Source: an uncultured Gammaproteobacteria bacterium (lineage in GTDB: Bacteria; Patescibacteriota; Microgenomatia; Levybacterales; GWA1-39-11). From it: a DNA stretch of 64,000 nucleotides. Where the stretch lies: contig CAZYWG010000002.1 of assembly GCA_964651815.1 (NCBI GenBank), forward strand, positions 28,522 to 92,521, read 5' to 3'. The position numbers were made by a program, and so were the translations under genes. The notes under the pieces were generated by a model. That model saw only the letters and a program-made list of their open reading frames with translations. It searched no databases and was not told where the DNA came from. Shown piece by piece: positions 1 to 64,000 of this stretch. Every line of letters begins with the position of its first letter. Within the stretch, counting starts at the first letter, position 1.

Positions 1-2
1 CT

Positions 3-593
3 GATAGGCTTGATTATACAAAAGGGTTAAAGCACAGATTAACCGCTCTTGACCGCTTTTTTGATAAGAATCCACAATTCAGAAATAAAGTTATATACCT
101 TGGTATTATTGCGCCGTCGCGCGAAGCCGTTCCTTCTTATCAAAAAGTCAGGATGGATGTTGAAGAAATGGCGGTAGATATAAATCTGAAATACGGAAAC
201 AAACAATGGAAACCTATTCATCTGATTTACGACACGTTTAAACGGGCTGAAATCATTAACTTTTATCATAGAGCCGACGCGTGCGTTGTAACTCCCCTTG
301 ACGACGGGATGAATCTTGTTTCAAAAGAATTTGTCGTTGCGTCCTCAATGGCAGCAGACCCTGGCATGCTGGTTCTTTCACAATTTACGGGCAGTGCTAT
401 TGACTTAACTCCAGCTTTAATAGTTAATCCATATGACATTGAACAGGTTGCCGATTCAATTAAAAAGGCAATCCTTATGCCCAAAACCGAGAGAGTAAAA
501 AGAATTAAGCAAATGGCCGCCTCGCTTGACGAAAACAATTTATATACATGGGGAATAGAATTTATCCGTCAAGCAATTCAATCAAAACAATAA
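3..593 (+). CDS. otsA: alpha,alpha-trehalose-phosphate synthase (GT20), C-terminal part; the 5' end lies upstream of the window
   Basis: Frame-3 translation from nt 3 reads DRLDYTKGLKHRL... (RLDYxKG motif). It continues into track ORF 153-593, which carries GMNLVSKEF, LVLSQFTGSA and LIVNPYD motifs typical of OtsA. Confidence 0.75.
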   Translation, partial: DRLDYTKGLKHRLTALDRFFDKNPQFRNKVIYLGIIAPSREAVPSYQKVRMDVEEMAVDINLKYGNKQWKPIHLIYDTFKRAEIINFYHRADACVVTPLDDGMNLVSKEFVVASSMAADPGMLVLSQFTGSAIDLTPALIVNPYDIEQVADSIKKAILMPKTERVKRIKQMAASLDENNLYTWGIEFIRQAIQSKQ

Positions 594-615
594 TCTCAAC
601 TCAAATTCCTTCGTT

Positions 616-1398
616 TTGCAAATCCTAGAGTATGTGATATCATACACTTTTATGGCTACCTACAAATCCCATATGTTGAGCGCTTTCAGAATTATTTTGA
701 GGAATTTTAGAGCAGAGAGTCTTAGGGTAATTTCGCACATATTTTTAATAACATTATTTTTCTGTTTTATATTTGCAACAATACTTACGCTTCGGCTTAG
801 CTCTATTTTAAATGGGCATGTTGAAAAAATTCTTGCCATGGAAAAAAAGAATTCAGTCACACCGGAATTCATTAAAAACCCACTTCCCTCTCCTACGCCA
901 CCCGCAACTCCGGCACCAAAGCTATATTTAAAACCTAAACCGGCAGGTGAAAATCCTACGTGGGGAGTTGCAAAACAAGTAGATACGGTTACTTGGACAA
1001 TGCAACTTGCACAAGACTCCAATATGGCAACTGCTCAAACAATTTTTCTAGCTTTAAATAATTATCGATCTAAGAAAGGGTCAAATGCTCTATCCTGGAA
1101 TGATAAATTGGCAGAAATTGCCCAAAATCGAGCTGCTACGTTTGTAAAATTGGGTAAACTTGATGATCATGCAGGATTTAACTCATATTTTACGGGTCAA
1201 GGACACATGAAAGATATAGGATTAACGGGGGTAGGTGAAAATTCCAGTTTTGGTTATCACCTTGAAGGTGTTCACCTTATTGAGTGGGTTTTTGCAGGAG
1301 ACGCGCCGCACAACAACAATCAGCTCAATCCCGAATGGACAAACGTCGGAATCGGTGTTGACGGATCTGCCGTAGACATTGTGTTTTCAAAAAAGTAA
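616..1398 (+). CDS. membrane-anchored CAP/SCP (PR-1-like, YkwD-type) domain protein with a Pro/Thr-rich linker
   Basis: N-terminal TM helix, PLPSPTPPATPAPK linker and a C-terminal CAP-like block (LALNNYRSKKGSNALSWNDKLAEIAQNRA...HAGF...GENSSFGY). The start is uncertain; the ATG at 652 is an alternative. Confidence 0.6.
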   Translation: MQILEYVISYTFMATYKSHMLSAFRIILRNFRAESLRVISHIFLITLFFCFIFATILTLRLSSILNGHVEKILAMEKKNSVTPEFIKNPLPSPTPPATPAPKLYLKPKPAGENPTWGVAKQVDTVTWTMQLAQDSNMATAQTIFLALNNYRSKKGSNALSWNDKLAEIAQNRAATFVKLGKLDDHAGFNSYFTGQGHMKDIGLTGVGENSSFGYHLEGVHLIEWVFAGDAPHNNNQLNPEWTNVGIGVDGSAVDIVFSKK

Positions 1399-1407
1399 AA
1401 TTTAAAC

Positions 1408-1436
1408 TTGACAACAGATAGAGCTTTTGGTATTCT
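1408..1436 (+). promoter_or_regulatory. putative sigma70-like promoter immediately upstream of guaB (possibly a leaderless transcript)
   Basis: TTGACA at 1408-1413, a 17-nt spacer, then TATTCT at 1431-1436. The guaB ATG at 1442 has no SD. Confidence 0.3.
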
Positions 1437-1441
1437 TAACT

Positions 1442-2587
1442 ATGGAGCCCTCAAATATTATTGTAGGCACAGCCCTCACCTTCAACGATGTTTTACTCGT
1501 TCCCGGTTACACTGATTTTTCAAGATCTGATATTGACCTCACTACAAATTTAACAGGCAACATAAAACTAAAAATCCCATTTATATCATCCCCAATGGAT
1601 ACGGTGACTGAAGCTGGTCTTGCAATAGCACTCGCAGAAATTGGAGGAATTGGAATAATTCACAGGAATTTAACCGTTTCAGAACAAGCAGGCAATGTCA
1701 AAAAAGTGAAAGACAAAAATTTGCTTGTCGGGGCAGCAATAGGGCCAAGTTCTGGCTTTGAAGAAAGGGCAAAAGCGCTTATCACTGCCGGAGTAGATGT
1801 AATCGTTGTTGATTCCGCCCATGGATTTACAAATTCAACAATTGAAACCATAAAATTTCTCAAGAAAAATTATTCAGGGATTCAAATTATTGCCGGAAGT
1901 ATTGCAACTTATGACGGCGCTATGGGATTAATTCAGGCGGGTGCTGATGCGCTCAGAGTAGGAATGGGGCCGGGAGCAATTTGTACAACCAGAGTAATTT
2001 CAGGAATGGGGGTCCCCCAAATTACGGCACTAATTGAAACTTCTCGTGCAGCAAAAAAAAGCGGAATACCAATAATTGCAGACGGCGGAATTACACATTC
2101 GGGTGACATTACAAAAGCGTTGGGGGCAGGCGCATCAAGTATTATGATGGGGTCATTTTTTGCCTCAGCGTCAGAATCTCCTGGTAAAAAAACTACACTG
2201 ACTACAGAACAAGTGCCTCATCGTTTTAAAAGCATTTTTAATCACTCGGGAAAATACGTTTTTAAAGAATATCGTGGCATGGGATCTGAAGCTGCCATGC
2301 AAAAAGGGGCAAAAATTAAATCGGAAAGTGAGTTTCATGGAAAAAGTTATAAGGATAGAACTCTGATTGCAGAAGGCGTTGAAGGGCTAGTGCCGGTAAA
2401 AGGGACGGTTGCAGAACTTGTTGAAATGGCTGTTGGGGGAATCAAATCAGGTTTTTATTATTGCGGAGCAAAATCAATTTCCGAACTACATAAATCTGCT
2501 CGCTTTATACAGATAACACAGGCGTCGCTTACCGAATCCCATCCTCATGATATCTTAGTAACAAACGCAGGAAAAAGTTATACATGA
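1442..2587 (+). CDS. guaB: IMP dehydrogenase (short form without the CBS subdomain) / IMPDH-GMP reductase family
   Basis: The track ORF starts at TTG 1427. The start was moved to the in-frame ATG at 1442 (MEPSNII...TFNDVLLVPGY). Motifs: GIGIIHRN, IVVDSAHG, catalytic loop GMGPGAICTTR, GSEAAM. The stop overlaps guaA (ATGA). Confidence 0.85.
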   Translation: MEPSNIIVGTALTFNDVLLVPGYTDFSRSDIDLTTNLTGNIKLKIPFISSPMDTVTEAGLAIALAEIGGIGIIHRNLTVSEQAGNVKKVKDKNLLVGAAIGPSSGFEERAKALITAGVDVIVVDSAHGFTNSTIETIKFLKKNYSGIQIIAGSIATYDGAMGLIQAGADALRVGMGPGAICTTRVISGMGVPQITALIETSRAAKKSGIPIIADGGITHSGDITKALGAGASSIMMGSFFASASESPGKKTTLTTEQVPHRFKSIFNHSGKYVFKEYRGMGSEAAMQKGAKIKSESEFHGKSYKDRTLIAEGVEGLVPVKGTVAELVEMAVGGIKSGFYYCGAKSISELHKSARFIQITQASLTESHPHDILVTNAGKSYT

Positions 2588-4110
2588 TTTTAATAGTCGA
2601 TTTTGGTTCTCAAACGACACACTTAATAAAAAGAAGGCTTACTGACCTTGGTATTGTCTCGGAAATCATTCACCCCGAAAACGCTTTAGCAGAAATTAAA
2701 AAAGTCGCACCGTCCGGAATTATTCTCTCGGGAGGCCCCGCGTCGGTATATGAAAAAGACGCGCCGTCTTTAGACAAAAGCATCTTTCAACTCAACATAC
2801 CCATCCTTGGAATATGTTATGGCATGCAACTTACATCTCATTTACTTGGGGGTAATGTTGTGTCCGGAAGAAAAGAATACGGCCCGGCAAAAATGTCAAT
2901 TGTCAGTGGTCAATCGTCAATTGTCAATGGATTATCTAATCAATCTACTGTCTGGATGTCACACGGAGATGAAGTCAAATCTGTTCCCAAAGATTTTGAA
3001 ACTATCGCATCAACAGAAACTGTACCTTTTGCATTTGTCGCAAATTTCAAAACTAAAAATTTTGGTGTCCAATTCCACCCGGAGGTAGAACACACGGAAG
3101 AAGGAATTAAAATTCTCACTAATTTTTTAAGAATTTGTGAGATCGTGGGAGAAAAGAAAAAAATCAACGTTACAGATCTGGTTGATAACATAAAACAAAT
3201 AGCTCGGGACAATTACGTTATCGGTGCAATCTCTGGCGGTGTTGATTCAACTGTCGCCGGGACTTTAGTTGCCAGAGCGATAGGGGATAAATTCATCCCT
3301 GTTTATGTTGAAAATGGATTGATGCGTCCTAGAACGGCTGATCATGTCAAGAAAATTTTCAAAAAATTTGGGATACAGCCCATTATTGTTAACTGTGAAG
3401 ACGAGATGCTTATGATTTTGAAAGGGGTAACTGACCCTGAAAAAAAAAGAAAAATCATAGGTAACTTTTATATTGAGATATTCGATAGAGAAGTTGAAAA
3501 ATTAAAAAAATCTAGCAAAGATATAAAATTTTTACTTCAAGGAACAATTTATTCGGACGTCATTGAGTCACAGGGGACAAAAAATGCTGACAAAATTAAA
3601 AGTCATCACAATGTTGGTGGACTACCTGCCGACATGAAACTAAAGCTTCTTGAACCGCTAAGATTTTTTTATAAAGACGAGGTCCGGGCAATTGGAAAAG
3701 AATTGGGGTTGTCTGACGAATTTGTGTGGAAGCAGGTTTTCCCAGGACCCGGCTATGCTGTGAGAATACGTGGAGAAGTGACTGCTGAAAGGCTTGAGAA
3801 AATTAAAATGGCAGATGAAATAATTTTGGAAGAACTTGAGAATTCAAAGCTTTTGAATAAGGTATTTATGTCTTTTCCTATTATGACCGGTGCTTCATCT
3901 GTTGCTGTTAAGGGCGACGGGCGGTTTTTTGGGGAAGTAATTGCATTAAGGATTGTGGAATCAAAAGACGTCATGACAGCCGTCTGGGCCAATATTCCTT
4001 ATGACGTTTTGCAAAGAATTTCAAGCCGGATTGTCAACGAAGTCCCTCAAATTTCCCGAGTTGTTTATGACATCTCCACCAAACCTCCGGCAACTATGGA
4101 GTGGGAGTAA
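2584..4110 (+). CDS. guaA: GMP synthase (glutamine-hydrolysing)
   Basis: Class I GATase N-terminus (ILIVDFGSQTTHLI, GICYGMQL, HPE), PP-loop SGGVDSTV and a C-terminal GMP synthase domain. Confidence 0.92.
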   Translation: MILIVDFGSQTTHLIKRRLTDLGIVSEIIHPENALAEIKKVAPSGIILSGGPASVYEKDAPSLDKSIFQLNIPILGICYGMQLTSHLLGGNVVSGRKEYGPAKMSIVSGQSSIVNGLSNQSTVWMSHGDEVKSVPKDFETIASTETVPFAFVANFKTKNFGVQFHPEVEHTEEGIKILTNFLRICEIVGEKKKINVTDLVDNIKQIARDNYVIGAISGGVDSTVAGTLVARAIGDKFIPVYVENGLMRPRTADHVKKIFKKFGIQPIIVNCEDEMLMILKGVTDPEKKRKIIGNFYIEIFDREVEKLKKSSKDIKFLLQGTIYSDVIESQGTKNADKIKSHHNVGGLPADMKLKLLEPLRFFYKDEVRAIGKELGLSDEFVWKQVFPGPGYAVRIRGEVTAERLEKIKMADEIILEELENSKLLNKVFMSFPIMTGASSVAVKGDGRFFGEVIALRIVESKDVMTAVWANIPYDVLQRISSRIVNEVPQISRVVYDISTKPPATMEWE

Positions 4111-4111
4111 C

Positions 4112-4756
4112 TCAAACAAGCTTCCTAACTCTTTCCAACAAATCCAGAAAATTGTTAAACTCAAAATCAGGATTTGTTTTTCTATAAACATCGAGATTTA
4201 TAAAAGACATATTTGTATGTGGGATAAACAATGCCGTCATTGTTCCGGCATTTTTACCTGTAAGGATATCCCAGTTGGTATCACCCACCAATAGAGTTTC
4301 ATTCGGTGTTACGCCGAGATCATCCATTGCAATATTTGCAATCTCTGGATCTGGTTTACTTTTTTTAACATTGTCCCCTCCCCACACAGACTCAAAAAAA
4401 TTATTAAGTTTTAGTTTTTTTAACTGATTAATAATTCTATAACTCTCCGAAAACGATATGATTGCCATTTTTATCGACAATTTTTTAAACTCCGCGAGCG
4501 TCAGGTCAATATCTTGATGTTTTTCAAGGTTCTCATATGCTTCGTCGAGATATTTCTCGTAGAGCTTAAAACGCTCGGCATTAAGTTGATATTTTTCATC
4601 TTTTTCACTTTCAACTTGGTAAAATATTTTTTCAACTACTTCCTTATCCGTAAGGTCTGATCCGGTTTCAAAAAAACTTCTTTTCCAAGCATGCAAATGA
4701 TGTTTCAATGAATCCACAATTGTGCCATCAAAATCAAATAAAACTGCTTTTAACAT
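4112..4756 (-). CDS. HAD-superfamily hydrolase (phosphatase / beta-PGM-like)
   Basis: N-terminal DxD motif MLKAVLFDFDGTIVDS, and LLVGDTNWDILTGKNAG (motif III/IV). Confidence 0.75.
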   Translation of the reverse strand: MLKAVLFDFDGTIVDSLKHHLHAWKRSFFETGSDLTDKEVVEKIFYQVESEKDEKYQLNAERFKLYEKYLDEAYENLEKHQDIDLTLAEFKKLSIKMAIISFSESYRIINQLKKLKLNNFFESVWGGDNVKKSKPDPEIANIAMDDLGVTPNETLLVGDTNWDILTGKNAGTMTALFIPHTNMSFINLDVYRKTNPDFEFNNFLDLLERVRKLV

Positions 4757-4773
4757 AGTGATATAATTATATC

Positions 4774-5097
4774 ATGGCAACTATTGAGGATTTTCAAAAG
4801 CTCGAATTTAAAACAGGCAAAATATTGTCTGCAGAAAGCGTTGAGGGATCTGAAAAATTAGTTCGACTTCAAGTTGATGTTGGAGAAGAAACATCACGAA
4901 ATATTTTTGCCGGAATAATAAAGTTTTATACGCCCGAGGACCTTGTAGGAAAAACTGTCATAGTTGTTGCAAATTTGGAACCGCGCAAAATGATGGGCTC
5001 GGAATCTCAGGGGATGCTTCTTGCAGCAGACGGTGGAGAAAAACCAATACTCTTAACTACTACAGAGCCTGTAGAACCGGGAGCAAAAATTAGGTAG
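4774..5097 (+). CDS. tRNA-binding domain protein (CsaA/Trbp111/MetRS C-terminal-like)
   Basis: FKTGKILSAESVEGSEKLVRLQVDVGEE...VANLEPRKMMGSESQGMLLAA matches the OB-fold tRNA-binding family. Confidence 0.75.
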   Translation: MATIEDFQKLEFKTGKILSAESVEGSEKLVRLQVDVGEETSRNIFAGIIKFYTPEDLVGKTVIVVANLEPRKMMGSESQGMLLAADGGEKPILLTTTEPVEPGAKIR

Positions 5098-5485
5098 ACA
5101 ACCCCAAAAGTTTTAGAACATACGGAAGAAAAATATAAATCCCAACAATTGCCGCGCCAATTGAAACAACCAAGACCATTCCTGCCGCAACATCTTTTGC
5201 TATTTTTGCCTCTTGTTTATGTTCTGATGTTATCAAATCAGTCATCTCTTCAAGTGCGGTATTAATCATTTCTGCAGACAATACCAAAATAATCATGACT
5301 ATCAAATCTACAAATTCATCTTTCTGAATACGGAAGAAAAAACCCGCCGCTAAAACCAGAGCAGCAACTACCAAGTGAATTTGCATGTTTCGGTTTTCTC
5401 GAATTGCATGATTTATTCCCGAAAAAGCAAACCCGAAAGAATAAACAATTTTGACCTTTTTTTCCATACTACAAATATAGCACAA
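5090..5485 (-). CDS. dgkA: diacylglycerol kinase / undecaprenol kinase (DgkA family)
   Basis: NxxIHLVVAALVL...SAEMINTALEEM...AKDVAAG pattern with 3 TM helices, as in prokaryotic DAGK. Confidence 0.75.
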   Translation of the reverse strand: MCYICSMEKKVKIVYSFGFAFSGINHAIRENRNMQIHLVVAALVLAAGFFFRIQKDEFVDLIVMIILVLSAEMINTALEEMTDLITSEHKQEAKIAKDVAAGMVLVVSIGAAIVGIYIFLPYVLKLLGLST

Positions 5486-6050
5486 TACCGTAAGCGATTA
5501 AAACGACAGCAATTCCAAAGATTGTCCCTACAACTACTTCGCGAGGCGTATGCCTTTTTAGAATTAGCCTTGACCAAGCGACCACGGGCGTGAATAGAAG
5601 TATAACCCAAAATAAACCTCCATATAAAATTCCCATAGCCGTTGCGAAACCAACAAATATTGCAAGATGCATGCTTGCTTTAACTTTAGTATTTATTATT
5701 TCGGCAAGAATTATTCCAAAAAACAACGTCGCAAGCCCCACAAAAATAATTTTTGGACCATTGAAAAAGATAACAATTAAAAGGTAAATGAAACAAACGG
5801 CTCCGGTAAATAAAAAAAGTTTAGGTCTCTGGCGGCGGTCTGAAACATCTAGGTTTGTAAAAAATCCTTTCCTTACACCGTAGTAAACAAACGCCCCAAC
5901 AATTGAAACAAAAACCAAAGAAACTATAGACCAGGTAAGTGCAGTAGATTCGCTACCAGTAGTTTTAAGAATAATTATGTAGCAAAATGGAATAGCAATA
6001 ACTAGAGGACTTGCAATAGCAGAAATAAGTTGGGCAATAAATAAAATCAT
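5469..6050 (-). CDS. polytopic membrane protein, PAP2-like phosphatase (possibly a lipid-phosphate or undecaprenyl-PP phosphatase)
   Basis: Degenerate PAP2 motifs in order: RRQRP, SMH, and SRLILKRHTPRE (SRx5Hx3E). Six predicted TM helices. Overlaps dgkA by 17 nt. Confidence 0.45.
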   Translation of the reverse strand: MILFIAQLISAIASPLVIAIPFCYIIILKTTGSESTALTWSIVSLVFVSIVGAFVYYGVRKGFFTNLDVSDRRQRPKLFLFTGAVCFIYLLIVIFFNGPKIIFVGLATLFFGIILAEIINTKVKASMHLAIFVGFATAMGILYGGLFWVILLFTPVVAWSRLILKRHTPREVVVGTIFGIAVVLIAYGIVLYL

Positions 6051-7291
6051 TTAATTCTTGAGAGGCTTTCCTCTCGCCCCAATGCTTCTAAAAAGTCTGG
6101 GAGTGGTAATCCATGCTCGCGGCCTGTAAAAATTTTATAAAGAACCGGCATTTTTATTTTATTATTTTCCATGATTTTTTTAAACGCCTCGAAAATCTTA
6201 TCTTTTAACCATTCAGTGTCGCTTATTTTACTTAGCTCTGATAATAATTCTTTCTGTACCGGCTCGTTTGAATTCTCTTTTGAGCTTTTTTCAACAAAAT
6301 TTTTAAAATCCATAAGCGTCGTCATTCTTGTTTTAGCAAGTTTTATGATTGCATCGTTTTGAACATATTTTCCGATTTCATTCTCATTTTTATAAAAGTC
6401 TAAAAGTTTTATTTTTAATTCCTCGTCCGAAATTTTCTCACGCATATACAGTCCGTTCATCCATTCCAATTTTTTAGGATCAAATATTGGACTTGCAGTA
6501 TTCACATGTTCTAGATCGAAGAGTTCAACCATTTCAGGAATGGACATTAATTCCCTATCTCCACCAGGACTCCATCCAAGAAGTGCCATATAATTAAGAA
6601 GCGCTTCAGGTAAATATCCTTTGTCTCGATAATCTAGAGCAGACTCTGCCCCATGCCTCTTAGACAATTTAGAATGGTCGGATCCCAATATAACAGGCAG
6701 ATGACAAAATACAGGGTGCTGCCAACCAAAAGCCTTATATAAAAGGATGTGTTTTGGGGTTGATGATATCCATTCGTCCCCGCGAATTACATGGCTTATT
6801 TCCATCAAATGGTCGTCAATAACATTTGCGAGATGATAAGTTGGAAAACCATCAGACTTTAGAATTACAAAATCTTCAAGGTCATCAGATTTAAAAGAAA
6901 TTTCTTTCTCTCCGACGGCATCTTTCCACTCAACAATCTTTCCTTTTGGAATTTTAAATCTTACCGCACCTTCATCTTGATATGCCAATTCTTTTAAAAG
7001 CAGTTCTTCTGTATGTTTTCTATAAATATCAAGTCTCTCCGACTGTTTATATTTTTCATCATATGTAATTCCGAGCCATTTAAGGATTTCAAAAATTGCC
7101 TCTTCAGATCCCGTTACAAGCCTCGCTTGGTCAGTGTCCTCAATTCTTAAAATAAAGTCACCATTATTATGTCTTGAAAACAAATAATTAAAAAACGCGG
7201 TTCTAGTATTTCCTATGTGTGGAATCCCTGTGGGACTTGGTGGAAAACGAACTCTAACTTTTTTATTCATACGCTTGATTTTATCATACAA
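6047..7291 (-). CDS. gltX: glutamate--tRNA ligase (short form)
   Basis: RFPPSPTGIPHIGNTRTAFFNYLF...LRIEDTD (HIGH region) and KLSKRHG (KMSKS). Confidence 0.9.
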   Translation of the reverse strand: MYDKIKRMNKKVRVRFPPSPTGIPHIGNTRTAFFNYLFSRHNNGDFILRIEDTDQARLVTGSEEAIFEILKWLGITYDEKYKQSERLDIYRKHTEELLLKELAYQDEGAVRFKIPKGKIVEWKDAVGEKEISFKSDDLEDFVILKSDGFPTYHLANVIDDHLMEISHVIRGDEWISSTPKHILLYKAFGWQHPVFCHLPVILGSDHSKLSKRHGAESALDYRDKGYLPEALLNYMALLGWSPGGDRELMSIPEMVELFDLEHVNTASPIFDPKKLEWMNGLYMREKISDEELKIKLLDFYKNENEIGKYVQNDAIIKLAKTRMTTLMDFKNFVEKSSKENSNEPVQKELLSELSKISDTEWLKDKIFEAFKKIMENNKIKMPVLYKIFTGREHGLPLPDFLEALGREESLSRIK

Positions 7292-7340
7292 ACTTTCCTA
7301 TACTCAATGTGAGGCATCTTTTGATTTTCAAATTCATACT

Positions 7341-8369
7341 ATGGCTAAACTTGCAGATATTACATCGGAAACGAGAATTGTTCTTAAAATATTGGCAGGT
7401 TCACTTATTACCGTAATTGCTCTCTTCTTAATCCTAAAGGGTGGAATAATATTTAAAACTATATTTTTCCCTGCACCAACTCCTCCTCCACAAGAGCAAT
7501 TTGGGAAATTACCATTCCCTGCATTTCCTAAACAAGATCATGTGAGTTTCGACTATCAAATTAACACCATAGACGGAAAACTACCAGATTTCCCACCATA
7601 CAGAATGAACATTTATAAAATCTTTGAAAATCAGCCTAGTCTTGTTGCTCTCCAAAATGCCAGGTCTACCATGCAAAATGCAGGTTTCTTCCAGGATGAG
7701 ACAAAATTAAATGATTCAATATATCAGTGGTCTGATTCAAATGGAAACACAATTCAATATGATATATTTACCAATAACTTTAAAGTTTCTTCTAATTTAA
7801 GTGCTTCAGGCAATGGTATTTCATTGACAAAAGAATCTGCATTACAAGGGGCAAACAATTTTTTGGGCAACGTTTCAGAAGATACATCTGACATAAATCA
7901 GGATAAATCGACACTGTTATATCTTAAACTTGATAATGGAAATCTAGTTCAGGCAGAGGGGCAAACCGACGCACAGTTTGCCAAAATAAACTTGTTTCAA
8001 AACGACTTAAACAAATATCCAATTTACTACCCAGAAGGGGCTGAATCTTCAATGTATTTCATTTTCCGAGATGACTCGGGGTTCCCTAAGTTAGTCAACG
8101 CAGGCTATTTTCATTTTCTTCCTGACTTAAAAACCTTCTCAGATTATCCAATAAAATCGGCCGAGCAAGCATTTGAGGATCTAAAAAAAGGAAATGCATA
8201 CGTTGTAACTGGCGTTAAACAGGGGAGTACTATTGATATTCTAAATGTAACCCTTGGATATTATATTGGGGAAGGGAAGCAGGATTATTTTCTTCCGGTT
8301 ATTGTTTTCTCAGGAAACGGATTTACGGCTTACGTTCCGGCAATTCCCAATGAATTAATACAACAGTAA
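7341..8369 (+). CDS. hypothetical membrane-anchored extracytoplasmic protein
   Basis: The track ORF starts at 7215 and would overlap the gltX start. The internal ATG at 7341 is followed by a signal-anchor (ILAGSLITVIALFLIL) and a PAPTPPPQ linker. No recognised domain. Confidence 0.5.
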   Translation: MAKLADITSETRIVLKILAGSLITVIALFLILKGGIIFKTIFFPAPTPPPQEQFGKLPFPAFPKQDHVSFDYQINTIDGKLPDFPPYRMNIYKIFENQPSLVALQNARSTMQNAGFFQDETKLNDSIYQWSDSNGNTIQYDIFTNNFKVSSNLSASGNGISLTKESALQGANNFLGNVSEDTSDINQDKSTLLYLKLDNGNLVQAEGQTDAQFAKINLFQNDLNKYPIYYPEGAESSMYFIFRDDSGFPKLVNAGYFHFLPDLKTFSDYPIKSAEQAFEDLKKGNAYVVTGVKQGSTIDILNVTLGYYIGEGKQDYFLPVIVFSGNGFTAYVPAIPNELIQQ

Positions 8370-9257
8370 TTTAATTTTGCGGACAGCTCCATCAATAATC
8401 TTTTCAGTATCACCAAATCTGTCTTGACCGTTTAAAACATCTACTATATAAGTCCTATCACCTTGGTTTATAGAAGTAACAAGTACATCTCCTGCCTCAT
8501 CAGTATGTCCGGTTTTTATACCGGTAACGCCATTTTGGCCAAGGAGAATATTGAGATTGTTTAAAACATGAGGAGTTTTACCCGTTAAATCATAAACAGT
8601 TTTATTTTTTGTGGCGACAATTTTTGCAAAAGTATTGTTTTGGATTGCATACGCTCCAAGTCTTGCCAAATCATATGCGGTTGTAAAATTTTGGTCATCA
8701 TATCCGTCAGGATCAAAAAAACGCGTATTTGATAATTTCAGCGTTTCAGCTTTTTCATTCATTTTAGCAACAAACGCGTCAACTCCCCCCGGATAATTTT
8801 CTGCCAAAACATACGCGGCGTCGTTACCAGACGGTAGCATCATTCCATAAATTAGATTAATAACAGTCATTTGTTCCCCCTCCGTAAGTCCCATTTTTGA
8901 ACTATCAGCACTAATTGTTGCTATGTTTCGTGCAGTTAATACCTGGTCTGGTCTGTAAGAATTAAGCGCAATTAATGCAGCCATAATTTTTGCTGTGGAC
9001 GCCGGAGCAAACCTTAAATTTTGGTTTTTACCCGAGATTACTGAACGCGCTGCCGTGTCATAAATTATATAGGCTTTTGAATCAAGACTAATAAGTCCCA
9101 CATTTTTAAGATATGGGATGACACTTTCAGAATTGCTACTTATTGTTACGATTGAATTACGGTCAACAAGTGATTTGAAGTAAATCACGCCGGCAATAAG
9201 ACTTAAATTAACAAAAATTAAAATCAAGAGTGTACTTTTTTTAAGAAGGGGCCTCAT
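8355..9257 (-). CDS. dacA: D-alanyl-D-alanine carboxypeptidase (peptidase S11, PBP5/6-like)
   Basis: Active-site triad motifs SxxK (ASTAK), SxN (LPSGNDAA) and KTG (KTGHTDEAG), plus an N-terminal signal anchor. Confidence 0.8.
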   Translation of the reverse strand: MRPLLKKSTLLILIFVNLSLIAGVIYFKSLVDRNSIVTISSNSESVIPYLKNVGLISLDSKAYIIYDTAARSVISGKNQNLRFAPASTAKIMAALIALNSYRPDQVLTARNIATISADSSKMGLTEGEQMTVINLIYGMMLPSGNDAAYVLAENYPGGVDAFVAKMNEKAETLKLSNTRFFDPDGYDDQNFTTAYDLARLGAYAIQNNTFAKIVATKNKTVYDLTGKTPHVLNNLNILLGQNGVTGIKTGHTDEAGDVLVTSINQGDRTYIVDVLNGQDRFGDTEKIIDGAVRKIKLLLY

Positions 9258-9262
9258 AAAAT

Positions 9263-10603
9263 CTAGTCGAGTTCCGCAGAAAAACGAACATCAATTCTCT
9301 CCATGTCGCGCGGAAAAAGACTTGCTTGTCTGACATTTAACAATTCAAGCATTTTCATAGTCATTCGCTCGAGCCCAAAAGAAAATCCACCATGAGGAGG
9401 CATTCCGTAACGGAATGCTTGAAGGTACATTTCAAAATCACTTTCATTCATCCCCCGCTCTTTAATAAGAGCCACCAATTTTTCATAATTATCTACCCGT
9501 TGACTCCCGGAAAGAATTTCTATTCCGCGGAATAACAGGTCGTAACTCAAAGAAAATTCGGGATCTTCGGCATCAGGATGAGTATAAAACGCGCGTTTTT
9601 TAGTTGGATAATGAGTAATAGTTACAAAATCAGATTCGTGGTTTTCAAGCGCCCATGCGCATATTTCTTTTTCGTCATCAGGTCCCAAATCTTTTTCTTG
9701 CCTTACATCGCGTTTAGTACGCTCATAAATTATTTGCTGCGCCTCACGCATTTTAAGTCTTGGGATTTTGGCGGGAATTTTTGGCTTTTCAATGTTAAAT
9801 TGTTTAAGAATGGACTCACATTCTTTACTTGCATGTTTTAGAGTTTCCGATCCAACAAATTCTAATGAATCCAAAAGCTCTTCAAAATTCATAAATCCCA
9901 ACTCGCAATCCATTTGTGTTGATTCTGAAAGGTGACGCGTTGTTACTGATGGCTCTGCGCGATACGCATGGGATATAAGGAAAACTCTCTCAAATGTTGG
10001 CACCATCATTTGTTTGTAAAGCTGGGGACTTTGAATTAGAAATGCTTTTTTGTCATAATAATCAACTCTGAAAACTTCAGCGCCCCCTTCTGTTGAGGAA
10101 TAAGAGATTGTTGGCGTAAAAATTTCCGTGCATTCAAGTTTCTTTGCAGCTAATCTAAATCCTTCAACTATTGCCTCCTGCATTTTGAAAATTGGGCGGA
10201 CAGACTGGTGTCTTAAAGTTAATGTTCTAAAATCAAGAAGTGTAGGAAGTTCTAAATCCAAGTTTTTTCCACCCATGTCAAATGGCATTGCCTCAGCTTT
10301 TGCAATCAATTCAACGTTTTCTAAGCGAACCTCAACCTTTCCGGTCTCAAGATCCGGATTTATATATTTTTCAGACCTGGCAACAACCTCTCCTGTAACT
10401 TTTACAACATCTTGAACTGAAAGGGTGGCAACCTCTGCAGCAAGCGCGTCAAAAGCTGCAATTTGTATAATTCCGGATCTGTCCCTTAGATCAAAGAAAG
10501 AAATTTTTCCGTGTGTTCTCACGCGCTCTACCCAACCGGAAAGATTCACTTTTTTTCCCACCAGATCATTACAAGATATAATTGTGCTTCGCGACATATG
10601 CAT
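9263..10603 (-). CDS. aspS: class IIb aminoacyl-tRNA synthetase, archaeal/short-type aspartyl- (or asparaginyl-) tRNA ligase
   Basis: N-terminal OB anticodon-binding domain (VNLSGWVERVRTHGKISFFDLRDRSG), class II motifs, and GGFSFGLERMTM motif 3. A 446-aa length fits AspRS/AsnRS, not the bacterial long form. Confidence 0.8.
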   Translation of the reverse strand: MHMSRSTIISCNDLVGKKVNLSGWVERVRTHGKISFFDLRDRSGIIQIAAFDALAAEVATLSVQDVVKVTGEVVARSEKYINPDLETGKVEVRLENVELIAKAEAMPFDMGGKNLDLELPTLLDFRTLTLRHQSVRPIFKMQEAIVEGFRLAAKKLECTEIFTPTISYSSTEGGAEVFRVDYYDKKAFLIQSPQLYKQMMVPTFERVFLISHAYRAEPSVTTRHLSESTQMDCELGFMNFEELLDSLEFVGSETLKHASKECESILKQFNIEKPKIPAKIPRLKMREAQQIIYERTKRDVRQEKDLGPDDEKEICAWALENHESDFVTITHYPTKKRAFYTHPDAEDPEFSLSYDLLFRGIEILSGSQRVDNYEKLVALIKERGMNESDFEMYLQAFRYGMPPHGGFSFGLERMTMKMLELLNVRQASLFPRDMERIDVRFSAELD

Positions 10604-10625
10604 ATTTTATAGCGAATTGAACTCA

Positions 10626-10654
10626 TTGACAAGCGGTAATGCTTTTGATAAATT
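10626..10654 (+). promoter_or_regulatory. putative sigma70-like promoter in the aspS/ORF10810 spacer
   Basis: TTGACA at 10626-10631, a 17-nt spacer, then TAAATT at 10649-10654. Confidence 0.35.
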
Positions 10655-10747
10655 ATTAATAGTGAAGTTATTTATTTTTCAAGTTACATGTGACTGAACT
10701 CTGATTTAATCAGAGGGAGGTTGCCTTTTGAAAAGAAGTAATATACT

Positions 10748-10775
10748 CCCTGCAATATTGCGGGGATTTTTTTTG
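10748..10775 (+). terminator. intrinsic terminator-like hairpin plus U-tract, 35 nt upstream of the ORF10810 ATG (candidate attenuator / sRNA 3' end)
   Basis: CCCTGCAAT-ATTGCGGGG stem (9 bp with one G-U pair) followed by TTTTTTTT. Confidence 0.45.
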
Positions 10776-10809
10776 ATCAGATCCGATTGTAAGTAGAATT
10801 TATATAATT

Positions 10810-11190
10810 ATGCGCCCTGAAAAAGTTAGAGCTGTAGAAAAATATATTGAGCAACATACTGATGTCATTGCTCTTCAAACTAATGCTATTTTGGCAATTA
10901 CCGATCAGCCTGATCTTATTAGAAGACGTGGAGCAAGACGGGACGGAGTGCAGTTTAGTTCAACACTATACAAACTCTCACTTTATATGAAAGGGATTTC
11001 CCCTGCGGATATTAAAAGGAACGTTGACAATGCAACCGCCTCTGCAAGTAGCAGAAAACCTGCAATGAATCTAATAAGAACCGCCTCAGCAATATGGCCT
11101 TTTGAATCTGGAGCTCGAACAATGGAAACAAGAGTACCGCATTTTTCCGGCGAGGTTGCTCTAGAACACCAAGTTGTTCGAAAGATTTAA
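10810..11190 (+). CDS. hypothetical protein
   Basis: 126-aa ORF with no recognised motif. Its 3' end overlaps the recJ stop convergently. Confidence 0.35.
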   Translation: MRPEKVRAVEKYIEQHTDVIALQTNAILAITDQPDLIRRRGARRDGVQFSSTLYKLSLYMKGISPADIKRNVDNATASASSRKPAMNLIRTASAIWPFESGARTMETRVPHFSGEVALEHQVVRKI

Positions 11191-12854
11191 GAATTTTTTA
11201 CGTCCCTCACTTTTAGTTGTATTTTTTCGTTTCCATTCCAATTGTCTTCGTCAATTATGTAAGCGATGTTGATATTGTCGCCTACTTTTACTTCCGGATA
11301 ATTTTCTGCACTAAATAAAATTGCATCTAGTACTTTTTTACCTTGAGACAACTTAAGCTTTAAATGTTTTCTATCACGTCCCACAAATGCTAGGTTCTCG
11401 ACTGTAGCTCCATTCGTTACAAAAACCGGCTCAAAATTTCCCATTCCAAACGGCGAAAGACCTTGAATTGCTTGATACAGATTAAAATTAATGTTCGCAA
11501 ACGAAAGTTCCATATCAACGGTTAGGGATCTTGTGAGGATTTCTTCTGGAATAAGCCTTACAGAAGCCTCTGCAAGCGCAATTTTGAGCTCTTCTATCCT
11601 ATTTGTCTCAACAGTAAAACCTGCTGCCATTGGATGTCCACCTACATCCACTAAAAGGGCTTCGTGTAGTCTTAGGAATTCAATAATATTAAATCCCGCA
11701 ATAGAACGCGCAGACCCTTTGGAATATTTCTCACCAATAGATACAGCAACGGCCGGCTTATAATGTTTTTCGACAAGACGCGATGCAACAAGCCCAATTA
11801 CCCCTTGGTTATAATTTTCACTACCTACAAAAATAAATTTTTGCTCTGCAGTTATTTTGTCTGTTAATTCATTGGCATGCAGGGTTGCTTCTTGAGTAAA
11901 AGCCTGGCGGTCGCGATTTGTAGCAGAAAGTTCATTTGCCAGTTTTGCGGCTCTTGCCGAATCTTTAGTACAAATAAGACGGAGCGAGTCTAGTGCGTGA
12001 GTTATTCTGCCTGAGGCATTTAGCCGTGGGGCAATTATATGTCCAATCTCATACGTACTTATTTTGTCCTTATGAATCTGTGCTTCCTTATATAATGCCA
12101 GTAAACCCGGTCTTTTTGTCTTCTTTAAAGCTTCAATGCCAAATTTAACGACTGCCCTATTTGGCCCAATAAGTGGCACGAGGTCAGCAACGGTAGCAAG
12201 CGCCACAAGCTCGAGATAATTCTGATTTATGAATTCTGAATTATGAATTAAGGCAATTTCTTTAGAAAGTAAATACGCTACTCCTGCTCCGCATAACTTT
12301 GTTGTGTGAACTATTGAATGTGCTTTCGGTTTTTTGTCAGAGGCAACATGGTGATCCGTAATAATAACATCTATCGCTTTTTCTTTTGCATATTCTACTG
12401 CCTTATTTGCAACAATTCCATTATCAACTGTAATTATAAGCTTTACGTCAGGGTGCTCGTTCAAAACACTCTCAATTCCATTGACAGACAAACCATATCC
12501 CTCATCAACTCTATGAGGTATATGTGGCATCACGTTTTTATGAATCTCGAACAATCCTTCCCAGAGAATTGCAGTACCGCAAATACCATCAACGTCATAG
12601 TCCCCAAAGATTATTATTTTTTCATTATTTTTTATAGCTTGCTCAACTCTTTTTAAAGTTTTATCTACTTCTTTCCTATCTATCCCAGCATTTTCAAAAT
12701 TTATGGATTCGAGTTTCGGGTTTAAAAATTCCTCTTTTTCTTTTTTAGTTTTAATCCCGCGGTTCTCAAGCAGAATATTTACGATTTCATCCACCCCGTA
12801 TTCTGTTTTCTTGCTGATGTCTTCAATAATTATTTTCCATTTCGCTCCTTTCAT
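11187..12854 (-). CDS. recJ: single-stranded-DNA-specific exonuclease RecJ
   Basis: DHH domain (IIIFGDYDVDGICGTAIL, ITDHH) followed by DHHA1 (GGHPMAAGF) and a C-terminal OB region. Confidence 0.88.
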   Translation of the reverse strand: MKGAKWKIIIEDISKKTEYGVDEIVNILLENRGIKTKKEKEEFLNPKLESINFENAGIDRKEVDKTLKRVEQAIKNNEKIIIFGDYDVDGICGTAILWEGLFEIHKNVMPHIPHRVDEGYGLSVNGIESVLNEHPDVKLIITVDNGIVANKAVEYAKEKAIDVIITDHHVASDKKPKAHSIVHTTKLCGAGVAYLLSKEIALIHNSEFINQNYLELVALATVADLVPLIGPNRAVVKFGIEALKKTKRPGLLALYKEAQIHKDKISTYEIGHIIAPRLNASGRITHALDSLRLICTKDSARAAKLANELSATNRDRQAFTQEATLHANELTDKITAEQKFIFVGSENYNQGVIGLVASRLVEKHYKPAVAVSIGEKYSKGSARSIAGFNIIEFLRLHEALLVDVGGHPMAAGFTVETNRIEELKIALAEASVRLIPEEILTRSLTVDMELSFANINFNLYQAIQGLSPFGMGNFEPVFVTNGATVENLAFVGRDRKHLKLKLSQGKKVLDAILFSAENYPEVKVGDNINIAYIIDEDNWNGNEKIQLKVRDVKNS

Positions 12855-12873
12855 CGTGATATAATTCTAACAT

Positions 12874-14259
12874 ATGGAGAAAGTCGTGCCTTCTAAGGTT
12901 TTATCAATTTATCAACAACTCCAGTCCGCCGGTTATCAAGCTTTCTTTGTTGGAGGATGCGTAAGAAATTATCTGATGGACATGCCAATTAAAGACTGGG
13001 ACATGACAACTAACGCAACACCTGAACAAATCCAAAAGGTTTTCCCGAATTCATTTTACGATAATCGCTTCGGAACAGTTGGAGTTATTTTTAAAGAAAA
13101 TGATGAAGAAAATCAGGATAAAAATTTTGTTGAAATAACAACGTTTAGAACAGAAAGTGGATATGGAAATTTACGTCACCCGGAAAAAGTGGAATGGGGG
13201 AAAACAATTGAAGAAGATTTGTCACGTCGCGATTTTACAATGAACGCAATCGCAGGAAATCTCGAACCAAAAAATACAGACCTCGAATCACCAACCAGCT
13301 TTATCGATCCTTACGACGGACAAAAAGACATTGAAAAAAAAATAATATGTACTGTTGGAGATCCTGATGAAAGATTTGGTGAAGATGCATTGAGACTTCT
13401 CAGGGCAATTCGTTTTGCAACCCAGCTAGGTTTTAATATTGATGAACCAACATGGAAATCTGTAGTCAAAAATGCTTCACTCATTACCAAAATTTCCGGG
13501 GAAAGAATAAGAGATGAACTTTTGAAAATTTTAGAAAGCCCAAATGCTTATGACGGAATCAAACTTCTTGACGCGGCAGGAATGCTAGATTTAATTTTTC
13601 CGGAGCTTGCCGCAGGGAAGGGAGTTTCACAAGTCCGTCCTGGCCGTCATCATACAAGTGACGTTTTTACACATAATATTGAATCGCTCAGACATACTCC
13701 GTCAACCGACCCGATAGTCAGGTTGGCAACTTTACTTCACGATGTTGGAAAACCATATGTTAAAAACGAAGATGCGGAAGGACATGTAATTTTTTACAAT
13801 CATGAAGTAAAAGGGGCTAGCGTTGCTTATGAAATTTGTGACCGCTTAAGACTTTCAAAAGCGCAAAGACAAAAAATAGTAAAGCTTATCCGGTGGCATA
13901 TGTTTACGGTGGACGAAAATATAACGGATTCGGCAGTCCGCCGATTTATTAGAAAAGTTGGGCTTGAAAATGTTGCGGATATGATGGATTTACGGATTGG
14001 TGACAGACTTGGAGGTGGTACGCAGGTTGCGGAAAGTTGGAGACTCAAACTTTTTAAAGACCGCGTTGCAACAGAACTTAATCCCCCATTTTCAATTAAT
14101 GACATGGCAATAGATGGCAACGACATTATGAAAGAGCTAAAAATTGAGCCGGGCCCAAAGATTGGTGAAATCCTTAAAAAGTTATTCGAGGAAGTAGATG
14201 AAAACCTAGAACTCAATACACGCGAACATTTACTTAAGCGGATAAAAGAATTACAATAA
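12874..14259 (+). CDS. cca: CCA-adding enzyme (tRNA nucleotidyltransferase with HD domain)
   Basis: PolyA-polymerase head domain (GYQAFFVGGCVRNYLM, DWD), HD motif LLHDVGKP, and a C-terminal tRNA-NT tail. Confidence 0.85.
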   Translation: MEKVVPSKVLSIYQQLQSAGYQAFFVGGCVRNYLMDMPIKDWDMTTNATPEQIQKVFPNSFYDNRFGTVGVIFKENDEENQDKNFVEITTFRTESGYGNLRHPEKVEWGKTIEEDLSRRDFTMNAIAGNLEPKNTDLESPTSFIDPYDGQKDIEKKIICTVGDPDERFGEDALRLLRAIRFATQLGFNIDEPTWKSVVKNASLITKISGERIRDELLKILESPNAYDGIKLLDAAGMLDLIFPELAAGKGVSQVRPGRHHTSDVFTHNIESLRHTPSTDPIVRLATLLHDVGKPYVKNEDAEGHVIFYNHEVKGASVAYEICDRLRLSKAQRQKIVKLIRWHMFTVDENITDSAVRRFIRKVGLENVADMMDLRIGDRLGGGTQVAESWRLKLFKDRVATELNPPFSINDMAIDGNDIMKELKIEPGPKIGEILKKLFEEVDENLELNTREHLLKRIKELQ

Positions 14260-14263
14260 GCTT

Positions 14264-14719
14264 ATGGCACTAAAACAAAAAATTCAGGACGATTTAAAAA
14301 CCGCAATGCTAGCGCAGGACGCAGAAAAACTTTCCACAGTCAGAATGCTCAAGTCTGCTATTCAGTATTATGAAATTCAAAAGGGAGGCGCTGGATATGA
14401 AGCAACTGATGAAGATGTAATAACTATTCTTGGGCGGGAAATTAAAGCAAGAAAAGATTCAATTGATCTATATAAAAAAGGTGGACGGAAAGAGCTTGCT
14501 GAAAAAGAACAAAAAGAAATTGAAATTCTTGAAAAATATTTACCTGAACAAATGTCGGAATCAGAAGTAAAACAATTGGTAAAAGAAGCCGTTGGACAAA
14601 CGGACGCAAAAGGCTTTCAAGATATGGGAAAAGTGATGGCGTACCTCATGCCAAAAGTTAAAGGAAAAGCCGACGGTACCCTTGTTTCAAATCTCGTCAA
14701 AGAAGAACTCTCAAAATAA
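14264..14719 (+). CDS. yqeY: GatB/YqeY domain protein
   Basis: LKQKIQDDLKTAMLAQDAEKLSTVRMLKSAIQYYEIQKG...EIEILEKYLP is a typical YqeY sequence. Confidence 0.85.
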   Translation: MALKQKIQDDLKTAMLAQDAEKLSTVRMLKSAIQYYEIQKGGAGYEATDEDVITILGREIKARKDSIDLYKKGGRKELAEKEQKEIEILEKYLPEQMSESEVKQLVKEAVGQTDAKGFQDMGKVMAYLMPKVKGKADGTLVSNLVKEELSK

Positions 14720-15619
14720 TTACTTACTTTTATTTTTCCTCTTTTTGTCAAATTCAAACCAGACAACCAGCAACTGAGAGGCATTGAAGATTGAAGAATA
14801 GGTTCCGGAAACTATTCCTGCAAGTAAAGCTACAACAAACCATCTGATTGATTCTCCACCAAAAAGTAATAATGCAAACAAAACGATTATAACTGTGAGC
14901 GATGTATTAAGTGAACGGTTTAATGTCTCGAGAAGTGAATTATTTACAACTTCTTCAAAAGGTAGGCTGTAATTTTTCTGTAAGTTTTCCCTGATTCTAT
15001 CAAATACTACAATTGTGTCATGGACTGAAAATCCCATAACAGTTAACAGTGCAGTGATAAATAGTGAATCGATTTCTATTCCAAATAACCATCCGAGGAT
15101 TGAGAAAATCCCAACTACAACCAAAATATCATGGAGCAATGCGGCAATTGCGCAAACCCCAAATTTCCAAGAAGCCACGGGTTTTGAAACTTTTCTGAAA
15201 GCAAATGCAATATATAAAGTTATGGCAATTGAAGCAATTAAAACGGCTTTCAAGGCATTTGATTCCGTCTCGGCACCAATTGTTGGACCAACCGTATCAA
15301 AGCTTTTTTCAACAACACTTGGGTATTCTCCTTTAAGGTTTGTGACTATTCTTGTTTTTGTTTTTTGATCAAGCGGGGCAGTTCTGACAGAGGCGTTTTG
15401 GCCGGTTAAAGTAATTGCTTCCACCTTTGCATGTTCGTTTGTAAATATTTTTTTTATAACTGCGTTATCAACTTGCTTTTTGTAGGAAAATTCAAGCCGA
15501 GAACCTCCGGTAAAATCAATTGACGGTTTTAATCCAAATAAAATAAGCGATATCAGACCCGGAATAATAACAATTCCCGAAAGCAAAAAATAAAGTTTTC
15601 TGTTTTTAACAATATTCAT
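14720..15619 (-). CDS. secF: protein translocase subunit SecF
   Basis: Six-TM SecF pattern with the conserved FDTVGP...ALLHDILV...VVFDRIREN block. Confidence 0.88.
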   Translation of the reverse strand: MNIVKNRKLYFLLSGIVIIPGLISLILFGLKPSIDFTGGSRLEFSYKKQVDNAVIKKIFTNEHAKVEAITLTGQNASVRTAPLDQKTKTRIVTNLKGEYPSVVEKSFDTVGPTIGAETESNALKAVLIASIAITLYIAFAFRKVSKPVASWKFGVCAIAALLHDILVVVGIFSILGWLFGIEIDSLFITALLTVMGFSVHDTIVVFDRIRENLQKNYSLPFEEVVNNSLLETLNRSLNTSLTVIIVLFALLLFGGESIRWFVVALLAGIVSGTYSSIFNASQLLVVWFEFDKKRKNKSK

Positions 15620-15624
15620 ATTTT

Positions 15625-17001
15625 TTATTTGTGAACAGAGTCTTTTTCAAATACTCTCAATAAGTTTCGTGTGACAACTATTGCTGAAAACATAGATACG
15701 GCAATTCCAATGAAAAGCGCTATTGCAAAGCCCCTAATTATACCGGATCCAAAGTAGAATAATATAAATGTTGTAATAAGGCTTGAAATATTTGAGTCCC
15801 TAATTGATGGCCAAGCTCTTGAAAATCCGAGCCTTGTTGCAACCTGCGCGGGTTTGCCAAGACGCAATTCTTCACGCATTCTTTCAAAAATTAAAATGTT
15901 GGCATCAACCGCCATTCCAATTGATAAAATAAAACCTGCAATTCCCGCCAAAGTTAGTGTTATCGGGACCACTTTGAAAATAAATATAACTATAATTGTA
16001 TAGATAACGAGAGCAACTGATGCAAGAATACCTTCTTTTTTATAAAGATATATCATAAATGCAGCGACCGATATAAACCCTACAATTCCACCAAGCAAAC
16101 TCTTTTTGAGGGATTCTATTCCTAAGGACGGACCAACAGTTGACTCACCAATTAGTTTTAGAGGCGCGGGTAAAGCTCCCGAATTAAGCTGTATTTGAAG
16201 GTTTTTTGCCTGGTCCTGAGTAAAATTACCAGAAATTACAGCGTTACCATTTAGAATTGGCTGCTGAACAACAGGTGCTGAGATTGCAACGTTATCCAAA
16301 ACTATCGCGACCTGTTTTCCCACGTTTCTTTGGGTAATATCTGCAAAATAGCGTGTACCTGTGGACGAGAAATTAAGCTGGACTTGTGGGGTACCGTTTC
16401 CCGTATTGCCGTATACAACTTGCGCGCTTTTCAAATCTTTTCCTGTGAGTTTTGATGCAATGGGGCGGTTTTTATAAATATTTGTAAGTCCTACCGGTAA
16501 TAGATAGGCGTCTGCTGTTGCTATCTTTTGATTCCCTTCTTCCCAGAATGAAAGCTGGGCAGTTCTTCCGATTAAATCAAGTGCTTGGTCAATTTGCGTT
16601 GCACCCGGAAGCTCGACAATTATCCTATAATCCGTTCCGAGTTTTAAAGACTGAATTGTTGGCTCGGTTACCCCAAAAAAATTGACACGTCTGTCAATTA
16701 CATTTCTTGCACCGGCAAATGCGTCATCCCGTTGTGAAGCGGGTATCCCCTTCATATCCACTTGATATGTAAGACTGGTACCACCTTGCAGATCAAGACC
16801 AAGTCTGTAAGAAAGGTCCCTCTGGAAATTAATTGGACCAACTTTAACGTTAAGCCGTGAAGTATCAAGGTTAAAACTAAAAGTTTTATTAATAACTGGA
16901 ACTTTAATTTTTCCAAAATTTAGTGGAAAAGGAATATCAACAAAAAAGAGTATCAAAGCAACAAAAAAAAGAACAAAGAGAAAATTTCTGGGGGTTTTCA
17001 T
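15625..17001 (-). CDS. secD: protein translocase subunit SecD
   Basis: Large periplasmic domain followed by the RND-like TM bundle (LGLDLQGG...IFERMREE). Lies directly upstream of secF. Confidence 0.88.
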   Translation of the reverse strand: MKTPRNFLFVLFFVALILFFVDIPFPLNFGKIKVPVINKTFSFNLDTSRLNVKVGPINFQRDLSYRLGLDLQGGTSLTYQVDMKGIPASQRDDAFAGARNVIDRRVNFFGVTEPTIQSLKLGTDYRIIVELPGATQIDQALDLIGRTAQLSFWEEGNQKIATADAYLLPVGLTNIYKNRPIASKLTGKDLKSAQVVYGNTGNGTPQVQLNFSSTGTRYFADITQRNVGKQVAIVLDNVAISAPVVQQPILNGNAVISGNFTQDQAKNLQIQLNSGALPAPLKLIGESTVGPSLGIESLKKSLLGGIVGFISVAAFMIYLYKKEGILASVALVIYTIIVIFIFKVVPITLTLAGIAGFILSIGMAVDANILIFERMREELRLGKPAQVATRLGFSRAWPSIRDSNISSLITTFILFYFGSGIIRGFAIALFIGIAVSMFSAIVVTRNLLRVFEKDSVHK

Positions 17002-17002
17002 A

Positions 17003-17638
17003 TTAAGAAATTAAGGCCTCTTCGTCTCCTATCAACATTACGCGGGAACCGTAAATTATTGAGGTTATAAATGGATCCCTACGCTTTTTCCTGAAAACAA
17101 ATTCTTCCTCAGTCATAACAGTATAATTTATTTCGTGTTTTCTTTTTGCTTCTTCCGCGCGGACTACAACAGAAAGCTCAGGGACGACAATTGTGCCAAC
17201 AAGAAGCAGATCTACTTCTTCAGGATTATCGCGAAGACCCCGTGCAAATTTTCCTGACAACATTGCAAATTTTATTTTACCGAGCTTTATGCGGTTTTTA
17301 ATAATGTCAGCACCTATTCCAATAGTTTTTGCGTAGACATTAAGTAAGTCAAAATAAAAAGGGTATGATTTGTCTAAATAGTAATAAACTCGATTGACAC
17401 GGGGTTCACGTTTTAATATTCCATTTTTCTCAAGATATATAAGCTCACGGCGGACAGCATTTATTTCTTCCTCTACTCGGCGCACCACCTCTCTGACATG
17501 AAACATTTCGGATGGAAACTCCAAAAATAGGGAAAGCACTTTGACCCGAGTTTTAGACGTAATTAAATCGGAAAACATAAAAAATTTACTCGTTTGATTT
17601 TCTGGATCAATTATAAACCAAGAGGCCCTATTTGACAA
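17003..17638 (-). CDS. winged-helix (HTH) domain protein fused to a minimal nucleotidyltransferase-like domain
   Basis: N-terminal wHTH-like region (VREVVRRVEEEINAVRRELIYLEKNGIL), and C-terminal GS-x9-D-x-D-like LSGKFARG...DLLLVG. Confidence 0.45.
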   Translation of the reverse strand: MSNRASWFIIDPENQTSKFFMFSDLITSKTRVKVLSLFLEFPSEMFHVREVVRRVEEEINAVRRELIYLEKNGILKREPRVNRVYYYLDKSYPFYFDLLNVYAKTIGIGADIIKNRIKLGKIKFAMLSGKFARGLRDNPEEVDLLLVGTIVVPELSVVVRAEEAKRKHEINYTVMTEEEFVFRKKRRDPFITSIIYGSRVMLIGDEEALIS

Positions 17639-18809
17639 TAACCGGAGCAGCTATCCCTAAAACATCAAACCATATGAGTCCGCGATCAAATTTTACCTGC
17701 TGTCCATTATTATCTTTAATCATCAATCTTGCTGTTCTGCTCTTTTTGCTCCATGTGCCCACTGTTTCTTGCCCATCCATAAATATCTCTGCCTTACCCG
17801 TACCTTTGGTGCCATAAAGCATGTGTTCATTATCTGTATAACCGTCATTCGCGTGGGATTCATTCATGAAAAGAATCACCACATTTTTTGCTGCTAGCTG
17901 CTTCCCCGTATCTTTATCTAGATGAGCATTGCCACCATTTGTTCTTTTATAAGTATTTGTAATTGGATCATAATTCCATTTCACAGAATAATCTGTGTAG
18001 CCTCCCGAAAAATTAAAGCTTATTACTTGAGATTTCGATCGAGAAGAGGCTTGCGCGTCATCTTTAAATATATATGGAACAAAATTTGCATCCCATGAAG
18101 CCCCATCCTTATCAACATTTGTTAGCTTTCTGCTTTTACCCACGTCCCAAAGCTTACTCGTTGTTGAATACATTGTGTGTTCTGTGGCAACTGTGTGACC
18201 AAGTCTTTCATAATCTCTCCAATAAGTTGGAAAACCTATAGAAAATTGATTTAAATCATTGTATCCGGTCCATCCATAGCCATCAATTTGTCCCAATGCG
18301 TCAGCGGGCCCCGAGGTATTCGCTCCACCTACGTGGGCATAAAGCGGGTTATCTGCGTATTCTGAAATGAAGTCCAAGAAATATGTTCGGGCAGAACGCA
18401 CCGGCCCAACAATCCCTGCGTCTTGGCAGTAGAATACAACTAGAAATCGAGTAATCCCACCTTCCGCAACTGCTTCATAAACAACATCTGCTGATGAAAT
18501 ACCTGACTGGGGACGCGCGTCAAGCGAATTTTCTATCATGACGCCAAGAGGACGATGCTGTTTCCACCATGATTCTTGTTGAGTTGAATATTTTACACCA
18601 TTCAGAGGACATGGTTGTGTTTTTGGAAGTTTGGGATCAAATCCAACTTGCTGGTTTGACCCTGATGAAGGTAACGCAACCGGCGTAACCGTTTGGTTTG
18701 TGCCAATCATTGAACCTCCGGAAAATTTAGTGAATGCAAAGTACGAAACAGCTGCCGCAACTATATATATTACAATTCCAATAATTAAATTTTTCTGTTT
18801 TTGGTCCAT
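17628..18809 (-). CDS. DUF3048 (YerB-like) lipoprotein/secreted protein
   Basis: Signal anchor, then RPLGVMIENSLDARPQSGISSADVVYEAVAEGGITRFLVVF, the hallmark DUF3048 block. Confidence 0.7.
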   Translation of the reverse strand: MDQKQKNLIIGIVIYIVAAAVSYFAFTKFSGGSMIGTNQTVTPVALPSSGSNQQVGFDPKLPKTQPCPLNGVKYSTQQESWWKQHRPLGVMIENSLDARPQSGISSADVVYEAVAEGGITRFLVVFYCQDAGIVGPVRSARTYFLDFISEYADNPLYAHVGGANTSGPADALGQIDGYGWTGYNDLNQFSIGFPTYWRDYERLGHTVATEHTMYSTTSKLWDVGKSRKLTNVDKDGASWDANFVPYIFKDDAQASSRSKSQVISFNFSGGYTDYSVKWNYDPITNTYKRTNGGNAHLDKDTGKQLAAKNVVILFMNESHANDGYTDNEHMLYGTKGTGKAEIFMDGQETVGTWSKKSRTARLMIKDNNGQQVKFDRGLIWFDVLGIAAPVIVK

Positions 18810-18812
18810 AGA

Positions 18813-19286
18813 TTAAACGGTTTGGGACAAATTTTTTGCACCTTTCAAAGCTTTTTTCTCGTCTTCTGAAAGATCATATTCTACCCCTTTCCCTGCAACA
18901 ACACCTTTTGCGTACCAACGCGTTCCAGTCCTTGTGTGAAGACTTGAAATTACTACTCCTGTGTCTTCAGCATCTACTAGAGCTAAAATAAAACTCTGAT
19001 CTCCCCCGGTCTCTTTAAAAGGGTTAAACCTAACAAGTCCTATTTTTTGGATATGCGAGGCGCTATCCTTTTTTAGTTTATCATATTCAAGTATCAGATG
19101 GTCAACTGCCTTTTTGTTATTTGCTTCACGAGACAAAACGTCCTCAAGCAGTGAGGTCAATGACTCTTTTTTTCCATTCTGTAAAAGCTTTGAATGATAG
19201 ACATACAACTTAAAAAAGAAGAAAGACAAAACTGATAGCCATAGAAAGTAAAGAGCGAAAATTACAAAATTGGGAGTCAAATTCAT
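18813..19286 (-). CDS. DUF4446-like membrane protein
   Basis: N-terminal TM helix and a conserved GLVRFNPFKETGGDQSFILALVDAEDTGVVISSLHTRTGTRWYAK block. Confidence 0.5.
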   Translation of the reverse strand: MNLTPNFVIFALYFLWLSVLSFFFFKLYVYHSKLLQNGKKESLTSLLEDVLSREANNKKAVDHLILEYDKLKKDSASHIQKIGLVRFNPFKETGGDQSFILALVDAEDTGVVISSLHTRTGTRWYAKGVVAGKGVEYDLSEDEKKALKGAKNLSQTV

Positions 19287-19525
19287 AGGATTCTACCATT
19301 TTAGCCTGTCTAAACGAGTACTGTCAACCCCGATTTAGCCGGGGCCAAGAAATTCTATTTATCCTATTAACTCAGTCTAAAGCGTTTTTCGTAAATTGTC
19401 TTAGCTTCGATTCCCTCTTGACAGGCACGTGATGAATGTGGTACTTTTTCACTCATCGGCTATTTACGCACGAATATAAATATCTTTAGCCTAACTTTTT
19501 ATTTTTTAAAAAGGCTAAAAACATT

Positions 19526-19810
19526 ATGAGCAAGAAAAGAAAGACAAGAAAGGAAAAAATGCTCGCCGCGACACGCCACGATTTTACGAATGTTTTGAGT
19601 TTGCCAAAAGTTCAAGACATAACCGCGTCTATTGTAGAGTCCGGTGAAAAAGTACAAAAACAGATTTACGTAAAATCAAATAATTATTCTTATGTAGCAA
19701 TTGATGTTCGTAAAACTTTATTTATAACACTGACACTTGTTGTTCTTGATATAGTCCTGTTTTCAATTTTGAAGTTAAAACTTATTAGTTTTTCAGGAAT
19801 TGTTTTTTAA
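19526..19810 (+). CDS. hypothetical small protein (basic N-terminus, C-terminal TM helix)
   Basis: The ORF and its position in a divergent spacer. No known motif. Confidence 0.35.
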   Translation: MSKKRKTRKEKMLAATRHDFTNVLSLPKVQDITASIVESGEKVQKQIYVKSNNYSYVAIDVRKTLFITLTLVVLDIVLFSILKLKLISFSGIVF

Positions 19811-19835
19811 TTCTGAAAGGGGGTGAACAAAACTT

Positions 19836-19979
19836 ATGGCAAGCATGTATTGTGTAAAATGTCGCGCAAAGAGAGAAGATCCAGCAGCAGTAAAGGTAAC
19901 CATGAAAAATGGAAAACCAGCTATGAAAGGAAAATGCCCAGTTTGTGGAACAGCAATGTTCAAAATTGGAGCAGCATAA
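19836..19979 (+). CDS. 47-aa zinc-ribbon protein (CxxC-x21-CxxC; DUF5679-like)
   Basis: Not in the ORF track (below 60 aa). Strong SD AAAGGGGG at 19816-19823, 12 nt upstream of ATG 19836. Translation: MASMYCVKCRAKREDPAAVKVTMKNGKPAMKGKCPVCGTAMFKIGAA. Confidence 0.65.
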   Translation: MASMYCVKCRAKREDPAAVKVTMKNGKPAMKGKCPVCGTAMFKIGAA

Positions 19980-20010
19980 TTTCTCTTTTGCAAATTTGCA
20001 AATAGATTAA

Positions 20011-20060
20011 AAACCCGATTCGAAACGTCTTTAAAAGAGTTCCTTATCGGGTTTTTGCTG
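20011..20060 (+). terminator. hairpin plus T-tract between the small Zn-ribbon gene and the convergent GT2 gene (candidate bidirectional terminator)
   Basis: AAACCCGAT(20011-20019)...ATCGGGTTT(20046-20054) followed by TTTTG. Preceded by the 14-nt perfect palindrome TTGCAAATTTGCAA (19988-20001). Confidence 0.4.
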
Positions 20061-20907
20061 TCTTGAAGTATTTAGGGAAATATTTATATTTTGGAGGAGG
20101 GAAATTTCCCTTTTCGAACGCTTGTTGAAACCCTTTGTATTTTTCAACCCGCTCAGGATACCAAGTCTGCCCTTTAATTAATGGGTCATTTTTATGTTTT
20201 TTGAATATTTGTTCAAATGCTTTGCCCTGATCAACATAAGAAGTATTAGAAACTATTCCATCTTTCCCAAATTTCTGAACATATTCAAATAAAACGTATG
20301 GTATATGCATATATCCATTCGGGAATGATTTACCAAGATTCATTATGAAATCCAAGTCATCAAGCATTCTAAAATTTTTATCCCATTTGACCCCTTTTCT
20401 TATTACGATCGATTTGTGAAATATTCCGGTACCACATGTTCTTACCTTCCAGTGGTAAAAATCTTGTAACTTCACGTCTAAATTTTGCGCCGAGCTTGAA
20501 TTAGTAAAATCTATGAGCTTGTTATTTTCATAAAGTTCAACTCGCCGGTTATAATTACATGTCGCAAAAATTTTCTTAGGATTTTTCTTAAAGAACTCAC
20601 GAGCAACAGAAAGATAGTTTTCATAAACGGGGTCGTCACTATCAATATAGGTAATTATATTTCCATTAGCTCTTTTGAGACCATAATTGCGGGCCGCCGA
20701 ACCACCACCCCTATTTGTTTTAAAAAATTTAATTCTCGGATCTTTTTGAAATTCTGCAACAACCTGCTCCGTATTATCAGTTGAACCGTCGTCAACAATT
20801 ATCATTTCCCAATTTGGATAAATTTGTTTTTGAACTGACTGAATTGTTTTCCAAATTATATAGCCCCGGTTAAAACTTGGAGTAACTATCGAAAATAAAT
20901 CTGACAT
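20044..20907 (-). CDS. family 2 glycosyltransferase
   Basis: IVTPSFNRGYIIWKTIQSVQKQIYPNWEMIIVDDGSTDNT...YIDSDD (DxD) GT-A signature. Confidence 0.8.
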   Translation of the reverse strand: MSDLFSIVTPSFNRGYIIWKTIQSVQKQIYPNWEMIIVDDGSTDNTEQVVAEFQKDPRIKFFKTNRGGGSAARNYGLKRANGNIITYIDSDDPVYENYLSVAREFFKKNPKKIFATCNYNRRVELYENNKLIDFTNSSSAQNLDVKLQDFYHWKVRTCGTGIFHKSIVIRKGVKWDKNFRMLDDLDFIMNLGKSFPNGYMHIPYVLFEYVQKFGKDGIVSNTSYVDQGKAFEQIFKKHKNDPLIKGQTWYPERVEKYKGFQQAFEKGNFPPPKYKYFPKYFKTAKTR

Positions 20908-20953
20908 TTGCCGCTATTATACTGAATAAGGTGTATTATTTCTATTAATATCT

Positions 20954-21619
20954 TTGATGTATAATTTACCAAATAATACTATGAACAACATAAAAGCGGT
21001 TATTTTTGATTTGGATGGCACAATAATTGACACTGAGGATATTTGGACACTAATAGATACAGAATTTATAAAAAGAAAAGGGCATGTTTATAGAGAAAAG
21101 GATACAAAACATTTGATGATGGGTAAAAGCGTTAGTGATGGTGTTGAAATTCTTCGCGAGATTTATTCCTTTGAAGGTGATAATGCAATTCTTGCAGATG
21201 AAAGAAGGGGGATTGCAACTGCGTTTCTTTCGAATAACGTATATTTTGTTGACGGGTTTTTAGAGTTTTTTGAAAAGATAAATCAAAAATACAAAGTTGC
21301 AATTGGTACATCAATGGAAAAAGTTTTTCTTTCGGCAATTGATAAAAGACTTAGTTTTACAAAGTATTTTGGGAGTCACGTTTATTCAATTGAAGATGTA
21401 GGATTTGTCTCAAAACCAAGCCCAGACATTTTTTTACACGCCGCAAACAAATTGAAAACAAGACCCGAAAATTGCGTAGTTATTGAAGATTCTCCAAATG
21501 GAGTTGAAGCAGCAAAACGGGCAAAAATGAATTGTGTAGCAATTACAACAACTACAAAAAGAGGGCAATTATCAAAAGCAGATGTTATAGTTGATTCATA
21601 TCAAAAAATCTCGCTCTAG
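20954..21619 (+). CDS. HAD-superfamily hydrolase (beta-phosphoglucomutase/phosphatase-like)
   Basis: IKAVIFDLDGTIIDTE DxD motif and a C-terminal VVIEDSPNGVEAAKRAKM block. Confidence 0.75.
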   Translation: MMYNLPNNTMNNIKAVIFDLDGTIIDTEDIWTLIDTEFIKRKGHVYREKDTKHLMMGKSVSDGVEILREIYSFEGDNAILADERRGIATAFLSNNVYFVDGFLEFFEKINQKYKVAIGTSMEKVFLSAIDKRLSFTKYFGSHVYSIEDVGFVSKPSPDIFLHAANKLKTRPENCVVIEDSPNGVEAAKRAKMNCVAITTTTKRGQLSKADVIVDSYQKISL

Positions 21620-21636
21620 ACTTCTTCTGAATCCCT

Positions 21637-23256
21637 TTATTTTCGGGGTGAAATGTGATTCACAAATACAGGCTTTGGCGACTCTTTATAATGCACTAAC
21701 TTGTAAACCTTGAGTACCGACACAGGCCACTCTGCCGCAATTTCAGCTCGCCCAAAACCTGCCACCTCCCAAAGAGACGCGCCAAGCGGCTCGCAATTTG
21801 GATCTTCACATACTACAAACAATTGGTTGGTTACACTTTTTCGCTCAGGATCTATACCTGTATATTGAATTGTTACCGGCGGGTGTCCGTCAACTTCAAA
21901 GATATATCTATACGCATGGTCTGAATTTCCTAACGTCAAAAGAGCAAAATTAAATGGCTTATTTTCTGTTTTTTGAAGAATAAATTCAGAGATTTTTTTT
22001 ACTTGTATGTACTGCTGATTGCCAGGTGCGGCATATGGATATCCAAGCAAATTAAGATATATTAAAACAACAAAAATCAAGGCAGCGACTAATTTATAAA
22101 ATATTTTTTGTAACCAAAAATAAGACAATAAATTTCCTACAAGCAAGAAGGGCACGGGAAACATAAATTCAAAATAATAATCGTAAATTGGCTTACGATA
22201 AAACCCAAACAAAATTACGCCAAACGAAAACCAAAGCAAAATTAGAAGATATTTAAGAAAATCGCGCTTTTTAGATCTGGCAGATTCGACAAATTGAAAT
22301 ACAAGAAATGTCGTTGAAAAAATTCCAAGAATAATTGCTCCCCAGTACCAATATGGAATTGCTTTTGCATAGACATACATCCTTTCCGGCGGTGGAAAAT
22401 ACATAACAAGTCTTGCAAAACTTCTGAAGAAAATATCCCCAACAGTTTGAATGAAAGTTGAATGTGTTAAATCTGTTGCCGTAGTGTCGCCATGCACAAT
22501 GAAATTTATTACAGTTTTGACATTGGGAAAGCCGTGGCGTGCTTCAAATGCTAGAAAAGGGGATAGTCCGATTAGAAATCCAACAAGAATTGCAATATAT
22601 TCTCTCCCTAGCCTGACAATCAGATCTTTTTTACCAATAAAAATATTTCCAATTAAAACATATAAAAAGATAATTACACCGACAAAAATTTCGATATAAT
22701 GAAGTTGAAATGCAATTCCGTAGAGAATTCCTATGATTGCGAATTTTGGGACTGTTGGCTTTTGGATCCACCGGTACAATAAGTAAAAAATCACCATTGA
22801 AAAAAAAGGCATAGGGTTTGGGTTCCAAGATGACCTTGAGTATTGAATTACGAGTGGCGAAATTGCGTAAAGCGCGGCGGCAATAAGCGCGGCTGTTGGG
22901 TTGAACCAGCGGCGGCCAAATTCGTAAATCATGTATGTTGTTATAACCGAAAGTAGGGCAATCATTATTGCGGGACCCACCGGATTGTAATTTGCCAAAA
23001 ACAGAAACGGCGCCATCATATAGTAATAAATAGGCCCGGTAAAAAAGTCGCCAGCGGATGCGCGTGGGCCAAGAAGTGTAAAATGTCCATGTAGAATATC
23101 GCGGACTATTAAAACATCTCTCCCCTCATCACCTAAAAAAGTAAGGTAATCTTGGATTTTATAGATTCTAAAAAATGCAGCAATTATTAAAATTACAGCA
23201 AGTATTATGATTTGAATGTAATTTTTACGAATAAACAATGTAGCGTCCGAAAGCAT
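21637..23256 (-). CDS. GT-C fold membrane glycosyltransferase (ArnT / PMT family 39-like)
   Basis: About 13 TM helices, with a first-loop FLGDEGRD motif region and YYYMMAPFLF; the general architecture of polyprenyl-phosphate-sugar-dependent transferases. Confidence 0.65.
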   Translation of the reverse strand: MLSDATLFIRKNYIQIIILAVILIIAAFFRIYKIQDYLTFLGDEGRDVLIVRDILHGHFTLLGPRASAGDFFTGPIYYYMMAPFLFLANYNPVGPAIMIALLSVITTYMIYEFGRRWFNPTAALIAAALYAISPLVIQYSRSSWNPNPMPFFSMVIFYLLYRWIQKPTVPKFAIIGILYGIAFQLHYIEIFVGVIIFLYVLIGNIFIGKKDLIVRLGREYIAILVGFLIGLSPFLAFEARHGFPNVKTVINFIVHGDTTATDLTHSTFIQTVGDIFFRSFARLVMYFPPPERMYVYAKAIPYWYWGAIILGIFSTTFLVFQFVESARSKKRDFLKYLLILLWFSFGVILFGFYRKPIYDYYFEFMFPVPFLLVGNLLSYFWLQKIFYKLVAALIFVVLIYLNLLGYPYAAPGNQQYIQVKKISEFILQKTENKPFNFALLTLGNSDHAYRYIFEVDGHPPVTIQYTGIDPERKSVTNQLFVVCEDPNCEPLGASLWEVAGFGRAEIAAEWPVSVLKVYKLVHYKESPKPVFVNHISPRK

Positions 23257-23262
23257 AAGGGA

Positions 23263-24414
23263 TTATTTTTTCTTCCAAATAATTTTTGAGTAAACAGTAA
23301 AATTCCAAATAAGCAAGAGCCCTGTCCCAAGTACAAAATATATATAATAATATTTGAGACTAATTATTAAATGCAGTGTCCCTTCTCCAAAAAAACGGTC
23401 ACCTAAGAAAATTGCTCCTGTTTGAATGAAAATTACGCCAATTGCGCTAGTTGCATAAAATTGAAGTAACTTCCAGATATATGACGTGACATTTTTTGTC
23501 GCGTGCTCGGAAAAAGTCCATAAATTGTTGAGATTGTAGTTTGAAAAAATAGCACAAGCAGCCCCTACCAAATTTGCAACCGAATGGTCAAAATGATAAT
23601 TATCAGACAAAACTTTTAGTATCGCGAAGTTAATAATAAACCCTATTCCTCCAACAACCAAAAATTTGCCCAATTTTCCAAAAATTATCTCCTTTAACCT
23701 TGTTGTAATAACGAAAGTTAAAACGTTGATTATGTATGATAGAGGAGCAATTTTAGAATCCCCTTCGTTTCTTTCACCAAAATGGAACGGGACTTCCCCT
23801 ATTTTAAATCCGTCGCGAATTGCTTTTTTTAAAAATGAAACTTGAAATGTGTAACCTTTAAACTCGGTTAATTCGCTTTTTTCCTTAAGGAAAACTTCTT
23901 TTTTCAAAGCCCTAAAGCCACCCGTCCAATCGTGTACGGAAAACTGTGTAAAAATTATTCTTATAATTAAATTTGCGCAAATTGAAAATATCTTGCGGAT
24001 TAAAGGCCAATGTTCGGGAATTGAACCTCCCTCGCTATATCTGTTGCCAAGTACCATATCATACCCATCATCAATCTTTTTTAGAAATTCCGGAATTTTT
24101 TCTGGGTCATGCTGCAAATCAGCATCCATCTCAAAAACAATATCTGCTCCCATTTTATCTATTGCGTACGTCATCCCCCTAACGTAAGCAGCGCCCAGTC
24201 CGTGCTTAGGACCGCTTGAAATCTCAATGTTTTTATATTTTTCACCTAATTTTTTAACTTCTTCGGCTGTCCCGTCCGGAGAAGAATCATCTGCAACTAA
24301 AATTTTCATCTCATAATTTTTTATCTTGGGGAAAATTTCATCCTCAAGAATTGGAATAATTTTAGCAATGTTATTGCGTTCGTTGTATGTAGGTAGAATG
24401 ATTACTGCTTTCAT
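23263..24414 (-). CDS. polyprenyl-phosphate glycosyltransferase (GT2; DPM-synthase/Ppm1/ArnC-like) fused to a C-terminal GtrA-like TM domain
   Basis: ILPTYNERNNIAKII...VADDSSPDGTAEEV...VFEMDADLQHDP, then 4 TM helices (KFLVVGGIGFIINFAILKVL...). Confidence 0.8.
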   Translation of the reverse strand: MKAVIILPTYNERNNIAKIIPILEDEIFPKIKNYEMKILVADDSSPDGTAEEVKKLGEKYKNIEISSGPKHGLGAAYVRGMTYAIDKMGADIVFEMDADLQHDPEKIPEFLKKIDDGYDMVLGNRYSEGGSIPEHWPLIRKIFSICANLIIRIIFTQFSVHDWTGGFRALKKEVFLKEKSELTEFKGYTFQVSFLKKAIRDGFKIGEVPFHFGERNEGDSKIAPLSYIINVLTFVITTRLKEIIFGKLGKFLVVGGIGFIINFAILKVLSDNYHFDHSVANLVGAACAIFSNYNLNNLWTFSEHATKNVTSYIWKLLQFYATSAIGVIFIQTGAIFLGDRFFGEGTLHLIISLKYYYIYFVLGTGLLLIWNFTVYSKIIWKKK

Positions 24415-24479
24415 AAAATAAACGGCTACATGGTTAAATAGCTATATGGTGTTTCGACAATTTGAACCAAATAACCATT

Positions 24480-25439
24480 TTAACCATTTAATGTCCTGAA
24501 GTATTCTATCGTTTTTGCAAGCCCTGCGGCAAGCGCCACTTTTGGTTGAAAGTCTAAAATTGCGTGTGCTTGAGTTATATCAGGTTTCCTTTGGTGGGGG
24601 TCATCTTCTGGTAAGTCTTCGTGAACTATTTCCGAGCTTGAATCTGTTAATTTCTTAATCTTTTGCGCAAGTTCCAAAATTGTATACTCTTCCGGGTTTC
24701 CCAAATTTATTACGCTACCTGAAATGTTTTTTTTAAACATAGAAGAAATTAGACCCTCTACCATATCGTCGACATAGCAAAAGCTCCTAGTTTGGGCGCC
24801 GGTCCCATAAATCGTCAGTGGTTCATCGAAAAGTGCTTGAACAATAAAATTTGACACCACACGCCCGTCATCTTTTTGCATTTTAGGTCCATATGTATTA
24901 AAAATCCTGGCAATTCTAACATCTAAATTATATTTTCTGTAATATGCCATACTTGCGGCTTCTCCAAATCTTTTTCCTTCGTCATAAACAGAACGGATCC
25001 CTACGGGATTTACGTTCCCAAAATAGCTCTCTTTTTGAGGAGATTGGTCTGGGTCTCCATAGACTTCTGATGTTGATGCAAAAACAAAAGTTGAGTTTTT
25101 AGCAAGTGCCAAATCCAGTAAGTTTATAGTTCCTTGTGAATTAACCATAAGTGTCTCAATTGGATAAGCAATGTAACTTCTCTCACTTTTGGCATTTGGG
25201 GAAGCAGGGGACGCTAGGTGAAAAATACCCTTCAGACTGTGATTGATATTTGGAACGGTATGAATTATATCGTAATTTATAAAAATAAAATTTTCATTGT
25301 TATAAAGATGTGAAATATTCTCCTCAGCGCCCGTTATGAAATTATCAACACAAATCACTTTATTATTTTCTTTTAAAAGCGACTCACAAAGGTGTGAACC
25401 AATAAATCCTGCCCCACCGGCAACTAAAAATGTGTGCAT
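24480..25439 (-). CDS. UDP-glucuronate decarboxylase (UDP-xylose synthase) / ArnA-like SDR
   Basis: GGAGFIGSHLCESLL, YDEGKRFGE, NTYGPKMQKDDGRVVSNFIVQAL; a close match to the UXS family. Confidence 0.8.
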   Translation of the reverse strand: MHTFLVAGGAGFIGSHLCESLLKENNKVICVDNFITGAEENISHLYNNENFIFINYDIIHTVPNINHSLKGIFHLASPASPNAKSERSYIAYPIETLMVNSQGTINLLDLALAKNSTFVFASTSEVYGDPDQSPQKESYFGNVNPVGIRSVYDEGKRFGEAASMAYYRKYNLDVRIARIFNTYGPKMQKDDGRVVSNFIVQALFDEPLTIYGTGAQTRSFCYVDDMVEGLISSMFKKNISGSVINLGNPEEYTILELAQKIKKLTDSSSEIVHEDLPEDDPHQRKPDITQAHAILDFQPKVALAAGLAKTIEYFRTLNG

Positions 25440-25549
25440 TAAACTATTGTAACAAAATGTTGATGAATCATGAAACCCTGCGTCTTTAAGAAGACAGCCT
25501 GGACCCGCAATCGACTCTTGAGAAAACCAATCACTTTATGTAGAATTAT

Positions 25550-26560
25550 ATGAATATGTCCAAAAAGGCTCTTATTGTCGGCGTTTCTTCCCAAGACGGA
25601 TCTTATTTAGCAGATCTTCTTCTTGAGAAAGGATATGACGTTACTGGCACTATCCGTCACACTACAAATTTTAATCAAGAAAATATAAACCATCTTTATG
25701 GAAAGATAAAAATAATAGCAGCGGATTTGGTTGATAACGAAAGCCTTGCTAATGCTGTCCGGAAAACCAAACCAGACGAAGTTTATAATATTGCCGCTCA
25801 AAGTGTTCCGGGAGATTCTTGGACGCATCCGTTCTATACGGGTGAAGCAACAGCTTTAGGGCCTGTACGTACTCTTGAAGCAATTCGTCATTTTGCGCCG
25901 GACGCGAAATTTTATCAAGCAACAAGCCGCGAAATTTTTGGGAATATCGAAGCGGATACTGCAAACGAAACAACTTGTTTTGACGCAAATAATCCATACG
26001 GAATAGCAAAGGCTTATGCCCACATGATGACCAGGTGTTATCGCGAATCTTATGGAGTTTTTGCTTGTGGTGGTATTTTGTTTAACCATGAGAGTCCAAG
26101 ACGAAGTCTTCATTTTGTGACGAGGAAGATTTCTGCCGGTGTTGCCTGTATTAAAAACAAAGTCAAAAACCCACCGCTCAACGAATTAGGTCAACCCTTA
26201 ATTGATAAAGAGGGGAAGCTCCATCTTGGTAATCTTGATGCAACGCGAGATTGGGGTTATGCAAAAGAATATGTTGAAGCCATGTGGCTTATGCTACAAA
26301 ATGATAAGCCAAAGGATTATGTTATTGGGACAAATACGTCAAATTCTGTCAAAGAAGCTTGCGAAATTGCTTTCAAACATGCTGGTCTTAACTGGGAAGA
26401 CCACGTTGTTAGTAATGAAAAGTTACAGAGACCTACAGAAATAAAGGATTTGAAAGGCGATTTTTCTCTTGCCAAAAAGGAGCTTGGGTGGGAACCAAAA
26501 ACGTCATTTGAAGATATAATGAAATTAATGGTAGACGCCGACCTCGAAAGATTTAAATAA
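25550..26560 (+). CDS. gmd: GDP-mannose 4,6-dehydratase
   Basis: ALIVGVSSQDGSYLADLLLEKGYDVTGTIRHTTNFNQENINHLY, YGIAKAYAH, LFNHESPRR. Confidence 0.88.
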   Translation: MNMSKKALIVGVSSQDGSYLADLLLEKGYDVTGTIRHTTNFNQENINHLYGKIKIIAADLVDNESLANAVRKTKPDEVYNIAAQSVPGDSWTHPFYTGEATALGPVRTLEAIRHFAPDAKFYQATSREIFGNIEADTANETTCFDANNPYGIAKAYAHMMTRCYRESYGVFACGGILFNHESPRRSLHFVTRKISAGVACIKNKVKNPPLNELGQPLIDKEGKLHLGNLDATRDWGYAKEYVEAMWLMLQNDKPKDYVIGTNTSNSVKEACEIAFKHAGLNWEDHVVSNEKLQRPTEIKDLKGDFSLAKKELGWEPKTSFEDIMKLMVDADLERFK

Positions 26561-27196
26561 TCACTTTTTAACTTTTGCAATTACTTTGATGAATGCAGCT
26601 TTGATTGAATAAAATTTTTCTTCCCCTTCCTCAAGCTTAAGTATTTCGAACTTCCCATCCAAGCAATCTTTTACATAACCTCTGCTGAAAAAATGTCTAA
26701 TGTGACCCTCATTTTCAAACATGTCTTTTTCAAGCTCAAATCCTTTTCCAAAAAGATGATCGTTCGTTGATTTGCAAACGAAACAAAGAAGGCCATCTTG
26801 TTTTAATATTCTAAAAATCTCTTTAAAGATCTTCTTAGTTTTTTCATCGGTAAAATAATGCAACGAGAGCATTGCGTATACAACATTAAATTCTTTATCT
26901 ACAAAACGCAGCGGATAGTTCAGGTCAAGAATTTCAAAAGTTAGATTTTGGATATTTTTGTATCGGCTTTGATTCTTTTTAATTGCGATTTCTGAGAAAT
27001 CAGTTGCTGTGACTTTGTATCCTGCTTTAGCAAATAAAGCAGCATCATTTCCCACTCCACATCCTAACTCTAAAATTTTAGATTGGGGCTTAATAATTTT
27101 TAAAACTTCGTTTGCAAAATTACTCTTCTCTTCAACGTAATGATCAACGTCTCCTTGCAAATGCTTCTTGTTCCAGTGTTGCTTCTGATCGTTCAT
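26561..27196 (-). CDS. class I SAM-dependent methyltransferase
   Basis: Motif I ILELGCGVGNDAALFAKAGYKVTATDFS. Embedded in the sugar-nucleotide cluster. Confidence 0.75.
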   Translation of the reverse strand: MNDQKQHWNKKHLQGDVDHYVEEKSNFANEVLKIIKPQSKILELGCGVGNDAALFAKAGYKVTATDFSEIAIKKNQSRYKNIQNLTFEILDLNYPLRFVDKEFNVVYAMLSLHYFTDEKTKKIFKEIFRILKQDGLLCFVCKSTNDHLFGKGFELEKDMFENEGHIRHFFSRGYVKDCLDGKFEILKLEEGEEKFYSIKAAFIKVIAKVKK

Positions 27197-27205
27197 TAAT
27201 TCTCG

Positions 27206-28165
27206 TTACTGTTGGGAACGCCAATAATCGAGGGTTTCCTTGAGCGTTTCGTCAATTGGAATTACTGGTTTCCATCCTGTGTTTTTTTCAATTTTTGAAT
27301 TATCACAAACCAAATCTGCCGTATCAACTGGTCTAATCAAACCTGGATCGCTTTCTACTTTTATTTCTTTACTAGAAAGAGAAAGTAAGCGGTTTAAAAT
27401 ATCCTCAATTTTATACGATTTTCCAAAACCTATGTTGTAGACTTCCCCAGCCTCCCCTTTTTCAAGAATTTGAATATATGCCGACATCATGTCGCGAACA
27501 TCTGTAAAATCTCGTCTTGCCGTAAGATTTCCTACTTTTAAAATTGCTTCACTCTTACCTTTTTCAATTTCAGCAATTTTTTTTGCAAACGCCGCCACAA
27601 CAAAATTCGGCGACTGCCTTGGTCCTATATGGTTAAACGGTCTAACACGAACTATCGGAATTTTATACGACAGAAAATATTGCAGTCCCAAAAAATCCTG
27701 AGCTATTTTTGATATTGCATATGGATTTACAGGTCTTAACGGAGTTTCTTCATCTATTGGTAAATCTTTTGCTAAAACATCTCCATAGACTTCTGCAGAT
27801 GAAACAATCAAAACTCTTGGAGAAATTTTGGCATACCTTACAGCTTCCAAAACATTGACTTGCACGTCTATATTATTGTTTATAAATTGCGACGGATTAT
27901 CAAAACTCTGAGCAGCAGATGATAGTGCTGCAAGATGGAAAATATAGTCGGGAGTATTCTCGGCTAAAACTATGTTGACGTCTTGTGAGTTTTGAAGATC
28001 AACCTTACTTAGTTTAATCTTGTCTTTAATTGACGAAATGTTAATCAAGCTATCGTCTGATAGGTAAGTACCGGAAACATCAAATCCTTGAGAAACTAGT
28101 TTCTCGGCAAGAAAACTACCTGCAAAACCAGTTATTCCCGTAATAAATACTTTCTTCATATACAA
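27206..28165 (-). CDS. NAD-dependent epimerase/dehydratase, GDP-4-keto-6-deoxy-D-mannose reductase (Rmd)-like
   Basis: VFITGITGFAGSFLAEKL Rossmann motif, and YAISK (YxxxK). Assignment by family resemblance and proximity to gmd. Confidence 0.55.
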   Translation of the reverse strand: MYMKKVFITGITGFAGSFLAEKLVSQGFDVSGTYLSDDSLINISSIKDKIKLSKVDLQNSQDVNIVLAENTPDYIFHLAALSSAAQSFDNPSQFINNNIDVQVNVLEAVRYAKISPRVLIVSSAEVYGDVLAKDLPIDEETPLRPVNPYAISKIAQDFLGLQYFLSYKIPIVRVRPFNHIGPRQSPNFVVAAFAKKIAEIEKGKSEAILKVGNLTARRDFTDVRDMMSAYIQILEKGEAGEVYNIGFGKSYKIEDILNRLLSLSSKEIKVESDPGLIRPVDTADLVCDNSKIEKNTGWKPVIPIDETLKETLDYWRSQQ

Positions 28166-29455
28166 TCATCTTCCAACTCCCGTATAGTTGAAACCATCAC
28201 CTCTTAATTTCTTAGGATCATACATATTGCGAGCATCGATAATATTGGGTGACTTCATATTTTTTTTGACTTTCTCGAAATCCAGTTCTGCAAAATCATT
28301 CCAATCAGTAAGTACAATTAACAAATCTGCATTCTCTGTTGTTTCATAAATATTTTCGGCGTAAGTAACATTTGGTAAAATTTGCTTTGCATTTTCCATA
28401 GCTTCTGGGTCAAATGCTGTAACACTAGCTCCGTCGTTTATAAGCCATGAAATAATATCAATTGCCGGTGCATCTCTCATATCATCCGTGTTTGGTTTAA
28501 ACGCAAGACCTAATATTCCAATTTTTTTTCCACGGAGTTCACCTAAAATTTTTCGTGATTTTCTCACAATATCGCGTCTAGTTTGGTGATTTATATTTTC
28601 AACTTCAGAAAGCAATGAAAAAGCGTAGTCATTGTCTTTTGCAATGGATATTAACGCGCGTACGTCTTTTGGAAAACAGCTTCCGCCATATCCCGGACCC
28701 GGCGAGAGAAACAAATTACCTATTCTCTTATCCATTCCAATACCTTCTAAAACTCTTAACGCATCTGCACCAAGAAGTTCTGAAAGTTTTGCTATTGCGT
28801 TTGCGTAAGATATTTTGAGCGCAAGAAAAGAATTCGCAGCGTATTTTATAAGCTCAGCAGTCTCGAAATTAGTTAAAAGTACAGGTGCGTGAATTGGTTC
28901 ATGGAGTGAAACCAAAAGTTTTTGGGCCCTTGGATCTTCAGTTCCTATAATAACTCTATCTGGACCGACAGTATCGTTTATTGCACTCCCTTCTCGTAAG
29001 AATTCTGGAACCGATGCGTAAGAAACCTCAGCTCCTTCCGGCTTTGTTTCTTCTAAAATTCTTTGCACTTTCTTGTTAGTACCTATTGGAACCGTACTTT
29101 TTGTAGCAACAACAGTGTATCCTGAAAGATTTGCTCCAATCTTTTCCGCGACACCAAGAACTGCTGAAAGGTCCGCGTCCCCTGTTTTCATCGGAGGTGT
29201 CCCGACTGCAATAAAAACAATATCAGAATCGGAAATAGCGGGTGCGTAATCAAGAGTAAAAAATAACCTACCAGCTTTTATGTTTTTCATAACAAGTTCT
29301 GATAGACCAGGCTCAAATATTGGAATTACCCCTTTTTTTAAATTCTCAACTTTTTCCTTTGTATGTCCTATAACGTATACAGTATTACCAAAATCGGCAA
29401 AAACCGCAGCAGTTACAAGACCTACGTATCCATGTCCTATGAATGTTATTTTCAT
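28166..29455 (-). CDS. ugd: UDP-glucose 6-dehydrogenase (UDP-Glc/GDP-Man dehydrogenase family)
   Basis: MKITFIGHGYVGLVTAAVFADFG, GGSCFPKD catalytic Cys motif, and GLAFKPNTDDMRDAP. Confidence 0.85.
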   Translation of the reverse strand: MKITFIGHGYVGLVTAAVFADFGNTVYVIGHTKEKVENLKKGVIPIFEPGLSELVMKNIKAGRLFFTLDYAPAISDSDIVFIAVGTPPMKTGDADLSAVLGVAEKIGANLSGYTVVATKSTVPIGTNKKVQRILEETKPEGAEVSYASVPEFLREGSAINDTVGPDRVIIGTEDPRAQKLLVSLHEPIHAPVLLTNFETAELIKYAANSFLALKISYANAIAKLSELLGADALRVLEGIGMDKRIGNLFLSPGPGYGGSCFPKDVRALISIAKDNDYAFSLLSEVENINHQTRRDIVRKSRKILGELRGKKIGILGLAFKPNTDDMRDAPAIDIISWLINDGASVTAFDPEAMENAKQILPNVTYAENIYETTENADLLIVLTDWNDFAELDFEKVKKNMKSPNIIDARNMYDPKKLRGDGFNYTGVGR

Positions 29456-30384
29456 TGCGTTTTAATTTTTTTCAGGGCTTCAAAAAAATCCGTCACTTGA
29501 AAACCTAAGTCTCTAAGTTTATCATTTTCAAGCATTACTTTAAAGGGTCGATTAGCCCTCCCGTGATAGAGATCTGCCCGTGTTGTAAGCTCAATTTTAG
29601 ATTCCGGAAGGCCAAACTCCCGTGCAATCGCAATACCAATCTCATAAGGCGAAAGAAAATTTTTTCCAACAAGATGAATCAATCCCGAAACATTGTTTTC
29701 TATTAAAAAATTAATTCCTCCCGCAATATCTTCTATAAATGTTGGGGTAATTATTTGGTCCGATATCAGCTTAACTACCTCACGTGTGCCTAATAAATCA
29801 ACCAAATTCCAAATTAAATCCTTTTTAAGGCTGCTTTTATACCCAAAAGGATAAGAAATTCTACATGTTAAAGAATCATTGTTCAGAACTTTCTCTCCGT
29901 AAAATTTTGTTTGTCCATACCAATCAATCGGGTCAGGTATGTCAGCTTCTGAATATCTACCCTCTTTTTCTCCGTTAAATACAAAATCGGTTGATATATA
30001 TATTATTTTTAGATTATTTTTAATTGCGTAATCGGAAAGATTTTTTGTTCCAACTGTATTTATCCCGAATGCGGATTTAGACTTTTTCCAGAAATCTAGA
30101 TCAATTTTTTCAAAATCTATCTCTCCATCTATGTATGCTTTTTGTTTTTCAAGTAACTTAATGTCACTTTCGCGATCATCCTCACAAGAATCTACGTTTG
30201 TTTTTGCTGCAAAATGAAGAATAAGGCTCGGTTTTTTTTGCGATAAAAATTTATGCAGATGACGTCTGTCAGTAATATCTACTCCGTATGACGAAGATAT
30301 TGGAATGAGTTCATAACGACTTTTAAATAAATCAAAAAACCTGGAACCTACAAGGCCGGTCGCGCCAGTTATTGCTACTTTCAT
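29452..30384 (-). CDS. rfbD: dTDP-4-dehydrorhamnose reductase-like (RmlD family, with an insertion)
   Basis: MKVAITGATGLVGSRF, a YGQTK YxxxK motif and an RmlD substrate-binding C-terminus. Overlaps ugd and rmlB by 4 nt each. Confidence 0.65.
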   Translation of the reverse strand: MKVAITGATGLVGSRFFDLFKSRYELIPISSSYGVDITDRRHLHKFLSQKKPSLILHFAAKTNVDSCEDDRESDIKLLEKQKAYIDGEIDFEKIDLDFWKKSKSAFGINTVGTKNLSDYAIKNNLKIIYISTDFVFNGEKEGRYSEADIPDPIDWYGQTKFYGEKVLNNDSLTCRISYPFGYKSSLKKDLIWNLVDLLGTREVVKLISDQIITPTFIEDIAGGINFLIENNVSGLIHLVGKNFLSPYEIGIAIAREFGLPESKIELTTRADLYHGRANRPFKVMLENDKLRDLGFQVTDFFEALKKIKTQ

Positions 30385-31394
30385 GAATTTTTATATTGTT
30401 TTTCATAGTATTTCTTATATTCACCATCCTTAACGTCGCGCCACCACATCTCATTATCGCGATACCAATTAACGGTTTTCTCGAGCCACTCATCAAAACC
30501 ATGAAGAGGCTGCCATCCCAGTTCTGTCTTAATTTTTGACCAATCCACAGCGTATCTCCTGTCATGCCCGGGCCTGTCTGCAACAAATTCAATCATGTCA
30601 TCCGACATTCCCAACAAGTGAATTATTTTTTTTGCTACATCTAAATTTGAAATGTCCTCTGTTAAACCTCCTACAACATATGTTTCCCCAATTCTGCCAT
30701 TATTCAAAACTGCATCGATTGCCCGGGCATGGTCCTCAACATACAGCCAATCTCTTACATACAATCCATCGCCATAAATCGGAATTTTTTTACCTTCAAG
30801 TAAATTAGTTATAGCCAGAGATATAACTTTTTCTGGAAATTGATAAGGGCCAAAATTATTTGAACAATTTGTGATGGTAAACGGTAAATTAAAAGTATGT
30901 CCATACGAACGGACTAGATGATCCGAACCGGCTTTGCTTGCTGAATAAGGACTTCTGGGGTCATAAGGTGTTCGTTCATTAAATTTGTTCATGTCTCCCA
31001 ACTCAAGCGCTCCAAAGACTTCATCAGTTGATACATGATGAAATCTTTTTACGTTATTTTTGAGTGAAGCGTCAAGCAAAACTTGAGTCCCAACCACATT
31101 TGTCAAAACAAACTGCGCGGGATCATGTATGGAGCGGTCAACGTGGCTTTCGGCGGCAAAATGCACAACCGTGTCGATTCCCATCATGACGCTATTAACT
31201 TCATCTACATTTGTAATATCCCCCTTAACAAATTTATAATTGGGATTTTTTTCAACTTCCGTAAGGTTTTCAAGATTCCCGGCGTATGTCAATTTATCAA
31301 AATTAATGATTTCATCATGAGGGTGATTTTTAATCCAATACAATATGAAATTTGATCCAATAAAACCTGCTCCGCCGGTAACAAGAAGTTTCAT
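30381..31394 (-). CDS. rfbB: dTDP-glucose 4,6-dehydratase
   Basis: MKLLVTGGAGFIGSNFI...DKLTYAGNLENL, YSASKAGSD, FHHVSTDEVFG. Confidence 0.88.
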   Translation of the reverse strand: MKLLVTGGAGFIGSNFILYWIKNHPHDEIINFDKLTYAGNLENLTEVEKNPNYKFVKGDITNVDEVNSVMMGIDTVVHFAAESHVDRSIHDPAQFVLTNVVGTQVLLDASLKNNVKRFHHVSTDEVFGALELGDMNKFNERTPYDPRSPYSASKAGSDHLVRSYGHTFNLPFTITNCSNNFGPYQFPEKVISLAITNLLEGKKIPIYGDGLYVRDWLYVEDHARAIDAVLNNGRIGETYVVGGLTEDISNLDVAKKIIHLLGMSDDMIEFVADRPGHDRRYAVDWSKIKTELGWQPLHGFDEWLEKTVNWYRDNEMWWRDVKDGEYKKYYEKQYKNS

Positions 31395-31400
31395 AAATGT

Positions 31401-32135
31401 TTAGAGTTCGTTGGCCTTTACTTTTTCTGCAACCAAATTATTTGCGCGGAGGAGTTCATCATGAGAAGTCCCAGCATCTATCCACCAATCTAAAAGTTCA
31501 CATTTCAAAGTCCCTTCTTTGAGATATTCATTATTAAGGTCCGTCACTTCCAATTCACCTCTTTTTGACGGTTTTAACTTACTTATAAAATCAAAAACGC
31601 GGTTGTCATACATATATACTCCGGTCTGTGCTATATTTGATTTTGGGTTCTCGGGTTTTTCTTCAATTGAAATTACTTTACCTTTTTCGTCCATTTCTAT
31701 CACTCCGTACTGGCCGGATTTTGTTGGCATTATCATCCCAAAAACAGTTGCACCCTTTTCTTGTTTCTCAAATTCATTCACTATATCGCTCAGATTAAAT
31801 CCGAATATTCCATCTCCCAGTAATACTAAAATTTGTTCGTTATCCGAAAACTCTTTGGCGAGAAGCATTGCTTCTGCAATACCCCCCGGTTTGTCCTGCA
31901 CGGTAAAATAAAGTCTCAACCCAAATTCCTCCCCAGATTTTAACAAACTAGTAAACTGTCCTGCATGATCTGGCGATGAGGAAATAAGCACTTCCTTTAT
32001 TCCCGCGCGAACCATAGATTCGATTGGGTAATAAATCATTGGCTTATTGTAAACCGGAAGCAAATGTTTATTGGTAACAAGGGTTAATGGTCTGAGTCTG
32101 GTTGCAAGTCCACCTGCGAGTATTACACCTTTCAT
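31401..32135 (-). CDS. rfbA: glucose-1-phosphate thymidylyltransferase (short RmlA)
   Basis: MKGVILAGGLATRLRPLTLVTNKHLLPVYNKPMIYYP...EEKPENPKSNIAQTGVYMYD...PSKRGELEVTD. The start was taken at ATG 32135, which forms ATGA coupling with the upstream small ORF. The track's longer start at 32165 is less likely. Confidence 0.8.
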   Translation of the reverse strand: MKGVILAGGLATRLRPLTLVTNKHLLPVYNKPMIYYPIESMVRAGIKEVLISSSPDHAGQFTSLLKSGEEFGLRLYFTVQDKPGGIAEAMLLAKEFSDNEQILVLLGDGIFGFNLSDIVNEFEKQEKGATVFGMIMPTKSGQYGVIEMDEKGKVISIEEKPENPKSNIAQTGVYMYDNRVFDFISKLKPSKRGELEVTDLNNEYLKEGTLKCELLDWWIDAGTSHDELLRANNLVAEKVKANEL

Positions 32136-32344
32136 ATTTTTCCAACGGAAAGAAACAAAAAGCAAGCAAAAATTAAGATGCTTACAAGAATATATTCTAC
32201 CACAATTTTTGTTCTGAGTGTGTGGTGAAGCTTATGATGAAAAGTGCCTACCAATGTGTATATTACTAGAATAACAATTAATGCTGTTTCTTGAGCGTGA
32301 AAATTGTAAGACAAGCGATAAACAAAGAAGAATCCGATAAGCAA
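32132..32344 (-). CDS. small (70-aa) two-TM membrane protein, translationally coupled to rmlA
   Basis: Its TGA stop overlaps the rmlA ATG (ATGA). Hydrophobic, with an HHKLHH motif. No homology recognised. Confidence 0.4.
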   Translation of the reverse strand: MLIGFFFVYRLSYNFHAQETALIVILVIYTLVGTFHHKLHHTLRTKIVVEYILVSILIFACFLFLSVGKI

Positions 32345-32394
32345 AATTAAAAGCTCAATAACATAATAAAGCTGGTGCGGAAATTTGACGCGGC

Positions 32395-33339
32395 TTATAT
32401 GATTACCCCTCCTTTTAGAATTATCATGAACAAGATAAACGTAAGAATTAACATTATATGGTCAAGATTATGCCCAACAATTCTTGGAATTTTTTTCCGC
32501 TCTATTATTACCAAATCCATAAGAAGCCCAAATCCTATAAAGGATAGGGCAACGCTTGTTGCGGCTTTTGAAGTTATTGAAACATCAATTTTTGGCTTGT
32601 TAACTACAGCAGTATGTGCAGGTTGCGATGCGGAGGCGGTTTTTACAACAACTTTTGCTTGAATAGGAGTTGGTGTTGGCAAAACTTTTGGACTTTGAGC
32701 GTTTGTTTCTTGACCCGCTACATTTGACTGAGCTGACGCAGTTGTAGCAGGCGGTAAAACGGCAAGATTTTCACCGGCTGTTGAACCAAATTCCTGAACA
32801 ATTAAAACTGTATCTTCACCCTGCAATGTACCGGGCACTACTGCAAAGCCTACGTCCTTAAAATGAGTTGATAAAATATTTTCCCGGTGTGATGATGAAT
32901 TCATCCACGCGTTGACTGCTGACGACGAATCAGTAAAACCTTTAGCTAAATTTTCGCCTGCAAATTGATAATTATACCCTGCAGCGCGTATAAATCCCCA
33001 TGGGGAAGTTGATCCGTCTGGCGCAAAATGCGCCCAGTAATTTTTCTGGAACATGTCAGCCGCTTTTCTTCTTGCAGCGTCTGCCAACTCTGAATTTTCA
33101 ACCAAAGCAGGCAATCCATTTGATACTCTCTGTTGATTAACAAGTGCAAGCAGGTCACTTTCTGATATTGAATATGAAACACCTAAGACGTCCGGATGCG
33201 ATTTATTAATGTTGTACCCCAAAAACGTAACGCTGAATATAAAAAGAATGATTATTACAAGACTCGAATGGTGCAATACCCGGGCGCGGTGATTATTTCT
33301 CTTGTGGGGAGTAAGCAAGTGCTTTAGAAACTTAATCAT
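32395..33339 (-). CDS. CAP/SCP (YkwD-like) domain protein with an N-terminal signal anchor, PT-containing linker and C-terminal TM helix
   Basis: LVNQQRVSNGLPALVENSELADAARRKAADMFQKNYWAHF...GENLAKGF...AVNAWMNSSSHRENIL...HFKDVGFAV, a classic CAP domain. Confidence 0.7.
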   Translation of the reverse strand: MIKFLKHLLTPHKRNNHRARVLHHSSLVIIILFIFSVTFLGYNINKSHPDVLGVSYSISESDLLALVNQQRVSNGLPALVENSELADAARRKAADMFQKNYWAHFAPDGSTSPWGFIRAAGYNYQFAGENLAKGFTDSSSAVNAWMNSSSHRENILSTHFKDVGFAVVPGTLQGEDTVLIVQEFGSTAGENLAVLPPATTASAQSNVAGQETNAQSPKVLPTPTPIQAKVVVKTASASQPAHTAVVNKPKIDVSITSKAATSVALSFIGFGLLMDLVIIERKKIPRIVGHNLDHIMLILTFILFMIILKGGVII

Positions 33340-33368
33340 ACATCCATCATAGCAAAAATTGAATTTTA

Positions 33369-33680
33369 TTAATATTCTGGAAGTTCTATTTCTCCAATTT
33401 TTTTACCATTTATTTTTATAGACGAACTAAATGAAAGTGCATTCGCTATTGAAATTCCAACCCTAAGACCCGTGAATGACCCAGGGCCTTTTTCAATTTT
33501 AATCTCATCAATTTCATTTGTTTTTAAACCGGATTTTTTTAAAAGTTTTTCAATTAATGGAAGAGTTGCCTGCGCCTTTTGTACGTTTGCTTCCGACTCC
33601 TCAATAAATTCTTGTTTGTTTGTTTTGATTCTAACAATTATCCTACTGTTATCTCTTGTATCTATATATAAAATATTCAT
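33369..33680 (-). CDS. tsaB: tRNA t6A biosynthesis protein TsaB (YeaZ), minimal N-domain-only form
   Basis: MNILYIDTRDN...EIKIEKGPGSFTGLRVGISIANAL. Confidence 0.75.
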   Translation of the reverse strand: MNILYIDTRDNSRIIVRIKTNKQEFIEESEANVQKAQATLPLIEKLLKKSGLKTNEIDEIKIEKGPGSFTGLRVGISIANALSFSSSIKINGKKIGEIELPEY

Positions 33681-33703
33681 CTTTTTCTATTTTCGATTTA
33701 ACG

Positions 33704-34282
33704 CTAAAAGCTGACTTTCACAGCGCCATCCCTTAAAATTTTAAACGGCATTTTTGTACAATCTACAACCGTTGAGCTTTGTTTTATGGTACAGCGTCCA
33801 AGAATTACATAATCCACCAATTCGACGAGCTTCGGGTCGAGGTCTGATATTTTTAATGGAGTCAAACCTCCGGAAAAATTTGCCGAGGGAGCCAAAATCG
33901 GTACACCGACTTTTTTAATTAACTTCAGGAGTGTTTTGTGGTTTGGCATTCGAATTCCAATTGTGTCACCACCACCACGAGCAGGACTCGGAATTTTTTC
34001 TTTCCTACATTTTAAAACAATAGTCAAACCACCGGGCCAATACTTATCCATAAGAAAACGTACTTCCGGGTCTATTTTGTCTACGTATTCCTCTGCCATT
34101 TCAATTGATGAAACAAGTACCGGGACAGCTTTATAGTGTGGCCTTTTGCGAATTTCAAACAAACGCGCGACAGATTTCTCATAGTCAATTCTGCACCCTA
34201 TTCCAAATACGGTATCTGTTGGAAAAATAACTATTCCTCCCTTTTTAATAATTTCTGACGCTTGTTCTAAGTTTTTATCCAT
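33704..34282 (-). CDS. tsaC: L-threonylcarbamoyladenylate synthase (TsaC/YrdC/Sua5 family)
   Basis: GGIVIFPTDTVFGIGC...GGLTIVLK...APSANFSG YrdC fold motifs. Confidence 0.85.
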   Translation of the reverse strand: MDKNLEQASEIIKKGGIVIFPTDTVFGIGCRIDYEKSVARLFEIRKRPHYKAVPVLVSSIEMAEEYVDKIDPEVRFLMDKYWPGGLTIVLKCRKEKIPSPARGGGDTIGIRMPNHKTLLKLIKKVGVPILAPSANFSGGLTPLKISDLDPKLVELVDYVILGRCTIKQSSTVVDCTKMPFKILRDGAVKVSF

Positions 34283-34736
34283 GTTTTAAAAAAGTAATTC
34301 GTCGTTTATTGTCTCCGATAATTTCAAAATTTATTTTCCATGTGTATTCTATCTTAGACCTGTCCCCCCATTCAATTAAAAATACTCCTTCATGATCTTC
34401 AAGAATTTCATCCAAACCTAAACCTTTTATTTCTTTCACATCTTCTAGTCGATACAAATCAATATGATACAAAGTTTTAATGTCTTGCCGTTCTCCTTTG
34501 AATTTTGATTCAACTTCGTGTTTACGAATTAAAACAAATGTTGGTGAAATAATTCTTCCTCTTATATTGAAATGCTTAGCAATTCCTTGTGTGAAAGTTG
34601 TTTTCCCCGCTCCCAACTCTCCTATGAGAAATATTTTGTCCCCGGGTTTTATGTCTTTTGCAAAATTTTCACCGGCTTTAATTGTTTGATTTGTGTCTTC
34701 CGTCAGGAGGATCTTTGATTCTTCCATATTCATCAA
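34275..34736 (-). CDS. tsaE: tRNA t6A biosynthesis ATPase TsaE (YjeE)
   Basis: Walker A GELGAGKTTFTQGIAK, then SPTFVLI and HIDLYRL motifs. Confidence 0.85.
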   Translation of the reverse strand: MMNMEESKILLTEDTNQTIKAGENFAKDIKPGDKIFLIGELGAGKTTFTQGIAKHFNIRGRIISPTFVLIRKHEVESKFKGERQDIKTLYHIDLYRLEDVKEIKGLGLDEILEDHEGVFLIEWGDRSKIEYTWKINFEIIGDNKRRITFLKHG

Positions 34737-34757
34737 AAATTGGGCAAATTTAGTTAT

Positions 34758-35636
34758 TTACTTTCCAATTTTTTGGCGGAGAAAGGATACTATTTTATCT
34801 CCAAACTGAAAGTAAGCAAGTATGCCACACACCGCCAAGAATATCAAACCTAAAACAATAAAAATAACCGGTTGGACTGATGTTGATATTCCTAATACTT
34901 CAGTTTTAACCGCTTTTGTAGGAGTACCTTGTTTGAATATATTGTTGCCCGCATCTGATCCTAGCTTAAGACTTGAATTTGGATCATCAGTTGGTGTGGG
35001 ACCTCTTTCCGAATTCGGATCATTACTTAAAGTTTTATTCCCTAGAGCAGGCGTTTTAGTAGGAGTTGGAGCAGACGTTGGAACTTTGGTTGGCGTCGCA
35101 CTAGGTGCAGGTGTTGGAGTTGGTGTTTTTGTAGGTGTAGGTGCGTTAGTTGGTACGGGAGTTGCCGTTGGAGGTGGAGCAGAATTAGTCGCTCCCTCTG
35201 TCGAATCAGTATTATTTACAAACGAACCCGTACCATTTGGAATTCTTGACCAAGATTTATCTTGCGTTGTCGAATCAAACGACATGGAATCGATTGTCTG
35301 GCCAGAATCATCTTTCAACTCGACACCATCCCCGGTATTATTAAGTGATATTCCTGTTGTTTGTTTGTTAAACGAAATATATGCTCCTGCAGACAAACTA
35401 TTCTCTGGTATTGTATAAGTATTGGTCGAACCTGTTGTATCCGAAATTTTCCAGTTTGTAATTGAAACAGAGTCAGATCCATTATTAAATAGTTCGATAA
35501 ATTCTGAATCCTCGGATGAAGATCCGCTGGGGTTAGGAAAAACCTCATTTATTACAACATTTGAAGCAAAAACGCTTCTCGGGAAAAAATAGAAAATCAA
35601 AAAAAGAATTGATAACGTCTGAAGAATCTTCCTCAT
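34758..35636 (-). CDS. secreted lamin-tail-domain (LTD) protein with a long Pro/Thr linker and C-terminal TM anchor
   Basis: Signal peptide, then VVINEVFPNPSGSSSEDSEFIELFNNGSDSVSITNWKISD (LTD signature). This is followed by about 45 aa of PTPT repeats and a C-terminal hydrophobic helix. Confidence 0.7.
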   Translation of the reverse strand: MRKILQTLSILFLIFYFFPRSVFASNVVINEVFPNPSGSSSEDSEFIELFNNGSDSVSITNWKISDTTGSTNTYTIPENSLSAGAYISFNKQTTGISLNNTGDGVELKDDSGQTIDSMSFDSTTQDKSWSRIPNGTGSFVNNTDSTEGATNSAPPPTATPVPTNAPTPTKTPTPTPAPSATPTKVPTSAPTPTKTPALGNKTLSNDPNSERGPTPTDDPNSSLKLGSDAGNNIFKQGTPTKAVKTEVLGISTSVQPVIFIVLGLIFLAVCGILAYFQFGDKIVSFLRQKIGK

Positions 35637-35700
35637 GAATTATGCTTATAGAAGTCTATCAAAAAGTAGGATAATTTCAAAATGCAAAAATTTAACTTTT

Positions 35701-36972
35701 TTAATTTACAACAACTTTGTCAATTTCAAAAATACTTGCAACGGAATAGTGGTCTGTAAAACTTATATCTTTCCCATTTGGAATATATGGGTCTCGCATT
35801 GTATAACTACCACCAGAACCGCTTTTAATGACAACGAAATGCGTCCCACCATATGCATGAATTCCAACTATTGCAGGATTCCCGCCGGATAACGCATCAT
35901 CTAACGCAGAACCTGTTCTTGATGCTGTTGCGCCGTCCGCATGAACTGTATACAAAAGGTATGCTGGATAATAAGATGCAAAATTACCGGGGTCGGAATT
36001 AATAGAGATAGGCGTGACTCCGTGATGACCGTAATGTGTAAATATCATCGCAACTGACGTAACCAAACAGCCGTCGGACGCGATTGTGTATTGTGTACCG
36101 TTGAGCGACAAACCACCCCATTGAGTGTCACGCTGGTTATAATAACAACCCCAGTCATCACATGATGTTTGGCCAGATAGTAAGGAAGATCCACCAAGGT
36201 TTGCGGTAAATTTGGAAAAGCCTGCTAACTGCGCCTGGGCTGCGGCAAGCAATTTTTCATAACTTGATTCATTCCCTTGAGTTTGGGCGAGCAAGGTTTG
36301 CTTATCTTTTTTCTGACCATCAAGCTGGTCTGTGTAATCAGAAAGTTTTTTATTTAATGCCTCCGCTTGAGCTTCCTCACCCTGATAAATTGTTTTTTGG
36401 TTTGTGTAATCGTTTTTATTTTGTTCAGCAGCGTATACCTTCCGCTTATCGTAAACCTGGACGATTCTAAGATATGTTAGCCGCTTGAATACATCGGCAA
36501 GATTTGTTGCAGACAAAAAAATCTCCCATGGCTTTATAGTCCCAACCTGATAAACTGCCGCAATTCTGGCAATTAAAACTTTTGTAGAAGAGTCAATATC
36601 GTGTTGTAAATTGGCTACTTTCCCTTTAGCAATTTCTATATCCTTGTTTAAATTTGTAATTTGATCTTTAGTTGCTTCAATTCGGAGCTCAGTTAATTTT
36701 ATTTGATTGTCCATTATTCCAATTTGTGAATTGAGTGTTTTTTCCTGTCCTTGAAGATCCGTTATTTTCTGCTGATATTCTTTTATTTGTTTTTCGAGAT
36801 CTGCCTGCGCTGCCGAATTATCCTGACTAGGAGTTGGGGTAGCACTAGGCGTTGGAGTTGGATCATCCGCGTAAACTAAACAAAATCTTGCTGCAAAAAG
36901 AGCAACAAAAGAAATTATTATAGTGGCAATTAGAAAATTTTTAAATCCTGAATCTTTTGACCATTTAACCAT
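35701..36972 (-). CDS. PcsB/EnvC-like coiled-coil protein with a C-terminal papain-like (peptidase C39_2-like) domain; putative FtsEX-controlled peptidoglycan hydrolase
   Basis: N-terminal TM helix, PT linker and about 200 aa of heptad-rich coiled coil. The C-terminus carries SDGCLVTSVAMIFTHYG (Cys motif) and GGTHFVVI (His). Lies immediately downstream of ftsX. Confidence 0.6.
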   Translation of the reverse strand: MVKWSKDSGFKNFLIATIIISFVALFAARFCLVYADDPTPTPSATPTPSQDNSAAQADLEKQIKEYQQKITDLQGQEKTLNSQIGIMDNQIKLTELRIEATKDQITNLNKDIEIAKGKVANLQHDIDSSTKVLIARIAAVYQVGTIKPWEIFLSATNLADVFKRLTYLRIVQVYDKRKVYAAEQNKNDYTNQKTIYQGEEAQAEALNKKLSDYTDQLDGQKKDKQTLLAQTQGNESSYEKLLAAAQAQLAGFSKFTANLGGSSLLSGQTSCDDWGCYYNQRDTQWGGLSLNGTQYTIASDGCLVTSVAMIFTHYGHHGVTPISINSDPGNFASYYPAYLLYTVHADGATASRTGSALDDALSGGNPAIVGIHAYGGTHFVVIKSGSGGSYTMRDPYIPNGKDISFTDHYSVASIFEIDKVVVN

Positions 36973-36985
36973 GTGACCATTTATT

Positions 36986-37846
36986 TTACTTTAAGTATCG
37001 AAGAACTGCCAAATAGCTTGCGAATGCTCCAAGGGACATTGCTACTAGAATCTCAAGAGCTAATAGTTCTAGGAGAATTATTGGAGAAAGTGGAAAAATC
37101 GCAATACCATTTAAAAATGTTTCTATCCCTGGTGAAAAGTAATAAAAAAGAGCAATTGAACTGAGTCCTCCAATGACAGATCCCAAAAGTCCGTAAAACG
37201 CCCCTTCTGCTAAAAATGGCGCTCTAATAAACCAATTAGATGCTCCAATTAGCTTCATTATTTCAATTTCTTCTTTTCTAACCGTAATTTTTATTCCAAT
37301 TATTGTAATTATCATAAGAACTGAAACAACCAAAAGAATTCCAATAACGCCAAGTCCTATTCTTCTGAAAGCATCAGTCCAAGAAATTAGCTTATTTACC
37401 ACATCTTTTTGGAATGCTATTTGCTCAACAATATCTGATTTTTGAACTATAGTTGCGAGACTTGATAAATCCTCTGCCTGTAACGACTGTACTTCAATTG
37501 ATGCCGGCAAAATATCGGCTGTTACTAGATCAAGAAGTATAGGATCACTCTTATTTTGCTCTTTATAAAATTTAAGAGCTTCATCTTTTGAAACAAAGGT
37601 GACAGATGATGTTTTACCTGTTGATTCAAGCTGTTTTTCAAGTGACGTAATTTGTTGCATAGTAGTTGTATCCTTAAAGAAAACCGTGAGCTGGGGTTTT
37701 GATTCAAAATATGAAACAAGGCGTAGCGAAAGAATTGTTAAAATTGCAAAAACAGAAATTGCAAAAAAAGTAAGACTCATAATTGCCGCTGCAGATATTG
37801 CTTGATAAGGGGACCTTCTTATATATTTTGAAACGGTTTTTATCAT
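36986..37846 (-). CDS. ftsX: cell-division ABC transporter permease FtsX
   Basis: One N-terminal TM helix, a large extracytoplasmic loop and three C-terminal TM helices (MKLIGASNWFIRAPFLAEGAFYG). Overlaps ftsE by 4 nt. Confidence 0.85.
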   Translation of the reverse strand: MIKTVSKYIRRSPYQAISAAAIMSLTFFAISVFAILTILSLRLVSYFESKPQLTVFFKDTTTMQQITSLEKQLESTGKTSSVTFVSKDEALKFYKEQNKSDPILLDLVTADILPASIEVQSLQAEDLSSLATIVQKSDIVEQIAFQKDVVNKLISWTDAFRRIGLGVIGILLVVSVLMIITIIGIKITVRKEEIEIMKLIGASNWFIRAPFLAEGAFYGLLGSVIGGLSSIALFYYFSPGIETFLNGIAIFPLSPIILLELLALEILVAMSLGAFASYLAVLRYLK

Positions 37847-38697
37847 TTTCCTTTATGTGCGGCCAGCGTTGCAAGTTTTATTTTGTGGCGGTGGTCATCG
37901 TCTTCTTCTTTTTCTTTTTTCACATTTTCTTTTGAATCAATATGCTTTGCAGGTTTTTCATCTTTCTCTTCAATTGGCTTTGTTTTTTCTGCGTCTTCTT
38001 TTTCACTTTTTTCAGTAACTTTTGGTTCAACTTTTTTGGCTTTTTTGTCATCAACTAATTTACCTTTTGAGATAACTAATATTCTGTCGCTTGATTGCTC
38101 AATTATTTTGTCGTTGTGTGTTGCCATAAAAACCGTTGTTCCGTTTTTATTTATACTTTTCAACAAATCAAGAATTTGAAATGAAGTTTTGTTATCAAGA
38201 TTTCCGGTAGGCTCGTCAGCAAGTATTATTTCAGGGTCAAAAACAAGAGCCCTGGCAATTGCAACTCTTTGACGCTCTCCGCCTGAAAGCTGGAGAGGGA
38301 ATTTATCAAATTTTCCTTCAAGTCCAACGCTTATCAAAATTTCCTCAGCCCTACTCTTGGCTTCTCCACCTGCACCGGAAAGCTCCAGAGGCAACATAAC
38401 GTTTTCAATTACAGTTCTGTCAACCAAAAGCTTTAAATCCTGAAAAACTACGCCTACCTTTCGCCGGAGTGTTGAAATCTTTGACTTAGGCAAATTTACC
38501 AAATCCCATTCTCCTATATTAATTTGCCCTTCGCTTGGAAGAAGATCGCGGATTATTAAGCGGAATATTGTAGTTTTCCCAGACCCGGTTGGCCCAACCA
38601 AATAAACAAAACTGCCCCTTTCAATATCGAAATTAATCTTATCAAGGACAGGTTCTGCGTTTCCGTACTGTTTTGTAACATTGGCAAATACTATCAT
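37843..38697 (-). CDS. ftsE: cell-division ABC ATPase FtsE with a roughly 70-aa Lys/Glu-rich C-terminal extension
   Basis: Walker A GPTGSGKTT, signature LSGGERQRVAIARAL, Walker B ILADEPTGNLD. The tail is KKAKKVEPKVTEKSEKEDAEKTKPIEEKDEK... Confidence 0.85.
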   Translation of the reverse strand: MIVFANVTKQYGNAEPVLDKINFDIERGSFVYLVGPTGSGKTTIFRLIIRDLLPSEGQINIGEWDLVNLPKSKISTLRRKVGVVFQDLKLLVDRTVIENVMLPLELSGAGGEAKSRAEEILISVGLEGKFDKFPLQLSGGERQRVAIARALVFDPEIILADEPTGNLDNKTSFQILDLLKSINKNGTTVFMATHNDKIIEQSSDRILVISKGKLVDDKKAKKVEPKVTEKSEKEDAEKTKPIEEKDEKPAKHIDSKENVKKEKEEDDDHRHKIKLATLAAHKGK

Positions 38698-38767
38698 GAG
38701 ATTAAATAGCTATAACCGTAAATAAACCATGTAGCCATCAGCTATTTTAACTATTTTTTTTACTTGG

Positions 38768-39283
38768 CTATTCTATTTGAAGCCTGCCGACGTCCATAAG
38801 CCAACCGGCTTTTTGTGCCGAATTGGTCTCACCCCAGACTTTTACTTTTTTTCCTACGAAAGTTGATAAATCAATAACTGAAGATGTCAAATAAACGGTT
38901 TGTGAATCGCCGCCGGGACGGTCAAGATGATACGCACCTTCACCATCTATTCCACCTGCTTTTAGGTCCCCCTCCGCGCTGTCTTTAAATGAAGCATCTT
39001 TGGAACCAAATATCTGCCCTTTTGCAGCTGTCGTTGTGGATACTTTTCCATTTGGGCCGGCCACTTGGACAGTTGATGCGCCCCCAACTTGCGCCAAAAC
39101 ATAACCCGTTGCAATTCCAAGAAGGGCAAGGACCGCAAATAAAACAATTGGCGGTTTGGTTTTTCCCATAATTTCACTAAAATCCGATGGTTTTTTATCC
39201 CCTTTACTTTTTACAGTGGGAGATTCATCAAAAGAATGGATTATTTTATCCCGATTAGATCGGGATTGATCCTTATCTTTCAT
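38768..39283 (-). CDS. hypothetical membrane-anchored protein
   Basis: Basic N-terminus, one TM helix (IVLFAVLALLGIATGYVL) and a Gly/Ser-rich ectodomain. Confidence 0.4.
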   Translation of the reverse strand: MKDKDQSRSNRDKIIHSFDESPTVKSKGDKKPSDFSEIMGKTKPPIVLFAVLALLGIATGYVLAQVGGASTVQVAGPNGKVSTTTAAKGQIFGSKDASFKDSAEGDLKAGGIDGEGAYHLDRPGGDSQTVYLTSSVIDLSTFVGKKVKVWGETNSAQKAGWLMDVGRLQIE

Positions 39284-39458
39284 GATCTAAGTAAACCATA
39301 TTTGACAAACTTTTACAAGTTTAAAATTCCAAAAATCAAGCACCAAATTACAAATTAGTTTTAAATTTTGTTATTTAAATTTGAGAATTTATTTGGTATT
39401 TGCCCCTCGGTCCTGAGAACCTCGGGGTCGAAGGAGAATTTGGATCTTGGTGCTTAAA

Positions 39459-39923
39459 CTACATTATCTGATCCACCACTATTTTTGTATCTCCGTGGGT
39501 CGGAAGGTTGGCAATTTCTGCTTTTGTGAACCAACCAATGTCATGGGTTTCATCTTTGTTAAAAACAAATTTTTGCTCATCTACTTCCACTACATAATTT
39601 ATATCTATATGAAAATGCTTGGGTTGGTCTTTATGAGAAGGAATCATTTGCTCCATGACAAATTTTGGGACGGGTAAAAAACTTGCGTCTTCATCAATAT
39701 AATTTATTTCTTTCAATAAAAAATTTATATTGAGACCCGTTTCTTCCTGGACTTCCCTGACTGCTGCCTCAACCGGATTTTCAAACCTCTCGATGTGACC
39801 GCCGGGTTGTTGCCATTTGCCAAGTTTTTTGTGGTGGATAAGTAGCATTTTCTTGGGAGTACTCGAACTTAAAATCCAAACAGACGCGGTATATTGTTTC
39901 TCTCCCTCAATGACCTTATTCAT
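39459..39923 (-). CDS. NUDIX hydrolase
   Basis: Nudix box GHIERFENPVEAAVREVQEETGL. Confidence 0.8.
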   Translation of the reverse strand: MNKVIEGEKQYTASVWILSSSTPKKMLLIHHKKLGKWQQPGGHIERFENPVEAAVREVQEETGLNINFLLKEINYIDEDASFLPVPKFVMEQMIPSHKDQPKHFHIDINYVVEVDEQKFVFNKDETHDIGWFTKAEIANLPTHGDTKIVVDQIM

Positions 39924-39942
39924 AATAGCTAGTGTCTAGTTG

Positions 39943-40320
39943 CTAGCGTTTAGCGTTCAGTTGTTTAAACTTCGACGTCATAGAATTTAACATTTTTGAA
40001 ACCTCAAGCAATAAATTTTCTGCCTCGGCGAAGTCTTCCAGTTTGGCAAACTTTAAATCTTTCGAAATTATAAGTTGGGTTTCAATCTCTAGTGCTGATC
40101 CATATGCAATAGAAAAGAATTGACTGTATTCCTTTGGCGATTTACGACCATATCCTTCAGCAATTGTAGAAGGGATTCTTATTACGGCTCTTCGCAACTG
40201 AGCAGTCATTATATAAAGTTCTGATCCTGGGAATTTATTTGTGAGAACATATATTTCCTTCACTAACCGAACCGATTTTTGCCAAACTATCAATTCCTTG
40301 TAAGATTTTATATAAGTCAT
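39943..40320 (-). CDS. four-helix-bundle protein (TIGR02436; 23S rRNA intervening-sequence protein family)
   Basis: YKELIVWQKSVRLVKEIYVLTNKFPGSELYIMTAQLRRAVIRIPSTIAEGYGR...ALEIETQL family signature. Confidence 0.8.
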   Translation of the reverse strand: MTYIKSYKELIVWQKSVRLVKEIYVLTNKFPGSELYIMTAQLRRAVIRIPSTIAEGYGRKSPKEYSQFFSIAYGSALEIETQLIISKDLKFAKLEDFAEAENLLLEVSKMLNSMTSKFKQLNAKR

Positions 40321-40345
40321 TTTTCTAGACGCTAGACCCTAATAA

Positions 40346-41347
40346 CTAGACGCTTTTTAGCTCCGCGTCAATAAACATATCAATATCTCCATCCAAGACT
40401 GCTTCAGTATTACTTGTCTCCGCTTTTGTCCGCAAGTCTTTTACCATTTGATAAGGGTGCAAAACATATGAACGGATTTGATTTCCCCAGGAAGCAGGTT
40501 TATATTTTCCTTTTAAAACCGATTCCGCATCTTTTCTCTCTTCTTCCTGCTTCACCCAAAGTTTTGCTTTTAACAATTTCAATGCATACTCACGATTTTG
40601 TGCTTGGAATCTTTCCGTTTGACAGGTTACTATAATTCCCGTCGGTTTATGTTTCAGCCTGACTGCGCTAGATACTTTCTGGACATTTTGTCCGCCGTGA
40701 GAAGACGCACGGTAAAAATCCCACTCAAGATCATCTTCTTTTATTTCTAAATCGACGCTCTCAACTTCCGGCAATACTTCAACAAGCGCGAATGACGTTT
40801 GTCTGAGTTGATTTGCATTGAAAGGAGACAAACGAACCAACCTATGTGTACCCTGCTCACCTCTTAAATATCCGTATGCAAAATTTCCTTCAACAGAAAG
40901 CGTTGCAGATTTAATCCCCGCCTCTTCTCCTGCCGTTTCATCAACTACTTCATAATTCCAGCCTTTTCTTTCAAAATACCTGATATACATCCGCTCAAGC
41001 ATCACGGCCCAATCCATTGCGTCAGCCCCTCCTTGGCCCGCGTGAATTGTCATAATTGCATTATTTTTGTCGTAAGGACCTGAGAGATACAAATAAACTT
41101 CCATGTCAGAAAGAAGTGTTTGCAGACCGGTTGTACTGTCTGACTCAATATATTCTTGAAGTTTTTTGGCGTCTTCCGTTTCTTTTTGGAGGGCGGCCAT
41201 TTCCTTCATTTTCTTTGTTGCCGCTTGGCTGTCTTTCCAGAAATCCGGATCCATGGAAAGTGCCTCTATTTCCCTAATTCGGGTTTCTTTTTCATTTATA
41301 TCTATTTTTGATAGTAAAACTTTTGCGCGTTCAATTAAATCATCCAT
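40346..41347 (-). CDS. prfB: peptide chain release factor 2 (no programmed frameshift)
   Basis: SPF tripeptide (RLSPFNANQ) and GGQ motif (SSHGGQNVQKV). One continuous 333-aa ORF. Confidence 0.85.
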   Translation of the reverse strand: MDDLIERAKVLLSKIDINEKETRIREIEALSMDPDFWKDSQAATKKMKEMAALQKETEDAKKLQEYIESDSTTGLQTLLSDMEVYLYLSGPYDKNNAIMTIHAGQGGADAMDWAVMLERMYIRYFERKGWNYEVVDETAGEEAGIKSATLSVEGNFAYGYLRGEQGTHRLVRLSPFNANQLRQTSFALVEVLPEVESVDLEIKEDDLEWDFYRASSHGGQNVQKVSSAVRLKHKPTGIIVTCQTERFQAQNREYALKLLKAKLWVKQEEERKDAESVLKGKYKPASWGNQIRSYVLHPYQMVKDLRTKAETSNTEAVLDGDIDMFIDAELKSV

Positions 41348-41449
41348 GCTTGCTTCGATTTTACCAGAAAATGCTTATAGACTACAGCCTAATATCTACA
41401 ATTACATGCCGTAGTCGGTAGTCTGTAGAGCATAAGCACCTTTATAGCC

Positions 41450-43834
41450 TTGACTTCTTTTCACGGAATTGGTTATATTAAGATAGTGCACGTAAAGAAT
41501 TTATCACAAGAGCCGGGTCACACAGAACATAAAAAACATTATCCCTTTTTGGATATTGAGCATAAAATTAGTCTTTTAGTATTTGCGTTACTTGCCATTG
41601 TTGGAATTTCTTTAACTTTTTTTATCAACAATAGTACCAAAAGAATTCTATTCACCACAGAAAGTTCAAATTCTCTCCAAATATCAAGTTTCAATCCCAG
41701 TTACTTTGGGCAGAAACTCTCAGTTCCACACACAGACAATGAAATGATTGTGAGATACCGTCCGACGGTCGATATTCAAGCTGGAAGTCAAGGTTCGTCA
41801 AGTTTTAAACCTAGTGATATAACAGGAGGCATTCCACAGGAAGCAATAGATGCTTTAAAACAGATTGGTGTCACATCAATGGAAAAAGTAATAAAAAACG
41901 CAAGCACAACTTCAACTGCAGCCCAAACTTATATATCAAATATTTATAAACTTACACTTTCTCCGGGTGCCGATCTTACAGCTGCGATGCAGGCAGTTTG
42001 TACTGATTCGAGTATTGAAATGTATTGCGAACCAAATTATAAACTTTCCCTTGCAACGCAACCCTCATCGGCCGGTGTCGGGCAGCTCTCAACTGTAGCG
42101 ACAACAGGGGACCCTAGAGGTGGGAAAATAGCTTTAGTTGATGCGCCTCTTCCGGTAGGCTACAACGCAGCAGCACAGGCTATGGGAATGCCATCAATTT
42201 CCCAAAGTCAGGTTATGAGTGGTGCAGAGGCGCCAAGAACAGATCAGTACTTAGGACATTCACTTGCTATAGCAATTGAATTGTTCTCTGTAGACTCAAT
42301 TACTCCGATTATATACGCCGGTGCTTGTGGTGATCTTTGCTCAAATAGTGATATAGCAAATGCAATTGTTTACTCCTCAGATAACGGCGCAAAAGTAATT
42401 TACCTTGGAATAAGTGGTAATTTTCCCCAAGGCGTTGAACCTTTAAGTATTAATAGCGCTGTTAGTTATGCCAAAAGTAAAGGTGCAGCTGTAGTCATAG
42501 CCAACATTAATAGTTCTCTTACTTCCTACGCTTCTCAGCACAAAAAATTGTCACTCCTTGAGAAATTCTTTTCCCTACTCGCTCCACACAAAGCGTTTGC
42601 AGATCCACCTGCACCTCCAACTTCTACATGTGGAAATTGCAGTGGCACTGCTCCCACAGCCGGCAGCGTAGCTAACAGTCTAAATACATTAGCTAACTCA
42701 TTCAACAGTGGTACGATCACCAATGCAACTCAGGTACAAGCTTATATGGCCATATATAACGCTAATGCAGGTACGCTAAACCAATCAAATGGAGGGCAAC
42801 AAGCCCTAACTATGTTGAATGCATCCGGAGCTAAAGCAATAGAAGCAGAAAAAACATTTCAAGAGACCCAGGGAGGAGGATTATTTGCATTAAATCAAGC
42901 TCTTCAGAATTTTAGTAACGATGCCGAAAAAGCTAACACAGCTCTCCAACAAAATTTGCAAGCAAAAGGTGATAATTCAAATCCATTAAATGATGTTAAG
43001 GGTGGTCTGGGAGGCGCGCTTCAAAGTGCGGTATTCCTCCAGGCAAAAGATATAAATCCAGGAGCTGAGAACGCACAAATTTTGGAAACTATGGCTAAGG
43101 GTTTCTCAGAAGAAACTGGGACTTACGATATTGACGCGATTATGTCACAGGTTGCCTTACTACCTTCGGCTCCTCAAAACCCTGATGATCCAGCTGCGGA
43201 TCATAATATACCACCCCCGGGTAGTAATACTAACGGAACTGGCACGGGTACTGGCATGCATAATGGTGGACTCACTACCGGGTCAACGAATCAAAATAAT
43301 GGACCATATACATTTGGTGGTGGACAAACTGGTGTTTTTTATAACTCCGTCGCAGGACAGGGCTATCCTGTTGGTACATCAGCTATTACTTATAATACTC
43401 CCCCTGCTGGAACTCACTACGGGTCACTTGCAGGGGCGAATTATTCCGGTCTGGGTTCTGCCTACAACGCAGCTCCTGGATCTCAATTTACGGTAGTCGG
43501 TAGTGCTTATGGACCAAATTATGGGCAAACAACTATGCAGATGGCTGCCAATGGTGCCTGGCAACAGGTTGGATTTAGTTATGGTCCTGGACAGAATCCG
43601 GGCCCTGGCTACGGGCAGCCGGCCCAAGGAACAACTATGGCTGGTGGTGGCGTTTACAACGGAGCGGGCGCATGGATATTTGGGGGAGCCGGAGGACCAG
43701 ACGGACCTAATTATGGAGGAGGAAGCGGAGGAGGAAATGGTGGTGGAGCGATAGACACAAGTGGTTTTGGTTCTTCTGCAGCGAATGATAATGGCGGAGG
43801 TGGAGATGCAGGTAATGGAGGCTTAGGGCTCTAA
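41450..43834 (+). CDS. large (794-aa) membrane-anchored secreted protein with a possible degenerate subtilase-like core and a Gly/Asn/Tyr/Gln-rich low-complexity C-terminus
   Basis: TTG start from the track (start uncertain), with a TM helix near residue 40. Residues 290-350 (SDIANAIVYSSDNGAKVIYLGISGNF...AVSYAKSKGAAVVIANIN) resemble the S8 region around Asn155, but the GTSMA Ser motif appears as GTAPTA. The tail is GGGNGG-rich. Confidence 0.45.
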   Translation: MTSFHGIGYIKIVHVKNLSQEPGHTEHKKHYPFLDIEHKISLLVFALLAIVGISLTFFINNSTKRILFTTESSNSLQISSFNPSYFGQKLSVPHTDNEMIVRYRPTVDIQAGSQGSSSFKPSDITGGIPQEAIDALKQIGVTSMEKVIKNASTTSTAAQTYISNIYKLTLSPGADLTAAMQAVCTDSSIEMYCEPNYKLSLATQPSSAGVGQLSTVATTGDPRGGKIALVDAPLPVGYNAAAQAMGMPSISQSQVMSGAEAPRTDQYLGHSLAIAIELFSVDSITPIIYAGACGDLCSNSDIANAIVYSSDNGAKVIYLGISGNFPQGVEPLSINSAVSYAKSKGAAVVIANINSSLTSYASQHKKLSLLEKFFSLLAPHKAFADPPAPPTSTCGNCSGTAPTAGSVANSLNTLANSFNSGTITNATQVQAYMAIYNANAGTLNQSNGGQQALTMLNASGAKAIEAEKTFQETQGGGLFALNQALQNFSNDAEKANTALQQNLQAKGDNSNPLNDVKGGLGGALQSAVFLQAKDINPGAENAQILETMAKGFSEETGTYDIDAIMSQVALLPSAPQNPDDPAADHNIPPPGSNTNGTGTGTGMHNGGLTTGSTNQNNGPYTFGGGQTGVFYNSVAGQGYPVGTSAITYNTPPAGTHYGSLAGANYSGLGSAYNAAPGSQFTVVGSAYGPNYGQTTMQMAANGAWQQVGFSYGPGQNPGPGYGQPAQGTTMAGGGVYNGAGAWIFGGAGGPDGPNYGGGSGGGNGGGAIDTSGFGSSAANDNGGGGDAGNGGLGL

Positions 43835-43841
43835 AAAATCT

Positions 43842-44801
43842 ATGGAACACACATATCAAAAAGGGTCATTTTGGGAAAGATTATTGGCCTATTTAATTGA
43901 TAATGTACTAGTCCTAATCCCAATCTTTTTGGTTAATACAATTTTGACCTACCTTCACCTAAATTTCTTTTATCTTAACCTTCTTCTCCCAATAGACTTT
44001 TTAATTATTGCGCTTTACAACGTTTTTCTTGTAGCAAGGACAGGATCCACAATTGGTAAAAAACTTCTAAAACTTAAGGTGGTTGACACTGAATACCTTG
44101 ATGTATCTCTGAAAAAAGTTTTAATGCGCGAAGTTTTAGGAAAACTTATCTCTAGTGCAAGTTTTGGCTTAGGCTTTGTTTGGGTTTTAAAGGACAAGCA
44201 AAAACAAGCCCTTCATGACAAAGTTGGAAAAACGTATGTTGTAAAACTAAATAAAGAAGGAAGTTTAATTCCTTCTGAAGCGAGTCGCCCAAAACTTTTT
44301 GAAACTGTTCTCTTTTTTGTTTTTTCTATTCCGCTTTTTCTTTTACTCATTTATTTCATTACCTATTCAACCGTTGGTATTCCAACACAAATTACAGGTG
44401 ATATGATGGAACCTACTCTAAAACCAGGCCAATATGTCTTAGTCAGACCGCCAATATTTATAAAACGGTCCGATATTGTAGTTTATAATGCAGTGATTGA
44501 TGGAAAACCGGTGCAGTTTTTGCAAAGAGTAATTGCCCTTCCGAATGAAACTATCGTTTTAAAAAATTCAGAGATTTATATTAATGGCAGAAGGCTTGCA
44601 CAAAGCAGAGTCATACCAAAAGGTGTAAAAACAAAAGCAGGTCTCTTTTTACAAGAGAATAGGGCTATAAAACTTTATTATGGCTTTTTCATCTTAATGG
44701 GAGATAATAGAGAAGCAAGTCTTGACTCGCGAGATATGGGAGCAATTCCAATTTCTGCAATTACAGGAAAAGCATCTAGTTGTGTTTGGAATTGTCGTTA
44801 A
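43842..44801 (+). CDS. RDD-family membrane domain fused to a signal peptidase I (S26) homologue that appears catalytically degenerate
   Basis: N-terminal ERLLAYLIDNVLV... RDD pattern with TM helices. The C-terminus has box B as GDMMEPTL (Ser to Met), box D as LQRVIALPNETI (Lys to Gln) and a conserved box E, GDNREASLDSRDMG. Confidence 0.6.
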   Translation: MEHTYQKGSFWERLLAYLIDNVLVLIPIFLVNTILTYLHLNFFYLNLLLPIDFLIIALYNVFLVARTGSTIGKKLLKLKVVDTEYLDVSLKKVLMREVLGKLISSASFGLGFVWVLKDKQKQALHDKVGKTYVVKLNKEGSLIPSEASRPKLFETVLFFVFSIPLFLLLIYFITYSTVGIPTQITGDMMEPTLKPGQYVLVRPPIFIKRSDIVVYNAVIDGKPVQFLQRVIALPNETIVLKNSEIYINGRRLAQSRVIPKGVKTKAGLFLQENRAIKLYYGFFILMGDNREASLDSRDMGAIPISAITGKASSCVWNCR

Positions 44802-45704
44802 CTAATTACTCTTTAGTTTACCTTTAATCACCGAATAGCTGGTTGCGTAAAAGACTCCAATTGTGATTAGTAATCCCCCTATTATTAGTTGTCCCGATAT
44901 TTTTTCGTGTGCCAGGGGAATCGCGGTTAATGAAGAAAAAACAGGGACAAAATATGTAAAAATAGAAGCAACAAATGAGGAGGTTTTACTTATTCCGTAT
45001 TGGTAAAGAAATACGAGGGCACCTGACGAGATAATACCGACCCCAAAAATACTTCCTATAACCTCTGGTCTTAAATGGTTTAGATTGATACTTGTTGAAG
45101 AAAATTCAAAAGGTGAAATTATACCAACTATTAAAAGTGTGATAAGGAAACTAAAAAAGGTTGTTACAACCGGTCCATTGCGATCGGTTAATTTCTTAGA
45201 AAATGAAAAATAGAAAGACCATGATATAACAGCGCACAATATTATGACATTCCCAAGAGGCGTACCTAGAGATATAGATTGTACCTTGCTAAAAGATTCC
45301 CAAATTAAAAATGCTGTTCCTGAGAGTGCTATAGCAGCTCCAATTATTTTATTTTGTCCAATTTTCTCTTTGAAAAGGAAAAATGAAAAAAGACCAACAA
45401 AAAGAGGCACTAAAGTGTATAGAATTTGAGATGTTATTATGGTTGTGAATCTGAGTCCAATTGCAAATAAAGTTGCATTCAGCATGAAAAAGATAGAATT
45501 AAAAATGATTTTTGGGAAATCCTCTGAATGAAATTTCTTCCTTTGTGAAAGAAAAATAGGAAAGAATACAAGAGTCGCAACGAGAAATCTTAAAGCAGTA
45601 AATGTTATGGGCGGAATCTCGCTTGTACCAATTCTGACAAAAAGAGGGCTGAAAGCCCCTCCCAGAAAATTAGCAAAAATTAGAGCAAAAATTCCTTCTG
45701 TCAT
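44802..45704 (-). CDS. DMT-superfamily (EamA-like) transporter
   Basis: Ten predicted TM helices in two EamA-like halves. Confidence 0.6.
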   Translation of the reverse strand: MTEGIFALIFANFLGGAFSPLFVRIGTSEIPPITFTALRFLVATLVFFPIFLSQRKKFHSEDFPKIIFNSIFFMLNATLFAIGLRFTTIITSQILYTLVPLFVGLFSFFLFKEKIGQNKIIGAAIALSGTAFLIWESFSKVQSISLGTPLGNVIILCAVISWSFYFSFSKKLTDRNGPVVTTFFSFLITLLIVGIISPFEFSSTSINLNHLRPEVIGSIFGVGIISSGALVFLYQYGISKTSSFVASIFTYFVPVFSSLTAIPLAHEKISGQLIIGGLLITIGVFYATSYSVIKGKLKSN

Positions 45705-46114
45705 TATTTATTGTTACAAACCAAATTACAAAATGCGCCTAACGCGCCCTTTTTACCCTGGAGAGTCTGAAGGTCGCCAATTAATTTCTGAATTGCGCTG
45801 TCCGAGGCTCCTACATTGTCTGAAGTAATTTGTGAAAGTGTAGTTTTTGCGTTTTGAATTACACTATCAATATCTTTTTTTGTTGGAAGCGGAGGTACAT
45901 TTTGGGAAGCAACGCTTGCTGTTGAGACACCGAGTACACGAATATTTTTGGCTTGACTTAAAGTGTTGTCCATAAATTTAAAAAAGTATGAACCCACTAT
46001 AAAAAGGAATATTAACACTACAATTCCTATTCCAATTTTTTTGAGATCCCAGGAGGATTCAACAATCTCACCTTCTTGGGCTTCTTCATCTCTGTCAATT
46101 TTAAGTTTCGCCAT
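45704..46114 (-). CDS. hypothetical single-TM protein
   Basis: The ORF, with an N-terminal acidic segment followed by one TM helix. No motif. Confidence 0.35.
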   Translation of the reverse strand: MAKLKIDRDEEAQEGEIVESSWDLKKIGIGIVVLIFLFIVGSYFFKFMDNTLSQAKNIRVLGVSTASVASQNVPPLPTKKDIDSVIQNAKTTLSQITSDNVGASDSAIQKLIGDLQTLQGKKGALGAFCNLVCNNK

Positions 46115-46242
46115 TTACACTGATTATAATATATCCACTTAAATTTATTCTAATATTTCCTGCTGTTTTTTATTTATAATACTAATTTAAACTGGATTGA
46201 TTTTTTGCGTTTTGAGTTGATCTATTATGCTATAATCCAGTC

Positions 46243-46581
46243 ATGGACTTAAAAATTATCGAAGAAAAAGTGCGTAGAATCAATGACAAAACCAGCTTTG
46301 ACTACACGCTCAACACACCAAAAGAAAAAGAAATACTCGCTAAAACTGTCAAACTGAATGAAGAAGTTGGCGAGTTATGTAACGATATATTGTCAATTTT
46401 ACGCCTCCAGAGAAAATCAAAACTTGAGCGCTTTGACAAAAGGAATATATACCAGGAATTTGCAGATGTATTGATAACTCTTATGCAGCTCGCAATTGCT
46501 TCAAATGTTGACCTGGACCGCGCTGTAAAAGATAAAATTGAAACTATTTCAGCGAGAATTGAAAAAGAGAAACGAGGATAA
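46243..46581 (+). CDS. MazG-like all-alpha NTP pyrophosphohydrolase
   Basis: EEVGELCNDIL...EFADVLITLMQLA (E-x-x-E / D metal-binding helices) in a 112-aa protein. Confidence 0.6.
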   Translation: MDLKIIEEKVRRINDKTSFDYTLNTPKEKEILAKTVKLNEEVGELCNDILSILRLQRKSKLERFDKRNIYQEFADVLITLMQLAIASNVDLDRAVKDKIETISARIEKEKRG

Positions 46582-46665
46582 ATTGCTCTTACCTGTTTCT
46601 TACAATACTCTGTATGTTTTTTGACCGATATAGATCATTATTAAGCTTGTAATTTTAATAAATCT

Positions 46666-47331
46666 ATGACCCAGAAAATTTTAGTTGTCGAGGACGACGC
46701 ACCACTTCAAGAATTATTAAAAGATTTGCTTTCCGAGGCCGGGTTCTCAGTTGAGATTGCTTCAGACGGTGTTGAAGCGCTCGCTCTAATGAAAAAATCG
46801 CCGGCAAGTCTAGTTGTTTTAGACCTTGGATTACCCAAAATCAGTGGGGAAATGGTTTGTACAGAAATTAAAAAAAAGTACCCAGAATCACCAATCATTA
46901 TTTTGACAGCCCGTGGAGATACCTCCGATGTCATAAGGGGACTAAATCTTGGCGCAGATGATTATCTTGCAAAGCCTTTTGACGGAAATGAGCTAATTGC
47001 AAGAATCAATGCAAGGCTTCGTGAAATAGTTGATACAAAATTAAAAGTTGCAGACTTAGAACTTGACCGTACTACTCTTGAGATAAAAAGAGGAAGGAAA
47101 CCAATAAATCTCACGCCAACGGAATTTAAATTACTAGAATACCTCATGAGTAATAAAGGGCGAGTATTATCAAGGGAAATGATCCTAAACCGTATTTGGC
47201 TTACGTCTCCTGATATTGAGACACGAGTTGTAGATGTTTATATGGGATATCTTCGCAAAAAAATAGATAACGGGTTTGAAAAAGCACTTATACAATCAAT
47301 GCGCGGATTTGGCTACGTAATAAAAGACTAA
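46666..47331 (+). CDS. OmpR-family two-component response regulator
   Basis: Receiver domain (ILVVEDDAPL...LVVLDLGLP...DYLAKPF) and a winged-helix trans_reg_C domain (LTPTEFKLLEYLMSNKGRVLSRE...VDVYMGYLRKKI). Confidence 0.88.
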   Translation: MTQKILVVEDDAPLQELLKDLLSEAGFSVEIASDGVEALALMKKSPASLVVLDLGLPKISGEMVCTEIKKKYPESPIIILTARGDTSDVIRGLNLGADDYLAKPFDGNELIARINARLREIVDTKLKVADLELDRTTLEIKRGRKPINLTPTEFKLLEYLMSNKGRVLSREMILNRIWLTSPDIETRVVDVYMGYLRKKIDNGFEKALIQSMRGFGYVIKD

Positions 47332-47522
47332 GGGCTCGTCCATTAATAACCTGGTTGTTATTTATGATTGCGGCACTGTGTGGCGAGGTCGATCCTGATA
47401 TTATTAACGAACGCGGGCCTAATTCCTCTAAAGCTTTTAATTCTTACTTTACTCTTACTGCGTCTTCATTTGCTTTATATCAATTGCTTCTAAAATTGAC
47501 GAATGATTGGGGGTGAGAAGAT

Positions 47523-47780
47523 TTGAATATAATACTCTGGATAATATTCGGGGCAATTGCCGGCTGGATTAGTTCAGTTATAATGAAAACCGATGGTGAA
47601 CAGGGCTTATTCATGGATATTCTACTTGGAATTGTAGGCGCTGTTTTTGGCGGGTTTATCATGAGCCTTCTCGGAGAACCCGGTGTAACTGGATTTAACC
47701 TCTATAGTTTTATTGTAGCAATTGTAGGATCTGTTGTCTTAATTGCTATAGGTAGGGCATTAACAGCCTCAAGATACTAA
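47523..47780 (+). CDS. GlsB/YeaQ/YmgE-family (transglycosylase-associated) small membrane protein
   Basis: TTG start with a GGGGGTGAG SD. Sequence: IILWIIFGAIAGWISSVIM...LLGIVGAVFGGFI. Confidence 0.7.
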   Translation: MNIILWIIFGAIAGWISSVIMKTDGEQGLFMDILLGIVGAVFGGFIMSLLGEPGVTGFNLYSFIVAIVGSVVLIAIGRALTASRY

Positions 47781-47788
47781 TAAATAAA

Positions 47789-47828
47789 AAGAGGGCGGTA
47801 AATATAAAAACTTCCGCTCTCTTTTTTT
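47789..47828. terminator. bidirectional intrinsic terminator between the convergent YeaQ-like and YggT-like genes
   Basis: AGAGGGCGG ... CCGCTCTCT stem flanked by an A-tract 5' and a T-tract 3', so a hairpin plus U-run forms on either strand. Confidence 0.6.
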
Positions 47829-47844
47829 GTGAAATTAGTGCTGC

Positions 47845-48168
47845 CTATCTCAGATGAGCGTGTTCGTGGTGAAGGATTATTGGGGTAAAAATTGCATTAA
47901 TAAGTGCGATTAGAAGCGAGAAAATAATTGTGTACGCTATCAGCGCAACAAACGCTGAAACGTCAACGACCCCGCCAATGTTTATATCTCCAAACATTCC
48001 TTTGAAGGGATAAATAAAACCGTTACTTATTGAATATATCCATGAAACAATAGGAGTCGCTGGATTAGCAGAAAAAAATCTAAGTATAATCCTTAGAGCT
48101 AAAAATATACCAATGAACCCTCCTATCACATTTATGACTCTTGTCAAAATAAGTTTTAGATTTTCCAT
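47845..48168 (-). CDS. YggT-family membrane protein
   Basis: VIGGFIGIFLALRIILRFF ... WIYSISNGFIYPFKGMF follows the YggT consensus. Confidence 0.65.
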   Translation of the reverse strand: MENLKLILTRVINVIGGFIGIFLALRIILRFFSANPATPIVSWIYSISNGFIYPFKGMFGDINIGGVVDVSAFVALIAYTIIFSLLIALINAIFTPIILHHEHAHLR

Positions 48169-48408
48169 GTTATCTGATTGCTATTCTTCCGTTAAATATA
48201 GAGAGGGGTTTGAAGTAATTTACCTTCACGCTTCTCTGTGAAACAAAACTTACTTTTCTATATGTGCGGTGATTTTTGGGTTCAACATCAGTTTTTGAAC
48301 TTAAAACAACATAGAAATCGTTTAGAACTGTGTCTTTTAGAAAGTTATTCATAAGACATATAATAGCTCCTGGACTTAAGATTACAAGAAAAAAAACGTA
48401 AGAATTTG

Positions 48409-48966
48409 CTAAGAATTGCTATTTGCGAGGGTTTTTAATTTTTTAAAATCATCTATAAATACTTGTTTGAATTTTTGAAAACGTATTGCAGCTGCCGGAT
48501 GATAAGAGAAAAAATATTTTACTCCATTTCTTATAAGTATTTTTCCATGTTCTTTTGCAACAGGTATTTTCTCACCTAAAACACCACGCGCAGCAACGCT
48601 ACCCATTAAAACTACAATTTTGGGTTTTATTACAGCTAATTGTTTTGACAAATGTATCATTCCATGCAAAATGTCGCGCTCAGTTGGAGTTTTATATACC
48701 GGTAAATATTTAACTGGACTTGTTATGTAAACCTCGTCTTCTTTCAGTCCAATTGAGAGAATAGTTGAGCGTAATAATTTTCCAGACCTACCTACAAACG
48801 GTCTCCCGGTTGCTGCCTCCGTTTTCCCGGGAGCCTCGCCAATAAATATTATTTTGGCGTCCGGACTTCCTTCTCCTGGGACAGCCATTCCGATTTTGTC
48901 TTTTTTGCAAATTTCACAATTTTCAATTTCCTCTGCTATTTTCCTAAGTTGCGTTGCTTTATTCAT
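48409..48966 (-). CDS. uracil-DNA glycosylase, family 4
   Basis: CEICKK...GEGSPDAKIIFIGEAPGKTEAATGRPFVGRSGKLL...HPAAAIR. The start was placed at the internal ATG 48966. The track start at 49038 would add a dubious TM segment and overlap the divergent HK gene. Confidence 0.75.
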   Translation of the reverse strand: MNKATQLRKIAEEIENCEICKKDKIGMAVPGEGSPDAKIIFIGEAPGKTEAATGRPFVGRSGKLLRSTILSIGLKEDEVYITSPVKYLPVYKTPTERDILHGMIHLSKQLAVIKPKIVVLMGSVAARGVLGEKIPVAKEHGKILIRNGVKYFFSYHPAAAIRFQKFKQVFIDDFKKLKTLANSNS

Positions 48967-49029
48967 AACAAAGATTATAACAAACATTATTATTGCCATT
49001 GCAATTGTAAAGATGTACACTACTCTCAG

Positions 49030-50181
49030 ATGCTTCAAGGTATATACATATCGGCATTAAATTTTCTAAGTCCTCAAACTCTTGAAGAAACTTATAAAAC
49101 TGCAGTCCGCGAAGCAACAAAAATTACACAATCAGATTACGGAACGCTTTATTTAAGATTAAATGGAGAGCTGACTCGTGTTTATACAAACTTTCCTAAA
49201 TTTAAGACCTTAGTTCCAAGAAAAACGGGTTTTACTCAGAAGTCATTCGAAACTAAAAAGTCATATGTTATAGCAAGTTCTAAACTAGCAAAAACTCACC
49301 CTGATCTTCTAGAGAAAGGTATTAAATCTCTTATCATAATTCCTTTAATACATCACAAAAAATCAATTGGAGTTCTTTCTTTGCAGGCCAAAAATACCAA
49401 ACATTTTACTAAGGAAAGAATTGATGCGCTCAGGGTATTTGGTTCACTTTTGAGTCTCGCGATTGAAAAAAATAGACTTTACTTGGATATGCAAAACGCC
49501 CTTAAAACTCGGGATCTTTTTATTTCTATGGCGGCACATGAATTGCGTACACCCACGACAACCATACAAGGCTATACACAAATGATGATAAAAAAGTACG
49601 CAAAAGGCGAGAAGTTACCACTCAAATGGATTGAAATTTTAAATTCTGAGACAATTAGGCTTAATAATTTGCTTAAGGAGCTTTTACAAATCGAGCAAAT
49701 AAAAACAGGTCAATTTAAGTACACCTGGAAAAAAAATAGCTTACTAGAAATAATTGATAGGGTTTTAGCATATTCAAAAGTAAGTCATCCGCACCATAAA
49801 GTAATTTTCAAAAATATGTTGAAAGGCCGTGACCATATGTACTATTGCGATTTTGACAAAATCATGCAAGTTTTGATAATTCTTGTTAACAATTCGGCAA
49901 AGTTTTCAAAAAATCACTCGACAATTGAGGTTGGCCTATCGGACAAGGATTCATTTTTTAATTTATGGGTAAAAGACTATGGCAGTGGAATAACAAAAGA
50001 CGATTTGTCTCATATTTTTGAGGGATTTTACAAAGGGAAAGACAATTCAAAGGATGGGTTTGGACTTGGTCTTTTTTTAGCCGAGAATATTGTTAGAAGA
50101 CACTATGGAACTATTTTCGCGACATCGAGTCCTGGCCGTGGAACAAAAATAGAAATGAAACTACCGATATTCAAAAAGTGA
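49030..50181 (+). CDS. cytoplasmic sensor histidine kinase (GAF-like N-domain, HisKA, HATPase_c)
   Basis: H-box ISMAAHELRTPTTTIQGY, N-box ILVNNSAKFS, G1 DYGSGI, G2 GFGLGLFLAE. The start was chosen at ATG 49030 (MLQGIY...). The track start at 48949 is possible. Confidence 0.8.
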   Translation: MLQGIYISALNFLSPQTLEETYKTAVREATKITQSDYGTLYLRLNGELTRVYTNFPKFKTLVPRKTGFTQKSFETKKSYVIASSKLAKTHPDLLEKGIKSLIIIPLIHHKKSIGVLSLQAKNTKHFTKERIDALRVFGSLLSLAIEKNRLYLDMQNALKTRDLFISMAAHELRTPTTTIQGYTQMMIKKYAKGEKLPLKWIEILNSETIRLNNLLKELLQIEQIKTGQFKYTWKKNSLLEIIDRVLAYSKVSHPHHKVIFKNMLKGRDHMYYCDFDKIMQVLIILVNNSAKFSKNHSTIEVGLSDKDSFFNLWVKDYGSGITKDDLSHIFEGFYKGKDNSKDGFGLGLFLAENIVRRHYGTIFATSSPGRGTKIEMKLPIFKK

Positions 50182-50183
50182 AT

Positions 50184-50513
50184 TTATGAATCAGACTTTA
50201 TTTTTCTGATATCCTCAAGTAGTTCTTTCTTAACCAATCCGGCCGCTTTTATAATTTTTTCTTCCGCGTCAACTACTTTCTCATTTAAAAATTTCCAAAT
50301 TTTTTCGTGATTGAGGGTATTTATGTATGAAACAAATGCCTTTTTATCCTCAGACGTGAGCTCTGACAAAATTGTATCAAGTATTACTTGATGTAAGTGC
50401 GACTCTGCTAAATCTTTTAAATGACTTTTCTCGGTATCTGACATGTGAAGTGAATCAATTTCTAACTCAATTGACTCCATCTCAATTTTAAAGCTATAAA
50501 AATGTTTAATCAT
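50184..50513 (-). CDS. hypothetical acidic helical protein
   Basis: The ORF, with a 4-nt overlap with the upstream gene. No motif. Confidence 0.35.
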   Translation of the reverse strand: MIKHFYSFKIEMESIELEIDSLHMSDTEKSHLKDLAESHLHQVILDTILSELTSEDKKAFVSYINTLNHEKIWKFLNEKVVDAEEKIIKAAGLVKKELLEDIRKIKSDS

Positions 50514-51463
50514 TTAATCTCAACAGGGCCTAGTGGTATTTTATCACCCGGATCATCAATAAAAAAATAAAGGACTGGCCCTTTTTGTTGTCCATCTTTT
50601 CTTTCAAGATATGTCATAACCTCAGGCGAACCACCAAGTTGTTTTCCTGTTGACTCACCGGGCCCCGCATCCCCAATTACCGCAACTACTGCTTTTCCAT
50701 TTTCCGGATTAACAACAAGCATTTTGCGGTATTTAAAAAATGAAATATATTCTCCAGTATGCTCGGCAAACCCGGGTGCCAGAAAAGTCTGAGTCGCAAT
50801 ATAATATTTTTCTCGCTCTATATCTTTTTGGGTAAGTGCTTCTTTTGATGGAGCAAAATACCCCCATGCTCCTAATCCCGGCGCCATTCCCGAATTATAA
50901 GTTTGCGAGGAATCCGAATCTTCAAAGTGAGTTTCAATATTGTCTCCTGGATACAACATTAAATGCTGCTCAGCCCCTACGTATCCATAGGAGCGATTTA
51001 AGCGAATTCCGCTAAGCTCGGGAACTATTTTAAATCCAAAATCCCTTGATAATATCCCTGAGATAGAACTTTCCTCATCAGGAGTTAAAGCGCGGACTTC
51101 TTTTGGGAGAAAAGATGAAAGATCAGAAACTAAAAAAACATTCTTTTCTACAGGAAGTCTTTGTTCTTCAACGGCAGGCAATGTGTTTGGTTGAAGATAT
51201 CCCGCGACAGGACTTGAAAGAAGCATGAGTGCAGAAACAGAACCAATTGCAAAATTTTTTGTCCCGTTTACAAAATCTTCAACTATGTCTCCGTGCTTTT
51301 CCCAAAACGCAGTTTGAAATTCTCTGTGTTTTGAAACCCACTTCTTTGAAAGTTTTTCGTAAGAACCCGAATTTTTATTATCCATTACATTAATAATACC
51401 AAAAAAATCAGGCAGTATTGAAGCAATGAGGAAAAACCAGTATACTACCTCTATGGCAAGCAT
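50510..51463 (-). CDS. membrane-anchored protein with a possible RlpA-like double-psi beta-barrel (DPBB) C-terminal domain
   Basis: N-terminal TM helix (VVYWFFLIASILPDFFGII). The C-terminal KMLVVNPENGKAVVAVIGDAGPGESTGKQLGGSPEV resembles the RlpA/3D V-x-V-x-D-x-GP block. Confidence 0.4.
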   Translation of the reverse strand: MLAIEVVYWFFLIASILPDFFGIINVMDNKNSGSYEKLSKKWVSKHREFQTAFWEKHGDIVEDFVNGTKNFAIGSVSALMLLSSPVAGYLQPNTLPAVEEQRLPVEKNVFLVSDLSSFLPKEVRALTPDEESSISGILSRDFGFKIVPELSGIRLNRSYGYVGAEQHLMLYPGDNIETHFEDSDSSQTYNSGMAPGLGAWGYFAPSKEALTQKDIEREKYYIATQTFLAPGFAEHTGEYISFFKYRKMLVVNPENGKAVVAVIGDAGPGESTGKQLGGSPEVMTYLERKDGQQKGPVLYFFIDDPGDKIPLGPVEIK

Positions 51464-51761
51464 TACTCAAACCTGCTCCAATTGTGGAAAACAATTTCTC
51501 ATAATTGACTCCGAACAAAAATTTCTGCGTGAAAAAAACCTACCTGATCCCGTTAAGTGTTACTCTTGTAGACAAGCAAGAAGAATGGCTCTGAGGAGTG
51601 AACAGAATCTATATAAAACTACGTGTCAAAAATGCGGAAAACAAATAATTGTCGCTTTTGATCCTCAAAAAACTCAAAATGCAATTTATTGCAAAGAGGA
51701 CTTTGATAAGTATTTCATGGAGAATGATCCTATAATTTCCGATCCACTTCCGGAAACTTAA
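51426..51761 (+). CDS. small multi-CxxC zinc-ribbon protein
   Basis: CSNCGK...CYSCRQ...CQKCGK...C spacing, i.e. two treble-clef/ribbon units. The start may be ATG 51453. The stop lies 1 nt before the next gene. Confidence 0.5.
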   Translation: MRKNQYTTSMASITQTCSNCGKQFLIIDSEQKFLREKNLPDPVKCYSCRQARRMALRSEQNLYKTTCQKCGKQIIVAFDPQKTQNAIYCKEDFDKYFMENDPIISDPLPET

Positions 51762-51762
51762 A

Positions 51763-52683
51763 ATGACATCTGAAGCATTTTTTATAGAACTACAAAGGCT
51801 GATATCTTCACACCCAAAGAGGAATTCGCATAACGTAAATTCTGAAGACTGCGATTATGGAGATCAACTTTATTTTTGCAAAAATATGCTCTACTGTTTT
51901 GATTCCGTGCGCTCTGCGGATTGTATATATGGTACAGACATCCATAATTCTGTCAAATGTGTCGATTGCGACTATATGGATAAATCCGAACTTTCATATG
52001 AATGTGTAGACAGTCGCAGTTGTTTCAATTCAAATTACTTGGAGTATTGTTCAAATCTGACCGATTCATCATATTGCTATGACTGCCATAACTGCAGCAA
52101 TACTTTCGGATGTGTTGATCTTAGAAACAAGTCATTTTGCATATTCAATAGACAGCTTTCTGAAGAGGAATATAAGAAAACAATTGAAAAATACAAAATA
52201 TTGTCTACGGAAAAAGTACTTTCTATGGTTGAGGAGCTTAAAAAAAAATATCCCCTAACTCAGACCCGAGGTTTAAACAATGTAAACTCGCCTTATGGGA
52301 ACAATACGGACGACAGCCGTGATAGCTACTTATGTTTTGATTCAAATTCGCTTGAGAATTGCGGTTACTTATATGATTGCGGCGAAAGCAAATATAGCTA
52401 TGATGGAACCTTCTCAAGTGATCTGGAACTTTCTTACGAATCTATAGATTCGGGAGTTTTATTTAACTGCAATTATTCTTTGTGGTCGGGAAATTCTCTA
52501 GACAGTAACTATATCGTTTCGTGTGTCGATGTTAAAAATTGTCTCGGTTGTGTTAACCTTGGACATAAAGAGTATTGTATTTTGAATAGGCAATTTACGA
52601 AAGAGGAATACGAAAAAATTGCGCCGGTCATCTTAAAAGAATTGGTCGAAAAAAATTTGGGTTGGGGAAATTTAATATTCTAA
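51763..52683 (+). CDS. cysteine-rich repeat protein (34 Cys; two internally duplicated halves)
   Basis: Repeating about 13-aa units of the type C-x-D-C / YCYDC...C..L.NK.FCI. Both halves end in FCIFNRQLSEEEY and YCILNRQFTKEEY respectively. No signal peptide. Confidence 0.5.
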   Translation: MTSEAFFIELQRLISSHPKRNSHNVNSEDCDYGDQLYFCKNMLYCFDSVRSADCIYGTDIHNSVKCVDCDYMDKSELSYECVDSRSCFNSNYLEYCSNLTDSSYCYDCHNCSNTFGCVDLRNKSFCIFNRQLSEEEYKKTIEKYKILSTEKVLSMVEELKKKYPLTQTRGLNNVNSPYGNNTDDSRDSYLCFDSNSLENCGYLYDCGESKYSYDGTFSSDLELSYESIDSGVLFNCNYSLWSGNSLDSNYIVSCVDVKNCLGCVNLGHKEYCILNRQFTKEEYEKIAPVILKELVEKNLGWGNLIF

Positions 52684-54989
52684 ATTATTGGCTCGGGAAA
52701 ATCAGTATCAGTATTAGTCATTAATTTCTCTGCCGAACTACTCCAATTTTTAATTTCGTTTTCAACAGCTGTTTTGTTACTACCGTATTTTACTCTTGAA
52801 TTGTCAATAATTTCCCTTGAATAATCAATTCCGGGTTTTGGGACATTAATGGTTTTGGCAGAAAAAGGTGGCGTAAGCTTGCCATCAACAGACATTTTAA
52901 TGTACATTTCGCGGGTGTTAAGATTAATCATATCATCCGCAGAAAATGTGGGAGCAAATTCGTGGGATAGATATGCCGCATCATCTCCTCCAACTGCAAA
53001 TGAAATAATTGTACCTACATTCCCAAAAGCCGTTGCTTTTACATCATCTGGAAGTTGTGCAATATATTGATGTGCAATTGTTAAATCAAGATGATATTTA
53101 CGGGCTTCTGATAAAATAGAAGAAAATGCGTCTGTCGCAAAGTTTTGGAACTCATCAACATAAAAATAAAAATCGCGCCTCTCTTCTTCTCTGACTTTTG
53201 CTCGGGCAAGAGCCGCCTGCTGAATTTTTGTTATAAACATAGATCCCAAAAATGCGGCATTCTCATCGCCCACTTTACCTTTTGAAATATTCAATAAAAC
53301 GATTTTCCCTTCATCCATAAATTTCCCAAAATCAAGGACGTTTTTCCCTTGTCCAACCATATTTCTTATTGTGGGATTGGAAACAAACTGGCCAACCTTG
53401 TTTAGAATCGGAATAACCGCGTCATTTGAAAAACGCTCGTTCCATGATGAAAATTCATTAACCCAAAAACTTTTTACAACAGGATCCTGGATTTGTTTAA
53501 TAACCCGTTGGCGATATGTTGTGTCGGAAAGAATTCTTGGAATGCCTAAAACATTCGAGTCGGGTGTTTCGAGCAGAGCAAGCGTTATAAATCTGATTAT
53601 ATGTTCCATCCTGGAATTCCAATTAGATTCAAATTGCTTTTTGAATATTGCTATGAAAAAAGTTGCTAAATGTTGTCTCATCTCAGGGTCGCGAACCGGT
53701 TCAAGCGGATTAAATGCAATGGGAAAATCCCTGTCTGCTGGGTTTACATAAACAACATCCTTTATTCTTTTTTGGGGGACATATTTTAAAAGCTCTTGTG
53801 CTAAGTCTCCGTGCGGGTCCAGAATGCAACAGCCTTCTCCACCTTGAATATCCGCAATCAAAAGTAATTGCATTAACCGGCTTTTTCCGCTTCCAGTTTT
53901 CCCAACAACATATAAATGACGCCTTCTGTCAATTCTTTTTAAGCCGAATCTTTTGCCTTCATTTCTGTAATTTGTTTCTCCAAAAATTGAAATTTCATTT
54001 TCCTTGACGCTTCCTTCACGGGGTAAAATATCTGGTGCCGGCGCTCGCTTTGAGGTAGTATTCACAACGTTTGAAACTACAGTTCCTTTGTATGGAAAAT
54101 GATAAACGGTTGCTATCTCCGGAATTGACCAAAGATCCCCATTTTCAAAAATTCGCGCCGAGTATGCATTAGCCAAACCTTCACTAATCCTCCCTTTTTT
54201 GAATTCGTTGCCGTGGCTTTTTAACGCTTTATATAAATTTGCAATTGTCGTAAGTTTGGATTTGGCACTCGTGTGGTCCGGAGCAGAATAAGCAATCCTT
54301 AGTTTTCCAAAAAAAACATCACCATCAAATTTTGTGGCCTCGCGCGTTTCGTCCGTGGAACGACCCGAAAGTCTATACACGAACCCAGTTATACCCCGCT
54401 CCCAGAATTTTGAACCGGTGCGCTTTAGACACAATTGAACATAAACCTTTTCGTTCATTGCAGTTTTTGATAAGACAGCAGAAAGATTTTTGAGTAAATC
54501 TTCTTGAATGTTGCGCCAAGTAATAAGCGAATTAACGCTGGATTTTTTAAAACCGAGTTCTATAACAATTGGATGGTCGTTTGAAGAAAAATAATCTTTT
54601 GTTTCCTCAAGCTCCGCTTCTGGAAATTGTGCATAAAGCTGAGATTCAATTATGTTTTTAAAGTGTTTTGGAATAACTATATAAAAAGTCATGAATTGCT
54701 CATTTGATACCATTTCTAGACTTAAATGAGTACCTGATGGAAGAAGTCTGTGAATAGACTTAAGAAAAGCTTCCATTGCTTCCTCTTTTTGTTCGTTGTT
54801 TGAAGGAATTTTTATTCTCAGAAAAACATTCGCCCGCTCCTCAAGTTTTTTAGAAAGCATTTGTTGGAAAAGCAATTTCTTGACTATTTTCCAGACAAAA
54901 AATGCGACAATTGGAGTACTCACGACAACAAAAAGGAGTTCGACGAGCAAAATAATTCCGTTTATTAGAAAGTCAATAACACCTTGCAT
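52680..54989 (-). CDS. VirB4/VirD4/TraG-like (FtsK-HerA superfamily) P-loop ATPase with an N-terminal TM anchor
   Basis: Walker A YVVGKTGSGKSRLMQ, then ILDPHGDL, Walker B YFYVDEFQNF, and an N-terminal hydrophobic hairpin. Convergent 4-nt stop overlap with the Cys-rich gene. Confidence 0.65.
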   Translation of the reverse strand: MQGVIDFLINGIILLVELLFVVVSTPIVAFFVWKIVKKLLFQQMLSKKLEERANVFLRIKIPSNNEQKEEAMEAFLKSIHRLLPSGTHLSLEMVSNEQFMTFYIVIPKHFKNIIESQLYAQFPEAELEETKDYFSSNDHPIVIELGFKKSSVNSLITWRNIQEDLLKNLSAVLSKTAMNEKVYVQLCLKRTGSKFWERGITGFVYRLSGRSTDETREATKFDGDVFFGKLRIAYSAPDHTSAKSKLTTIANLYKALKSHGNEFKKGRISEGLANAYSARIFENGDLWSIPEIATVYHFPYKGTVVSNVVNTTSKRAPAPDILPREGSVKENEISIFGETNYRNEGKRFGLKRIDRRRHLYVVGKTGSGKSRLMQLLLIADIQGGEGCCILDPHGDLAQELLKYVPQKRIKDVVYVNPADRDFPIAFNPLEPVRDPEMRQHLATFFIAIFKKQFESNWNSRMEHIIRFITLALLETPDSNVLGIPRILSDTTYRQRVIKQIQDPVVKSFWVNEFSSWNERFSNDAVIPILNKVGQFVSNPTIRNMVGQGKNVLDFGKFMDEGKIVLLNISKGKVGDENAAFLGSMFITKIQQAALARAKVREEERRDFYFYVDEFQNFATDAFSSILSEARKYHLDLTIAHQYIAQLPDDVKATAFGNVGTIISFAVGGDDAAYLSHEFAPTFSADDMINLNTREMYIKMSVDGKLTPPFSAKTINVPKPGIDYSREIIDNSRVKYGSNKTAVENEIKNWSSSAEKLMTNTDTDFPEPII

Positions 54990-55019
54990 ATGAGTAGTAT
55001 ACTATGTTTTAGTGGTGAG

Positions 55020-55835
55020 TTAAACGAGGGCAAGTCCGCCGTAAAGGCCAGCTTCACCGAGTTCGGATTTTGCAATTTTTGGTAAATCAAAAGGTATAAT
55101 TTTCTTCAACTCTTCATTTAATGACCCTATAAAATAATCAAACTGGTTTGAAACCCCTCCTCCAAGAATTATCACTTCAGGAGACCATAATGCAGTAACA
55201 TTTGCTATGCCGGGTGCAAGATATACGCTTCCATATTCCTTCCAAATTGCCTGATCATGACAATCCTCCCCAGCAACACCAAAGATTTTACGAAACGCGC
55301 TCCCCGACGCGTAAGATTCAAAACATCCATACTGCCCGCAATTCCAAATTTCTGTTTCTTTAAAATTTATAATCTGATGCCCGGGCTCAAAGCCTACATG
55401 GCTCTCAACAATTTTACGCTCCACTACTAAACCCCCACCTATACCAGTACTCAGCGTTATAAATCCAACCGTCTTATAGTCTCGCCCGGCCCCAAAAGCC
55501 GCTTCTCCAAGCGTTGCCATGCTTGCATCATTTTCTATTACAAATTTTGCGTTGGGAAATTTTTTACCCAGCCACCCTGAAAAACTTTCACCCTTCCAGT
55601 TTTGACGATGTCCCCACCAGGCTAATGCCGATTTTTCCCTGTCTATAACACCCGCTGCTGCAATAGAAAACTGTTCAACTTCTGCGCTATAAGACATGAG
55701 ACTTTCCGCAATTTTGTTGATTAAATCGGAAAACTGCTGAGGAGTACTAAACTTCTTGATGTCTAAGAACGTCTTTCTGTCTTCCGAAACTCCAACTCTA
55801 ACAAATGTCCCACCTATATCTATACAAGCAATCAT
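55020..55835 (-). CDS. ROK-family sugar kinase (glucokinase-like)
   Basis: IACIDIGGTFVRVG, ROK zinc motif NCGQYGCFESYASG, and GTGIGGGLV. Confidence 0.75.
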   Translation of the reverse strand: MIACIDIGGTFVRVGVSEDRKTFLDIKKFSTPQQFSDLINKIAESLMSYSAEVEQFSIAAAGVIDREKSALAWWGHRQNWKGESFSGWLGKKFPNAKFVIENDASMATLGEAAFGAGRDYKTVGFITLSTGIGGGLVVERKIVESHVGFEPGHQIINFKETEIWNCGQYGCFESYASGSAFRKIFGVAGEDCHDQAIWKEYGSVYLAPGIANVTALWSPEVIILGGGVSNQFDYFIGSLNEELKKIIPFDLPKIAKSELGEAGLYGGLALV

Positions 55836-55855
55836 AATTTGATTATATATTAAAA

Positions 55856-56569
55856 CTAACTATTAAATAATGACTTTATTATTGCAAATGCACGCTCAAC
55901 TTCCCTATCTTCTAAAATTAGTGTTAGTTCGTGAAGAGTCGAAACTACCTCCAGAATGTTGACACCTTCCCACGCAAGGGATTTTAAGAAAAAGTAATAG
56001 ATTCCAGAATTATTTAATGCTTCACCGGGTAAATAAACCGTAAGAGTGGAAATATTTTTCAGATTTATCTGAGGATTTTTACTTTCAATTGTCGCTTTTT
56101 CCTGGTCAAATAAATCTTGGCTTAAAATAAACGACGTTTCGTGTATTCCCTGATTCTTTAAATATAATGAACGTGAAGTAGAATCCCGTGACAAAAGAAC
56201 GGATAAACCCGCAGTTTCATTATTTGGAAGAACGAAAAAAATAAGATTAGAACGAACCGCAATCTCAGGTGCACTTTTAAACACGCTTTGCTGCTGGTAT
56301 TTTGGTTTAAATTCAGACTCGAGCCTGTTGAGCGCCATAACAATTGATGCAACAGAAATTTTTTTGATGAGCATTTGTTCCAGCTCCGGCTTTATATAAC
56401 GCGCAAGTGAAGAATAATTTATAAGACCCTTAGATATCGCTTCCGACAAGTAACGCGAGCGCTCAACAATTTTTTTTGTAGCTTCTGGTACAGTTATCAT
56501 AAATTCAATGTCATTGCGAGGAACGAAGTTACGAAGCAATCTCTTGCAAGAAATTGCAGATACCTCCAC
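55856..56569 (-). CDS. hypothetical protein (possible ACT-like regulatory domains)
   Basis: GTG start in the track. The internal ATG at 56500 is an alternative. No firm motif. Confidence 0.35.
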   Translation of the reverse strand: MEVSAISCKRLLRNFVPRNDIEFMITVPEATKKIVERSRYLSEAISKGLINYSSLARYIKPELEQMLIKKISVASIVMALNRLESEFKPKYQQQSVFKSAPEIAVRSNLIFFVLPNNETAGLSVLLSRDSTSRSLYLKNQGIHETSFILSQDLFDQEKATIESKNPQINLKNISTLTVYLPGEALNNSGIYYFFLKSLAWEGVNILEVVSTLHELTLILEDREVERAFAIIKSLFNS

Positions 56570-56685
56570 AATGCTAATACATGTTTAAATTTTAACACAA
56601 TAAAGTAAAATGTAAACTTTTCTATAAAATTTGACGATTGTGTTTTAATGCCTTACGATTACTCTTGTGAAAGGAGGTATAAAAA

Positions 56686-57003
56686 ATGTTTAAAGGAGAA
56701 AGACCAAGCTTAGACCCAGACTACGGAAATTATATTGGAAACATGGTCAAATTAGAATCAACAAGGGTTGTAAATAAACAACCCATTGTAAAACAAACGC
56801 TAGCGCTGGTTCGCAATCCCGAACCGGATCAAATAAATGGACTTGACGGAGATGGATTTGTTGATAGACGATTCAATCCCTATGCTGAACCCAAAAGAGC
56901 TTTTGATGAAGAGGCAAAGGCTAGAGCGGAAAGCGAGGGAATGGTAGCAAGAAATGTTCAAAGACGAATACCCCGCGGCCAAGCTGTTAGAGTAAGCAGG
57001 TAG
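56686..57003 (+). CDS. hypothetical 105-aa protein
   Basis: Strong SD AAAGGAGG 8 nt upstream of the ATG. No motif. Confidence 0.45.
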   Translation: MFKGERPSLDPDYGNYIGNMVKLESTRVVNKQPIVKQTLALVRNPEPDQINGLDGDGFVDRRFNPYAEPKRAFDEEAKARAESEGMVARNVQRRIPRGQAVRVSR

Positions 57004-57019
57004 CCAGGTAGGTAAACCA

Positions 57020-57048
57020 TTGACATTAATCTTTTGCTGTAATATAAA
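57020..57048 (+). promoter_or_regulatory. putative promoter of purH
   Basis: TTGACA at 57020-57025, a 17-nt spacer, then TATAAA at 57043-57048, 11 nt before the purH ATG. Confidence 0.35.
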
Positions 57049-57059
57049 GGATTGTCCAC

Positions 57060-58631
57060 ATGGCAAAACCAACAGCAAAAAAACAGGATCGCTATGCACT
57101 AATAAGTGTTTTTGATAAAGCGGGAATTGTAGATTTTGCAAAGGTTTTAGATAAAATAGGCTACAAAATAATTTCAACCGGCGGCACTGCAAAAGTCTTA
57201 ACAGGAGCCGGGATTAAAATCATCCCCATCGAACAAGTCACTGGTGAACCTGAGAGCTTTGAAGGGAGAATGAAAACAATAAGCTTTCAGATTGAATCGG
57301 GGATTCTATACGATAGGACTAACCCAAAACACCTCAAAGAAGCCGAAAAACTTAAAATTAAACCTATAGATATTGTAGTAAACAACCTCTACCCGTTTGA
57401 ACAATCCGTTGCCAAGGTAAGCGTAAAACTTGTGGATGCTGTTGAAAATATTGACGTTGGCGGCCCTACAATGATTCGCGCGGCGGCCAAAAACTTCAAA
57501 AATGTTTTAATTGTCGTAAACCCAAAAGATTATTCGGAAGTTGCGTCAAAATTGCAAAAAAATGATCTAAACGAAAAATATCGTCAGACTTTGGCCGCAA
57601 AAGCCTTTCAACATTTGTCTTTCTATGATTCCCAAATTGCACGATTCCTGAATCAAGAAGAATTTCCGGAAGAATTGACTCTTCCAGGGAGAAAAGCGTT
57701 GACCCTTAGATATGGAGAAAATCCTCACCAAAAATCCGCTGTATATATAGAACCAAATACAAACTCTCCGCTTGCAAAACTTCAAAAACACACAGGACGG
57801 GATCTTTCATACGTTAATTTTACCGATATTGCGGCTGGTCTTGAATCTGTCCGTTTTTTTGATGAGCCGGCAGCAGTTGTCATAAAACATAATAGCCCTT
57901 CTGGTGTGGCACTTGGACAAGACGCCGCGGAATCATTAGAACGCGCTGTTGCTGCAGATCCTGAATCTGCTTTTGGAGGGGTAATGGTATTAAATAAGCC
58001 TCTCGATTTAAAAACTGCCAAAACTTTTGCCGGATTTAAAGAAGAAAACGGAGTTTTAATAGATATAGTTGCAGCGCCGTCAATCAATTCCGACGCGATG
58101 GAATTTATAAAAACAGTTCGAAAGACGACTGGAATTTATACTTTTGGGAAAATTCCTGTTAAGCGAACTAATAATCAACATGTGAGGTTTTTTGATGGAG
58201 GATTCGTTGTTCAAGATTGGGACGACGGCGCGAATTTTGATAATTGGAAAGTAGCTGGGAAAGTTAAACCCACAAAAAAGCAAATGGAACAGATGCAACT
58301 CGCATGGAAGTTTGTTGCAAGAATAAAATCAAATACAATCCTTGTAGTAGATAAAAATCTACCAATGACAAGAGGAATTGGCTCGGGTCAGACGTCGCGT
58401 GTAAGATCCACTAAAATCGCGCTGGAACAAGCGGGTTTATATTCCAAAGGCGCGATTCTTGCAAGCGACAGCTTCTTCCCATTCGACGACAGTGTAAAAC
58501 TGGCTGCTAAGGCAGGAATTGCCGCAATAGTAGAACAAGGAGGCTCAATTAATGATCAGCTTTCGATCAACGCGGCAGACAAGGCTGGCATACCTATTAT
58601 ATTCACTGGCGAACGCCGCTTCTGGCACTGA
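57060..58631 (+). CDS. purH: bifunctional AICAR transformylase / IMP cyclohydrolase
   Basis: N-terminal MGS-like cyclohydrolase domain (YALISVFDKAGIVDFAKVL...ISTGGTAK) and a C-terminal AICARFT domain. Confidence 0.9.
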   Translation: MAKPTAKKQDRYALISVFDKAGIVDFAKVLDKIGYKIISTGGTAKVLTGAGIKIIPIEQVTGEPESFEGRMKTISFQIESGILYDRTNPKHLKEAEKLKIKPIDIVVNNLYPFEQSVAKVSVKLVDAVENIDVGGPTMIRAAAKNFKNVLIVVNPKDYSEVASKLQKNDLNEKYRQTLAAKAFQHLSFYDSQIARFLNQEEFPEELTLPGRKALTLRYGENPHQKSAVYIEPNTNSPLAKLQKHTGRDLSYVNFTDIAAGLESVRFFDEPAAVVIKHNSPSGVALGQDAAESLERAVAADPESAFGGVMVLNKPLDLKTAKTFAGFKEENGVLIDIVAAPSINSDAMEFIKTVRKTTGIYTFGKIPVKRTNNQHVRFFDGGFVVQDWDDGANFDNWKVAGKVKPTKKQMEQMQLAWKFVARIKSNTILVVDKNLPMTRGIGSGQTSRVRSTKIALEQAGLYSKGAILASDSFFPFDDSVKLAAKAGIAAIVEQGGSINDQLSINAADKAGIPIIFTGERRFWH

Positions 58632-58674
58632 GTACAATTAAATTCCCGAACGACTCGAACCAAACTTATAAATC

Positions 58675-61638
58675 CTAGGCTGCACGAAGAGTATCCCAAT
58701 CACTTTGAATACTTAATATTGCTTGCTCTTGTTCTGTTAAAGATCCACCGTCATTAAGCTTACCCGCAATTTGAGATACACGATCTATCATTGTGACAAA
58801 CACCGACTCCATTGCATGACGAAACATAACCTCGTGATCTTTTGCTCCGGGATAATTATGAGCTATCTCATGCCCAAAAGTCCTCAAGGCCTCAGTAAAA
58901 TTCACATCCAAAAGTCCTTTGTGTAAACCTATTGCTTTTTGGCCCAAATTAATTCCTTTACTACCGGTTCCCTCATAAATAAAAAGATCATTTACTACGG
59001 CCATGCCAGTCGTAAGCTCCGCATACGTTTTAAGTAGTCCCAGTTGCGCAAGTTGCCTTTCTGAGGGACCTACTACAATTTCAAATTCATTAACGTCATC
59101 CCCTTCCGGATTCAACCGACTTACAACGCTTCTTAGCTTCTGCATCAACGCATTTCGAGTAACATCGGCAGGTGTTGCTTCCGTCACTGTTCGTACTGTT
59201 GAAATTTCAGCTTGATTTTGCTCATTAACTAAGTCCACTAAATGTCTTCCGGTTAAGTAACCTGCGCTCTGACCAAGCCTACCGTAAAAATCTCCACTAT
59301 TTCTCCACTCCATATATTTTTCGATTTCAGATTTGCCGTGTACTTCAATTTTTGGTTTCGGCACTACCTTATCCAGAGCATTAACCATACCAACTAATCC
59401 CGGTAAATTTTCGTCCATTTTTGCAACTCTTTCTTTTTCACTATCAGAAATTTTAACTTCTCTTTCAATAACTTCTCCATGTTGAATTAGTTCTGGACTG
59501 TCCGGTTGAACAACATGAACTTCCCCGAATTGTCTCTGAAGTTCTTTGTGTCTATTAATTAAGTCTTTTTCATCTTCTGCAAGAGCGGCCGGATCTTTTG
59601 AAATTGCTAAAATGTATAAATTTTCATCCTCGGCAGTCCAAGGCTTTTGATTACCAGGAAATATTTCTCCTATATCTTTTGGGCCCGCTTCTCCGGCTTG
59701 TCTGTCGGAAGAATCCGAGATGTCAATCTGCCCGACAATTTCTTCCCCCGAATCTCCTGCCGGATTCGCCTGCAAACCTTCCGCCAGAGCTGAGTTCGAC
59801 GCATTTTTTAAGGCTTCCCTAAATATGGAGGTGAACTCAGGATTGAAATCAATTTCAATAAAAGTACCTTGGTCATTTTCATTTTTGATATTTCTTGTAA
59901 TAAGAGCCGTTTCTTCCGTTGTAAAATCATATTTTGCATCAAATGTTGTTAAAAATTCTCCTTGAGATGTAAAAATCTTGTCAAAAACATGCTCGCTTAA
60001 ACCATATGCTACTACACCGCGCAATAAAAATAACAGTCTTTGGGCATCATCTTTTTGCTTTGGTAAAGCGTGGAACAGTAAATCTTTTGATATTTTATCT
60101 TTTAAATATAACCTGGCGGTGTCAGGTCTCTCTTCTCTTTCTTCCAATCTCAAAATATGAGGAGCAAGACGACTCGCCGCCATTTGCAAAAAAGCGGAAG
60201 GATCTTCTATTTCCGGAAAGTCTTCATAAAAAACCTCCATTCCAAATTCTTGGGCAAATTTTTCTTTTTCATGCTGAGGCAATTTAGGTGCTTCATTGCT
60301 TGCAACTTCAAGAGAACCTAGCTTGCTGCTCGCTTTTGGCATACCGATTTGTTCAAAATATGATGGGCAAATAATATATCCCTGTTTTTGTAGTTCGGCA
60401 ATTTGGCCACGGTCCGCAGCACGATCGAAACTCAAATACTTTTTTGATCCGAATTCTTTTGAGTAATTTTCTTTATCCCAACCCTTTTTATAAGGCAGTT
60501 TCCTTGCAAGTTTTTCTATTATTACACTTGCACCTTCCGCTTCACCGAAATTCGAATCAATATGTCCAGCCCACAGATATTCTGATGTGTGTAATTGTCC
60601 TACAACATCGTCCATCGACATATTACTAATCATGGGATCAAGATACTGCGCCAATTCAAATTGATTAACCGGCGGCCGATCAATACTCATTTTATATTTA
60701 ATGTTATTTAGTCTTATTGTTGCATTCTCTGGTCCAACCCAATAATCTTCTGCTGTTGCCCCCTTTCCTTTGTAATTCATAACTTGGCCGTTTATAAAAA
60801 GGCGTCCTCGAGTGGGGACTGATCCGTCTGATAATGGTAGCCATTTTATTGCTCCGTATTGATTTTCGTAATCCATATTTTGTAAATAAGGATTTTCTTT
60901 GGATACGCCAAGAGATGGTAGCTGCTGCAATGCTTGAACTACATCAGGGTTTGCAGTTGTAATAATATATGCATTTTTTCCGGTAGGACGTGCTTCAGCA
61001 ATATCAGCAACCAACCAATCATGATTTACACGATAACGTGGATCCAGATTCTGCATTTCCGCAAGCTCTCCATTAACCTGGGCAGCTTTTGCTAAACGAT
61101 AATGTACGGCCCATCCTTCTCCATCTATTTCAAATTGTTCAACTCCAAAGTCTCTTAAAAAACGAATTGCGGTTTGTTTAAGACCAATTCCGTTTCCACC
61201 GGCAGTATTAATATCTGCTGGTTTCTCCGAATGAGGACTTAAAACTCCTGTTGGATCGGCAAATGGCCAGTCTCCTTCTATTCTGAATTGTGTTGCGCCA
61301 TCTTTATGAGGAACACCCGAAAATCTTACTCCGTCAAGCGTACCGGGATGCTGAGGATTATGATCAACAAAGTTTTGAACGAGTTCTCTTGTAAGCCATG
61401 CGGCGTTGTACTCATCCCTAGATTTATCCAAAAAACTATCTGTAGCTATTGCGTGAACATCAACTTTTTTTCTTCTATAAAATTCCTGTAATAATCTTTG
61501 GTCTGTAACTACTCCGTCAATTTTTATTGCTGCATCAGGACGAACCTGACGCGCATCTCCTCTTCCCGGAATTAATCTTCTTAGTCCGCTAAATTTTGTA
61601 TCTTTGGGACCTCCGGCTCCCGCGTCTACTGGCTCCAT
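58675..61638 (-). CDS. orphan 987-aa protein with an N-terminal GHKL (Bergerat-fold) ATPase-like region and a C-terminal HExxH zincin-like motif
   Basis: N-box-like RELVQNFVDHN, G2-like NTAGGNGIGLKQTA, and C-terminal FGHEIAHNYPGAKDHE. GC is locally higher (about 43-50% in sampled segments) than the flanks. Confidence 0.5.
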   Translation of the reverse strand: MEPVDAGAGGPKDTKFSGLRRLIPGRGDARQVRPDAAIKIDGVVTDQRLLQEFYRRKKVDVHAIATDSFLDKSRDEYNAAWLTRELVQNFVDHNPQHPGTLDGVRFSGVPHKDGATQFRIEGDWPFADPTGVLSPHSEKPADINTAGGNGIGLKQTAIRFLRDFGVEQFEIDGEGWAVHYRLAKAAQVNGELAEMQNLDPRYRVNHDWLVADIAEARPTGKNAYIITTANPDVVQALQQLPSLGVSKENPYLQNMDYENQYGAIKWLPLSDGSVPTRGRLFINGQVMNYKGKGATAEDYWVGPENATIRLNNIKYKMSIDRPPVNQFELAQYLDPMISNMSMDDVVGQLHTSEYLWAGHIDSNFGEAEGASVIIEKLARKLPYKKGWDKENYSKEFGSKKYLSFDRAADRGQIAELQKQGYIICPSYFEQIGMPKASSKLGSLEVASNEAPKLPQHEKEKFAQEFGMEVFYEDFPEIEDPSAFLQMAASRLAPHILRLEEREERPDTARLYLKDKISKDLLFHALPKQKDDAQRLLFLLRGVVAYGLSEHVFDKIFTSQGEFLTTFDAKYDFTTEETALITRNIKNENDQGTFIEIDFNPEFTSIFREALKNASNSALAEGLQANPAGDSGEEIVGQIDISDSSDRQAGEAGPKDIGEIFPGNQKPWTAEDENLYILAISKDPAALAEDEKDLINRHKELQRQFGEVHVVQPDSPELIQHGEVIEREVKISDSEKERVAKMDENLPGLVGMVNALDKVVPKPKIEVHGKSEIEKYMEWRNSGDFYGRLGQSAGYLTGRHLVDLVNEQNQAEISTVRTVTEATPADVTRNALMQKLRSVVSRLNPEGDDVNEFEIVVGPSERQLAQLGLLKTYAELTTGMAVVNDLFIYEGTGSKGINLGQKAIGLHKGLLDVNFTEALRTFGHEIAHNYPGAKDHEVMFRHAMESVFVTMIDRVSQIAGKLNDGGSLTEQEQAILSIQSDWDTLRAA

Positions 61639-61699
61639 ACTTCAGTATAGCAAAATCAGGTGATCGTACAAATCCGACAATGGAGTATTATATGTATGA

Positions 61700-64000
61700 C
61701 TAGGGGTTAGTGTATTCTTTCCAGGATTTTATTTTTATGTCCTCGAGCTTTTTTTTAGTTATAGCTTTGATAAAGAGTTCTGCTTTTTGAAAATTGGTAA
61801 AAATAGGAATATTTTTGTCAACTGCCATGCGCCTCATTATATATCCATCCGCAAAATCTTTTCTTGCTTCGTCATCTGAAATATTTACTGCCATATCTAC
61901 TTCACCGTTCTGGAAATAATCGAGAATATTAGGATTTTTATTCTCATGTATTTTATTCAATTTTCTCACTCGTATCCCTTTTTTCTGAAAATAAGCGCTA
62001 GTTTTTTCTGTTGCAAAAAGAGGAATTTTTAGAGTTGCAAGACGTCTCGCACTTTCTAGAAATCTTGCTTTATTATCGTCTCCCCCAAGGCTTATAAAAA
62101 TTCCTTTCTTAGGGATTTTTCCTCCAACGGAAAGCTCCGCAAGTAAAAATGCTTCTTCAGCATCGTCTCCAAAACATGCAACTTCCCCAGTTGATGCCAT
62201 TTCTACATCTAAAACTGGATCTGCCCCAGTCAATCTAGCAAAAGAAAACTGCGCTACTTTTGCCGCAACAAAATCAAAATCAGCAAAATTATTATGTAAA
62301 TACTGAATTTTTTTATGGAAGAAGGCATCAGTTGCCGCTTCAATCATGTTAATTCCTGTCACTTTTGAAATGAATGGAAAAGTCCTTGATGCTCTGAGGT
62401 TAATTTCGATAACAGAAACTACGTTGTCGCGCGCTAAACATTGAATGTTGAATGGCCCAGTAATTTTAAGAGACGAAGCCAGATCGCGCGCTATTTTTTT
62501 AAGTGAGCGGAGAGTTTCAAAATAAATTTTTTGAGCCGGCAAAAGAATGGATGCGTCGCCCGAGTGGACTCCCGCATTTTCAACATGCTCCGAAACAACA
62601 AATATTTTTAACTCTCCATCTTCCGCAACGCAATCTACTTCAATTTCTTTTGCGTCTTTTATGAATTTAGAAACCGTTACCGGGTGGTCTTTTGAAACAA
62701 CTATTGTCTTGAAATATTTTAAAAGGTCTTCTTTGGTATAACAAACTTTCATATTACTTCCAGACAACACATAAGATGGACGGATCAATACTGGAAACCC
62801 TAAATTTTTGGAAAATTTTGTAACTTCTGAAACTTTTACAAATTTAAACCAAGATGGTTGACTGATTTTGAGTGAATCAAGAAGCGCCGAAAATTTAGTT
62901 CTGTCTTCAGCCCTATCAATATCTTTTGAACTCGTTCCCAAAATATGGCACCCATACGCATCCAGAGATTTTGCGCGATTATTAGGGGTTTGACCACCAA
63001 CTGAAATTATTACGCCGTATGAATTTTCAAAATCATAAATGTCAGCTATTCGCTCAAATGTCAATTCTTCAAAATAAAGACGGTCAGAAATATCATAGTC
63101 GGTTGAAACAGTTTCAGGATTGCAATTGATAGTAATTGAGCGCTTTTTGTTTTTCTTAAGTGCAAGAACTGTATTGACACTTGTCCAATCAAATTCCACT
63201 GATGAACCGATTCTATAAGGACCCGAACCCAAAACAATTACTCCTTCCTTTTTTAGCGGCTCAACATCATTGTGGCTTCCTGCATAAGTCATGTAAAGAT
63301 AATTGGTTTTTGCGGGAAATTCTCCTGCCAGAGTATCTATTTGAAAAACAGATGGAATAATATTGTATTTTTTACGAATCTCCCTAATTTCAAGCCCTTT
63401 TTTCCCAACCAGCATTCCAATTCTTTTGTCTGAAAACCCCAAGATCTTCAGTTTTAAAAGCGTATCAGCATCCAATTTTTTAGAGCTATATAGCTTCTTT
63501 TCTTCATCAACTATGTTTTTGATTCTGTAAAGAAACCAGGGGTCAATTCCTGAAAGCCGATAAATATCATCTACGGAATAACCTTCATAAAAAGCCCTCG
63601 CTATACCAAACATTCTGAAAGAGGTTGGTGCAAGTAGTGTTTTGATATCCGGCTTCTTGTTTTCGTTTCGGAAAACATCTTCATCAACTGCTCCTTCAAA
63701 ACCCAAATCAAGCATGCGCAGCGCCTTCTGATATGCTTCTTCAAAAGTTCTACCAATTCCCATCACCTCACCTACTGACCTCATACTGCTACCAATTACG
63801 TCTTCTGCGTGTTTGAATTTTTTCGTATCCCAACGCGGTATTTTAACCGTTACATAGTCTAATGCCGGCTCAAAACAAGATTGAGTTACTTCAGTTACCT
63901 TATTTTTTAATTCAGTTAAACTTTTCCCCAGCGCCAATTTCGCTGCAACATATGCAAGTGGATAACCGGTTGCTTTACTCGCTAAAGCTGAGCTACGTGA
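61700..64000 (-). CDS. carB: carbamoyl-phosphate synthase large subunit, C-terminal half plus MGS-like domain; the 5' end lies beyond the window
   Basis: ATP-grasp domain 2 (GVHSGDASILLPAQKI), an oligomerisation domain and C-terminal MGS-like GIFISLGGDDNK. The reading frame continues past nt 64000 (ASKATGYPLAYVAAKLALG). Confidence 0.9.
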   Translation of the reverse strand, partial: SRSSALASKATGYPLAYVAAKLALGKSLTELKNKVTEVTQSCFEPALDYVTVKIPRWDTKKFKHAEDVIGSSMRSVGEVMGIGRTFEEAYQKALRMLDLGFEGAVDEDVFRNENKKPDIKTLLAPTSFRMFGIARAFYEGYSVDDIYRLSGIDPWFLYRIKNIVDEEKKLYSSKKLDADTLLKLKILGFSDKRIGMLVGKKGLEIREIRKKYNIIPSVFQIDTLAGEFPAKTNYLYMTYAGSHNDVEPLKKEGVIVLGSGPYRIGSSVEFDWTSVNTVLALKKNKKRSITINCNPETVSTDYDISDRLYFEELTFERIADIYDFENSYGVIISVGGQTPNNRAKSLDAYGCHILGTSSKDIDRAEDRTKFSALLDSLKISQPSWFKFVKVSEVTKFSKNLGFPVLIRPSYVLSGSNMKVCYTKEDLLKYFKTIVVSKDHPVTVSKFIKDAKEIEVDCVAEDGELKIFVVSEHVENAGVHSGDASILLPAQKIYFETLRSLKKIARDLASSLKITGPFNIQCLARDNVVSVIEINLRASRTFPFISKVTGINMIEAATDAFFHKKIQYLHNNFADFDFVAAKVAQFSFARLTGADPVLDVEMASTGEVACFGDDAEEAFLLAELSVGGKIPKKGIFISLGGDDNKARFLESARRLATLKIPLFATEKTSAYFQKKGIRVRKLNKIHENKNPNILDYFQNGEVDMAVNISDDEARKDFADGYIMRRMAVDKNIPIFTNFQKAELFIKAITKKKLEDIKIKSWKEYTNP

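Follow-up and report, generated by a model that had tools for sequence, protein, structure and literature searches.

The genes for a UDP-glucuronate decarboxylase (UDP-xylose synthase, UXS), a polyprenyl-phosphate glycosyl synthase joining a GT2 domain to a 4-TM GtrA/DPMS-type domain (GT2::GtrA), and a GT-C class A glycosyltransferase most likely form a three-gene operon that is kept across Levybacteria. This operon would carry out a two-step, lipid-carrier-dependent glycosylation outside the cytoplasmic membrane, as a pared-down Microgenomates envelope-glycan module whose acceptor is likelier a glycopolymer or a lipid-linked glycan than a Pro/Thr linker; this reading as a whole is modestly favored here. 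The two-step lipid-linked mechanism in itself is well supported, and the machinery belongs to a well-known kind. CPR bacteria, which have very small genomes, need contact with other cells, and their surface chemistry is almost uncharted; the identity of the sugar and of the acceptor would provide an initial way into the study of a surface glycoconjugate conserved among them.

Within the window (the whole stretch of 64,000 nucleotides analyzed), the three genes lie on the minus strand (UXS, 24480..25439; GT2::GtrA, 23263..24414; GT-C, 21637..23256) and are the only co-oriented genes of a bounded unit, the gene of the GDP-mannose 4,6-dehydratase (GMD) running divergently on the plus strand. The sequence-only reading had described a GT2::GtrA fusion adjoining a GT-C on the same strand, and its coordinates were right, with 6 nt between the stop of the former and the start of the latter. 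The membership of UXS, the first gene, in the same transcription unit as this pair had been overlooked. The promoter was placed in the intergenic region between UXS and GMD (25440..25549) from gene orientation only, because a promoter scan yielded 18 sites against 16.2 expected, which is not above chance.

Of the 82 related loci that retained the GT2::GtrA/GT-C pair, 72 had the two genes no more than 50 nt apart and 52 had overlapping ORFs; therefore, the adjacency is not due to chance. UXS was found directly upstream of GT2::GtrA in 70 of the 77 informative Levybacteria loci, and at 50 nt or less, or translationally coupled, in 66 of 78. It was not adjacent in the other 7 of the 77, nor in any of the three sister-lineage loci. 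The adjacency to sugar genes carries limited weight, since the synteny, followed over 83 loci, extends within the single lineage to unrelated housekeeping genes such as those of SecDF and YqeY. More than 3000 homologs of the GT-C were detected (508 representatives at 50% identity with E ≤ 1e-30), and the pattern of its FLGDEGRD motif was found in at least 491 species-representative genomes. As at least 491 species-level genomes keep the operon at the same position, and the orthologue persists in sister lineages, often as a fusion of synthase and transferase, a core envelope function is likely.

The assignment of the synthase was based on its Pfam matches and on its alignment with a solved relative. 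Matches to Glycos_transf_2 (9e-26) and GtrA_DPMS_TM (PF04138, E 8.3e-14) were obtained, the latter covering the transmembrane domain at about residues 250–380 (23275..23667). Residues 1–358 gave a full-length alignment with the dolichol-phosphate mannose synthase of Pyrococcus furiosus (PfDPMS, 5mlz) with an E-value of 1.5e-39 and 139 bits, whereas ArnC reached 1e-15 and 61 bits in the same comparison; PpgS was among the weak NCBIfam matches. The GT2 plus 4-TM architecture is thus shared with PfDPMS over 358 residues, together with an identical DADLQH metal/diphosphate-binding motif (residues 97–102, 24109..24126; 89-DADLQH-94 in PfDPMS, where the roles of these residues were described, PMC5526996). 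The positions equivalent to PfDPMS Y10, E12, D39, G68, L69, D89, D91, R117, R131, S135, R202, and K208, which include nucleotide and metal contacts and the Dol-P contacts Arg117, Arg131, and Ser135, showed little or no variation among 83 sequences. The family differs from PfDPMS in the replacement of Lys178, in the change of Phe177 to Tyr and in the co-operonic arrangement of the gene with UXS and the GT-C. These results support the placement of the synthase, by its sequence, in the Dpm1/Ppm1/DPMS class of polyprenyl-phosphate-sugar synthases, and the earlier proposal of a Ppm1-like enzyme paired with a GT-C was borne out. The GtrA/DPMS-type 4-TM domain of the synthase may serve as a flippase or in lipid handling.

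The GT-C, a predicted user of a lipid-linked sugar, has the 539 aa given for it earlier; the 13 transmembrane segments then counted are about right, since the AF2 model (pLDDT 89, pTM 0.87) contained 12–13 long hydrophobic helices and, after them, a soluble alpha/beta C-terminal domain. A label as a PMT of the GT39 type was not sustained. The only Pfam match was PMT_2 (E 1.3e-14, residues 75–204), a catch-all model, and PF02366, which covers true PMTs and scored 211 bits with E. coli ArnT as a positive control, was not matched even at E ≤ 1; neither were the PMT-specific PMT_4TMC or MIR domains at the same threshold. Because of this lack of a PF02366 match, the GT-C is a member of neither GT39 nor GT83, and no NCBIfam model (E ≤ 0.01), that of ArnT included, was matched. 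Searches against the PDB gave no sequence match and 0 profile matches. In Foldseek, the GT-C class A fold was recognized and AglB, STT3, ALG12, and Pmt4 were all matched at probability 1.00. The best global match was ArnT (TM 0.59/0.59, 12–15% identity), and AglB had the lowest E-value, yet a TM of only 0.47/0.31. Judged by the model, the enzyme would stand about equidistant from ArnT, STT3/AglB, ALG12, and Pmt4, the last being no nearer than the others. A place among STT3/AglB/PglB was rejected (no STT3 Pfam match, no WWD motif and a C-terminal domain of only ~120 aa), as was one among AftA/AftB/Emb, whose Pfam families were absent from the matches of 40 family members and whose Foldseek scores were weak (TM 0.33–0.46, E 1e-4 to 6e-3). 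A firm clustering of the GT-C with lipid A or arabinan transferases, which had been named beforehand as an argument against protein O-glycosylation, was not seen.

The motif FLGDEGRD (residues 40–47, 23116..23139), where the helix of the first extracytoplasmic loop begins, was invariant in 40 of 40 aligned GT-C sequences, and its Asp43 and Glu44 are the predicted catalytic acidic pair. Although such a first-loop Asp-Glu is a feature of PMTs, it is probably not specific to them, because a weak profile alignment (hhalign, probability 1.2%) set GDEGRD opposite the PDETRY of E. coli ArnT. The extracytoplasmic C-terminal domain (residues 406–525, 21682..22041) showed many invariant columns, among them the pair Cys483/Cys488, and may bind the acceptor. 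When this domain was modeled separately (AF2, pLDDT 81), the search for PDB structural neighbors gave no significant match (best E 0.15) and no clue to the acceptor.

A GT2 synthase, a GtrA-family component and a genetically linked transferase of the GT-C fold, i.e., the three parts of a Gtr-type system, were all found at the locus. The same parts are encoded together in the Gram-positive systems CsbB/GtcA/YfhO, GtlA/GtlB, GacI/GacL, CsdAB/CD/EF with CflA, and GtsABC, as well as in enterobacterial Gtr. Many of their GT-C members match PMT_2 only (PMC8035078; PMC11127046). Unlike in those systems, the GtrA-type module of Levybacteria is fused to the synthase, the sister lineages fuse the synthase domain to the GT-C, and the Levybacteria GT-C lacks a curated NCBIfam match, has its own conserved C-terminal domain and resides in a CPR bacterium.

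Among nine N-terminally extended relatives of the GT-C, seven were GT2-GT-C fusions, and this fused form was the norm in Amesbacteria and Woesebacteria. The best solved relatives of the fused GT2 domain were ArnC, DPMS, and GtrB, of the polyprenyl-phosphate-sugar-synthase type, and the GT-C half was an orthologue of the window GT-C (34–36% identity, E down to 1e-89). In three sister Microgenomates loci the orthologue was joined by 2–3 other GT-C genes (PMT/PMT_2) and by additional GT2 genes, and two of the three also encoded a Wzx-type flippase and a PTPS_related protein; this cluster looks like one for glycan assembly. In the Levybacteria locus just one GT-C is retained. A comparable arrangement is known from mycobacteria, where batteries of GT-Cs (PpgS with Rv3779, Mpt/Aft/Emb) assemble extracytoplasmic glycans from decaprenyl-phosphate sugars. 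The sister-lineage cluster, with its several GT-C and GT2 genes, recalls this extramembrane building or decoration of a glycan from lipid-phosphate monosaccharides; the Levybacteria locus differs from it in having one GT-C, in its weak structural matches to AftA, AftB, and Emb and in the absence of arabinosyltransferase Pfam families.

Taking these observations together, the GT2 domain would use a nucleotide sugar to load a single sugar onto polyprenyl phosphate on the cytoplasmic face, as its strong homology and conserved residues suggest. The lipid-phosphate-sugar would then be flipped, possibly with the aid of the synthase's own 4-TM domain. Finally, the GT-C may transfer the sugar, via the first-loop Asp43/Glu44, to an acceptor at the outer surface of the membrane, a step to which its fold, its motif and the gene fusions point. 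The module would be the pared-down Levybacteria form of a Microgenomates envelope-glycan locus consisting of a CAP protein, dTDP-sugar genes, GT2::GtrA, and GT-C. For this reason, we infer with moderate confidence that the acceptor is more likely to be a lipid-linked glycan or a glycopolymer of the envelope than a Pro/Thr linker. The characterized Gram-positive PMT_2 GT-Cs all act on LTA, WTA, rhamnan, or SCWP (PMC8035078). Genes of the Wzx/Wzy/WecA type for polymer assembly, as well as RmlC, were absent from the window and from the Levybacteria loci, which means that the local gene content does not reveal a glycopolymer target.

Regarding the donor, the island for several activated sugars reported from the sequence was recovered, and comprised the GDP-mannose 4,6-dehydratase (E 7e-101), the UDP-glucose dehydrogenase, UXS, and RmlA/RmlB/RmlD-like genes. 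No RmlC was present anywhere in the 64-kb window; therefore, L-rhamnose cannot be assumed. The UDP-glucose 6-dehydrogenase (Ugd; 28166..29455, minus strand), which carried all three UDPG_MGDP_dh domains and was syntenic in nearly all 83 loci, would provide UDP-glucuronate for UXS, and we infer a functional link of Ugd to the module. By its similarity, the decarboxylase is a true UXS (E 4e-97 and 328 bits with human UXS1 structures, next match class 5e-43, against 79 bits with ArnA). It may supply the nucleotide sugar, and the leading candidates for the donor sugar are xylose, given the co-operonic UXS, and mannose, given the similarity to DPMS.

A polyprenyl-phosphate-mannose donor, as made by Dpm1, Ppm1, and PfDPMS, with UXS as a mere neighbor serving other transferases, is possible if rather doubtful. 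The GDP-mannose-dependent PfDPMS is the best characterized relative of the synthase, and the guanine contacts Asp39, Gly68, and Leu69 as well as the mannose contacts Asp89 and Arg117 were invariant in the family alignment, with His94 kept in 75 of 82 sequences. However, these contacts discriminate poorly, as they occur in UDP-sugar enzymes too (e.g., the DD pair of ArnC), the mannose-O4 contact Lys178 was replaced by Thr, Ile, or Ala, and Gln93 was variable. With a GDP-mannose dehydratase encoded, the cell must contain GDP-mannose, and the loci without an adjacent UXS, in Levybacteria and in the sister lineages, are also consistent with mannose; against it stand the coupling or close spacing of UXS in most loci and its place as one of only three genes in the window operon. 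The sugar-pocket residues of the GT2 domain did not co-vary with the presence of UXS.

The use of xylose can be extended to a bolder proposal, which is regarded as quite improbable: Levybacteria would make polyprenyl-phosphate-xylose directly from UDP-xylose (UXS followed by the DPMS-type synthase), the GT-C would xylosylate a surface molecule, and the Microgenomates envelope glycan would be made mostly outside the membrane by synthase/GT-C pairs. We found no account in the literature of a lipid-linked xylose donor formed directly from UDP-xylose by a DPMS-type synthase; lipid-linked pentofuranoses are known to be made from PRPP or methylthioadenosine (PMC11127046). If the sugar were xylose, the donor would be of a new type. 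If the whole proposal were true, the glycan would be built or decorated by dedicated pairs, some fused as single polypeptides, following a logic otherwise tied to mycobacteria and the eukaryotic ER.

The transfer of the lipid-linked sugar to Ser/Thr in the linkers of LTD, CAP, and PcsB-like proteins, i.e., a protein O-glycosylation like that of Ppm1 and Pmt, is unlikely on balance; it is possible, and less likely than the modification of an envelope glycan. As in actinobacteria, a synthase of the Dpm1 class, which in archaea and eukaryotes provides the donor for protein glycosylation, would supply a GT-C with a first-loop Asp-Glu, and exported Ser/Thr/Pro-rich proteins are encoded. In contrast to the actinobacterial GT39 enzyme, the GT-C lies outside the PF02366 family and matches no other PMT-specific Pfam model. 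Its motif is probably not PMT-specific, and CtPmt4 was structurally no better a match than ArnT or ALG12. To our knowledge, actinobacterial Ppm1 carries no GtrA-type domain and its gene does not lie beside pmt. The weak secondary Pfam matches of 40 GT-C relatives (STT3 in 10, PMT (PF02366) in 3, and TMEM260 in 3) include protein-modifying GT-Cs, the locus begins, in all lineages examined, with the gene of a CAP-domain membrane protein whose spacer is rich in Ser/Thr, and the lack of nearby polymer-assembly genes in Levybacteria would also suit a protein target. Conversely, outside Actinobacteria the characterized PMT_2 enzymes of bacteria have glycopolymers as their substrates, and the sister-lineage orthologue is one of several GT-Cs, most of which would need a growing glycan as substrate. 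An envelope glycan is hence retained as the preferred acceptor, and neither a PMT_2 match nor the automatic name "glycosyltransferase family 39 protein" should be equated with protein O-mannosylation.

An Arn-like attachment of a pentose to a membrane lipid head group is very unlikely: Ugd, the SDR-family decarboxylase (ArnA/UXS), a GT2 lipid-phosphate-pentose synthase (26% identity to E. coli ArnC, E 4e-21) and a 13-TM-type GT-C follow in turn as Ugd/ArnA/ArnC/ArnT, and ArnT is the best global structural match with a weakly alignable PDETRY, but the ArnB aminotransferase, the ArnA formyltransferase, the deformylase ArnD, and ArnE/F were absent from the window and the syntenic loci, the decarboxylase is a genuine UXS, and the GT-C is not an ArnT by PF02366, NCBIfam, or hhalign. 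As far as we know, lipopolysaccharide is described as missing from CPR/Patescibacteria, and lipid A would therefore not be available as the acceptor; in this reading, a different membrane lipid, such as another glycolipid or a lipoglycan, might take its place.

The Pro/Thr-linker proteins were put forward as targets of the module in the sequence-only reading, and no result connects them to it beyond the shared 64 kb. Three of the four proteins named there contained true Pro/Thr tracts: a long one in the LTD protein (34758-35636) and short ones of ~15 aa in the CAP protein at 616-1398 and the PcsB-like protein (35701-36972). The CAP protein at 32395-33339 has no such linker, only a Ser/Thr/Ala/Gln-rich spacer (40% S+T+P). 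A Ser/Thr/Pro-rich stretch is also carried by the ORF at 41450-43834.

Both glycosyltransferase genes described in the sequence-only reading were confirmed on the minus strand, one encoding the 383-aa fusion protein GT2::GtrA (23263-24414) and the other the 539-aa GT-C enzyme (21637-23256), with 6 nt between the stop of the former and the start of the latter. Directly upstream of GT2::GtrA, on the same strand, lies the gene of a UDP-glucuronate decarboxylase (UDP-xylose synthase, UXS; 24480-25439, minus strand), whose product matched human UXS1 with an E-value of 4e-97, the next class of matches standing at 5e-43 and ArnA at only ~4e-21. Since the gene for GDP-mannose 4,6-dehydratase (GMD) is divergent on one side of this unit and a HAD phosphatase gene is convergent on the other, UXS, GT2::GtrA and GT-C are the only co-oriented genes. 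A promoter and terminator scan around the operon gave nothing above chance, and its boundaries were therefore drawn from gene orientation and spacing.

The same arrangement was found in 83 related loci, with the syntenic order CAP, RmlA/B/D, UDP-glucose dehydrogenase (Ugd), SDR, GMD, UXS, GT2::GtrA, GT-C, DUF4446 and DUF3048. GT2::GtrA and GT-C lay no more than 50 nt apart in 72 of 82 loci, with overlap of the two ORFs in 52; UXS and GT2::GtrA were equally close (≤50 nt) in 66 of 78 loci, and UXS was the immediate upstream neighbor of GT2::GtrA in 70 of the 77 informative ones. Directly downstream of the operon, the window carries genes for a WcaA/TuaG-like cytoplasmic GT2 (20044-20907) and a beta-phosphoglucomutase-family HAD hydrolase (20954-21619). 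This GT2 was common only to the closest relative (locus L001), and the position was thus regarded as a variable accessory slot. Another variable slot, between GT-C and DUF4446 in loci L009 and L022, was rejected as a source of pathway genes, because it contained pyruvate:ferredoxin oxidoreductase genes and a Suf iron-sulfur (Fe-S) cluster operon with no relation to the pathway. In L009, this Suf operon also encloses another GT-C paralogue of the PMT_2 type, 478 aa long (L009:17287-18723), for which BLASTP gave no relation to the GT-C of the window.

GT2::GtrA matched the Pfam models Glycos_transf_2 (E 9e-26) and, following it, GtrA_DPMS_TM (E 8e-14). The structure of the dolichol-phosphate-mannose synthase of Pyrococcus furiosus (PfDPMS, PDB 5mlz) matched its residues 1-358 with an E-value of 1.5e-39, and the next solved relatives were ArnC (~1e-15; E. 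coli ArnC, 26% identity) and GtrB (5e-10). The functional roles of the PfDPMS residues, taken from PMC5526996, were checked in an alignment of 83 members of the synthase family. The nucleotide contacts (Tyr10, Asp39, Gly68, and Leu69), the DAD motif (Asp89 and Asp91), the contacts with the Dol-P phosphate (Arg117, Arg131, and Ser135) and Arg202 and Lys208 of the acceptor loop, all in PfDPMS numbering, were invariant or nearly so. The position of Lys178, which contacts the mannose O4 in PfDPMS, was occupied by Thr, Ile or Ala in the family, and Gln93 was variable. The conserved catalytic and lipid contacts, together with the PfDPMS match, constitute strong sequence evidence for a predicted polyprenyl-phosphate glycosyl synthase. 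In one Levybacteria locus (L077, ~7900-10000), two tandem GT2::GtrA genes, whose products are 63% and 38% identical to that of the window, were observed upstream of GT-C, hinting at two different lipid-linked sugars.

The GT-C enzyme matched PMT_2 as its only Pfam model (E 1.3e-14, residues 75-204). None of the curated NCBIfam models was matched, and no PDB chain was recovered by sequence, either with the single protein or with a profile of 40 sequences. An AlphaFold2 model built with 40 homologues as input (mean pLDDT 89, pTM 0.87) contained 12-13 long helices of hydrophobic character and, after them, a small alpha/beta domain, so that the earlier count of 13 transmembrane segments was about right. 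All the high-probability Foldseek matches of this model in the PDB belonged to GT-C class A; the top global superposition was ArnT (TM 0.59 in both directions), closely followed by AglB, STT3, ALG12, Chaetomium Pmt4, AftB, and PglB, at identities of 12-15% throughout. Hence, the enzyme, previously read as being of the ArnT/PMT (GT39-like) type, did not group firmly with PMT, ArnT, AftA or STT3/AglB by Foldseek and Pfam. PMT_2 was detected in all 40 aligned members of the family, STT3 in 10, and PF02366 (PMT proper) and TMEM260 in three each, while the control, E. coli ArnT, reached 211 bits with PF02366 but just 37 with PMT_2. Because of this control and of the PMT_2-centred profile, the Levybacteria family is placed, by its domain matches, outside PF02366, the model covering ArnT and the true PMTs, and by the tests available the enzyme is a member of neither GT39 nor GT83.

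The motif FLGDEGRD (residues 40-47) was invariant in the family and opens the helix of the first outer loop, a position consistent with the predicted catalytic acidic pair. In hhalign it fell opposite PDETRY of E. coli ArnT, in a weak alignment with an overall probability of 1.2%, and the Asp-Glu pair is thus probably not specific to PMTs. The C-terminal domain was highly conserved, with an invariant Cys pair that fits an extracytoplasmic site. When this domain was modelled alone (pLDDT 81) and searched for a carbohydrate- or peptide-binding fold, nothing significant was recovered (best E 0.15). Two longer, close homologues of the GT-C (P0123 and P0047), inspected for informative additional domains, share a C-terminal extension of ~170 aa (residues ~525-700) with no Pfam match, which could be an additional extracytoplasmic domain.

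Furthermore, nine distant relatives of the GT-C enzyme carried N-terminal extensions of ~145-250 aa, with a GT2 domain in seven of them; the GT2-GT-C fusion proteins include P0145, P0161, P0188, P0194, P0218, P0231, and P0144. When one fusion protein was used as the query, fusions of this kind (710-750 aa) turned out to be the usual form in Amesbacteria, Woesebacteria, and other Microgenomates, with full-length fusions making up more than 100 of the best 120 matches. The fused GT2 was 28% identical to the synthase of the window (E 1e-15) through the catalytic and interface region, its nearest solved relatives being ArnC, DPMS, and GtrB. The GT-C half retained the FLGDEGRD and SRSSWNPN motifs and the C-terminal domain with the Cys pair, and by sequence identity (34-36%, E down to 1e-89) it is the orthologue of the GT-C of the window. 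These fusions, of which no description was found in the literature, are a separate and independent line of evidence for a partnership between this GT-C family and a polyprenyl-phosphate-sugar synthase. A two-step lipid-linked mechanism is very probable.

Three sister-lineage loci with fusion genes of ~720 aa were compared (L085:8001-10184; L086:8001-10148; L087:8001-10196). Their start resembles the locus of the window, with a CAP-domain membrane protein, dTDP-sugar genes, and GT2::GtrA, and between these loci and the window the CAP and GT2::GtrA proteins share 35-38% identity. After this start come the fusion, another two or three GT-C genes of the PMT/PMT_2 type and an extra one or two GT2 genes; two of the three loci also encode both a PTPS_related membrane protein and a flippase of the Polysacc_synt (Wzx) type. 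As neither the window nor the Levybacteria loci had homologues of these additional genes, the Levybacteria carry a pared-down version of the sister-lineage locus. The clusters (L085:5733-18184; L086:5787-17621; L087:5618-17691) each contain three to five GT-C-type genes (PMT_2, PMT, PTPS_related, and one with no Pfam match) and three to four GT2 synthase-like genes. On the opposite strand they share a conserved gene of ~364-385 aa for which no Pfam model was matched. Such a content suggests that a glycan is assembled, for the most part, outside the membrane.

The unit of the window is, in kind, a three-component (Gtr-type) extracytoplasmic glycosylation system, all the testable defining features of which were found. 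It resembles the Arn pathway in the order Ugd, decarboxylase, GT2 synthase, and GT-C, but differs from it in lacking ArnB, the formyltransferase, ArnD, and ArnE/F. What is new is the lineage, in that a CPR class keeps such a unit as a core and syntenic operon, a GT-C from an orphan subfamily that has a conserved outer domain of its own, the link with UXS, and, in the sister lineages, the fusion of synthase and GT-C.

The GT-C enzyme has more than 3000 homologues, of which the best 120 share ~50-69% identity, and the named sources among these were Levybacteria or the Patescibacteria group. Signature peptides of the family were detected in at least 491 species-representative genomes, and among the 80 best loci those with a meaningful label were Levybacteria/Microgenomates. 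In an exhaustive comparison with 1.84 billion cluster representatives, 508 passed a cutoff of E ≤ 1e-30 and 2883 one of E ≤ 1e-10, and identity fell gradually to ~30% among the best 150 representatives listed. One clearly high-GC, non-CPR-looking homologue (P0198) was observed, with an FLADEGRD motif and a degenerate GT2-like N-terminal region; the family therefore reaches beyond Patescibacteria. Many public MAG records with the Levybacteria-type locus (among L005-L082, e.g., L005, L008, and L009) bear the title "uncultured Gammaproteobacteria bacterium," apparently through systematic mislabelling of the submissions concerned.

Regarding the donor sugar, the island of activated-sugar genes proposed earlier proved to be real, comprising GMD, a second GDP-sugar-type SDR, a methyltransferase, Ugd, and RmlA-, RmlB-, and RmlD-like genes. 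The last three form a dTDP-sugar branch (29452-32165). The 3,5-epimerase RmlC, which the sister-lineage clusters do carry, was absent from the whole 64-kb window and from most Levybacteria loci, so L-rhamnose should not be assumed; the branch may yield a dTDP-6-deoxy-D-hexose instead, or RmlC may be encoded elsewhere. A reading specific to the window, in which the system decorates a rhamnan, was weakened by the lack of RmlC, Wzx, and further GT-C genes there and in most Levybacteria loci. The order Ugd, decarboxylase, GT2, GT-C makes xylose a candidate donor sugar, a candidacy weakened because the sugar-pocket residues of the synthase showed no pattern of co-variation with an adjacent UXS, and because UXS is missing from the equivalent position in the sister lineages. 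Known lipid-linked pentofuranose routes begin with PRPP or methylthioadenosine (PMC11127046). The literature searched held no description of a lipid-phosphate-xylose donor made from UDP-xylose, and nothing relevant on CPR glycosylation. The operon would be of greater interest if its donor were lipid-phosphate-xylose or its acceptor a protein.

As for the acceptor, the balance tips slightly towards a glycan or lipid-linked glycan, because the orthologue of the GT-C belongs to a cluster of several GT-C genes, which in two of the three loci includes a Wzx-type flippase, because the top structural match modifies a lipid, and because every characterised Gram-positive PMT_2-type GT-C (GtlB, GttB, GtcC, CsdD, CsdF, GtsC, and GacL) modifies LTA, WTA, rhamnan, pellicle or SCWP (PMC8035078, Table 2). 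Transfer to Ser/Thr of proteins, the Ppm1/Pmt-like O-glycosylation first proposed, is rather unlikely. It is favored by the DPMS class of the synthase, by the missing polymer-assembly genes near the Levybacteria operon, by the CAP membrane protein with a Ser/Thr-rich spacer that persistently heads the locus, and by the presence of exported proteins with Pro/Thr tracts. The four proteins to which long Pro/Thr linkers had been attributed bore this out in part: a genuine long tract was present in the LTD protein, those of CAP 616-1398 and the PcsB-like protein were short, at ~15 residues, and CAP 32395-33339 has only a spacer rich in Ser/Thr/Ala/Gln. That the enzyme modifies another lipid is very improbable.

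The window as a whole is chromosomal DNA of low GC (~37%) and carries housekeeping genes such as SecDF, aminoacyl-tRNA synthetases, RecJ, and FtsEX. Its only GC-rich segment (GC 0.45 vs. ~0.37) contains a 794-aa ORF (41450-43834) with no Pfam match and a stretch rich in Ser/Thr/Pro/Cys, which may be a further surface protein or foreign DNA. A VirD4/TrwB-like coupling-protein ATPase is found beside two very large ORFs of 987 and 745 aa (52680-54989, 58675-61638, and 61700-63937), the 987-aa one giving no Pfam match, and together they may represent a type IV secretion or DNA-uptake-like cluster. Additionally, the match of a 146-aa ORF (153-593) to a GT20 trehalose-6-phosphate synthase was confined to the C-terminal third of the latter, and this ORF could be a fragment, a pseudogene or part of a gene that really begins upstream of its first start codon.

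Follow-up and report, generated by a model that had tools for sequence, protein, structure and literature searches.

Wall cleavage under FtsEX control is central to how bacteria divide and is being actively studied, and the closest described systems are the coiled-coil proteins that serve as its partners. PcsB of S. pneumoniae combines a signal at the N-terminus and a long coiled coil with a papain-like Cys/His hydrolase at the C-terminus, a CHAP domain activated by FtsEX, and its gene is unlinked to ftsEX. EnvC of E. coli and Vibrio carries an M23/LytM-type head that is catalytically dead and activates AmiA/AmiB, and RipC of M. tuberculosis and CwlO of B. subtilis, which are activated when bound to FtsX, have a Pro-rich linker between the coiled coil and a papain-like NlpC/P60 head. 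The first-pass annotation of the locus described below correctly named PcsB, EnvC and RipC as known FtsEX partners but left out CwlO. According to a review of these systems, the heads of all partners characterised so far are of the LytM, CHAP or NlpC/P60 type (PMC11627006).

The operon described here, located in the window (the whole 64,000-nucleotide stretch of DNA that was analysed), encodes a protein of similar plan with a different head, Peptidase_C39_2. Like PcsB, this protein starts with a signal, which would direct its export, continues as a long coiled coil and ends in a papain-like Cys/His domain. Unlike pcsB, its gene lies in the ftsEX operon, and the host is an uncultured, ultra-small CPR/Patescibacteria bacterium, most likely of the Microgenomates/Levybacteria type; according to PMC11809585, Patescibacteria are monoderms that possess peptidoglycan and FtsEX. 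EnvC is the best match to the coiled coil both by sequence and by fold, and relatives of the window protein at the same locus carry an M23 head, as EnvC does. In contrast to the dead head of EnvC, however, the window head appears to keep an intact cysteine peptidase set, and the M23 variants retain their metal ligands in a circularly permuted domain. With RipC and CwlO the protein shares a papain-like head on a coiled coil, a Pro-rich linker and, presumably, activation when bound to FtsX, but its head is not NlpC/P60 and its Pro/Thr linker precedes the coiled coil. The head itself belongs with YvpB of B. subtilis, 3ERV of B. anthracis and the N5 domain of mycobacteriophage LysA, which are C39_2 proteins with the same Gln/Cys/His/Asp pattern, although its sequence is only remotely similar to solved or phage members. 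C39_2 proteins have been described as mostly single-domain peptidases (PMC10318531), whereas this head follows an EnvC-like coiled coil on the same polypeptide and its gene lies next to ftsEX.

The operon of ftsE, ftsX and a putative hydrolase gene

The genes ftsE (37843-38697, 284 aa), ftsX (36986-37846, 286 aa) and, third, the putative coiled-coil hydrolase gene (35701-36972, 423 aa) all lie on the minus strand and form a tight operon. Reading of the junctions showed that the ftsX start codon lies over the ftsE stop in a shared ATGA of 4 nt, and that the ftsX stop is separated from the start of the hydrolase gene by 13 nt. Every element that the first-pass annotation had placed between 35701 and 38697, that is, ftsE-ftsX followed by a coiled-coil gene, was found there. 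A search within the window for a second paralog of the hydrolase found none.

FtsE matches TIGR02673 (E = 2.6e-76 over aa 1-213), has M. tuberculosis FtsE as its best PDB match (8idb_A, E = 2.6e-58, aa 1-219), and in translation keeps the Walker A (GPTGSGKTT), signature (LSGGERQR) and Walker B (ILADEPTG) motifs intact. FtsX matches NF038347 (E = 1.2e-52), PF18075 FtsX_ECD (E = 2.6e-16), the PF02687 FtsX permease (E = 1.2e-13) and PDB FtsX (E = 8e-16). Its extracellular domain (37418-37693, minus strand, aa 52-143), over which the FtsX_ECD profile aligns end to end (2-96 of 96), is presumed to be the docking site of the coiled coil by analogy with the EnvC and RipC complexes (PMC11627006).

The family that combines the coiled coil with C39_2 is large and CPR-wide, and we found no published description of it. 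Among 70 species loci, ftsX lies directly upstream of the hydrolase gene in 30 and one gene away in 2 more; the other 38, mostly of the Paceibacteria/Parcubacteria type and with varying neighbours, have no ftsX within 5-6 kb. Linkage is kept in Levy-, Gottesman- and Woesebacteria-type genomes, with neighbouring genes down to ~50% identity. Because the genes of EnvC, PcsB and CwlO are usually unlinked to ftsEX, a lack of ftsX linkage says little.

Coiled coil and head of the putative hydrolase

Residues 1-35 of the hydrolase (36868-36972, minus strand) show the n-h-c layout of a signal sequence, with a helix at residues 9-30 in the full-length AF2 model. The first-pass annotation had called this a TM anchor; the hydrophobic segment is present, but given its ending, VYA followed by DD, it is probably a cleavable Sec signal peptide and not a permanent anchor. 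A Pro/Thr-rich disordered linker follows (36817-36867, minus strand, aa 36-52), which reads DDPTPTPSATPTPS, has a pLDDT < 50 at residues 35-50 in the full-length model, and keeps a TPTPT consensus in the family. The next ~200 aa (aa 53-258; 36199-36816, minus strand) are modelled as a coiled-coil hairpin of the EnvC/PcsB/RipC type, with helices at 53-75 and 80-143, a tip at 144-157, a helix at 158-231 and a junction helix at 235-258, after which the globular domain begins. In the full-length model this gives the exported-type layout of a long antiparallel hairpin N-terminal to a globular head.

When the full-length model was compared by Foldseek with ~350,000 PDB chains, the five best matches were EnvC, PcsB (two chains), RipA and RipC. 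EnvC within the FtsEX-EnvC complex (8tzl_E) came top and PcsB (4cgk) second, with the RipA coiled coil (6ewy) and RipC from the FtsEX-RipC complex (8idc_E) also among them; RipA 9hmx and the RipC-type chains 8jia_E and 8idd_E were further fold matches. The scores of the domain and full-length models were modest (E ~1e-3, TM 0.33-0.51). By sequence, the window hydrolase alone retrieved only generic coiled-coil noise from the PDB, and a family profile was therefore needed. Built from 87 sequences, the profile matched E. coli EnvC with E = 1.6e-6, collinear over ~200 residues (41-242 against 32-233), and other coiled-coil proteins scored much lower. Pfam CC_PcsB was matched in 56 of the 87 family members (best E = 3.6e-8), and the NCBIfam EnvC model matched the window hydrolase alone with E = 6e-6, under that model's cut-off. 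The NCBIfam RipA, DIP1281 and EnvC matches are confined to the coiled coil (aa 45-258), and JGI labels relatives as ‘peptidoglycan hydrolase CwlO-like’. Profiles and models thus support a coiled coil of the FtsEX-partner type (EnvC/PcsB/RipC-like), in agreement with the PcsB-like coiled coil of about 200 aa that had been proposed from the sequence.

EnvC and RipC bind FtsX through the hairpin tip, and a peak of conservation was therefore expected there if the present tip docks in this way. In the present family the tip (aa 126-178) shows no such peak, at 0.63 against 0.63-0.65 in the helices; the most conserved stretch of the coiled coil is residues 70-95, and the tip consensus is identical in C39- and M23-headed relatives. 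As the tip is not above the rest of the coiled coil, a docking site is unsupported by conservation alone.

The C-terminal domain (aa 259-423; 35704-36198, minus strand) contains SDGCLVTSVAMIFTHYG and GGTHFVVI and is modelled by AF2 with a pLDDT of 95.9. PF13529 (Peptidase_C39_2) was matched in all 87 full-length relatives and in 60/61 of a smaller set (best E = 9.7e-13), and a precomputed match is on record for most of the database relatives. The window protein scores 17.6 bits at full length and 22.2 bits as an isolated domain, just under the Pfam cut-off of 24, so that its assignment to C39_2 rests on the family and the structural model. In the PDB, the nearest folds by Foldseek were the peptidase domain of PCAT1 (E = 3e-3, TM 0.45-0.51), the C39 peptidase domains of LahT and ComA, and 3ERV, a ‘C39-like peptidase’. 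There was no CHAP or P60 entry among the best 50 fold matches; CHAP (PF05257) was matched by 0/61 and 0/87 relatives at E <= 0.01 and NlpC/P60 (PF00877) by 0/87, and a Pfam profile search found no Peptidase_M23 (PF01551) in the window hydrolase. Four catalytic candidates, Gln280 (36133-36135), Cys302 (36067-36069), His378 (35839-35841) and Asp394 (35791-35793), all on the minus strand, are invariant in the 87 sequences. The Cys, His and Asp align with those of 3ERV, and in an alignment with streptopain the Cys falls on Cys47 and the His one residue off His195. Profile and model evidence therefore supports a putatively catalytic, Peptidase_C39_2-type cysteine peptidase. The C39_2/YvpB-like domain of the first-pass annotation has held up, in the Foldseek comparison it had suggested as in the profiles: the domain is neither CHAP nor NlpC/P60, and it appears to possess a Cys-His dyad.

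Two other views of the head were rejected. PF03412, the classical Peptidase_C39, is matched weakly in 18-25 relatives, including 18/87, but a bacteriocin-processing C39 peptidase does not fit the architecture, in which the head is C-terminal to a coiled coil, on a polypeptide separate from FtsEX, with no N-terminal ABC exporter fusion. As for a stand-alone head, the first homologs, all <= 300 aa, were shown by their contexts and by a coiled-coil search to come from full-length proteins whose gene calls had been truncated or split.

C39_2, CHAP and NlpC/P60 are all papain-like domains of clan CA, so the head represents a new family in the FtsEX role and not a new fold. The claim of a fourth catalytic-domain solution accordingly stands for the type of head, which is new and not reported for an FtsEX system, but not for the fold, which is shared with CHAP and NlpC/P60.

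In 29-30 relatives the same coiled coil bears a circularly permuted M23 domain that retains HxxxD and HxH. Two loci (L084 and L087) have this combination at position X of the order prfB-hyp-ftsE-ftsX-X-hyp-tsaE-sua5-tsaB-CAP. Between orthologous C39 and M23 loci the flanking genes are 48-79% identical and the coiled-coil proteins 62-65% identical up to the junction, whereas the heads are unrelated; the head has been exchanged in place. A further locus (L075) has ftsE-ftsX followed by both head versions in tandem, their coiled coils being 74% identical over 198 aa, and on the coiled-coil tree the head types interleave, with at least 11 switches. The presence of a zinc M23 domain in this position in close relatives makes the cutting head look like an exchangeable module on a conserved coiled-coil chassis.

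Proposed role and competing explanations

We consider it fairly likely that the operon encodes an FtsEX cell-wall-remodelling machine, in which the coiled coil docks on FtsX and FtsEX activates the C39_2 head on the cell's own peptidoglycan. FtsE as the ATPase and FtsX as the membrane subunit would form the usual non-transporting ABC complex, and the hydrolase would be exported via its cleaved signal peptide. By analogy with EnvC, PcsB, RipC and CwlO, its antiparallel hairpin would then dock on the extracellular domain of FtsX, and ATP-driven movement of FtsEX would release or activate the C-terminal head. There, Gln280 would act as the oxyanion residue and Cys302 as the nucleophile, with His378 and Asp394 completing the site, and peptide bonds of the cell's own peptidoglycan would be cut in division or growth. 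The apparent functional equivalence of the C39_2 head with M23, a known peptidoglycan-peptidase fold, is counted in favour of this role. Phage endolysins, too, are stated to use C39_2 as one of their catalytic modules (PMC8223927, PMC3314691), and the best viral fold matches to the head are phage tail, lysozyme and peptidase proteins. Nevertheless, the endolysin argument is weak because direct similarity to phage lysins is remote: tblastn of the head against 50,697 phage genomes gave nothing at E <= 1e-3, and in PHROGs the window head had no match, with divergent relatives giving weak endolysin matches (E 1e-4 to 6e-3).

If the protein were instead a peptidoglycan hydrolase outside FtsEX control, its adjacency to ftsX would be a gene order inherited in one lineage, and its coiled coil would serve another partner or act as a spacer. 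The 38/70 loci without ftsX nearby and the absence of special conservation in the hairpin tip are compatible with this, and so is the RipA coiled coil (6ewy, 9hmx) among the top fold matches, RipA being reportedly controlled independently of FtsEX (by SteAB). We nevertheless find it unlikely, given the operon-like junctions, a linkage that survives across Levy-, Gottesman- and Woesebacteria-type genomes despite ~50% neighbour identity, and the post-ftsX position kept by both head variants, including the L075 tandem; missing linkage is uninformative where known partners are themselves usually unlinked. Another view grants the head its activity but gives it proteins or peptides as substrates, in leader removal or surface-protein maturation, and not the cell wall. 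Its nearest solved folds are indeed the bacteriocin-processing C39 domains of PCAT1, ComA and LahT, the 18-25 members that also match PF03412 point the same way, PT-rich surface proteins are encoded next door, and for this C39_2 subfamily an action on peptidoglycan is a prediction. Such a protease is quite unlikely, however, when the head sits on an EnvC/PcsB-type coiled coil with no ABC exporter fused to it, when M23, a cell-wall peptidase fold, replaces it at orthologous loci, and when C39_2 is known as a module of endolysins.

CPR bacteria are epibionts of other cells, and the exported hydrolase might be a weapon or attachment tool that cuts the host's wall, with or without gating by FtsEX. 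One relative of the M23 type (L086) is encoded next to a type IV secretion-like cluster, and the rapid head swapping resembles the diversification of antagonistic effectors. But the gene is surrounded by housekeeping genes (prfB, ftsEX, tsaE/tsaB/sua5), an arrangement that is stable and inherited vertically, the locus has no evident immunity-like gene, and the architecture is that of division hydrolases, all of which make this reading very improbable. Least credible, indeed barely so, is a non-catalytic head that activates another hydrolase. EnvC, with its degenerate LytM domain, shows that such a scaffold can carry an inactive head (PMC11627006), but the invariant Gln, Cys, His and Asp of the 87 sequences led us to reject that role, and the M23 replacement heads keep HxxxD and HxH as well.

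Returning to the FtsEX-controlled hydrolase, we suggest, tentatively and with rather less than even confidence, that in CPR bacteria the coiled coil bound to FtsEX works as a head-agnostic mechanical actuator, with C39_2 and permuted, active M23 heads repeatedly recombined at one fixed junction (~KLLAQA, aa ~240-246) and tandem proteins sharing one FtsX. Were this so, autoinhibition and release could not rely on contacts specific to a head, of the kind reported for PcsB, RipC and EnvC, and CPR bacteria could re-tool the bond specificity of a division hydrolase. A further idea, that the diversity of heads reflects an additional action on the walls of host cells, is less likely. Finding one coiled coil, at one locus, joined to a cysteine peptidase in some genomes, to a metallopeptidase in others and occasionally to both in tandem amounts to a natural experiment more useful than an extra domain type; how one coiled coil gates unrelated enzymes, and whether activation is head-specific, can therefore be tested with chimeras. 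The locus adds a C39_2 head in a phylum that accounts for much of bacterial diversity and whose cell biology has seen very little experimental work. For the Peptidase_C39_2 family, which is large and mostly uncharacterised, the proposed role would mean a concrete housekeeping function in peptidoglycan remodelling.

Accessory features of the locus

Immediately upstream of ftsE lies a gene for a single-pass membrane protein of 171 aa (38768-39283, minus strand). Essentially all syntenic loci have it, at 43-74% identity, with prfB on one side and ftsE on the other, and it is missing from loci without ftsEX. The protein has no match in Pfam, NCBIfam or PADLOC; it is a candidate accessory factor whose membership in the system is uncertain. 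Scans for promoters and terminators returned counts equal to the shuffled expectation, and PADLOC gave only coiled-coil noise (LmuB), with no link to defence systems. Neighbouring genes encode PT-rich surface proteins.

The unusual Lys/Glu-rich tail of FtsE, of ~70 residues, was already noted in the first reading of the sequence and was recovered here as a low-complexity linker (37846-38055, minus strand, aa ~215-284) that ends in the short conserved motif KIKLATLA. We treat it as an extension because solved FtsE proteins are only 222-232 aa long, and none of them has such a tail. The FtsE tails of syntenic relatives are 20-73 aa long and 33-75% K+E, with the usual end (G)K-I-x-L-[ED]-x-L.

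Gene order and the FtsE and FtsX proteins

The first-pass annotation described an ftsE-ftsX operon followed by a gene for a PcsB-like coiled-coil protein, and this arrangement was confirmed: three ORFs lie head to tail on the minus strand, namely ftsE (37843-38697, 284 aa), ftsX (36986-37846, 286 aa), and a 423 aa ORF (35701-36972), with the ftsE stop codon overlapping the ftsX start codon as ATGA (an overlap of the 4-nt type) and 13 nt separating the ftsX stop from the start of the 423 aa gene. The full gene order is prfB, a 171 aa membrane protein, ftsE, ftsX, the 423 aa gene, a lamin-tail-domain surface protein, tsaE, sua5, tsaB, and a CAP-domain protein. The exact 423 aa protein is present in public data at NCBI, on a 184-kb contig, with no name attached (P0098), and the genomes nearest to the window are Patescibacteria/Levybacteria-type MAGs, which probably places the window in that group.

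FtsE was matched over residues 1-213 by TIGR02673 (E = 2.6e-76) and over residues 1-219 by the M. tuberculosis FtsE in the PDB (E = 2.6e-58), while FtsX was matched by FtsX_ECD (E = 2.6e-16), the FtsX permease domain (E = 1.2e-13), and solved FtsX proteins. Since FtsE proteins of known structure have 222-232 aa, compared to 284 aa here, the Lys/Glu-rich tail of about 70 residues remarked on earlier is a real extension (aa ~215-284; 37846-38055, minus strand). Within the window's clade (L003, L004, L006-L009, L015, L016, L022-L031, and L087, all homologous loci from other genomes), the tail is 20-73 aa long and mostly ends in (G)K-I-x-L-[ED]-x-L, the window's version being KIKLATLA; in more distant Microgenomates it is just ~10 aa. 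Such a tail, in which a disordered linker leads into a short C-terminal peptide, resembles the layout of FtsZ, and the end of the FtsE tail is possibly a partner-binding or membrane-binding peptide.

The 171 aa single-pass membrane protein between prfB and ftsE (38768-39283, minus strand) has no family match. Practically every ftsEX-linked locus has it (43-74% identity), and it is absent from loci without ftsEX. By analogy with SweC/SweD, which serve FtsEX-CwlO, a role as accessory factor of FtsEX is possible. The downstream neighbors are surface proteins, the lamin-tail-domain protein (34758-35636, minus strand) and the CAP/SCP-domain protein (32395-33339, minus strand), each with a hydrophobic anchor at its C-terminus and a long linker rich in Pro/Thr. 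Directly after the hydrolase gene, the slot is kept in position and evolves fast in sequence (30-56% identity, partial). Elsewhere in the window, a 794 aa ORF (41450-43834, plus strand) with a low-complexity, Gly/Asn/Ala-rich C-terminal half coincides with a local rise in GC content (0.449 vs. ~0.37 elsewhere).

An EnvC/PcsB-like coil with a C39_2 head

A full-length AlphaFold2 model of the 423 aa protein was built on an 87-sequence alignment (mean pLDDT 82.7). It contains an N-terminal helix (residues 9-30), a disordered Pro/Thr linker (31-52), the helices of a first arm (53-75 and 80-143), a low-confidence tip (144-157), a second-arm helix (158-231), a junction helix (235-258), and a globular head (259-423). 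Out of about 350,000 PDB chains, the top five matches to this model were EnvC (from the Vibrio FtsE/FtsX/EnvC complex), two chains of PcsB, the RipA coiled coil, and RipC (from the FtsEX/RipC complex), and the next were E. coli EnvC and further RipC entries. The family sequence profile matched E. coli EnvC collinearly over ~200 residues (E = 1.6e-6), and Pfam CC_PcsB was matched by 56 of the 87 members. As generic coiled-coil proteins scored far lower in both the structure and the profile searches, the coil is taken as homologous to the FtsEX-partner class rather than compositionally similar to it, which bears out its description as PcsB-like.

The N-terminal transmembrane anchor proposed in the first-pass annotation holds as a hydrophobic segment but probably not as a permanent anchor. 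With its basic start, hydrophobic core, and subsequent VYA|DD, the N-terminus looks like a cleavable signal peptide, and a permanent anchor would fit the EnvC-like geometry less well because the 22-residue linker would hold the far end of the ~13-nm hairpin at the membrane.

The same annotation had likened the head to C39_2-type domains rather than to CHAP, LytM, or P60. The 423 aa protein itself scores below the Peptidase_C39_2 cut-off of 24 bits, both at full length (17.6 bits) and as an isolated domain (22.2 bits). Its relatives do match: PF13529 was found in 60 of 61 domain homologs (best E = 9.7e-13), 25 of which also matched PF03412, and in 87/87 full-length homologs, with no Pfam match to CHAP or NlpC/P60 in either set. 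Judged from these profile matches, assignment to Peptidase_C39_2 is clear at the family level. The predicted structure of residues 251-423 (mean pLDDT 95.9, pTM 0.92) agrees, in that its best Foldseek matches in the PDB were the C39 peptidase domain of PCAT1, the "C39-like peptidase" 3ERV, LahT, and ComA, with no CHAP or P60 entry among the top 50. With scores no more than modest (E ~3e-3, TM 0.45-0.51), the head is a distant member.

Gln280, Cys302, His378, and Asp394 do not vary across the 87 sequences. In profile alignments, Cys302 pairs with the cysteine of 3ERV and Cys47 of streptopain, and His378 and Asp394 align to the EHCVVL...IRDP segment of 3ERV, with His378 falling one residue off streptopain His195. 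Just ahead of the oxyanion Gln, the motif S-C-D-D-W-G-C (in the region 36043-36162) holds a cysteine pair, C271/C276, that is kept in most relatives and possibly forms a disulfide. The homologous gene in locus L089 (5001-6263) has L-S-D-G-W-G-K instead, so the pair is not essential to the fold.

Like C39_2, both CHAP and NlpC/P60 fall within the papain-like clan, and the "fourth catalytic-domain solution" suggested earlier is therefore a new family in the role of FtsEX partner, not a new fold. A 2024 review of FtsEX presents structures of EnvC (LytM), PcsB (CHAP), and RipC (NlpC/P60) only, with CwlO mentioned (PMC11627006), and we found no description of a C39-type partner in searches of the full-text literature on FtsEX with C39, CPR/Patescibacteria, PcsB/EnvC/CwlO, or Microgenomates/Parcubacteria. 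The C39_2 family consists mostly of single-domain peptidases (PMC10318531). It is listed among the catalytic modules that phage endolysins use (PMC8223927; PMC10541714), and HHpred matches it to N5, a domain of mycobacteriophage LysA (PMC3314691). Direct similarity of the head to phage lysins was absent in one search and weak in another. Published work presents Patescibacteria as monoderms that have peptidoglycan and FtsEX (PMC11809585).

Exchange of C39_2 and M23 heads

Searching with the coil alone (residues 1-255) retrieved 120 proteins, nearly all full-length (~390-440 aa) and, apart from the query's match to itself, with coils 44-72% identical to it, of which 89 carry a C39_2 head, 29 a Peptidase_M23 head, and 2 are fragments. 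In CPR bacteria, this scaffold carries either C39_2 or an apparently permuted M23 domain as its head, the two being swapped at one fixed junction. Two M23-headed proteins, P0208 (L084, 6001-7224) and P0112 (L087, 6001-7215), sit in exactly the window's slot (prfB-hyp-ftsE-ftsX-X-hyp-tsaE-sua5-tsaB-CAP). Between the window and L087, flanking genes are 48-79% identical and the coiled-coil proteins 62% identical over residues 33-260, with unrelated heads; between L084 (M23) and L089 (C39_2), the flanking genes are mostly 53-76% identical (30% for the variable downstream gene) and the coils 65% identical, again with unrelated heads. In L075, a Woesebacteria MAG (2205-6522), ftsE-ftsX is followed by two hydrolase genes in tandem, the M23-headed one (3997-5088) first and the C39_2-headed one second. 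Over 198 residues their coils share 74% identity, and the similarity ends at the KLLAQA junction (aa ~240-246 of the 423 aa protein). This tandem captures the duplication and recombination by which heads are probably exchanged.

In a neighbor-joining tree of the coils, the two head types interleave, with at least 11 head switches vs. a mean of 27 with shuffled labels, and some M23/C39 pairs have coils that are 84-96% identical. This pattern argues for either repeated recombination or paralogs that evolve in concert with a single FtsX partner between them, and also for equivalent jobs of the two heads. With M23 established as a fold of peptidoglycan peptidases, this is the best indirect evidence for action of the C39_2 head on the wall as well.

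The M23 heads themselves (29 of the 120 proteins, P0110-P0217) look circularly permuted: positions 62-96 of the Pfam M23 profile (HLHF motif) precede positions 2-54 (H-x-G-I-D ... YLH) by about 90 residues. Because the HxxxD and HxH ligands are kept, these heads look catalytically active, in contrast to EnvC's LytM domain.

Distribution and linkage to ftsEX

A scan over one genome per GTDB species yielded 387 stretches that match. The 80 loci that were fetched all resemble CPR/Patescibacteria, some under mislabeled titles, and the full-length architecture is present in each locus whose sequence extends far enough. A library-wide profile search gave 121 clusters (50% identity) at E <= 1e-30 and 689 at E <= 1e-10, with nearly all full-length representatives being ~390-450 aa long with the domain C-terminal.

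The 423 aa protein joins the EnvC/PcsB/RipC/CwlO class with a different head, and computation, as far as it can go, supports the first-pass interpretation. We regard an exported coiled-coil peptidoglycan peptidase, its C39_2 head gated by FtsEX, as the best explanation and a somewhat probable one. Using FtsX and FtsE HMMs on the 70 loci with sufficient upstream sequence, ftsX was found directly upstream in 30 and one gene away in 2; these linked loci are of Levy-, Gottesman-, and Woesebacteria type. Against gating by FtsEX, more than half of the species loci (38/70) have no ftsX within 5-6 kb, these being mostly of Paceibacteria/Parcubacteria type with variable neighbors, and the hairpin tip is not a peak in the conservation profile along the coil.

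Many GTDB-representative MAGs with the CPR-type locus (L006, L009-L011, and L014-L031) bear the title "uncultured Gammaproteobacteria/Pseudomonadales bacterium" or, in some cases, "Methylomirabilota" or "Eisenbacteria"; these organism titles are probably mislabeled, and the names should not be trusted. On the Paceibacteria-type contig L002 (3428-6828), a cell-wall gene neighborhood without ftsEX, the gene call splits the coiled-coil C39_2 gene into two ORFs that overlap (148 and 275 aa), probably due to a frameshift, and the gene adjoins a second Peptidase_C39_2 protein (319 aa), a FemAB-family gene, and a YceG/MltG gene. In L086 (6001-12523), also without ftsEX, an M23-headed member adjoins a type IV secretion/conjugation-like cluster that comprises TrbC/T4SS pilin, TraC-like, and VirB4-like ATPase genes along with a second M23 protein, a context which suggests that the coil scaffold has uses outside division as well. 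A TrwB-like coupling protein is encoded in the window itself at 52680-54989.

Follow-up and report, generated by a model that had tools for sequence, protein, structure and literature searches.

The three genes at positions 51426-54989 of the window (the whole 64-kb stretch of DNA that was analysed) constitute, as judged by sequence comparison, a single functional module, conserved and widespread across CPR/Patescibacteria. They encode a zinc-finger protein, a Cys-rich repeat protein, and an ATPase that resembles the coupling proteins (T4CPs) of conjugation systems. As a whole, the module can tentatively be read as a T4CP-derived ATPase with a zinc-finger/solenoid client or adaptor, plausibly feeding a type IV secretion system (T4SS); we consider this reading possible, though it falls somewhat short of probable.

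Gene arrangement and conserved linkage

The longest ORF of the zinc-finger gene (51426-51761, + strand) encodes 111 aa; its start is most likely Met10, which places the gene at 51453..51761 with a product of 102 aa, as in the homologues from loci L001 and L002. One nucleotide separates it from the Cys-rich repeat protein gene (51763..52683, + strand, 306 aa), the end of which shares 4 nt (52680-52683) with the end of the convergent T4CP-like ATPase gene (52680..54989, - strand, 769 aa). The three ORFs, the spacing, and the overlap had all been described correctly in the original prediction. A promoter-like site, TTGAAG-17-TATACT (51418..51446, + strand), lies upstream of the zinc-finger gene and ends 7 nt from its probable start codon; a second, TTAACT-16-TATACT (54996..55023, - strand), ends 7 nt from the start codon of the ATPase gene. 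Both are consensus matches only, and the number of such sites in the region was not above that in shuffles.

Linkage was counted among 80 metagenomic loci retrieved via the Cys-rich gene, with counts restricted to loci with room. The ATPase gene adjoins the Cys-rich gene in 64/67 loci (the two genes converge in 60, mostly within 3-9 nt, and are co-directional in 4), and the zinc-finger gene lies upstream of the Cys-rich gene in 74/74, so that the linkage supposed in the original prediction is a conserved one. The triad is kept in L001-L004 while the remaining neighbours differ, and its adjacency survives rearrangement, including inversion to a co-directional operon. Since the three-gene arrangement was found again in nearly every related locus examined, it lies far beyond chance. 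The divergence of the three proteins is correlated over 34 loci (r = 0.94 for the ATPase versus the Cys-rich protein), and the partners show ~48-56% identity where the ATPase shows ~60%. Such partner conservation is unlike that of fast-evolving effectors and counts against the reading given above.

Zinc finger and repeat domain form a single chain in thousands of proteins (e.g. P0147, P0241, and forms of ~590 aa), and a fusion of the ATPase with a zf_Tbcl_2 zinc finger was found at least twice (L092, L097). CPR genomes are gene-dense and the ATPase gene is on the opposite strand, as might be expected of unrelated genes that are neighbours by chance; however, the linkage counts while other neighbours change, the persistence of adjacency after inversion, and the fusions of the zinc finger to both the solenoid and the ATPase effectively refute this explanation.

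The 317-aa protein encoded upstream (probable start Met27, from comparison with L001) had been labelled RlpA-like; the label is unsupported, since the protein has no Pfam match even at E<=5, and it lies outside the conserved module. No other T4SS component was found by a Pfam scan of the 38 proteins of the window, as originally noticed, and the identifiable genes of the window are all housekeeping. Likewise, no T4SS or relaxase gene was found in the flanks of L001-L004 and L091-L097, and the module never lies beside virB4 in the loci examined. This lack of T4SS genes near the module, in the window or any locus examined, counts against the proposed explanation.

The ATPase

Profile comparisons indicate that the ATPase is a full-length homologue of Gram-positive conjugative-plasmid T4CPs of the VirD4/TrwB type. 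In hhalign, 649 columns were aligned with an Embleya plasmid T4CP (NZ_CP108778.1, WP_331738717.1; E 1.8e-46) and 635 columns with a Niallia plasmid T4CP (NZ_CP137637.1, WP_338473401.1; E 3.3e-34), the N-terminal domain being included in the homology. Pfam TrwB_AAD_bind matched residues 356-648 (33.1 bits vs cut-off 20.5), and TraG-D_C was also above its cut-off. The best NCBIfam match, to the VirD4-like conju_CD1115 (residues 354-667), reached 58.8 bits against a cut-off of 250, and NCBIfam TraD models stayed far below theirs (16-36 bits vs 366-647). Solved T4CPs are only marginally similar in sequence (E 1e-3), and the fold matched TrwB in Foldseek with a TM-score of 0.63-0.67 over the whole of TrwBdeltaN70, normalised to TrwB.

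A likeness to VirB4, VirD4, and TraG had been proposed originally; the VirD4/TrwB/TraG coupling-protein branch is upheld, while the likeness to VirB4 is one of superfamily level only. Neither VirB4 nor CagE_TrbE_VirB was among the Pfam matches of the ATPase, and its weak NCBIfam matches to TrbC_conju and Bac_Flav_CT_G (14-17 bits) stayed far below the respective cut-offs, 800 and 262. TrwK was matched by Foldseek at E 4.9e-14 with a TM-score of 0.27-0.31 and an rmsd of about 14 A, which is again the superfamily level. Profile, fold, and hhalign evidence favours VirD4/TrwB/TraG over housekeeping FtsK/SpoIIIE. No FtsK_SpoIIIE motor, alpha, or gamma domain was matched in the window ATPase, the homologue P0002 matched FtsK_SpoIIIE at the P-loop only (E 0.012, 15.5 bits vs cut-off 24), and canonical FtsK is encoded separately in CPR. 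As for HerA, the DUF87 match (31.6 bits) is confined to the P-loop segment 356-423, and the N-terminal domain is alpha/beta, without a HAS barrel.

The domain order is a TM helix, a DUF8128-type alpha/beta domain, a VirD4/TrwB-type nucleotide-binding domain with an all-alpha insert, and a disordered tail. The N-terminal hydrophobic (membrane-anchor) segment (54891..54977, - strand, aa 5-33) had been taken for a TM hairpin; the hydrophobic stretch is present, but it is modelled as one long helix in which a hairpin is not clear. The alpha/beta domain (54090..54836, - strand, aa 52-300) corresponds to the precomputed Pfam DUF8128 in homologues; it is common to the Embleya and Niallia plasmid T4CPs and Bacillus phage G gp156, and is a separate gene in L097. 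Within the nucleotide-binding and all-alpha domains (52830..53993, - strand, aa 333-720) are Walker A GKTGSGKS (53880-53903, - strand, residues 363-370), DPHGD at 391, and Walker B DEFQNF (53139-53156, - strand, residues 612-617), as first read, and both Walker motifs are invariant in 50 homologues. The all-alpha insert (aa 435-560) is modelled by AF2 as helices between core strands. Mean column identity of the ATPase across CPR lineages is 64%.

After a disordered linker, the protein ends in the tail FPEPII (52683..52700, - strand), a candidate docking peptide. The tail motif [FL]P[EQD]P[IL][IVL] is present in 50/50 homologues and disordered in the model; related tails occur in the ATPases of L080, L087, L091, and L093b, the plasmid T4CPs lack it, and in L092 and L097 it is replaced by the fused zf_Tbcl_2. 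A TM-like segment was found in 49/50 close homologues. It is absent from the ATPases of L080/L087 and of Parcubacteria, the latter also being without the N-terminal domain; therefore, membrane coupling is not universal, which counts against the proposed explanation.

TrwB (R388), VirD4, TraG, and TraD have in common with the CPR ATPase a P-loop domain of the FtsK/HerA superfamily, into which an all-alpha domain is inserted, and a membrane anchor at the N-terminus. Unlike TrwB and VirD4, the CPR ATPase has a ~250-aa cytoplasmic DUF8128 domain between anchor and motor, a conserved PEPII tail, and no T4SS or relaxase genes nearby. The Embleya and Niallia T4CP genes are part of conjugation clusters that also contain PrgI/VirB3-like, VirB4-like ATPase, TcpE, and NlpC/P60 genes, and in both a replication-relaxation gene follows immediately. 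The CPR gene, in contrast, is chromosomal, set apart from T4SS genes, and constantly accompanied by the zinc-finger and solenoid genes, of which no homologue was found in the two plasmid loci. The homology to these plasmid proteins agrees with the MPF-FATA ancestry published for Patescibacteria T4SS (PMC12102498). In the same study (Quinonero-Coronel et al. 2025), 5,713 VirD4-like T4CPs were reported in 2,918/3,035 Patescibacteria genomes (96%), only 148 being encoded close to virB4, and the present ATPase very probably belongs to this set of orphan T4CPs. Its authors state that exaptation of these proteins 'cannot be ruled out'; zinc is absent from their text, and cysteine is named only for the VirB1 hydrolase domain.

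The partner proteins

Pfam scores place the zinc-finger protein in zf_Tbcl (PF13451, 36.3 bits vs gathering score 24) and zf_Tbcl_2 (PF23477, 31.1 vs 27). Its three CxxC motifs and one further Cys fall in two treble-clef/zinc-ribbon modules, zf_Tbcl at residues 14-54 and zf_Tbcl_2 at residues 61-94 (111-aa numbering). The zinc ligands are C17/C20/C45/C48 in the first module and C67/C70/C89 in the second, the fourth ligand of which is Asp/Glu here and Cys in L080 and L087. The protein has a basic pI of 8.7 and ends in a conserved tail, ...NDPIISDPLP. That the partners bear zinc fingers and no export signal is more typical of intracellular proteins, a point that counts against the secretion reading.

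The Cys-rich protein is predicted to be an acidic β-solenoid of two blocks of 9-residue repeats. It contains 22 Cys, not 34 as originally claimed (family median 22, range 15-28), amounting to 7% of residues, with a pI of 4.7 and a net charge of about -17. No signal peptide or TM segment was found, which suggests a cytoplasmic location, and there was no match to a Pfam or NCBIfam family or to a PDB sequence. Block 1 (51841..52158, + strand, aa 27-132; acidic, pI 4.3) ends in the cap motif FGCVDLRNKSFCIFNRQLSEEEY (52105-52173, + strand), and block 2 (52273..52596, + strand, aa 171-278; pI 4.05) ends in LGCVNLGHKEYCILNRQFTKEEY (52543-52611, + strand), the conserved cap being GCVxLxxKxYCIxNRQ. The repeat unit carries Cys/Ser at every third position (consensus C-[FVI]-D-S-x-x-[CS]-x-[ND]), and block 2 is an internal duplicate of block 1 (C-half vs N-half alignment E 2.5e-17).

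In the AF2 model, the blocks form a short-strand solenoid without a significant PDB fold match in Foldseek (best E 3.8e-3, TM about 0.1). Pentapeptide, hexapeptide, RTX, and antifreeze solenoid families were rejected, as neither a family motif nor a significant fold match was found. Pentapeptide-repeat and Tenebrio antifreeze proteins are among the top, non-significant Foldseek matches. EfsQnr-type pentapeptide-repeat proteins and the Tenebrio antifreeze protein likewise have short-period repeats and solenoid stacking of the kind predicted here; the former are acidic DNA mimics, and the latter also has a Cys-lined core; the repeat protein differs in its 9-residue period, Cys/Ser at each third position, and two duplicated capped blocks. 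The family comprises 3,172 clusters at 50% identity, its named members are all CPR, and no published description of it was found.

Both partners had been taken for metal-binding proteins. This is supported for the zinc-finger protein only; in the repeat protein, most Cys columns interchange freely with Ser, without strong pairwise coupling (maximum r 0.49), and such free exchange would suit a thin solenoid whose core is packed with small residues. It counts against the very unlikely reading in which the Cys-rich protein stores, buffers, or delivers Zn/Fe-S or senses redox while regulating, or being loaded by, the ATPase. A function of this sort would agree with the high Cys content, with a fully conserved terminal Cys rung (C108, C111, (C114), C117 and C254, C263, C272), with the His/Cys/Tyr alternation at position 126 across the superfamily, and with the Cys pairs 87|90, 105|111, and 245|260, in which at least one of two is kept; however, the searches gave no match to any known metal-site motif or family, and no role of a T4CP-type translocase in metal handling is known.

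Possible function of the module

Since the zinc-finger and Cys-rich proteins are nearly always encoded beside the ATPase, they, and not a DNA-relaxase complex, are probably what the orphan ATPase acts on. The ATPase derives from the coupling protein of monoderm conjugation systems and, like TrwB/VirD4, is expected to form an ATP-driven hexameric ring, held in the lineage of the window at the cytoplasmic membrane face by one N-terminal helix. The place of the plasmid partner, a replication-relaxation DNA-processing protein, would in CPR be taken by the zinc-finger and solenoid proteins, which may work as one unit because they are a single chain in most relatives. This unit could bind the ring as client or adaptor, probably docking via the invariant flexible C-terminal [FL]PEP[IL][IV] tail, and ATP hydrolysis would then engage, remodel, or pass it on. 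The most plausible destination might be the CPR type IV secretion channel, the genes of which would lie in another part of the genome. The reduced apparatus for secretion, DNA uptake, or episymbiosis envisaged in the original prediction is likewise conjectural.

Alternatively, the module may be a T4SS-independent cytoplasmic nucleic-acid machine, in which the ring ATPase moves DNA (or RNA) and its partners load, target, or regulate the motor, binding or mimicking nucleic acid, for example in imported-DNA processing or recombination/repair. The TrwB-type all-alpha DNA-binding domain is kept in the ATPase, zinc ribbons commonly bind nucleic acid, and a fused homologue goes under the name 'Zn ribbon nucleic-acid-binding protein' in one source. 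The missing anchor in many lineages and the separation from virB4 point the same way, as do L080 and L087, where the operon extends to the gene of a UvrD-type helicase that bears a nuclease-like Cys motif at its C-terminus, and L094, where ftsK, recA, recO, and RNase H-like genes surround fused paralogues. The high column identity of the ATPase and its near-universal presence (PMC12102498) also resemble housekeeping. However, solenoid blocks as strongly acidic as these (pI 4.0-4.3) would not themselves bind DNA. The neighbours with DNA-repair functions were seen in compact genomes of only a few lineages, possibly a single one, and at least one CPR genome, like L094, already has a canonical essential FtsK. 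Overall, a nucleic-acid machine appears rather unlikely.

An anti-phage or inter-bacterial conflict system, built from a HerA/FtsK-type ATPase with diversified partners, is highly improbable. Divergent paralogues in tandem arrays, weak PADLOC matches of the ATPase to mad8 and HerA models (14-37 bits), and relatives in large Bacillus phages and many non-mobilizable plasmids could be taken for it, as could the T4CP-like gene of S. epibionticum, SEML1_0293, beside a CRISPR-Cas9 locus. Yet the PADLOC scores are 29-44 bits for the best models and ~14-16 for the rest, the HerA matches being short and around the Walker motifs, and the partners have no PADLOC match. The patchy, island-like distribution expected of defence genes is not seen; the module is near-universal, apparently vertical, highly conserved, and set amid housekeeping genes, and it was not found in the IMG/VR viral contigs or phage records searched. 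SEML1_0293 is non-essential; since no PF13451 protein is listed in the S. epibionticum genome annotation, these only genetic data do not bear on the module.

The proposed client or adaptor role has analogues of organisation. In the Dot/Icm system of Legionella, the T4CP DotL works with DotM, DotN, IcmS/IcmW, and LvgA, soluble adaptors being carried on its C-terminal extension, and DotN is a zinc-binding, Cys-containing subunit. The resemblance would lie only in a T4CP with dedicated soluble adaptors; we know of no sequence or fold relationship between DotN or IcmSW and the zinc-finger/solenoid proteins. In type VII secretion, EssC/EccC is an FtsK-type ring ATPase encoded beside a variable number of paralogous clients, which it recognises through short terminal signals. 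It may be compared with the present ATPase in superfamily and in client-gene arrays, although it represents another branch of that superfamily and acts on small helical WXG/LXG proteins.

In two of the seven Parcubacteria contexts, the fused paralogues are >10 kb from any such ATPase, which counts against the preferred reading of a client or adaptor unit. Parcubacteria have arrays of fused paralogues, 5 to more than 8 in number, on the flanks of a short ATPase. The pair is present once in the window, duplicated in L084, and represented by 5 to more than 8 paralogues in L091-L093; such variation in copy number is easier to reconcile with clients or adaptors than with fixed subunits of a machine.

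Organisation and conserved linkage of the gene triad

The triad consists of a zinc-finger gene (51426-51761, + strand; 111 aa in its longest form), a Cys-rich repeat gene (51763-52683, + strand; 306 aa), and an ATPase gene (52680-54989, - strand; 769 aa). The three open reading frames are as originally described: the + strand pair is separated by 1 nt and the convergent ends share 4 nt. Met10 (51453) is the probable start of the zinc-finger protein, which is then 102 aa long, in line with its homologues. A TATACT hexamer resembling a -10 element ends 7 nt ahead of the start codon of both the zinc-finger gene (51441-51446) and the ATPase gene (54996-55001), and their mRNAs may have a very short leader or none. 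The overlapping convergent gene ends show no terminator-like site.

Linkage between the Cys-rich pair and the ATPase had been suspected, and the co-occurrence check supports it. When metagenomes were scanned using the alignment of the Cys-rich protein, 80 loci were recovered, and counts were limited to loci with room for the neighbouring gene. The zinc-finger gene lies upstream of the Cys-rich gene in all of 74 such loci, and the ATPase gene adjoins the Cys-rich gene in 64 of 67 (in 60 of them convergent, at a distance of mostly 3-9 nt, and in four co-directional). The three apparent exceptions, L017, L050, and L077, were rejected as counter-examples, since a contig end or a small inserted gene lies within approximately 0.6-1.4 kb of the Cys-rich gene. 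In three homologous loci the triad is retained while the other neighbours are unrelated. Divergent loci have the order ATPase, Cys-rich, zinc finger, some with extra Cys-rich copies, and their ATPase is without the membrane anchor. L084 carries a duplication of the zinc-finger/Cys-rich pair as a whole. Across 34 loci, divergence from the window copies is correlated among the three proteins (r = 0.94, 0.82, and 0.80).

Other genes are found next to the triad in some lineages. A GNAT acetyltransferase gene lies beside the ATPase gene in L002 (10316-10864), where it is placed between the ATPase and Cys-rich genes, in L066 (5901-6398), and in S. epibionticum (SEML1_0292). In two loci of the anchor-less lineage (L080, 8344-11172; L087, 3953-6793) the operon runs straight on into a UvrD-type helicase (approximately 945 aa) whose C-terminus bears a nuclease-like Cys cluster.

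Identity of the ATPase

The original assignment of the ATPase to the coupling-protein (VirD4-type) family is upheld by Pfam, Foldseek, and profile comparison with plasmid type IV coupling proteins (T4CPs), and its motifs were confirmed (Walker A GKTGSGKS at residues 363-370, DPHGD at 391, DEFQNF at 612). Two Pfam matches are above cut-off, TrwB_AAD_bind at residues 356-648 and TraG-D_C at 607-671, while the DUF87/HerA match is confined to the P-loop segment. Among NCBIfam models, conju_CD1115 (VirD4-like) scores best, at a value far under its cut-off. A PDB sequence search gave only marginal matches to the TrwB P-loop, even with a profile of 50 sequences. In the AlphaFold2 model (pLDDT 82), a long N-terminal helix is followed by an alpha/beta domain (52-300), a P-loop core interrupted by an all-alpha insert (435-560), and a disordered tail; thus a single helix is modelled where a transmembrane hairpin had been described. 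The alpha/beta domain is named DUF8128 in precomputed annotations of homologues, and the local Pfam scan did not report it. The motor aligns with TrwB at a TM-score of 0.63-0.67, normalised to TrwB. Membership of the VirB4 or HerA families was rejected, as the Foldseek likeness is at the superfamily level only, and a role as FtsK substitute was rejected because canonical FtsK is found in CPR bacteria.

The ATPase is highly conserved, with 60-78% identity across genomes labelled Daviesbacteria, Levybacteria, Saccharimonadales, and Parcubacteria, and a mean column identity of 64% within CPR. All of the 50 ATPase homologues carry the C-terminal tail [FL]PEP[IL][IVL], which is absent from the plasmid proteins. 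The window ATPase ends in FPEPII (52683-52700), and the zinc-finger protein has a conserved tail of its own (...NDPIISDPLP, 51726-51758); an acidic-Pro-Ile-Ile element is common to both. On this resemblance, the two tails might compete for one binding site.

By tblastn, ATPase relatives were found on 709 plasmid records, 526 of which are typed as non-mobilizable. In the plasmids of Embleya and Niallia, a monoderm conjugation cluster (PrgI/VirB3-like, VirB4-like ATPase, TcpE, and NlpC/P60 genes) has this relative as its coupling protein, with a 'replication-relaxation' gene directly downstream of the coupling-protein gene. Profile comparison with these T4CPs gave E-values of 1.8e-46 (Embleya) and 3.3e-34 (Niallia) over the full length, including the N-terminal domain. 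Because of this full-length homology, the ATPase is taken as a coupling-protein homologue of monoderm ancestry, in line with the origin published for the Patescibacteria type IV secretion system (T4SS) (PMC12102498). No zinc-finger or solenoid homologue was found in the plasmid loci. The nearest non-CPR relative of the motor is a motor-only protein of 395 aa (37.6% identity, E 4e-81) encoded at 7007-8194 of L088, a non-mobilizable alphaproteobacterial plasmid from Sulfitobacter (NZ_CP081110.1), where the gene adjoins transposases. The architecture of the ATPase recurs in gp156 of Bacillus phage G (JN638751.1, 90859-93141) and in phrog_5156, a family of unknown function; large Bacillus phages (phage G, SPO1-like) carry full-length or motor-only relatives.

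The zinc-finger and Cys-rich proteins

The zinc-finger protein is basic (pI 8.7) and contains two modules, zf_Tbcl and zf_Tbcl_2. The Cys-rich protein is acidic (pI 4.7, net charge about -17) and has 22 Cys, rather than the 34 first counted; no signal peptide, Pfam or NCBIfam family, or PDB sequence relative was found for it. In an alignment of 106 homologues, every Cys-bearing column falls on a 3-residue lattice with a 9-residue period, and Cys alternates with Ser in most of these columns. The two repeat blocks are internal duplicates, each closed by the cap GCVxLxxKxYCI[FL]NRQ[LF][ST]xEEY. Residues C108, C111, (C114), C117, C188, C191, C254, C263, and C272 persist across the wider family, in which position 126 alternates between His, Cys, and Tyr. 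Several adjacent lattice positions show an 'at least one of two' Cys pattern, and a column-correlation test for paired Cys (disulfides or joint ligands) gave no strong pairs.

In the AlphaFold2 model (pLDDT 73), very short strands form two stacks, which are connected by helices. Foldseek returned no significant match for it, all β-helix matches being non-significant. Overall, the protein appears to be a thin solenoid whose core is built of Cys and Ser and whose terminal rung possibly binds metal, and the 9-residue Cys/Ser lattice is a candidate new fold. No relatives were found in IMG/VR or GenBank phages. Weak matches to phrog_15341 (function unknown; E 6e-6 for the Cys-rich protein and 2e-4 for the fused homologue P0258) may be compositional, and tblastn found no phage record.

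Fusions and arrays in the wider family

When 1.84 billion representative proteins were searched with a profile, 3,172 clusters were found at E<=1e-3, of which 907 were at E<=1e-30. Distant members are mostly 550-600 aa long and have zf_Tbcl and zf_Tbcl_2 fused ahead of the repeats; many carry another zinc-finger pair after the repeat domain. A search with one such fused protein gave at least 7,940 matches. Among the matches listed, almost every named source is given as Patescibacteria, Parcubacteria, Liptonbacteria, or Paceibacterota, and the remainder are given as 'bacterium' only or, once, as Actinobacteria.

In L091, L092, and L093, one or two short ATPases are encoded amid tandem arrays of paralogues, five to more than eight in number. 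These ATPases (472-544 aa, approximately 49% identical to the window motor) are without anchor or N-terminal domain. The ATPase C-terminus is a fused zf_Tbcl_2 domain in L092 and L097, and in L097 the DUF8128 domain is encoded by a separate upstream gene. Not all paralogues adjoin an ATPase: in L095 the nearest is at a distance of 8 kb, and in L094 and L096 none lies within 10 kb. The two fused zinc-finger/solenoid paralogues of L094 (6068-16573) are surrounded by ftsK, recA, PIN, RNase H-like, and recO genes.

Proposed role of the module

Patescibacteria make up a large part of bacterial diversity, and most of them live attached to other microbes. The T4SS is essential to epibiotic growth in the sole species tested, S. 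epibionticum ML1, where it 'lacks recognizable coupling and relaxase proteins', and the Patescibacterial T4SS has neither an assigned coupling protein nor an assigned substrate (PMC10633639). T4CP homologues occur in 96% of CPR genomes as unexplained VirD4-like orphans and virB4 in 80%, and the two are seldom adjacent (PMC12102498). The ATPase class is already known as an orphan; as far as was searched, its constant partnership with a zinc-finger protein and a Cys-lattice solenoid is new. No paper describing this linkage, and no description of the 3,172-cluster zinc-finger/solenoid family, was found in the searched literature. The orphan VirD4-like genes thereby gain a constant partner, a very large, unnamed family (3,172 clusters at 50% identity) with a repeat domain for which there is no Pfam model.

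The only reasonable reading of the triad is a functional module, because its order survives rearrangement, zinc fingers are fused to the solenoid and to the ATPase, and the three proteins diverge in a correlated manner. In the CPR loci examined no relaxase was seen and the ATPase neighbours are the zinc-finger and solenoid genes, whereas on plasmids the partner is of the relaxase type. It is this difference that leads us to propose the two proteins as clients or adaptors of the ATPase, which would dock on its conserved flexible tail. The [FL]PEP[IL][IVL] tail gives way to a zinc finger exactly in the zinc finger-ATPase fusion forms, and the number of copies per ATPase, which varies from one to more than eight, is easier to reconcile with clients than with fixed subunits.

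The function proposed originally, a reduced secretion, DNA-uptake, or episymbiosis-related apparatus, stays a hypothesis, and transfer of these partners to the CPR T4SS is likewise a plausible hypothesis. It is conceivable, and on balance unlikely, that they are CPR-specific cargo (effectors, or DNA-mimicking acidic 'pilots' in place of a relaxase) recruited by the orphan ATPase and delivered to the host by the essential Patescibacterial T4SS. If so, the Parcubacteria arrays would be effector repertoires, and the CPR T4SS would gain its missing coupling protein and first candidate substrates. The main rival is a cytoplasmic nucleic-acid machine independent of the T4SS: the anchor is lost in large lineages, the partners bear zinc fingers, conservation is housekeeping-like, and helicase-nuclease or recA/recO genes are neighbours now and then. 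There is little support for a defence or a metal-handling function.

S. epibionticum ML1 has two T4CP-like genes, SEML1_0293, which is non-essential and adjoins a GNAT gene and Cas9, and SEML1_0142, which is essential. No PF13451 protein is present in the genome annotation and the zinc-finger/Cys-rich pair is probably absent; therefore, the Tn-seq data from this species are no test of the module.

Genomic setting

The window is a chromosomal stretch of a CPR/Patescibacteria genome, with low GC (approximately 37%) and rich in housekeeping genes, including guaB, guaA, gltX, a class II (Asp/Lys/Asn-type) tRNA synthetase, recJ, secDF, sugar-nucleotide enzymes, a release factor, purH, and carB. A mobile-element or prophage setting was rejected, since the neighbours are all housekeeping genes and no tRNA or Rfam match was found within the 64 kb. 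No T4SS gene was detected there either, in keeping with the original observation. Upstream of the triad, on the - strand (50184-51463), lies a pair of genes for proteins of 317 and 109 aa without Pfam family; the RlpA-like label given to the former is unsupported, as it has no Pfam match. The pair is kept in the closest relative, L001 (292 and 107 aa), and not in more distant loci. The 317-aa frame probably starts at Met27, which abolishes its overlap with the zinc-finger gene.

A 794-aa open reading frame without Pfam family (41450-43834, + strand) lies in the one part of the window that is GC-rich (0.449 in 42001-44000 versus about 0.37 elsewhere). Another, of 987 aa (58675-61638, - strand), has no Pfam match and carries an HEIAH (HExxH-type) motif close to the C-terminus, which suggests a metalloprotease-like domain. 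The carB-like frame (61700-63937, - strand) is just 745 aa long, equivalent to the C-terminal portion of CarB; its relative in L001 has 1,065 aa, and carB may be split or shortened in the window.
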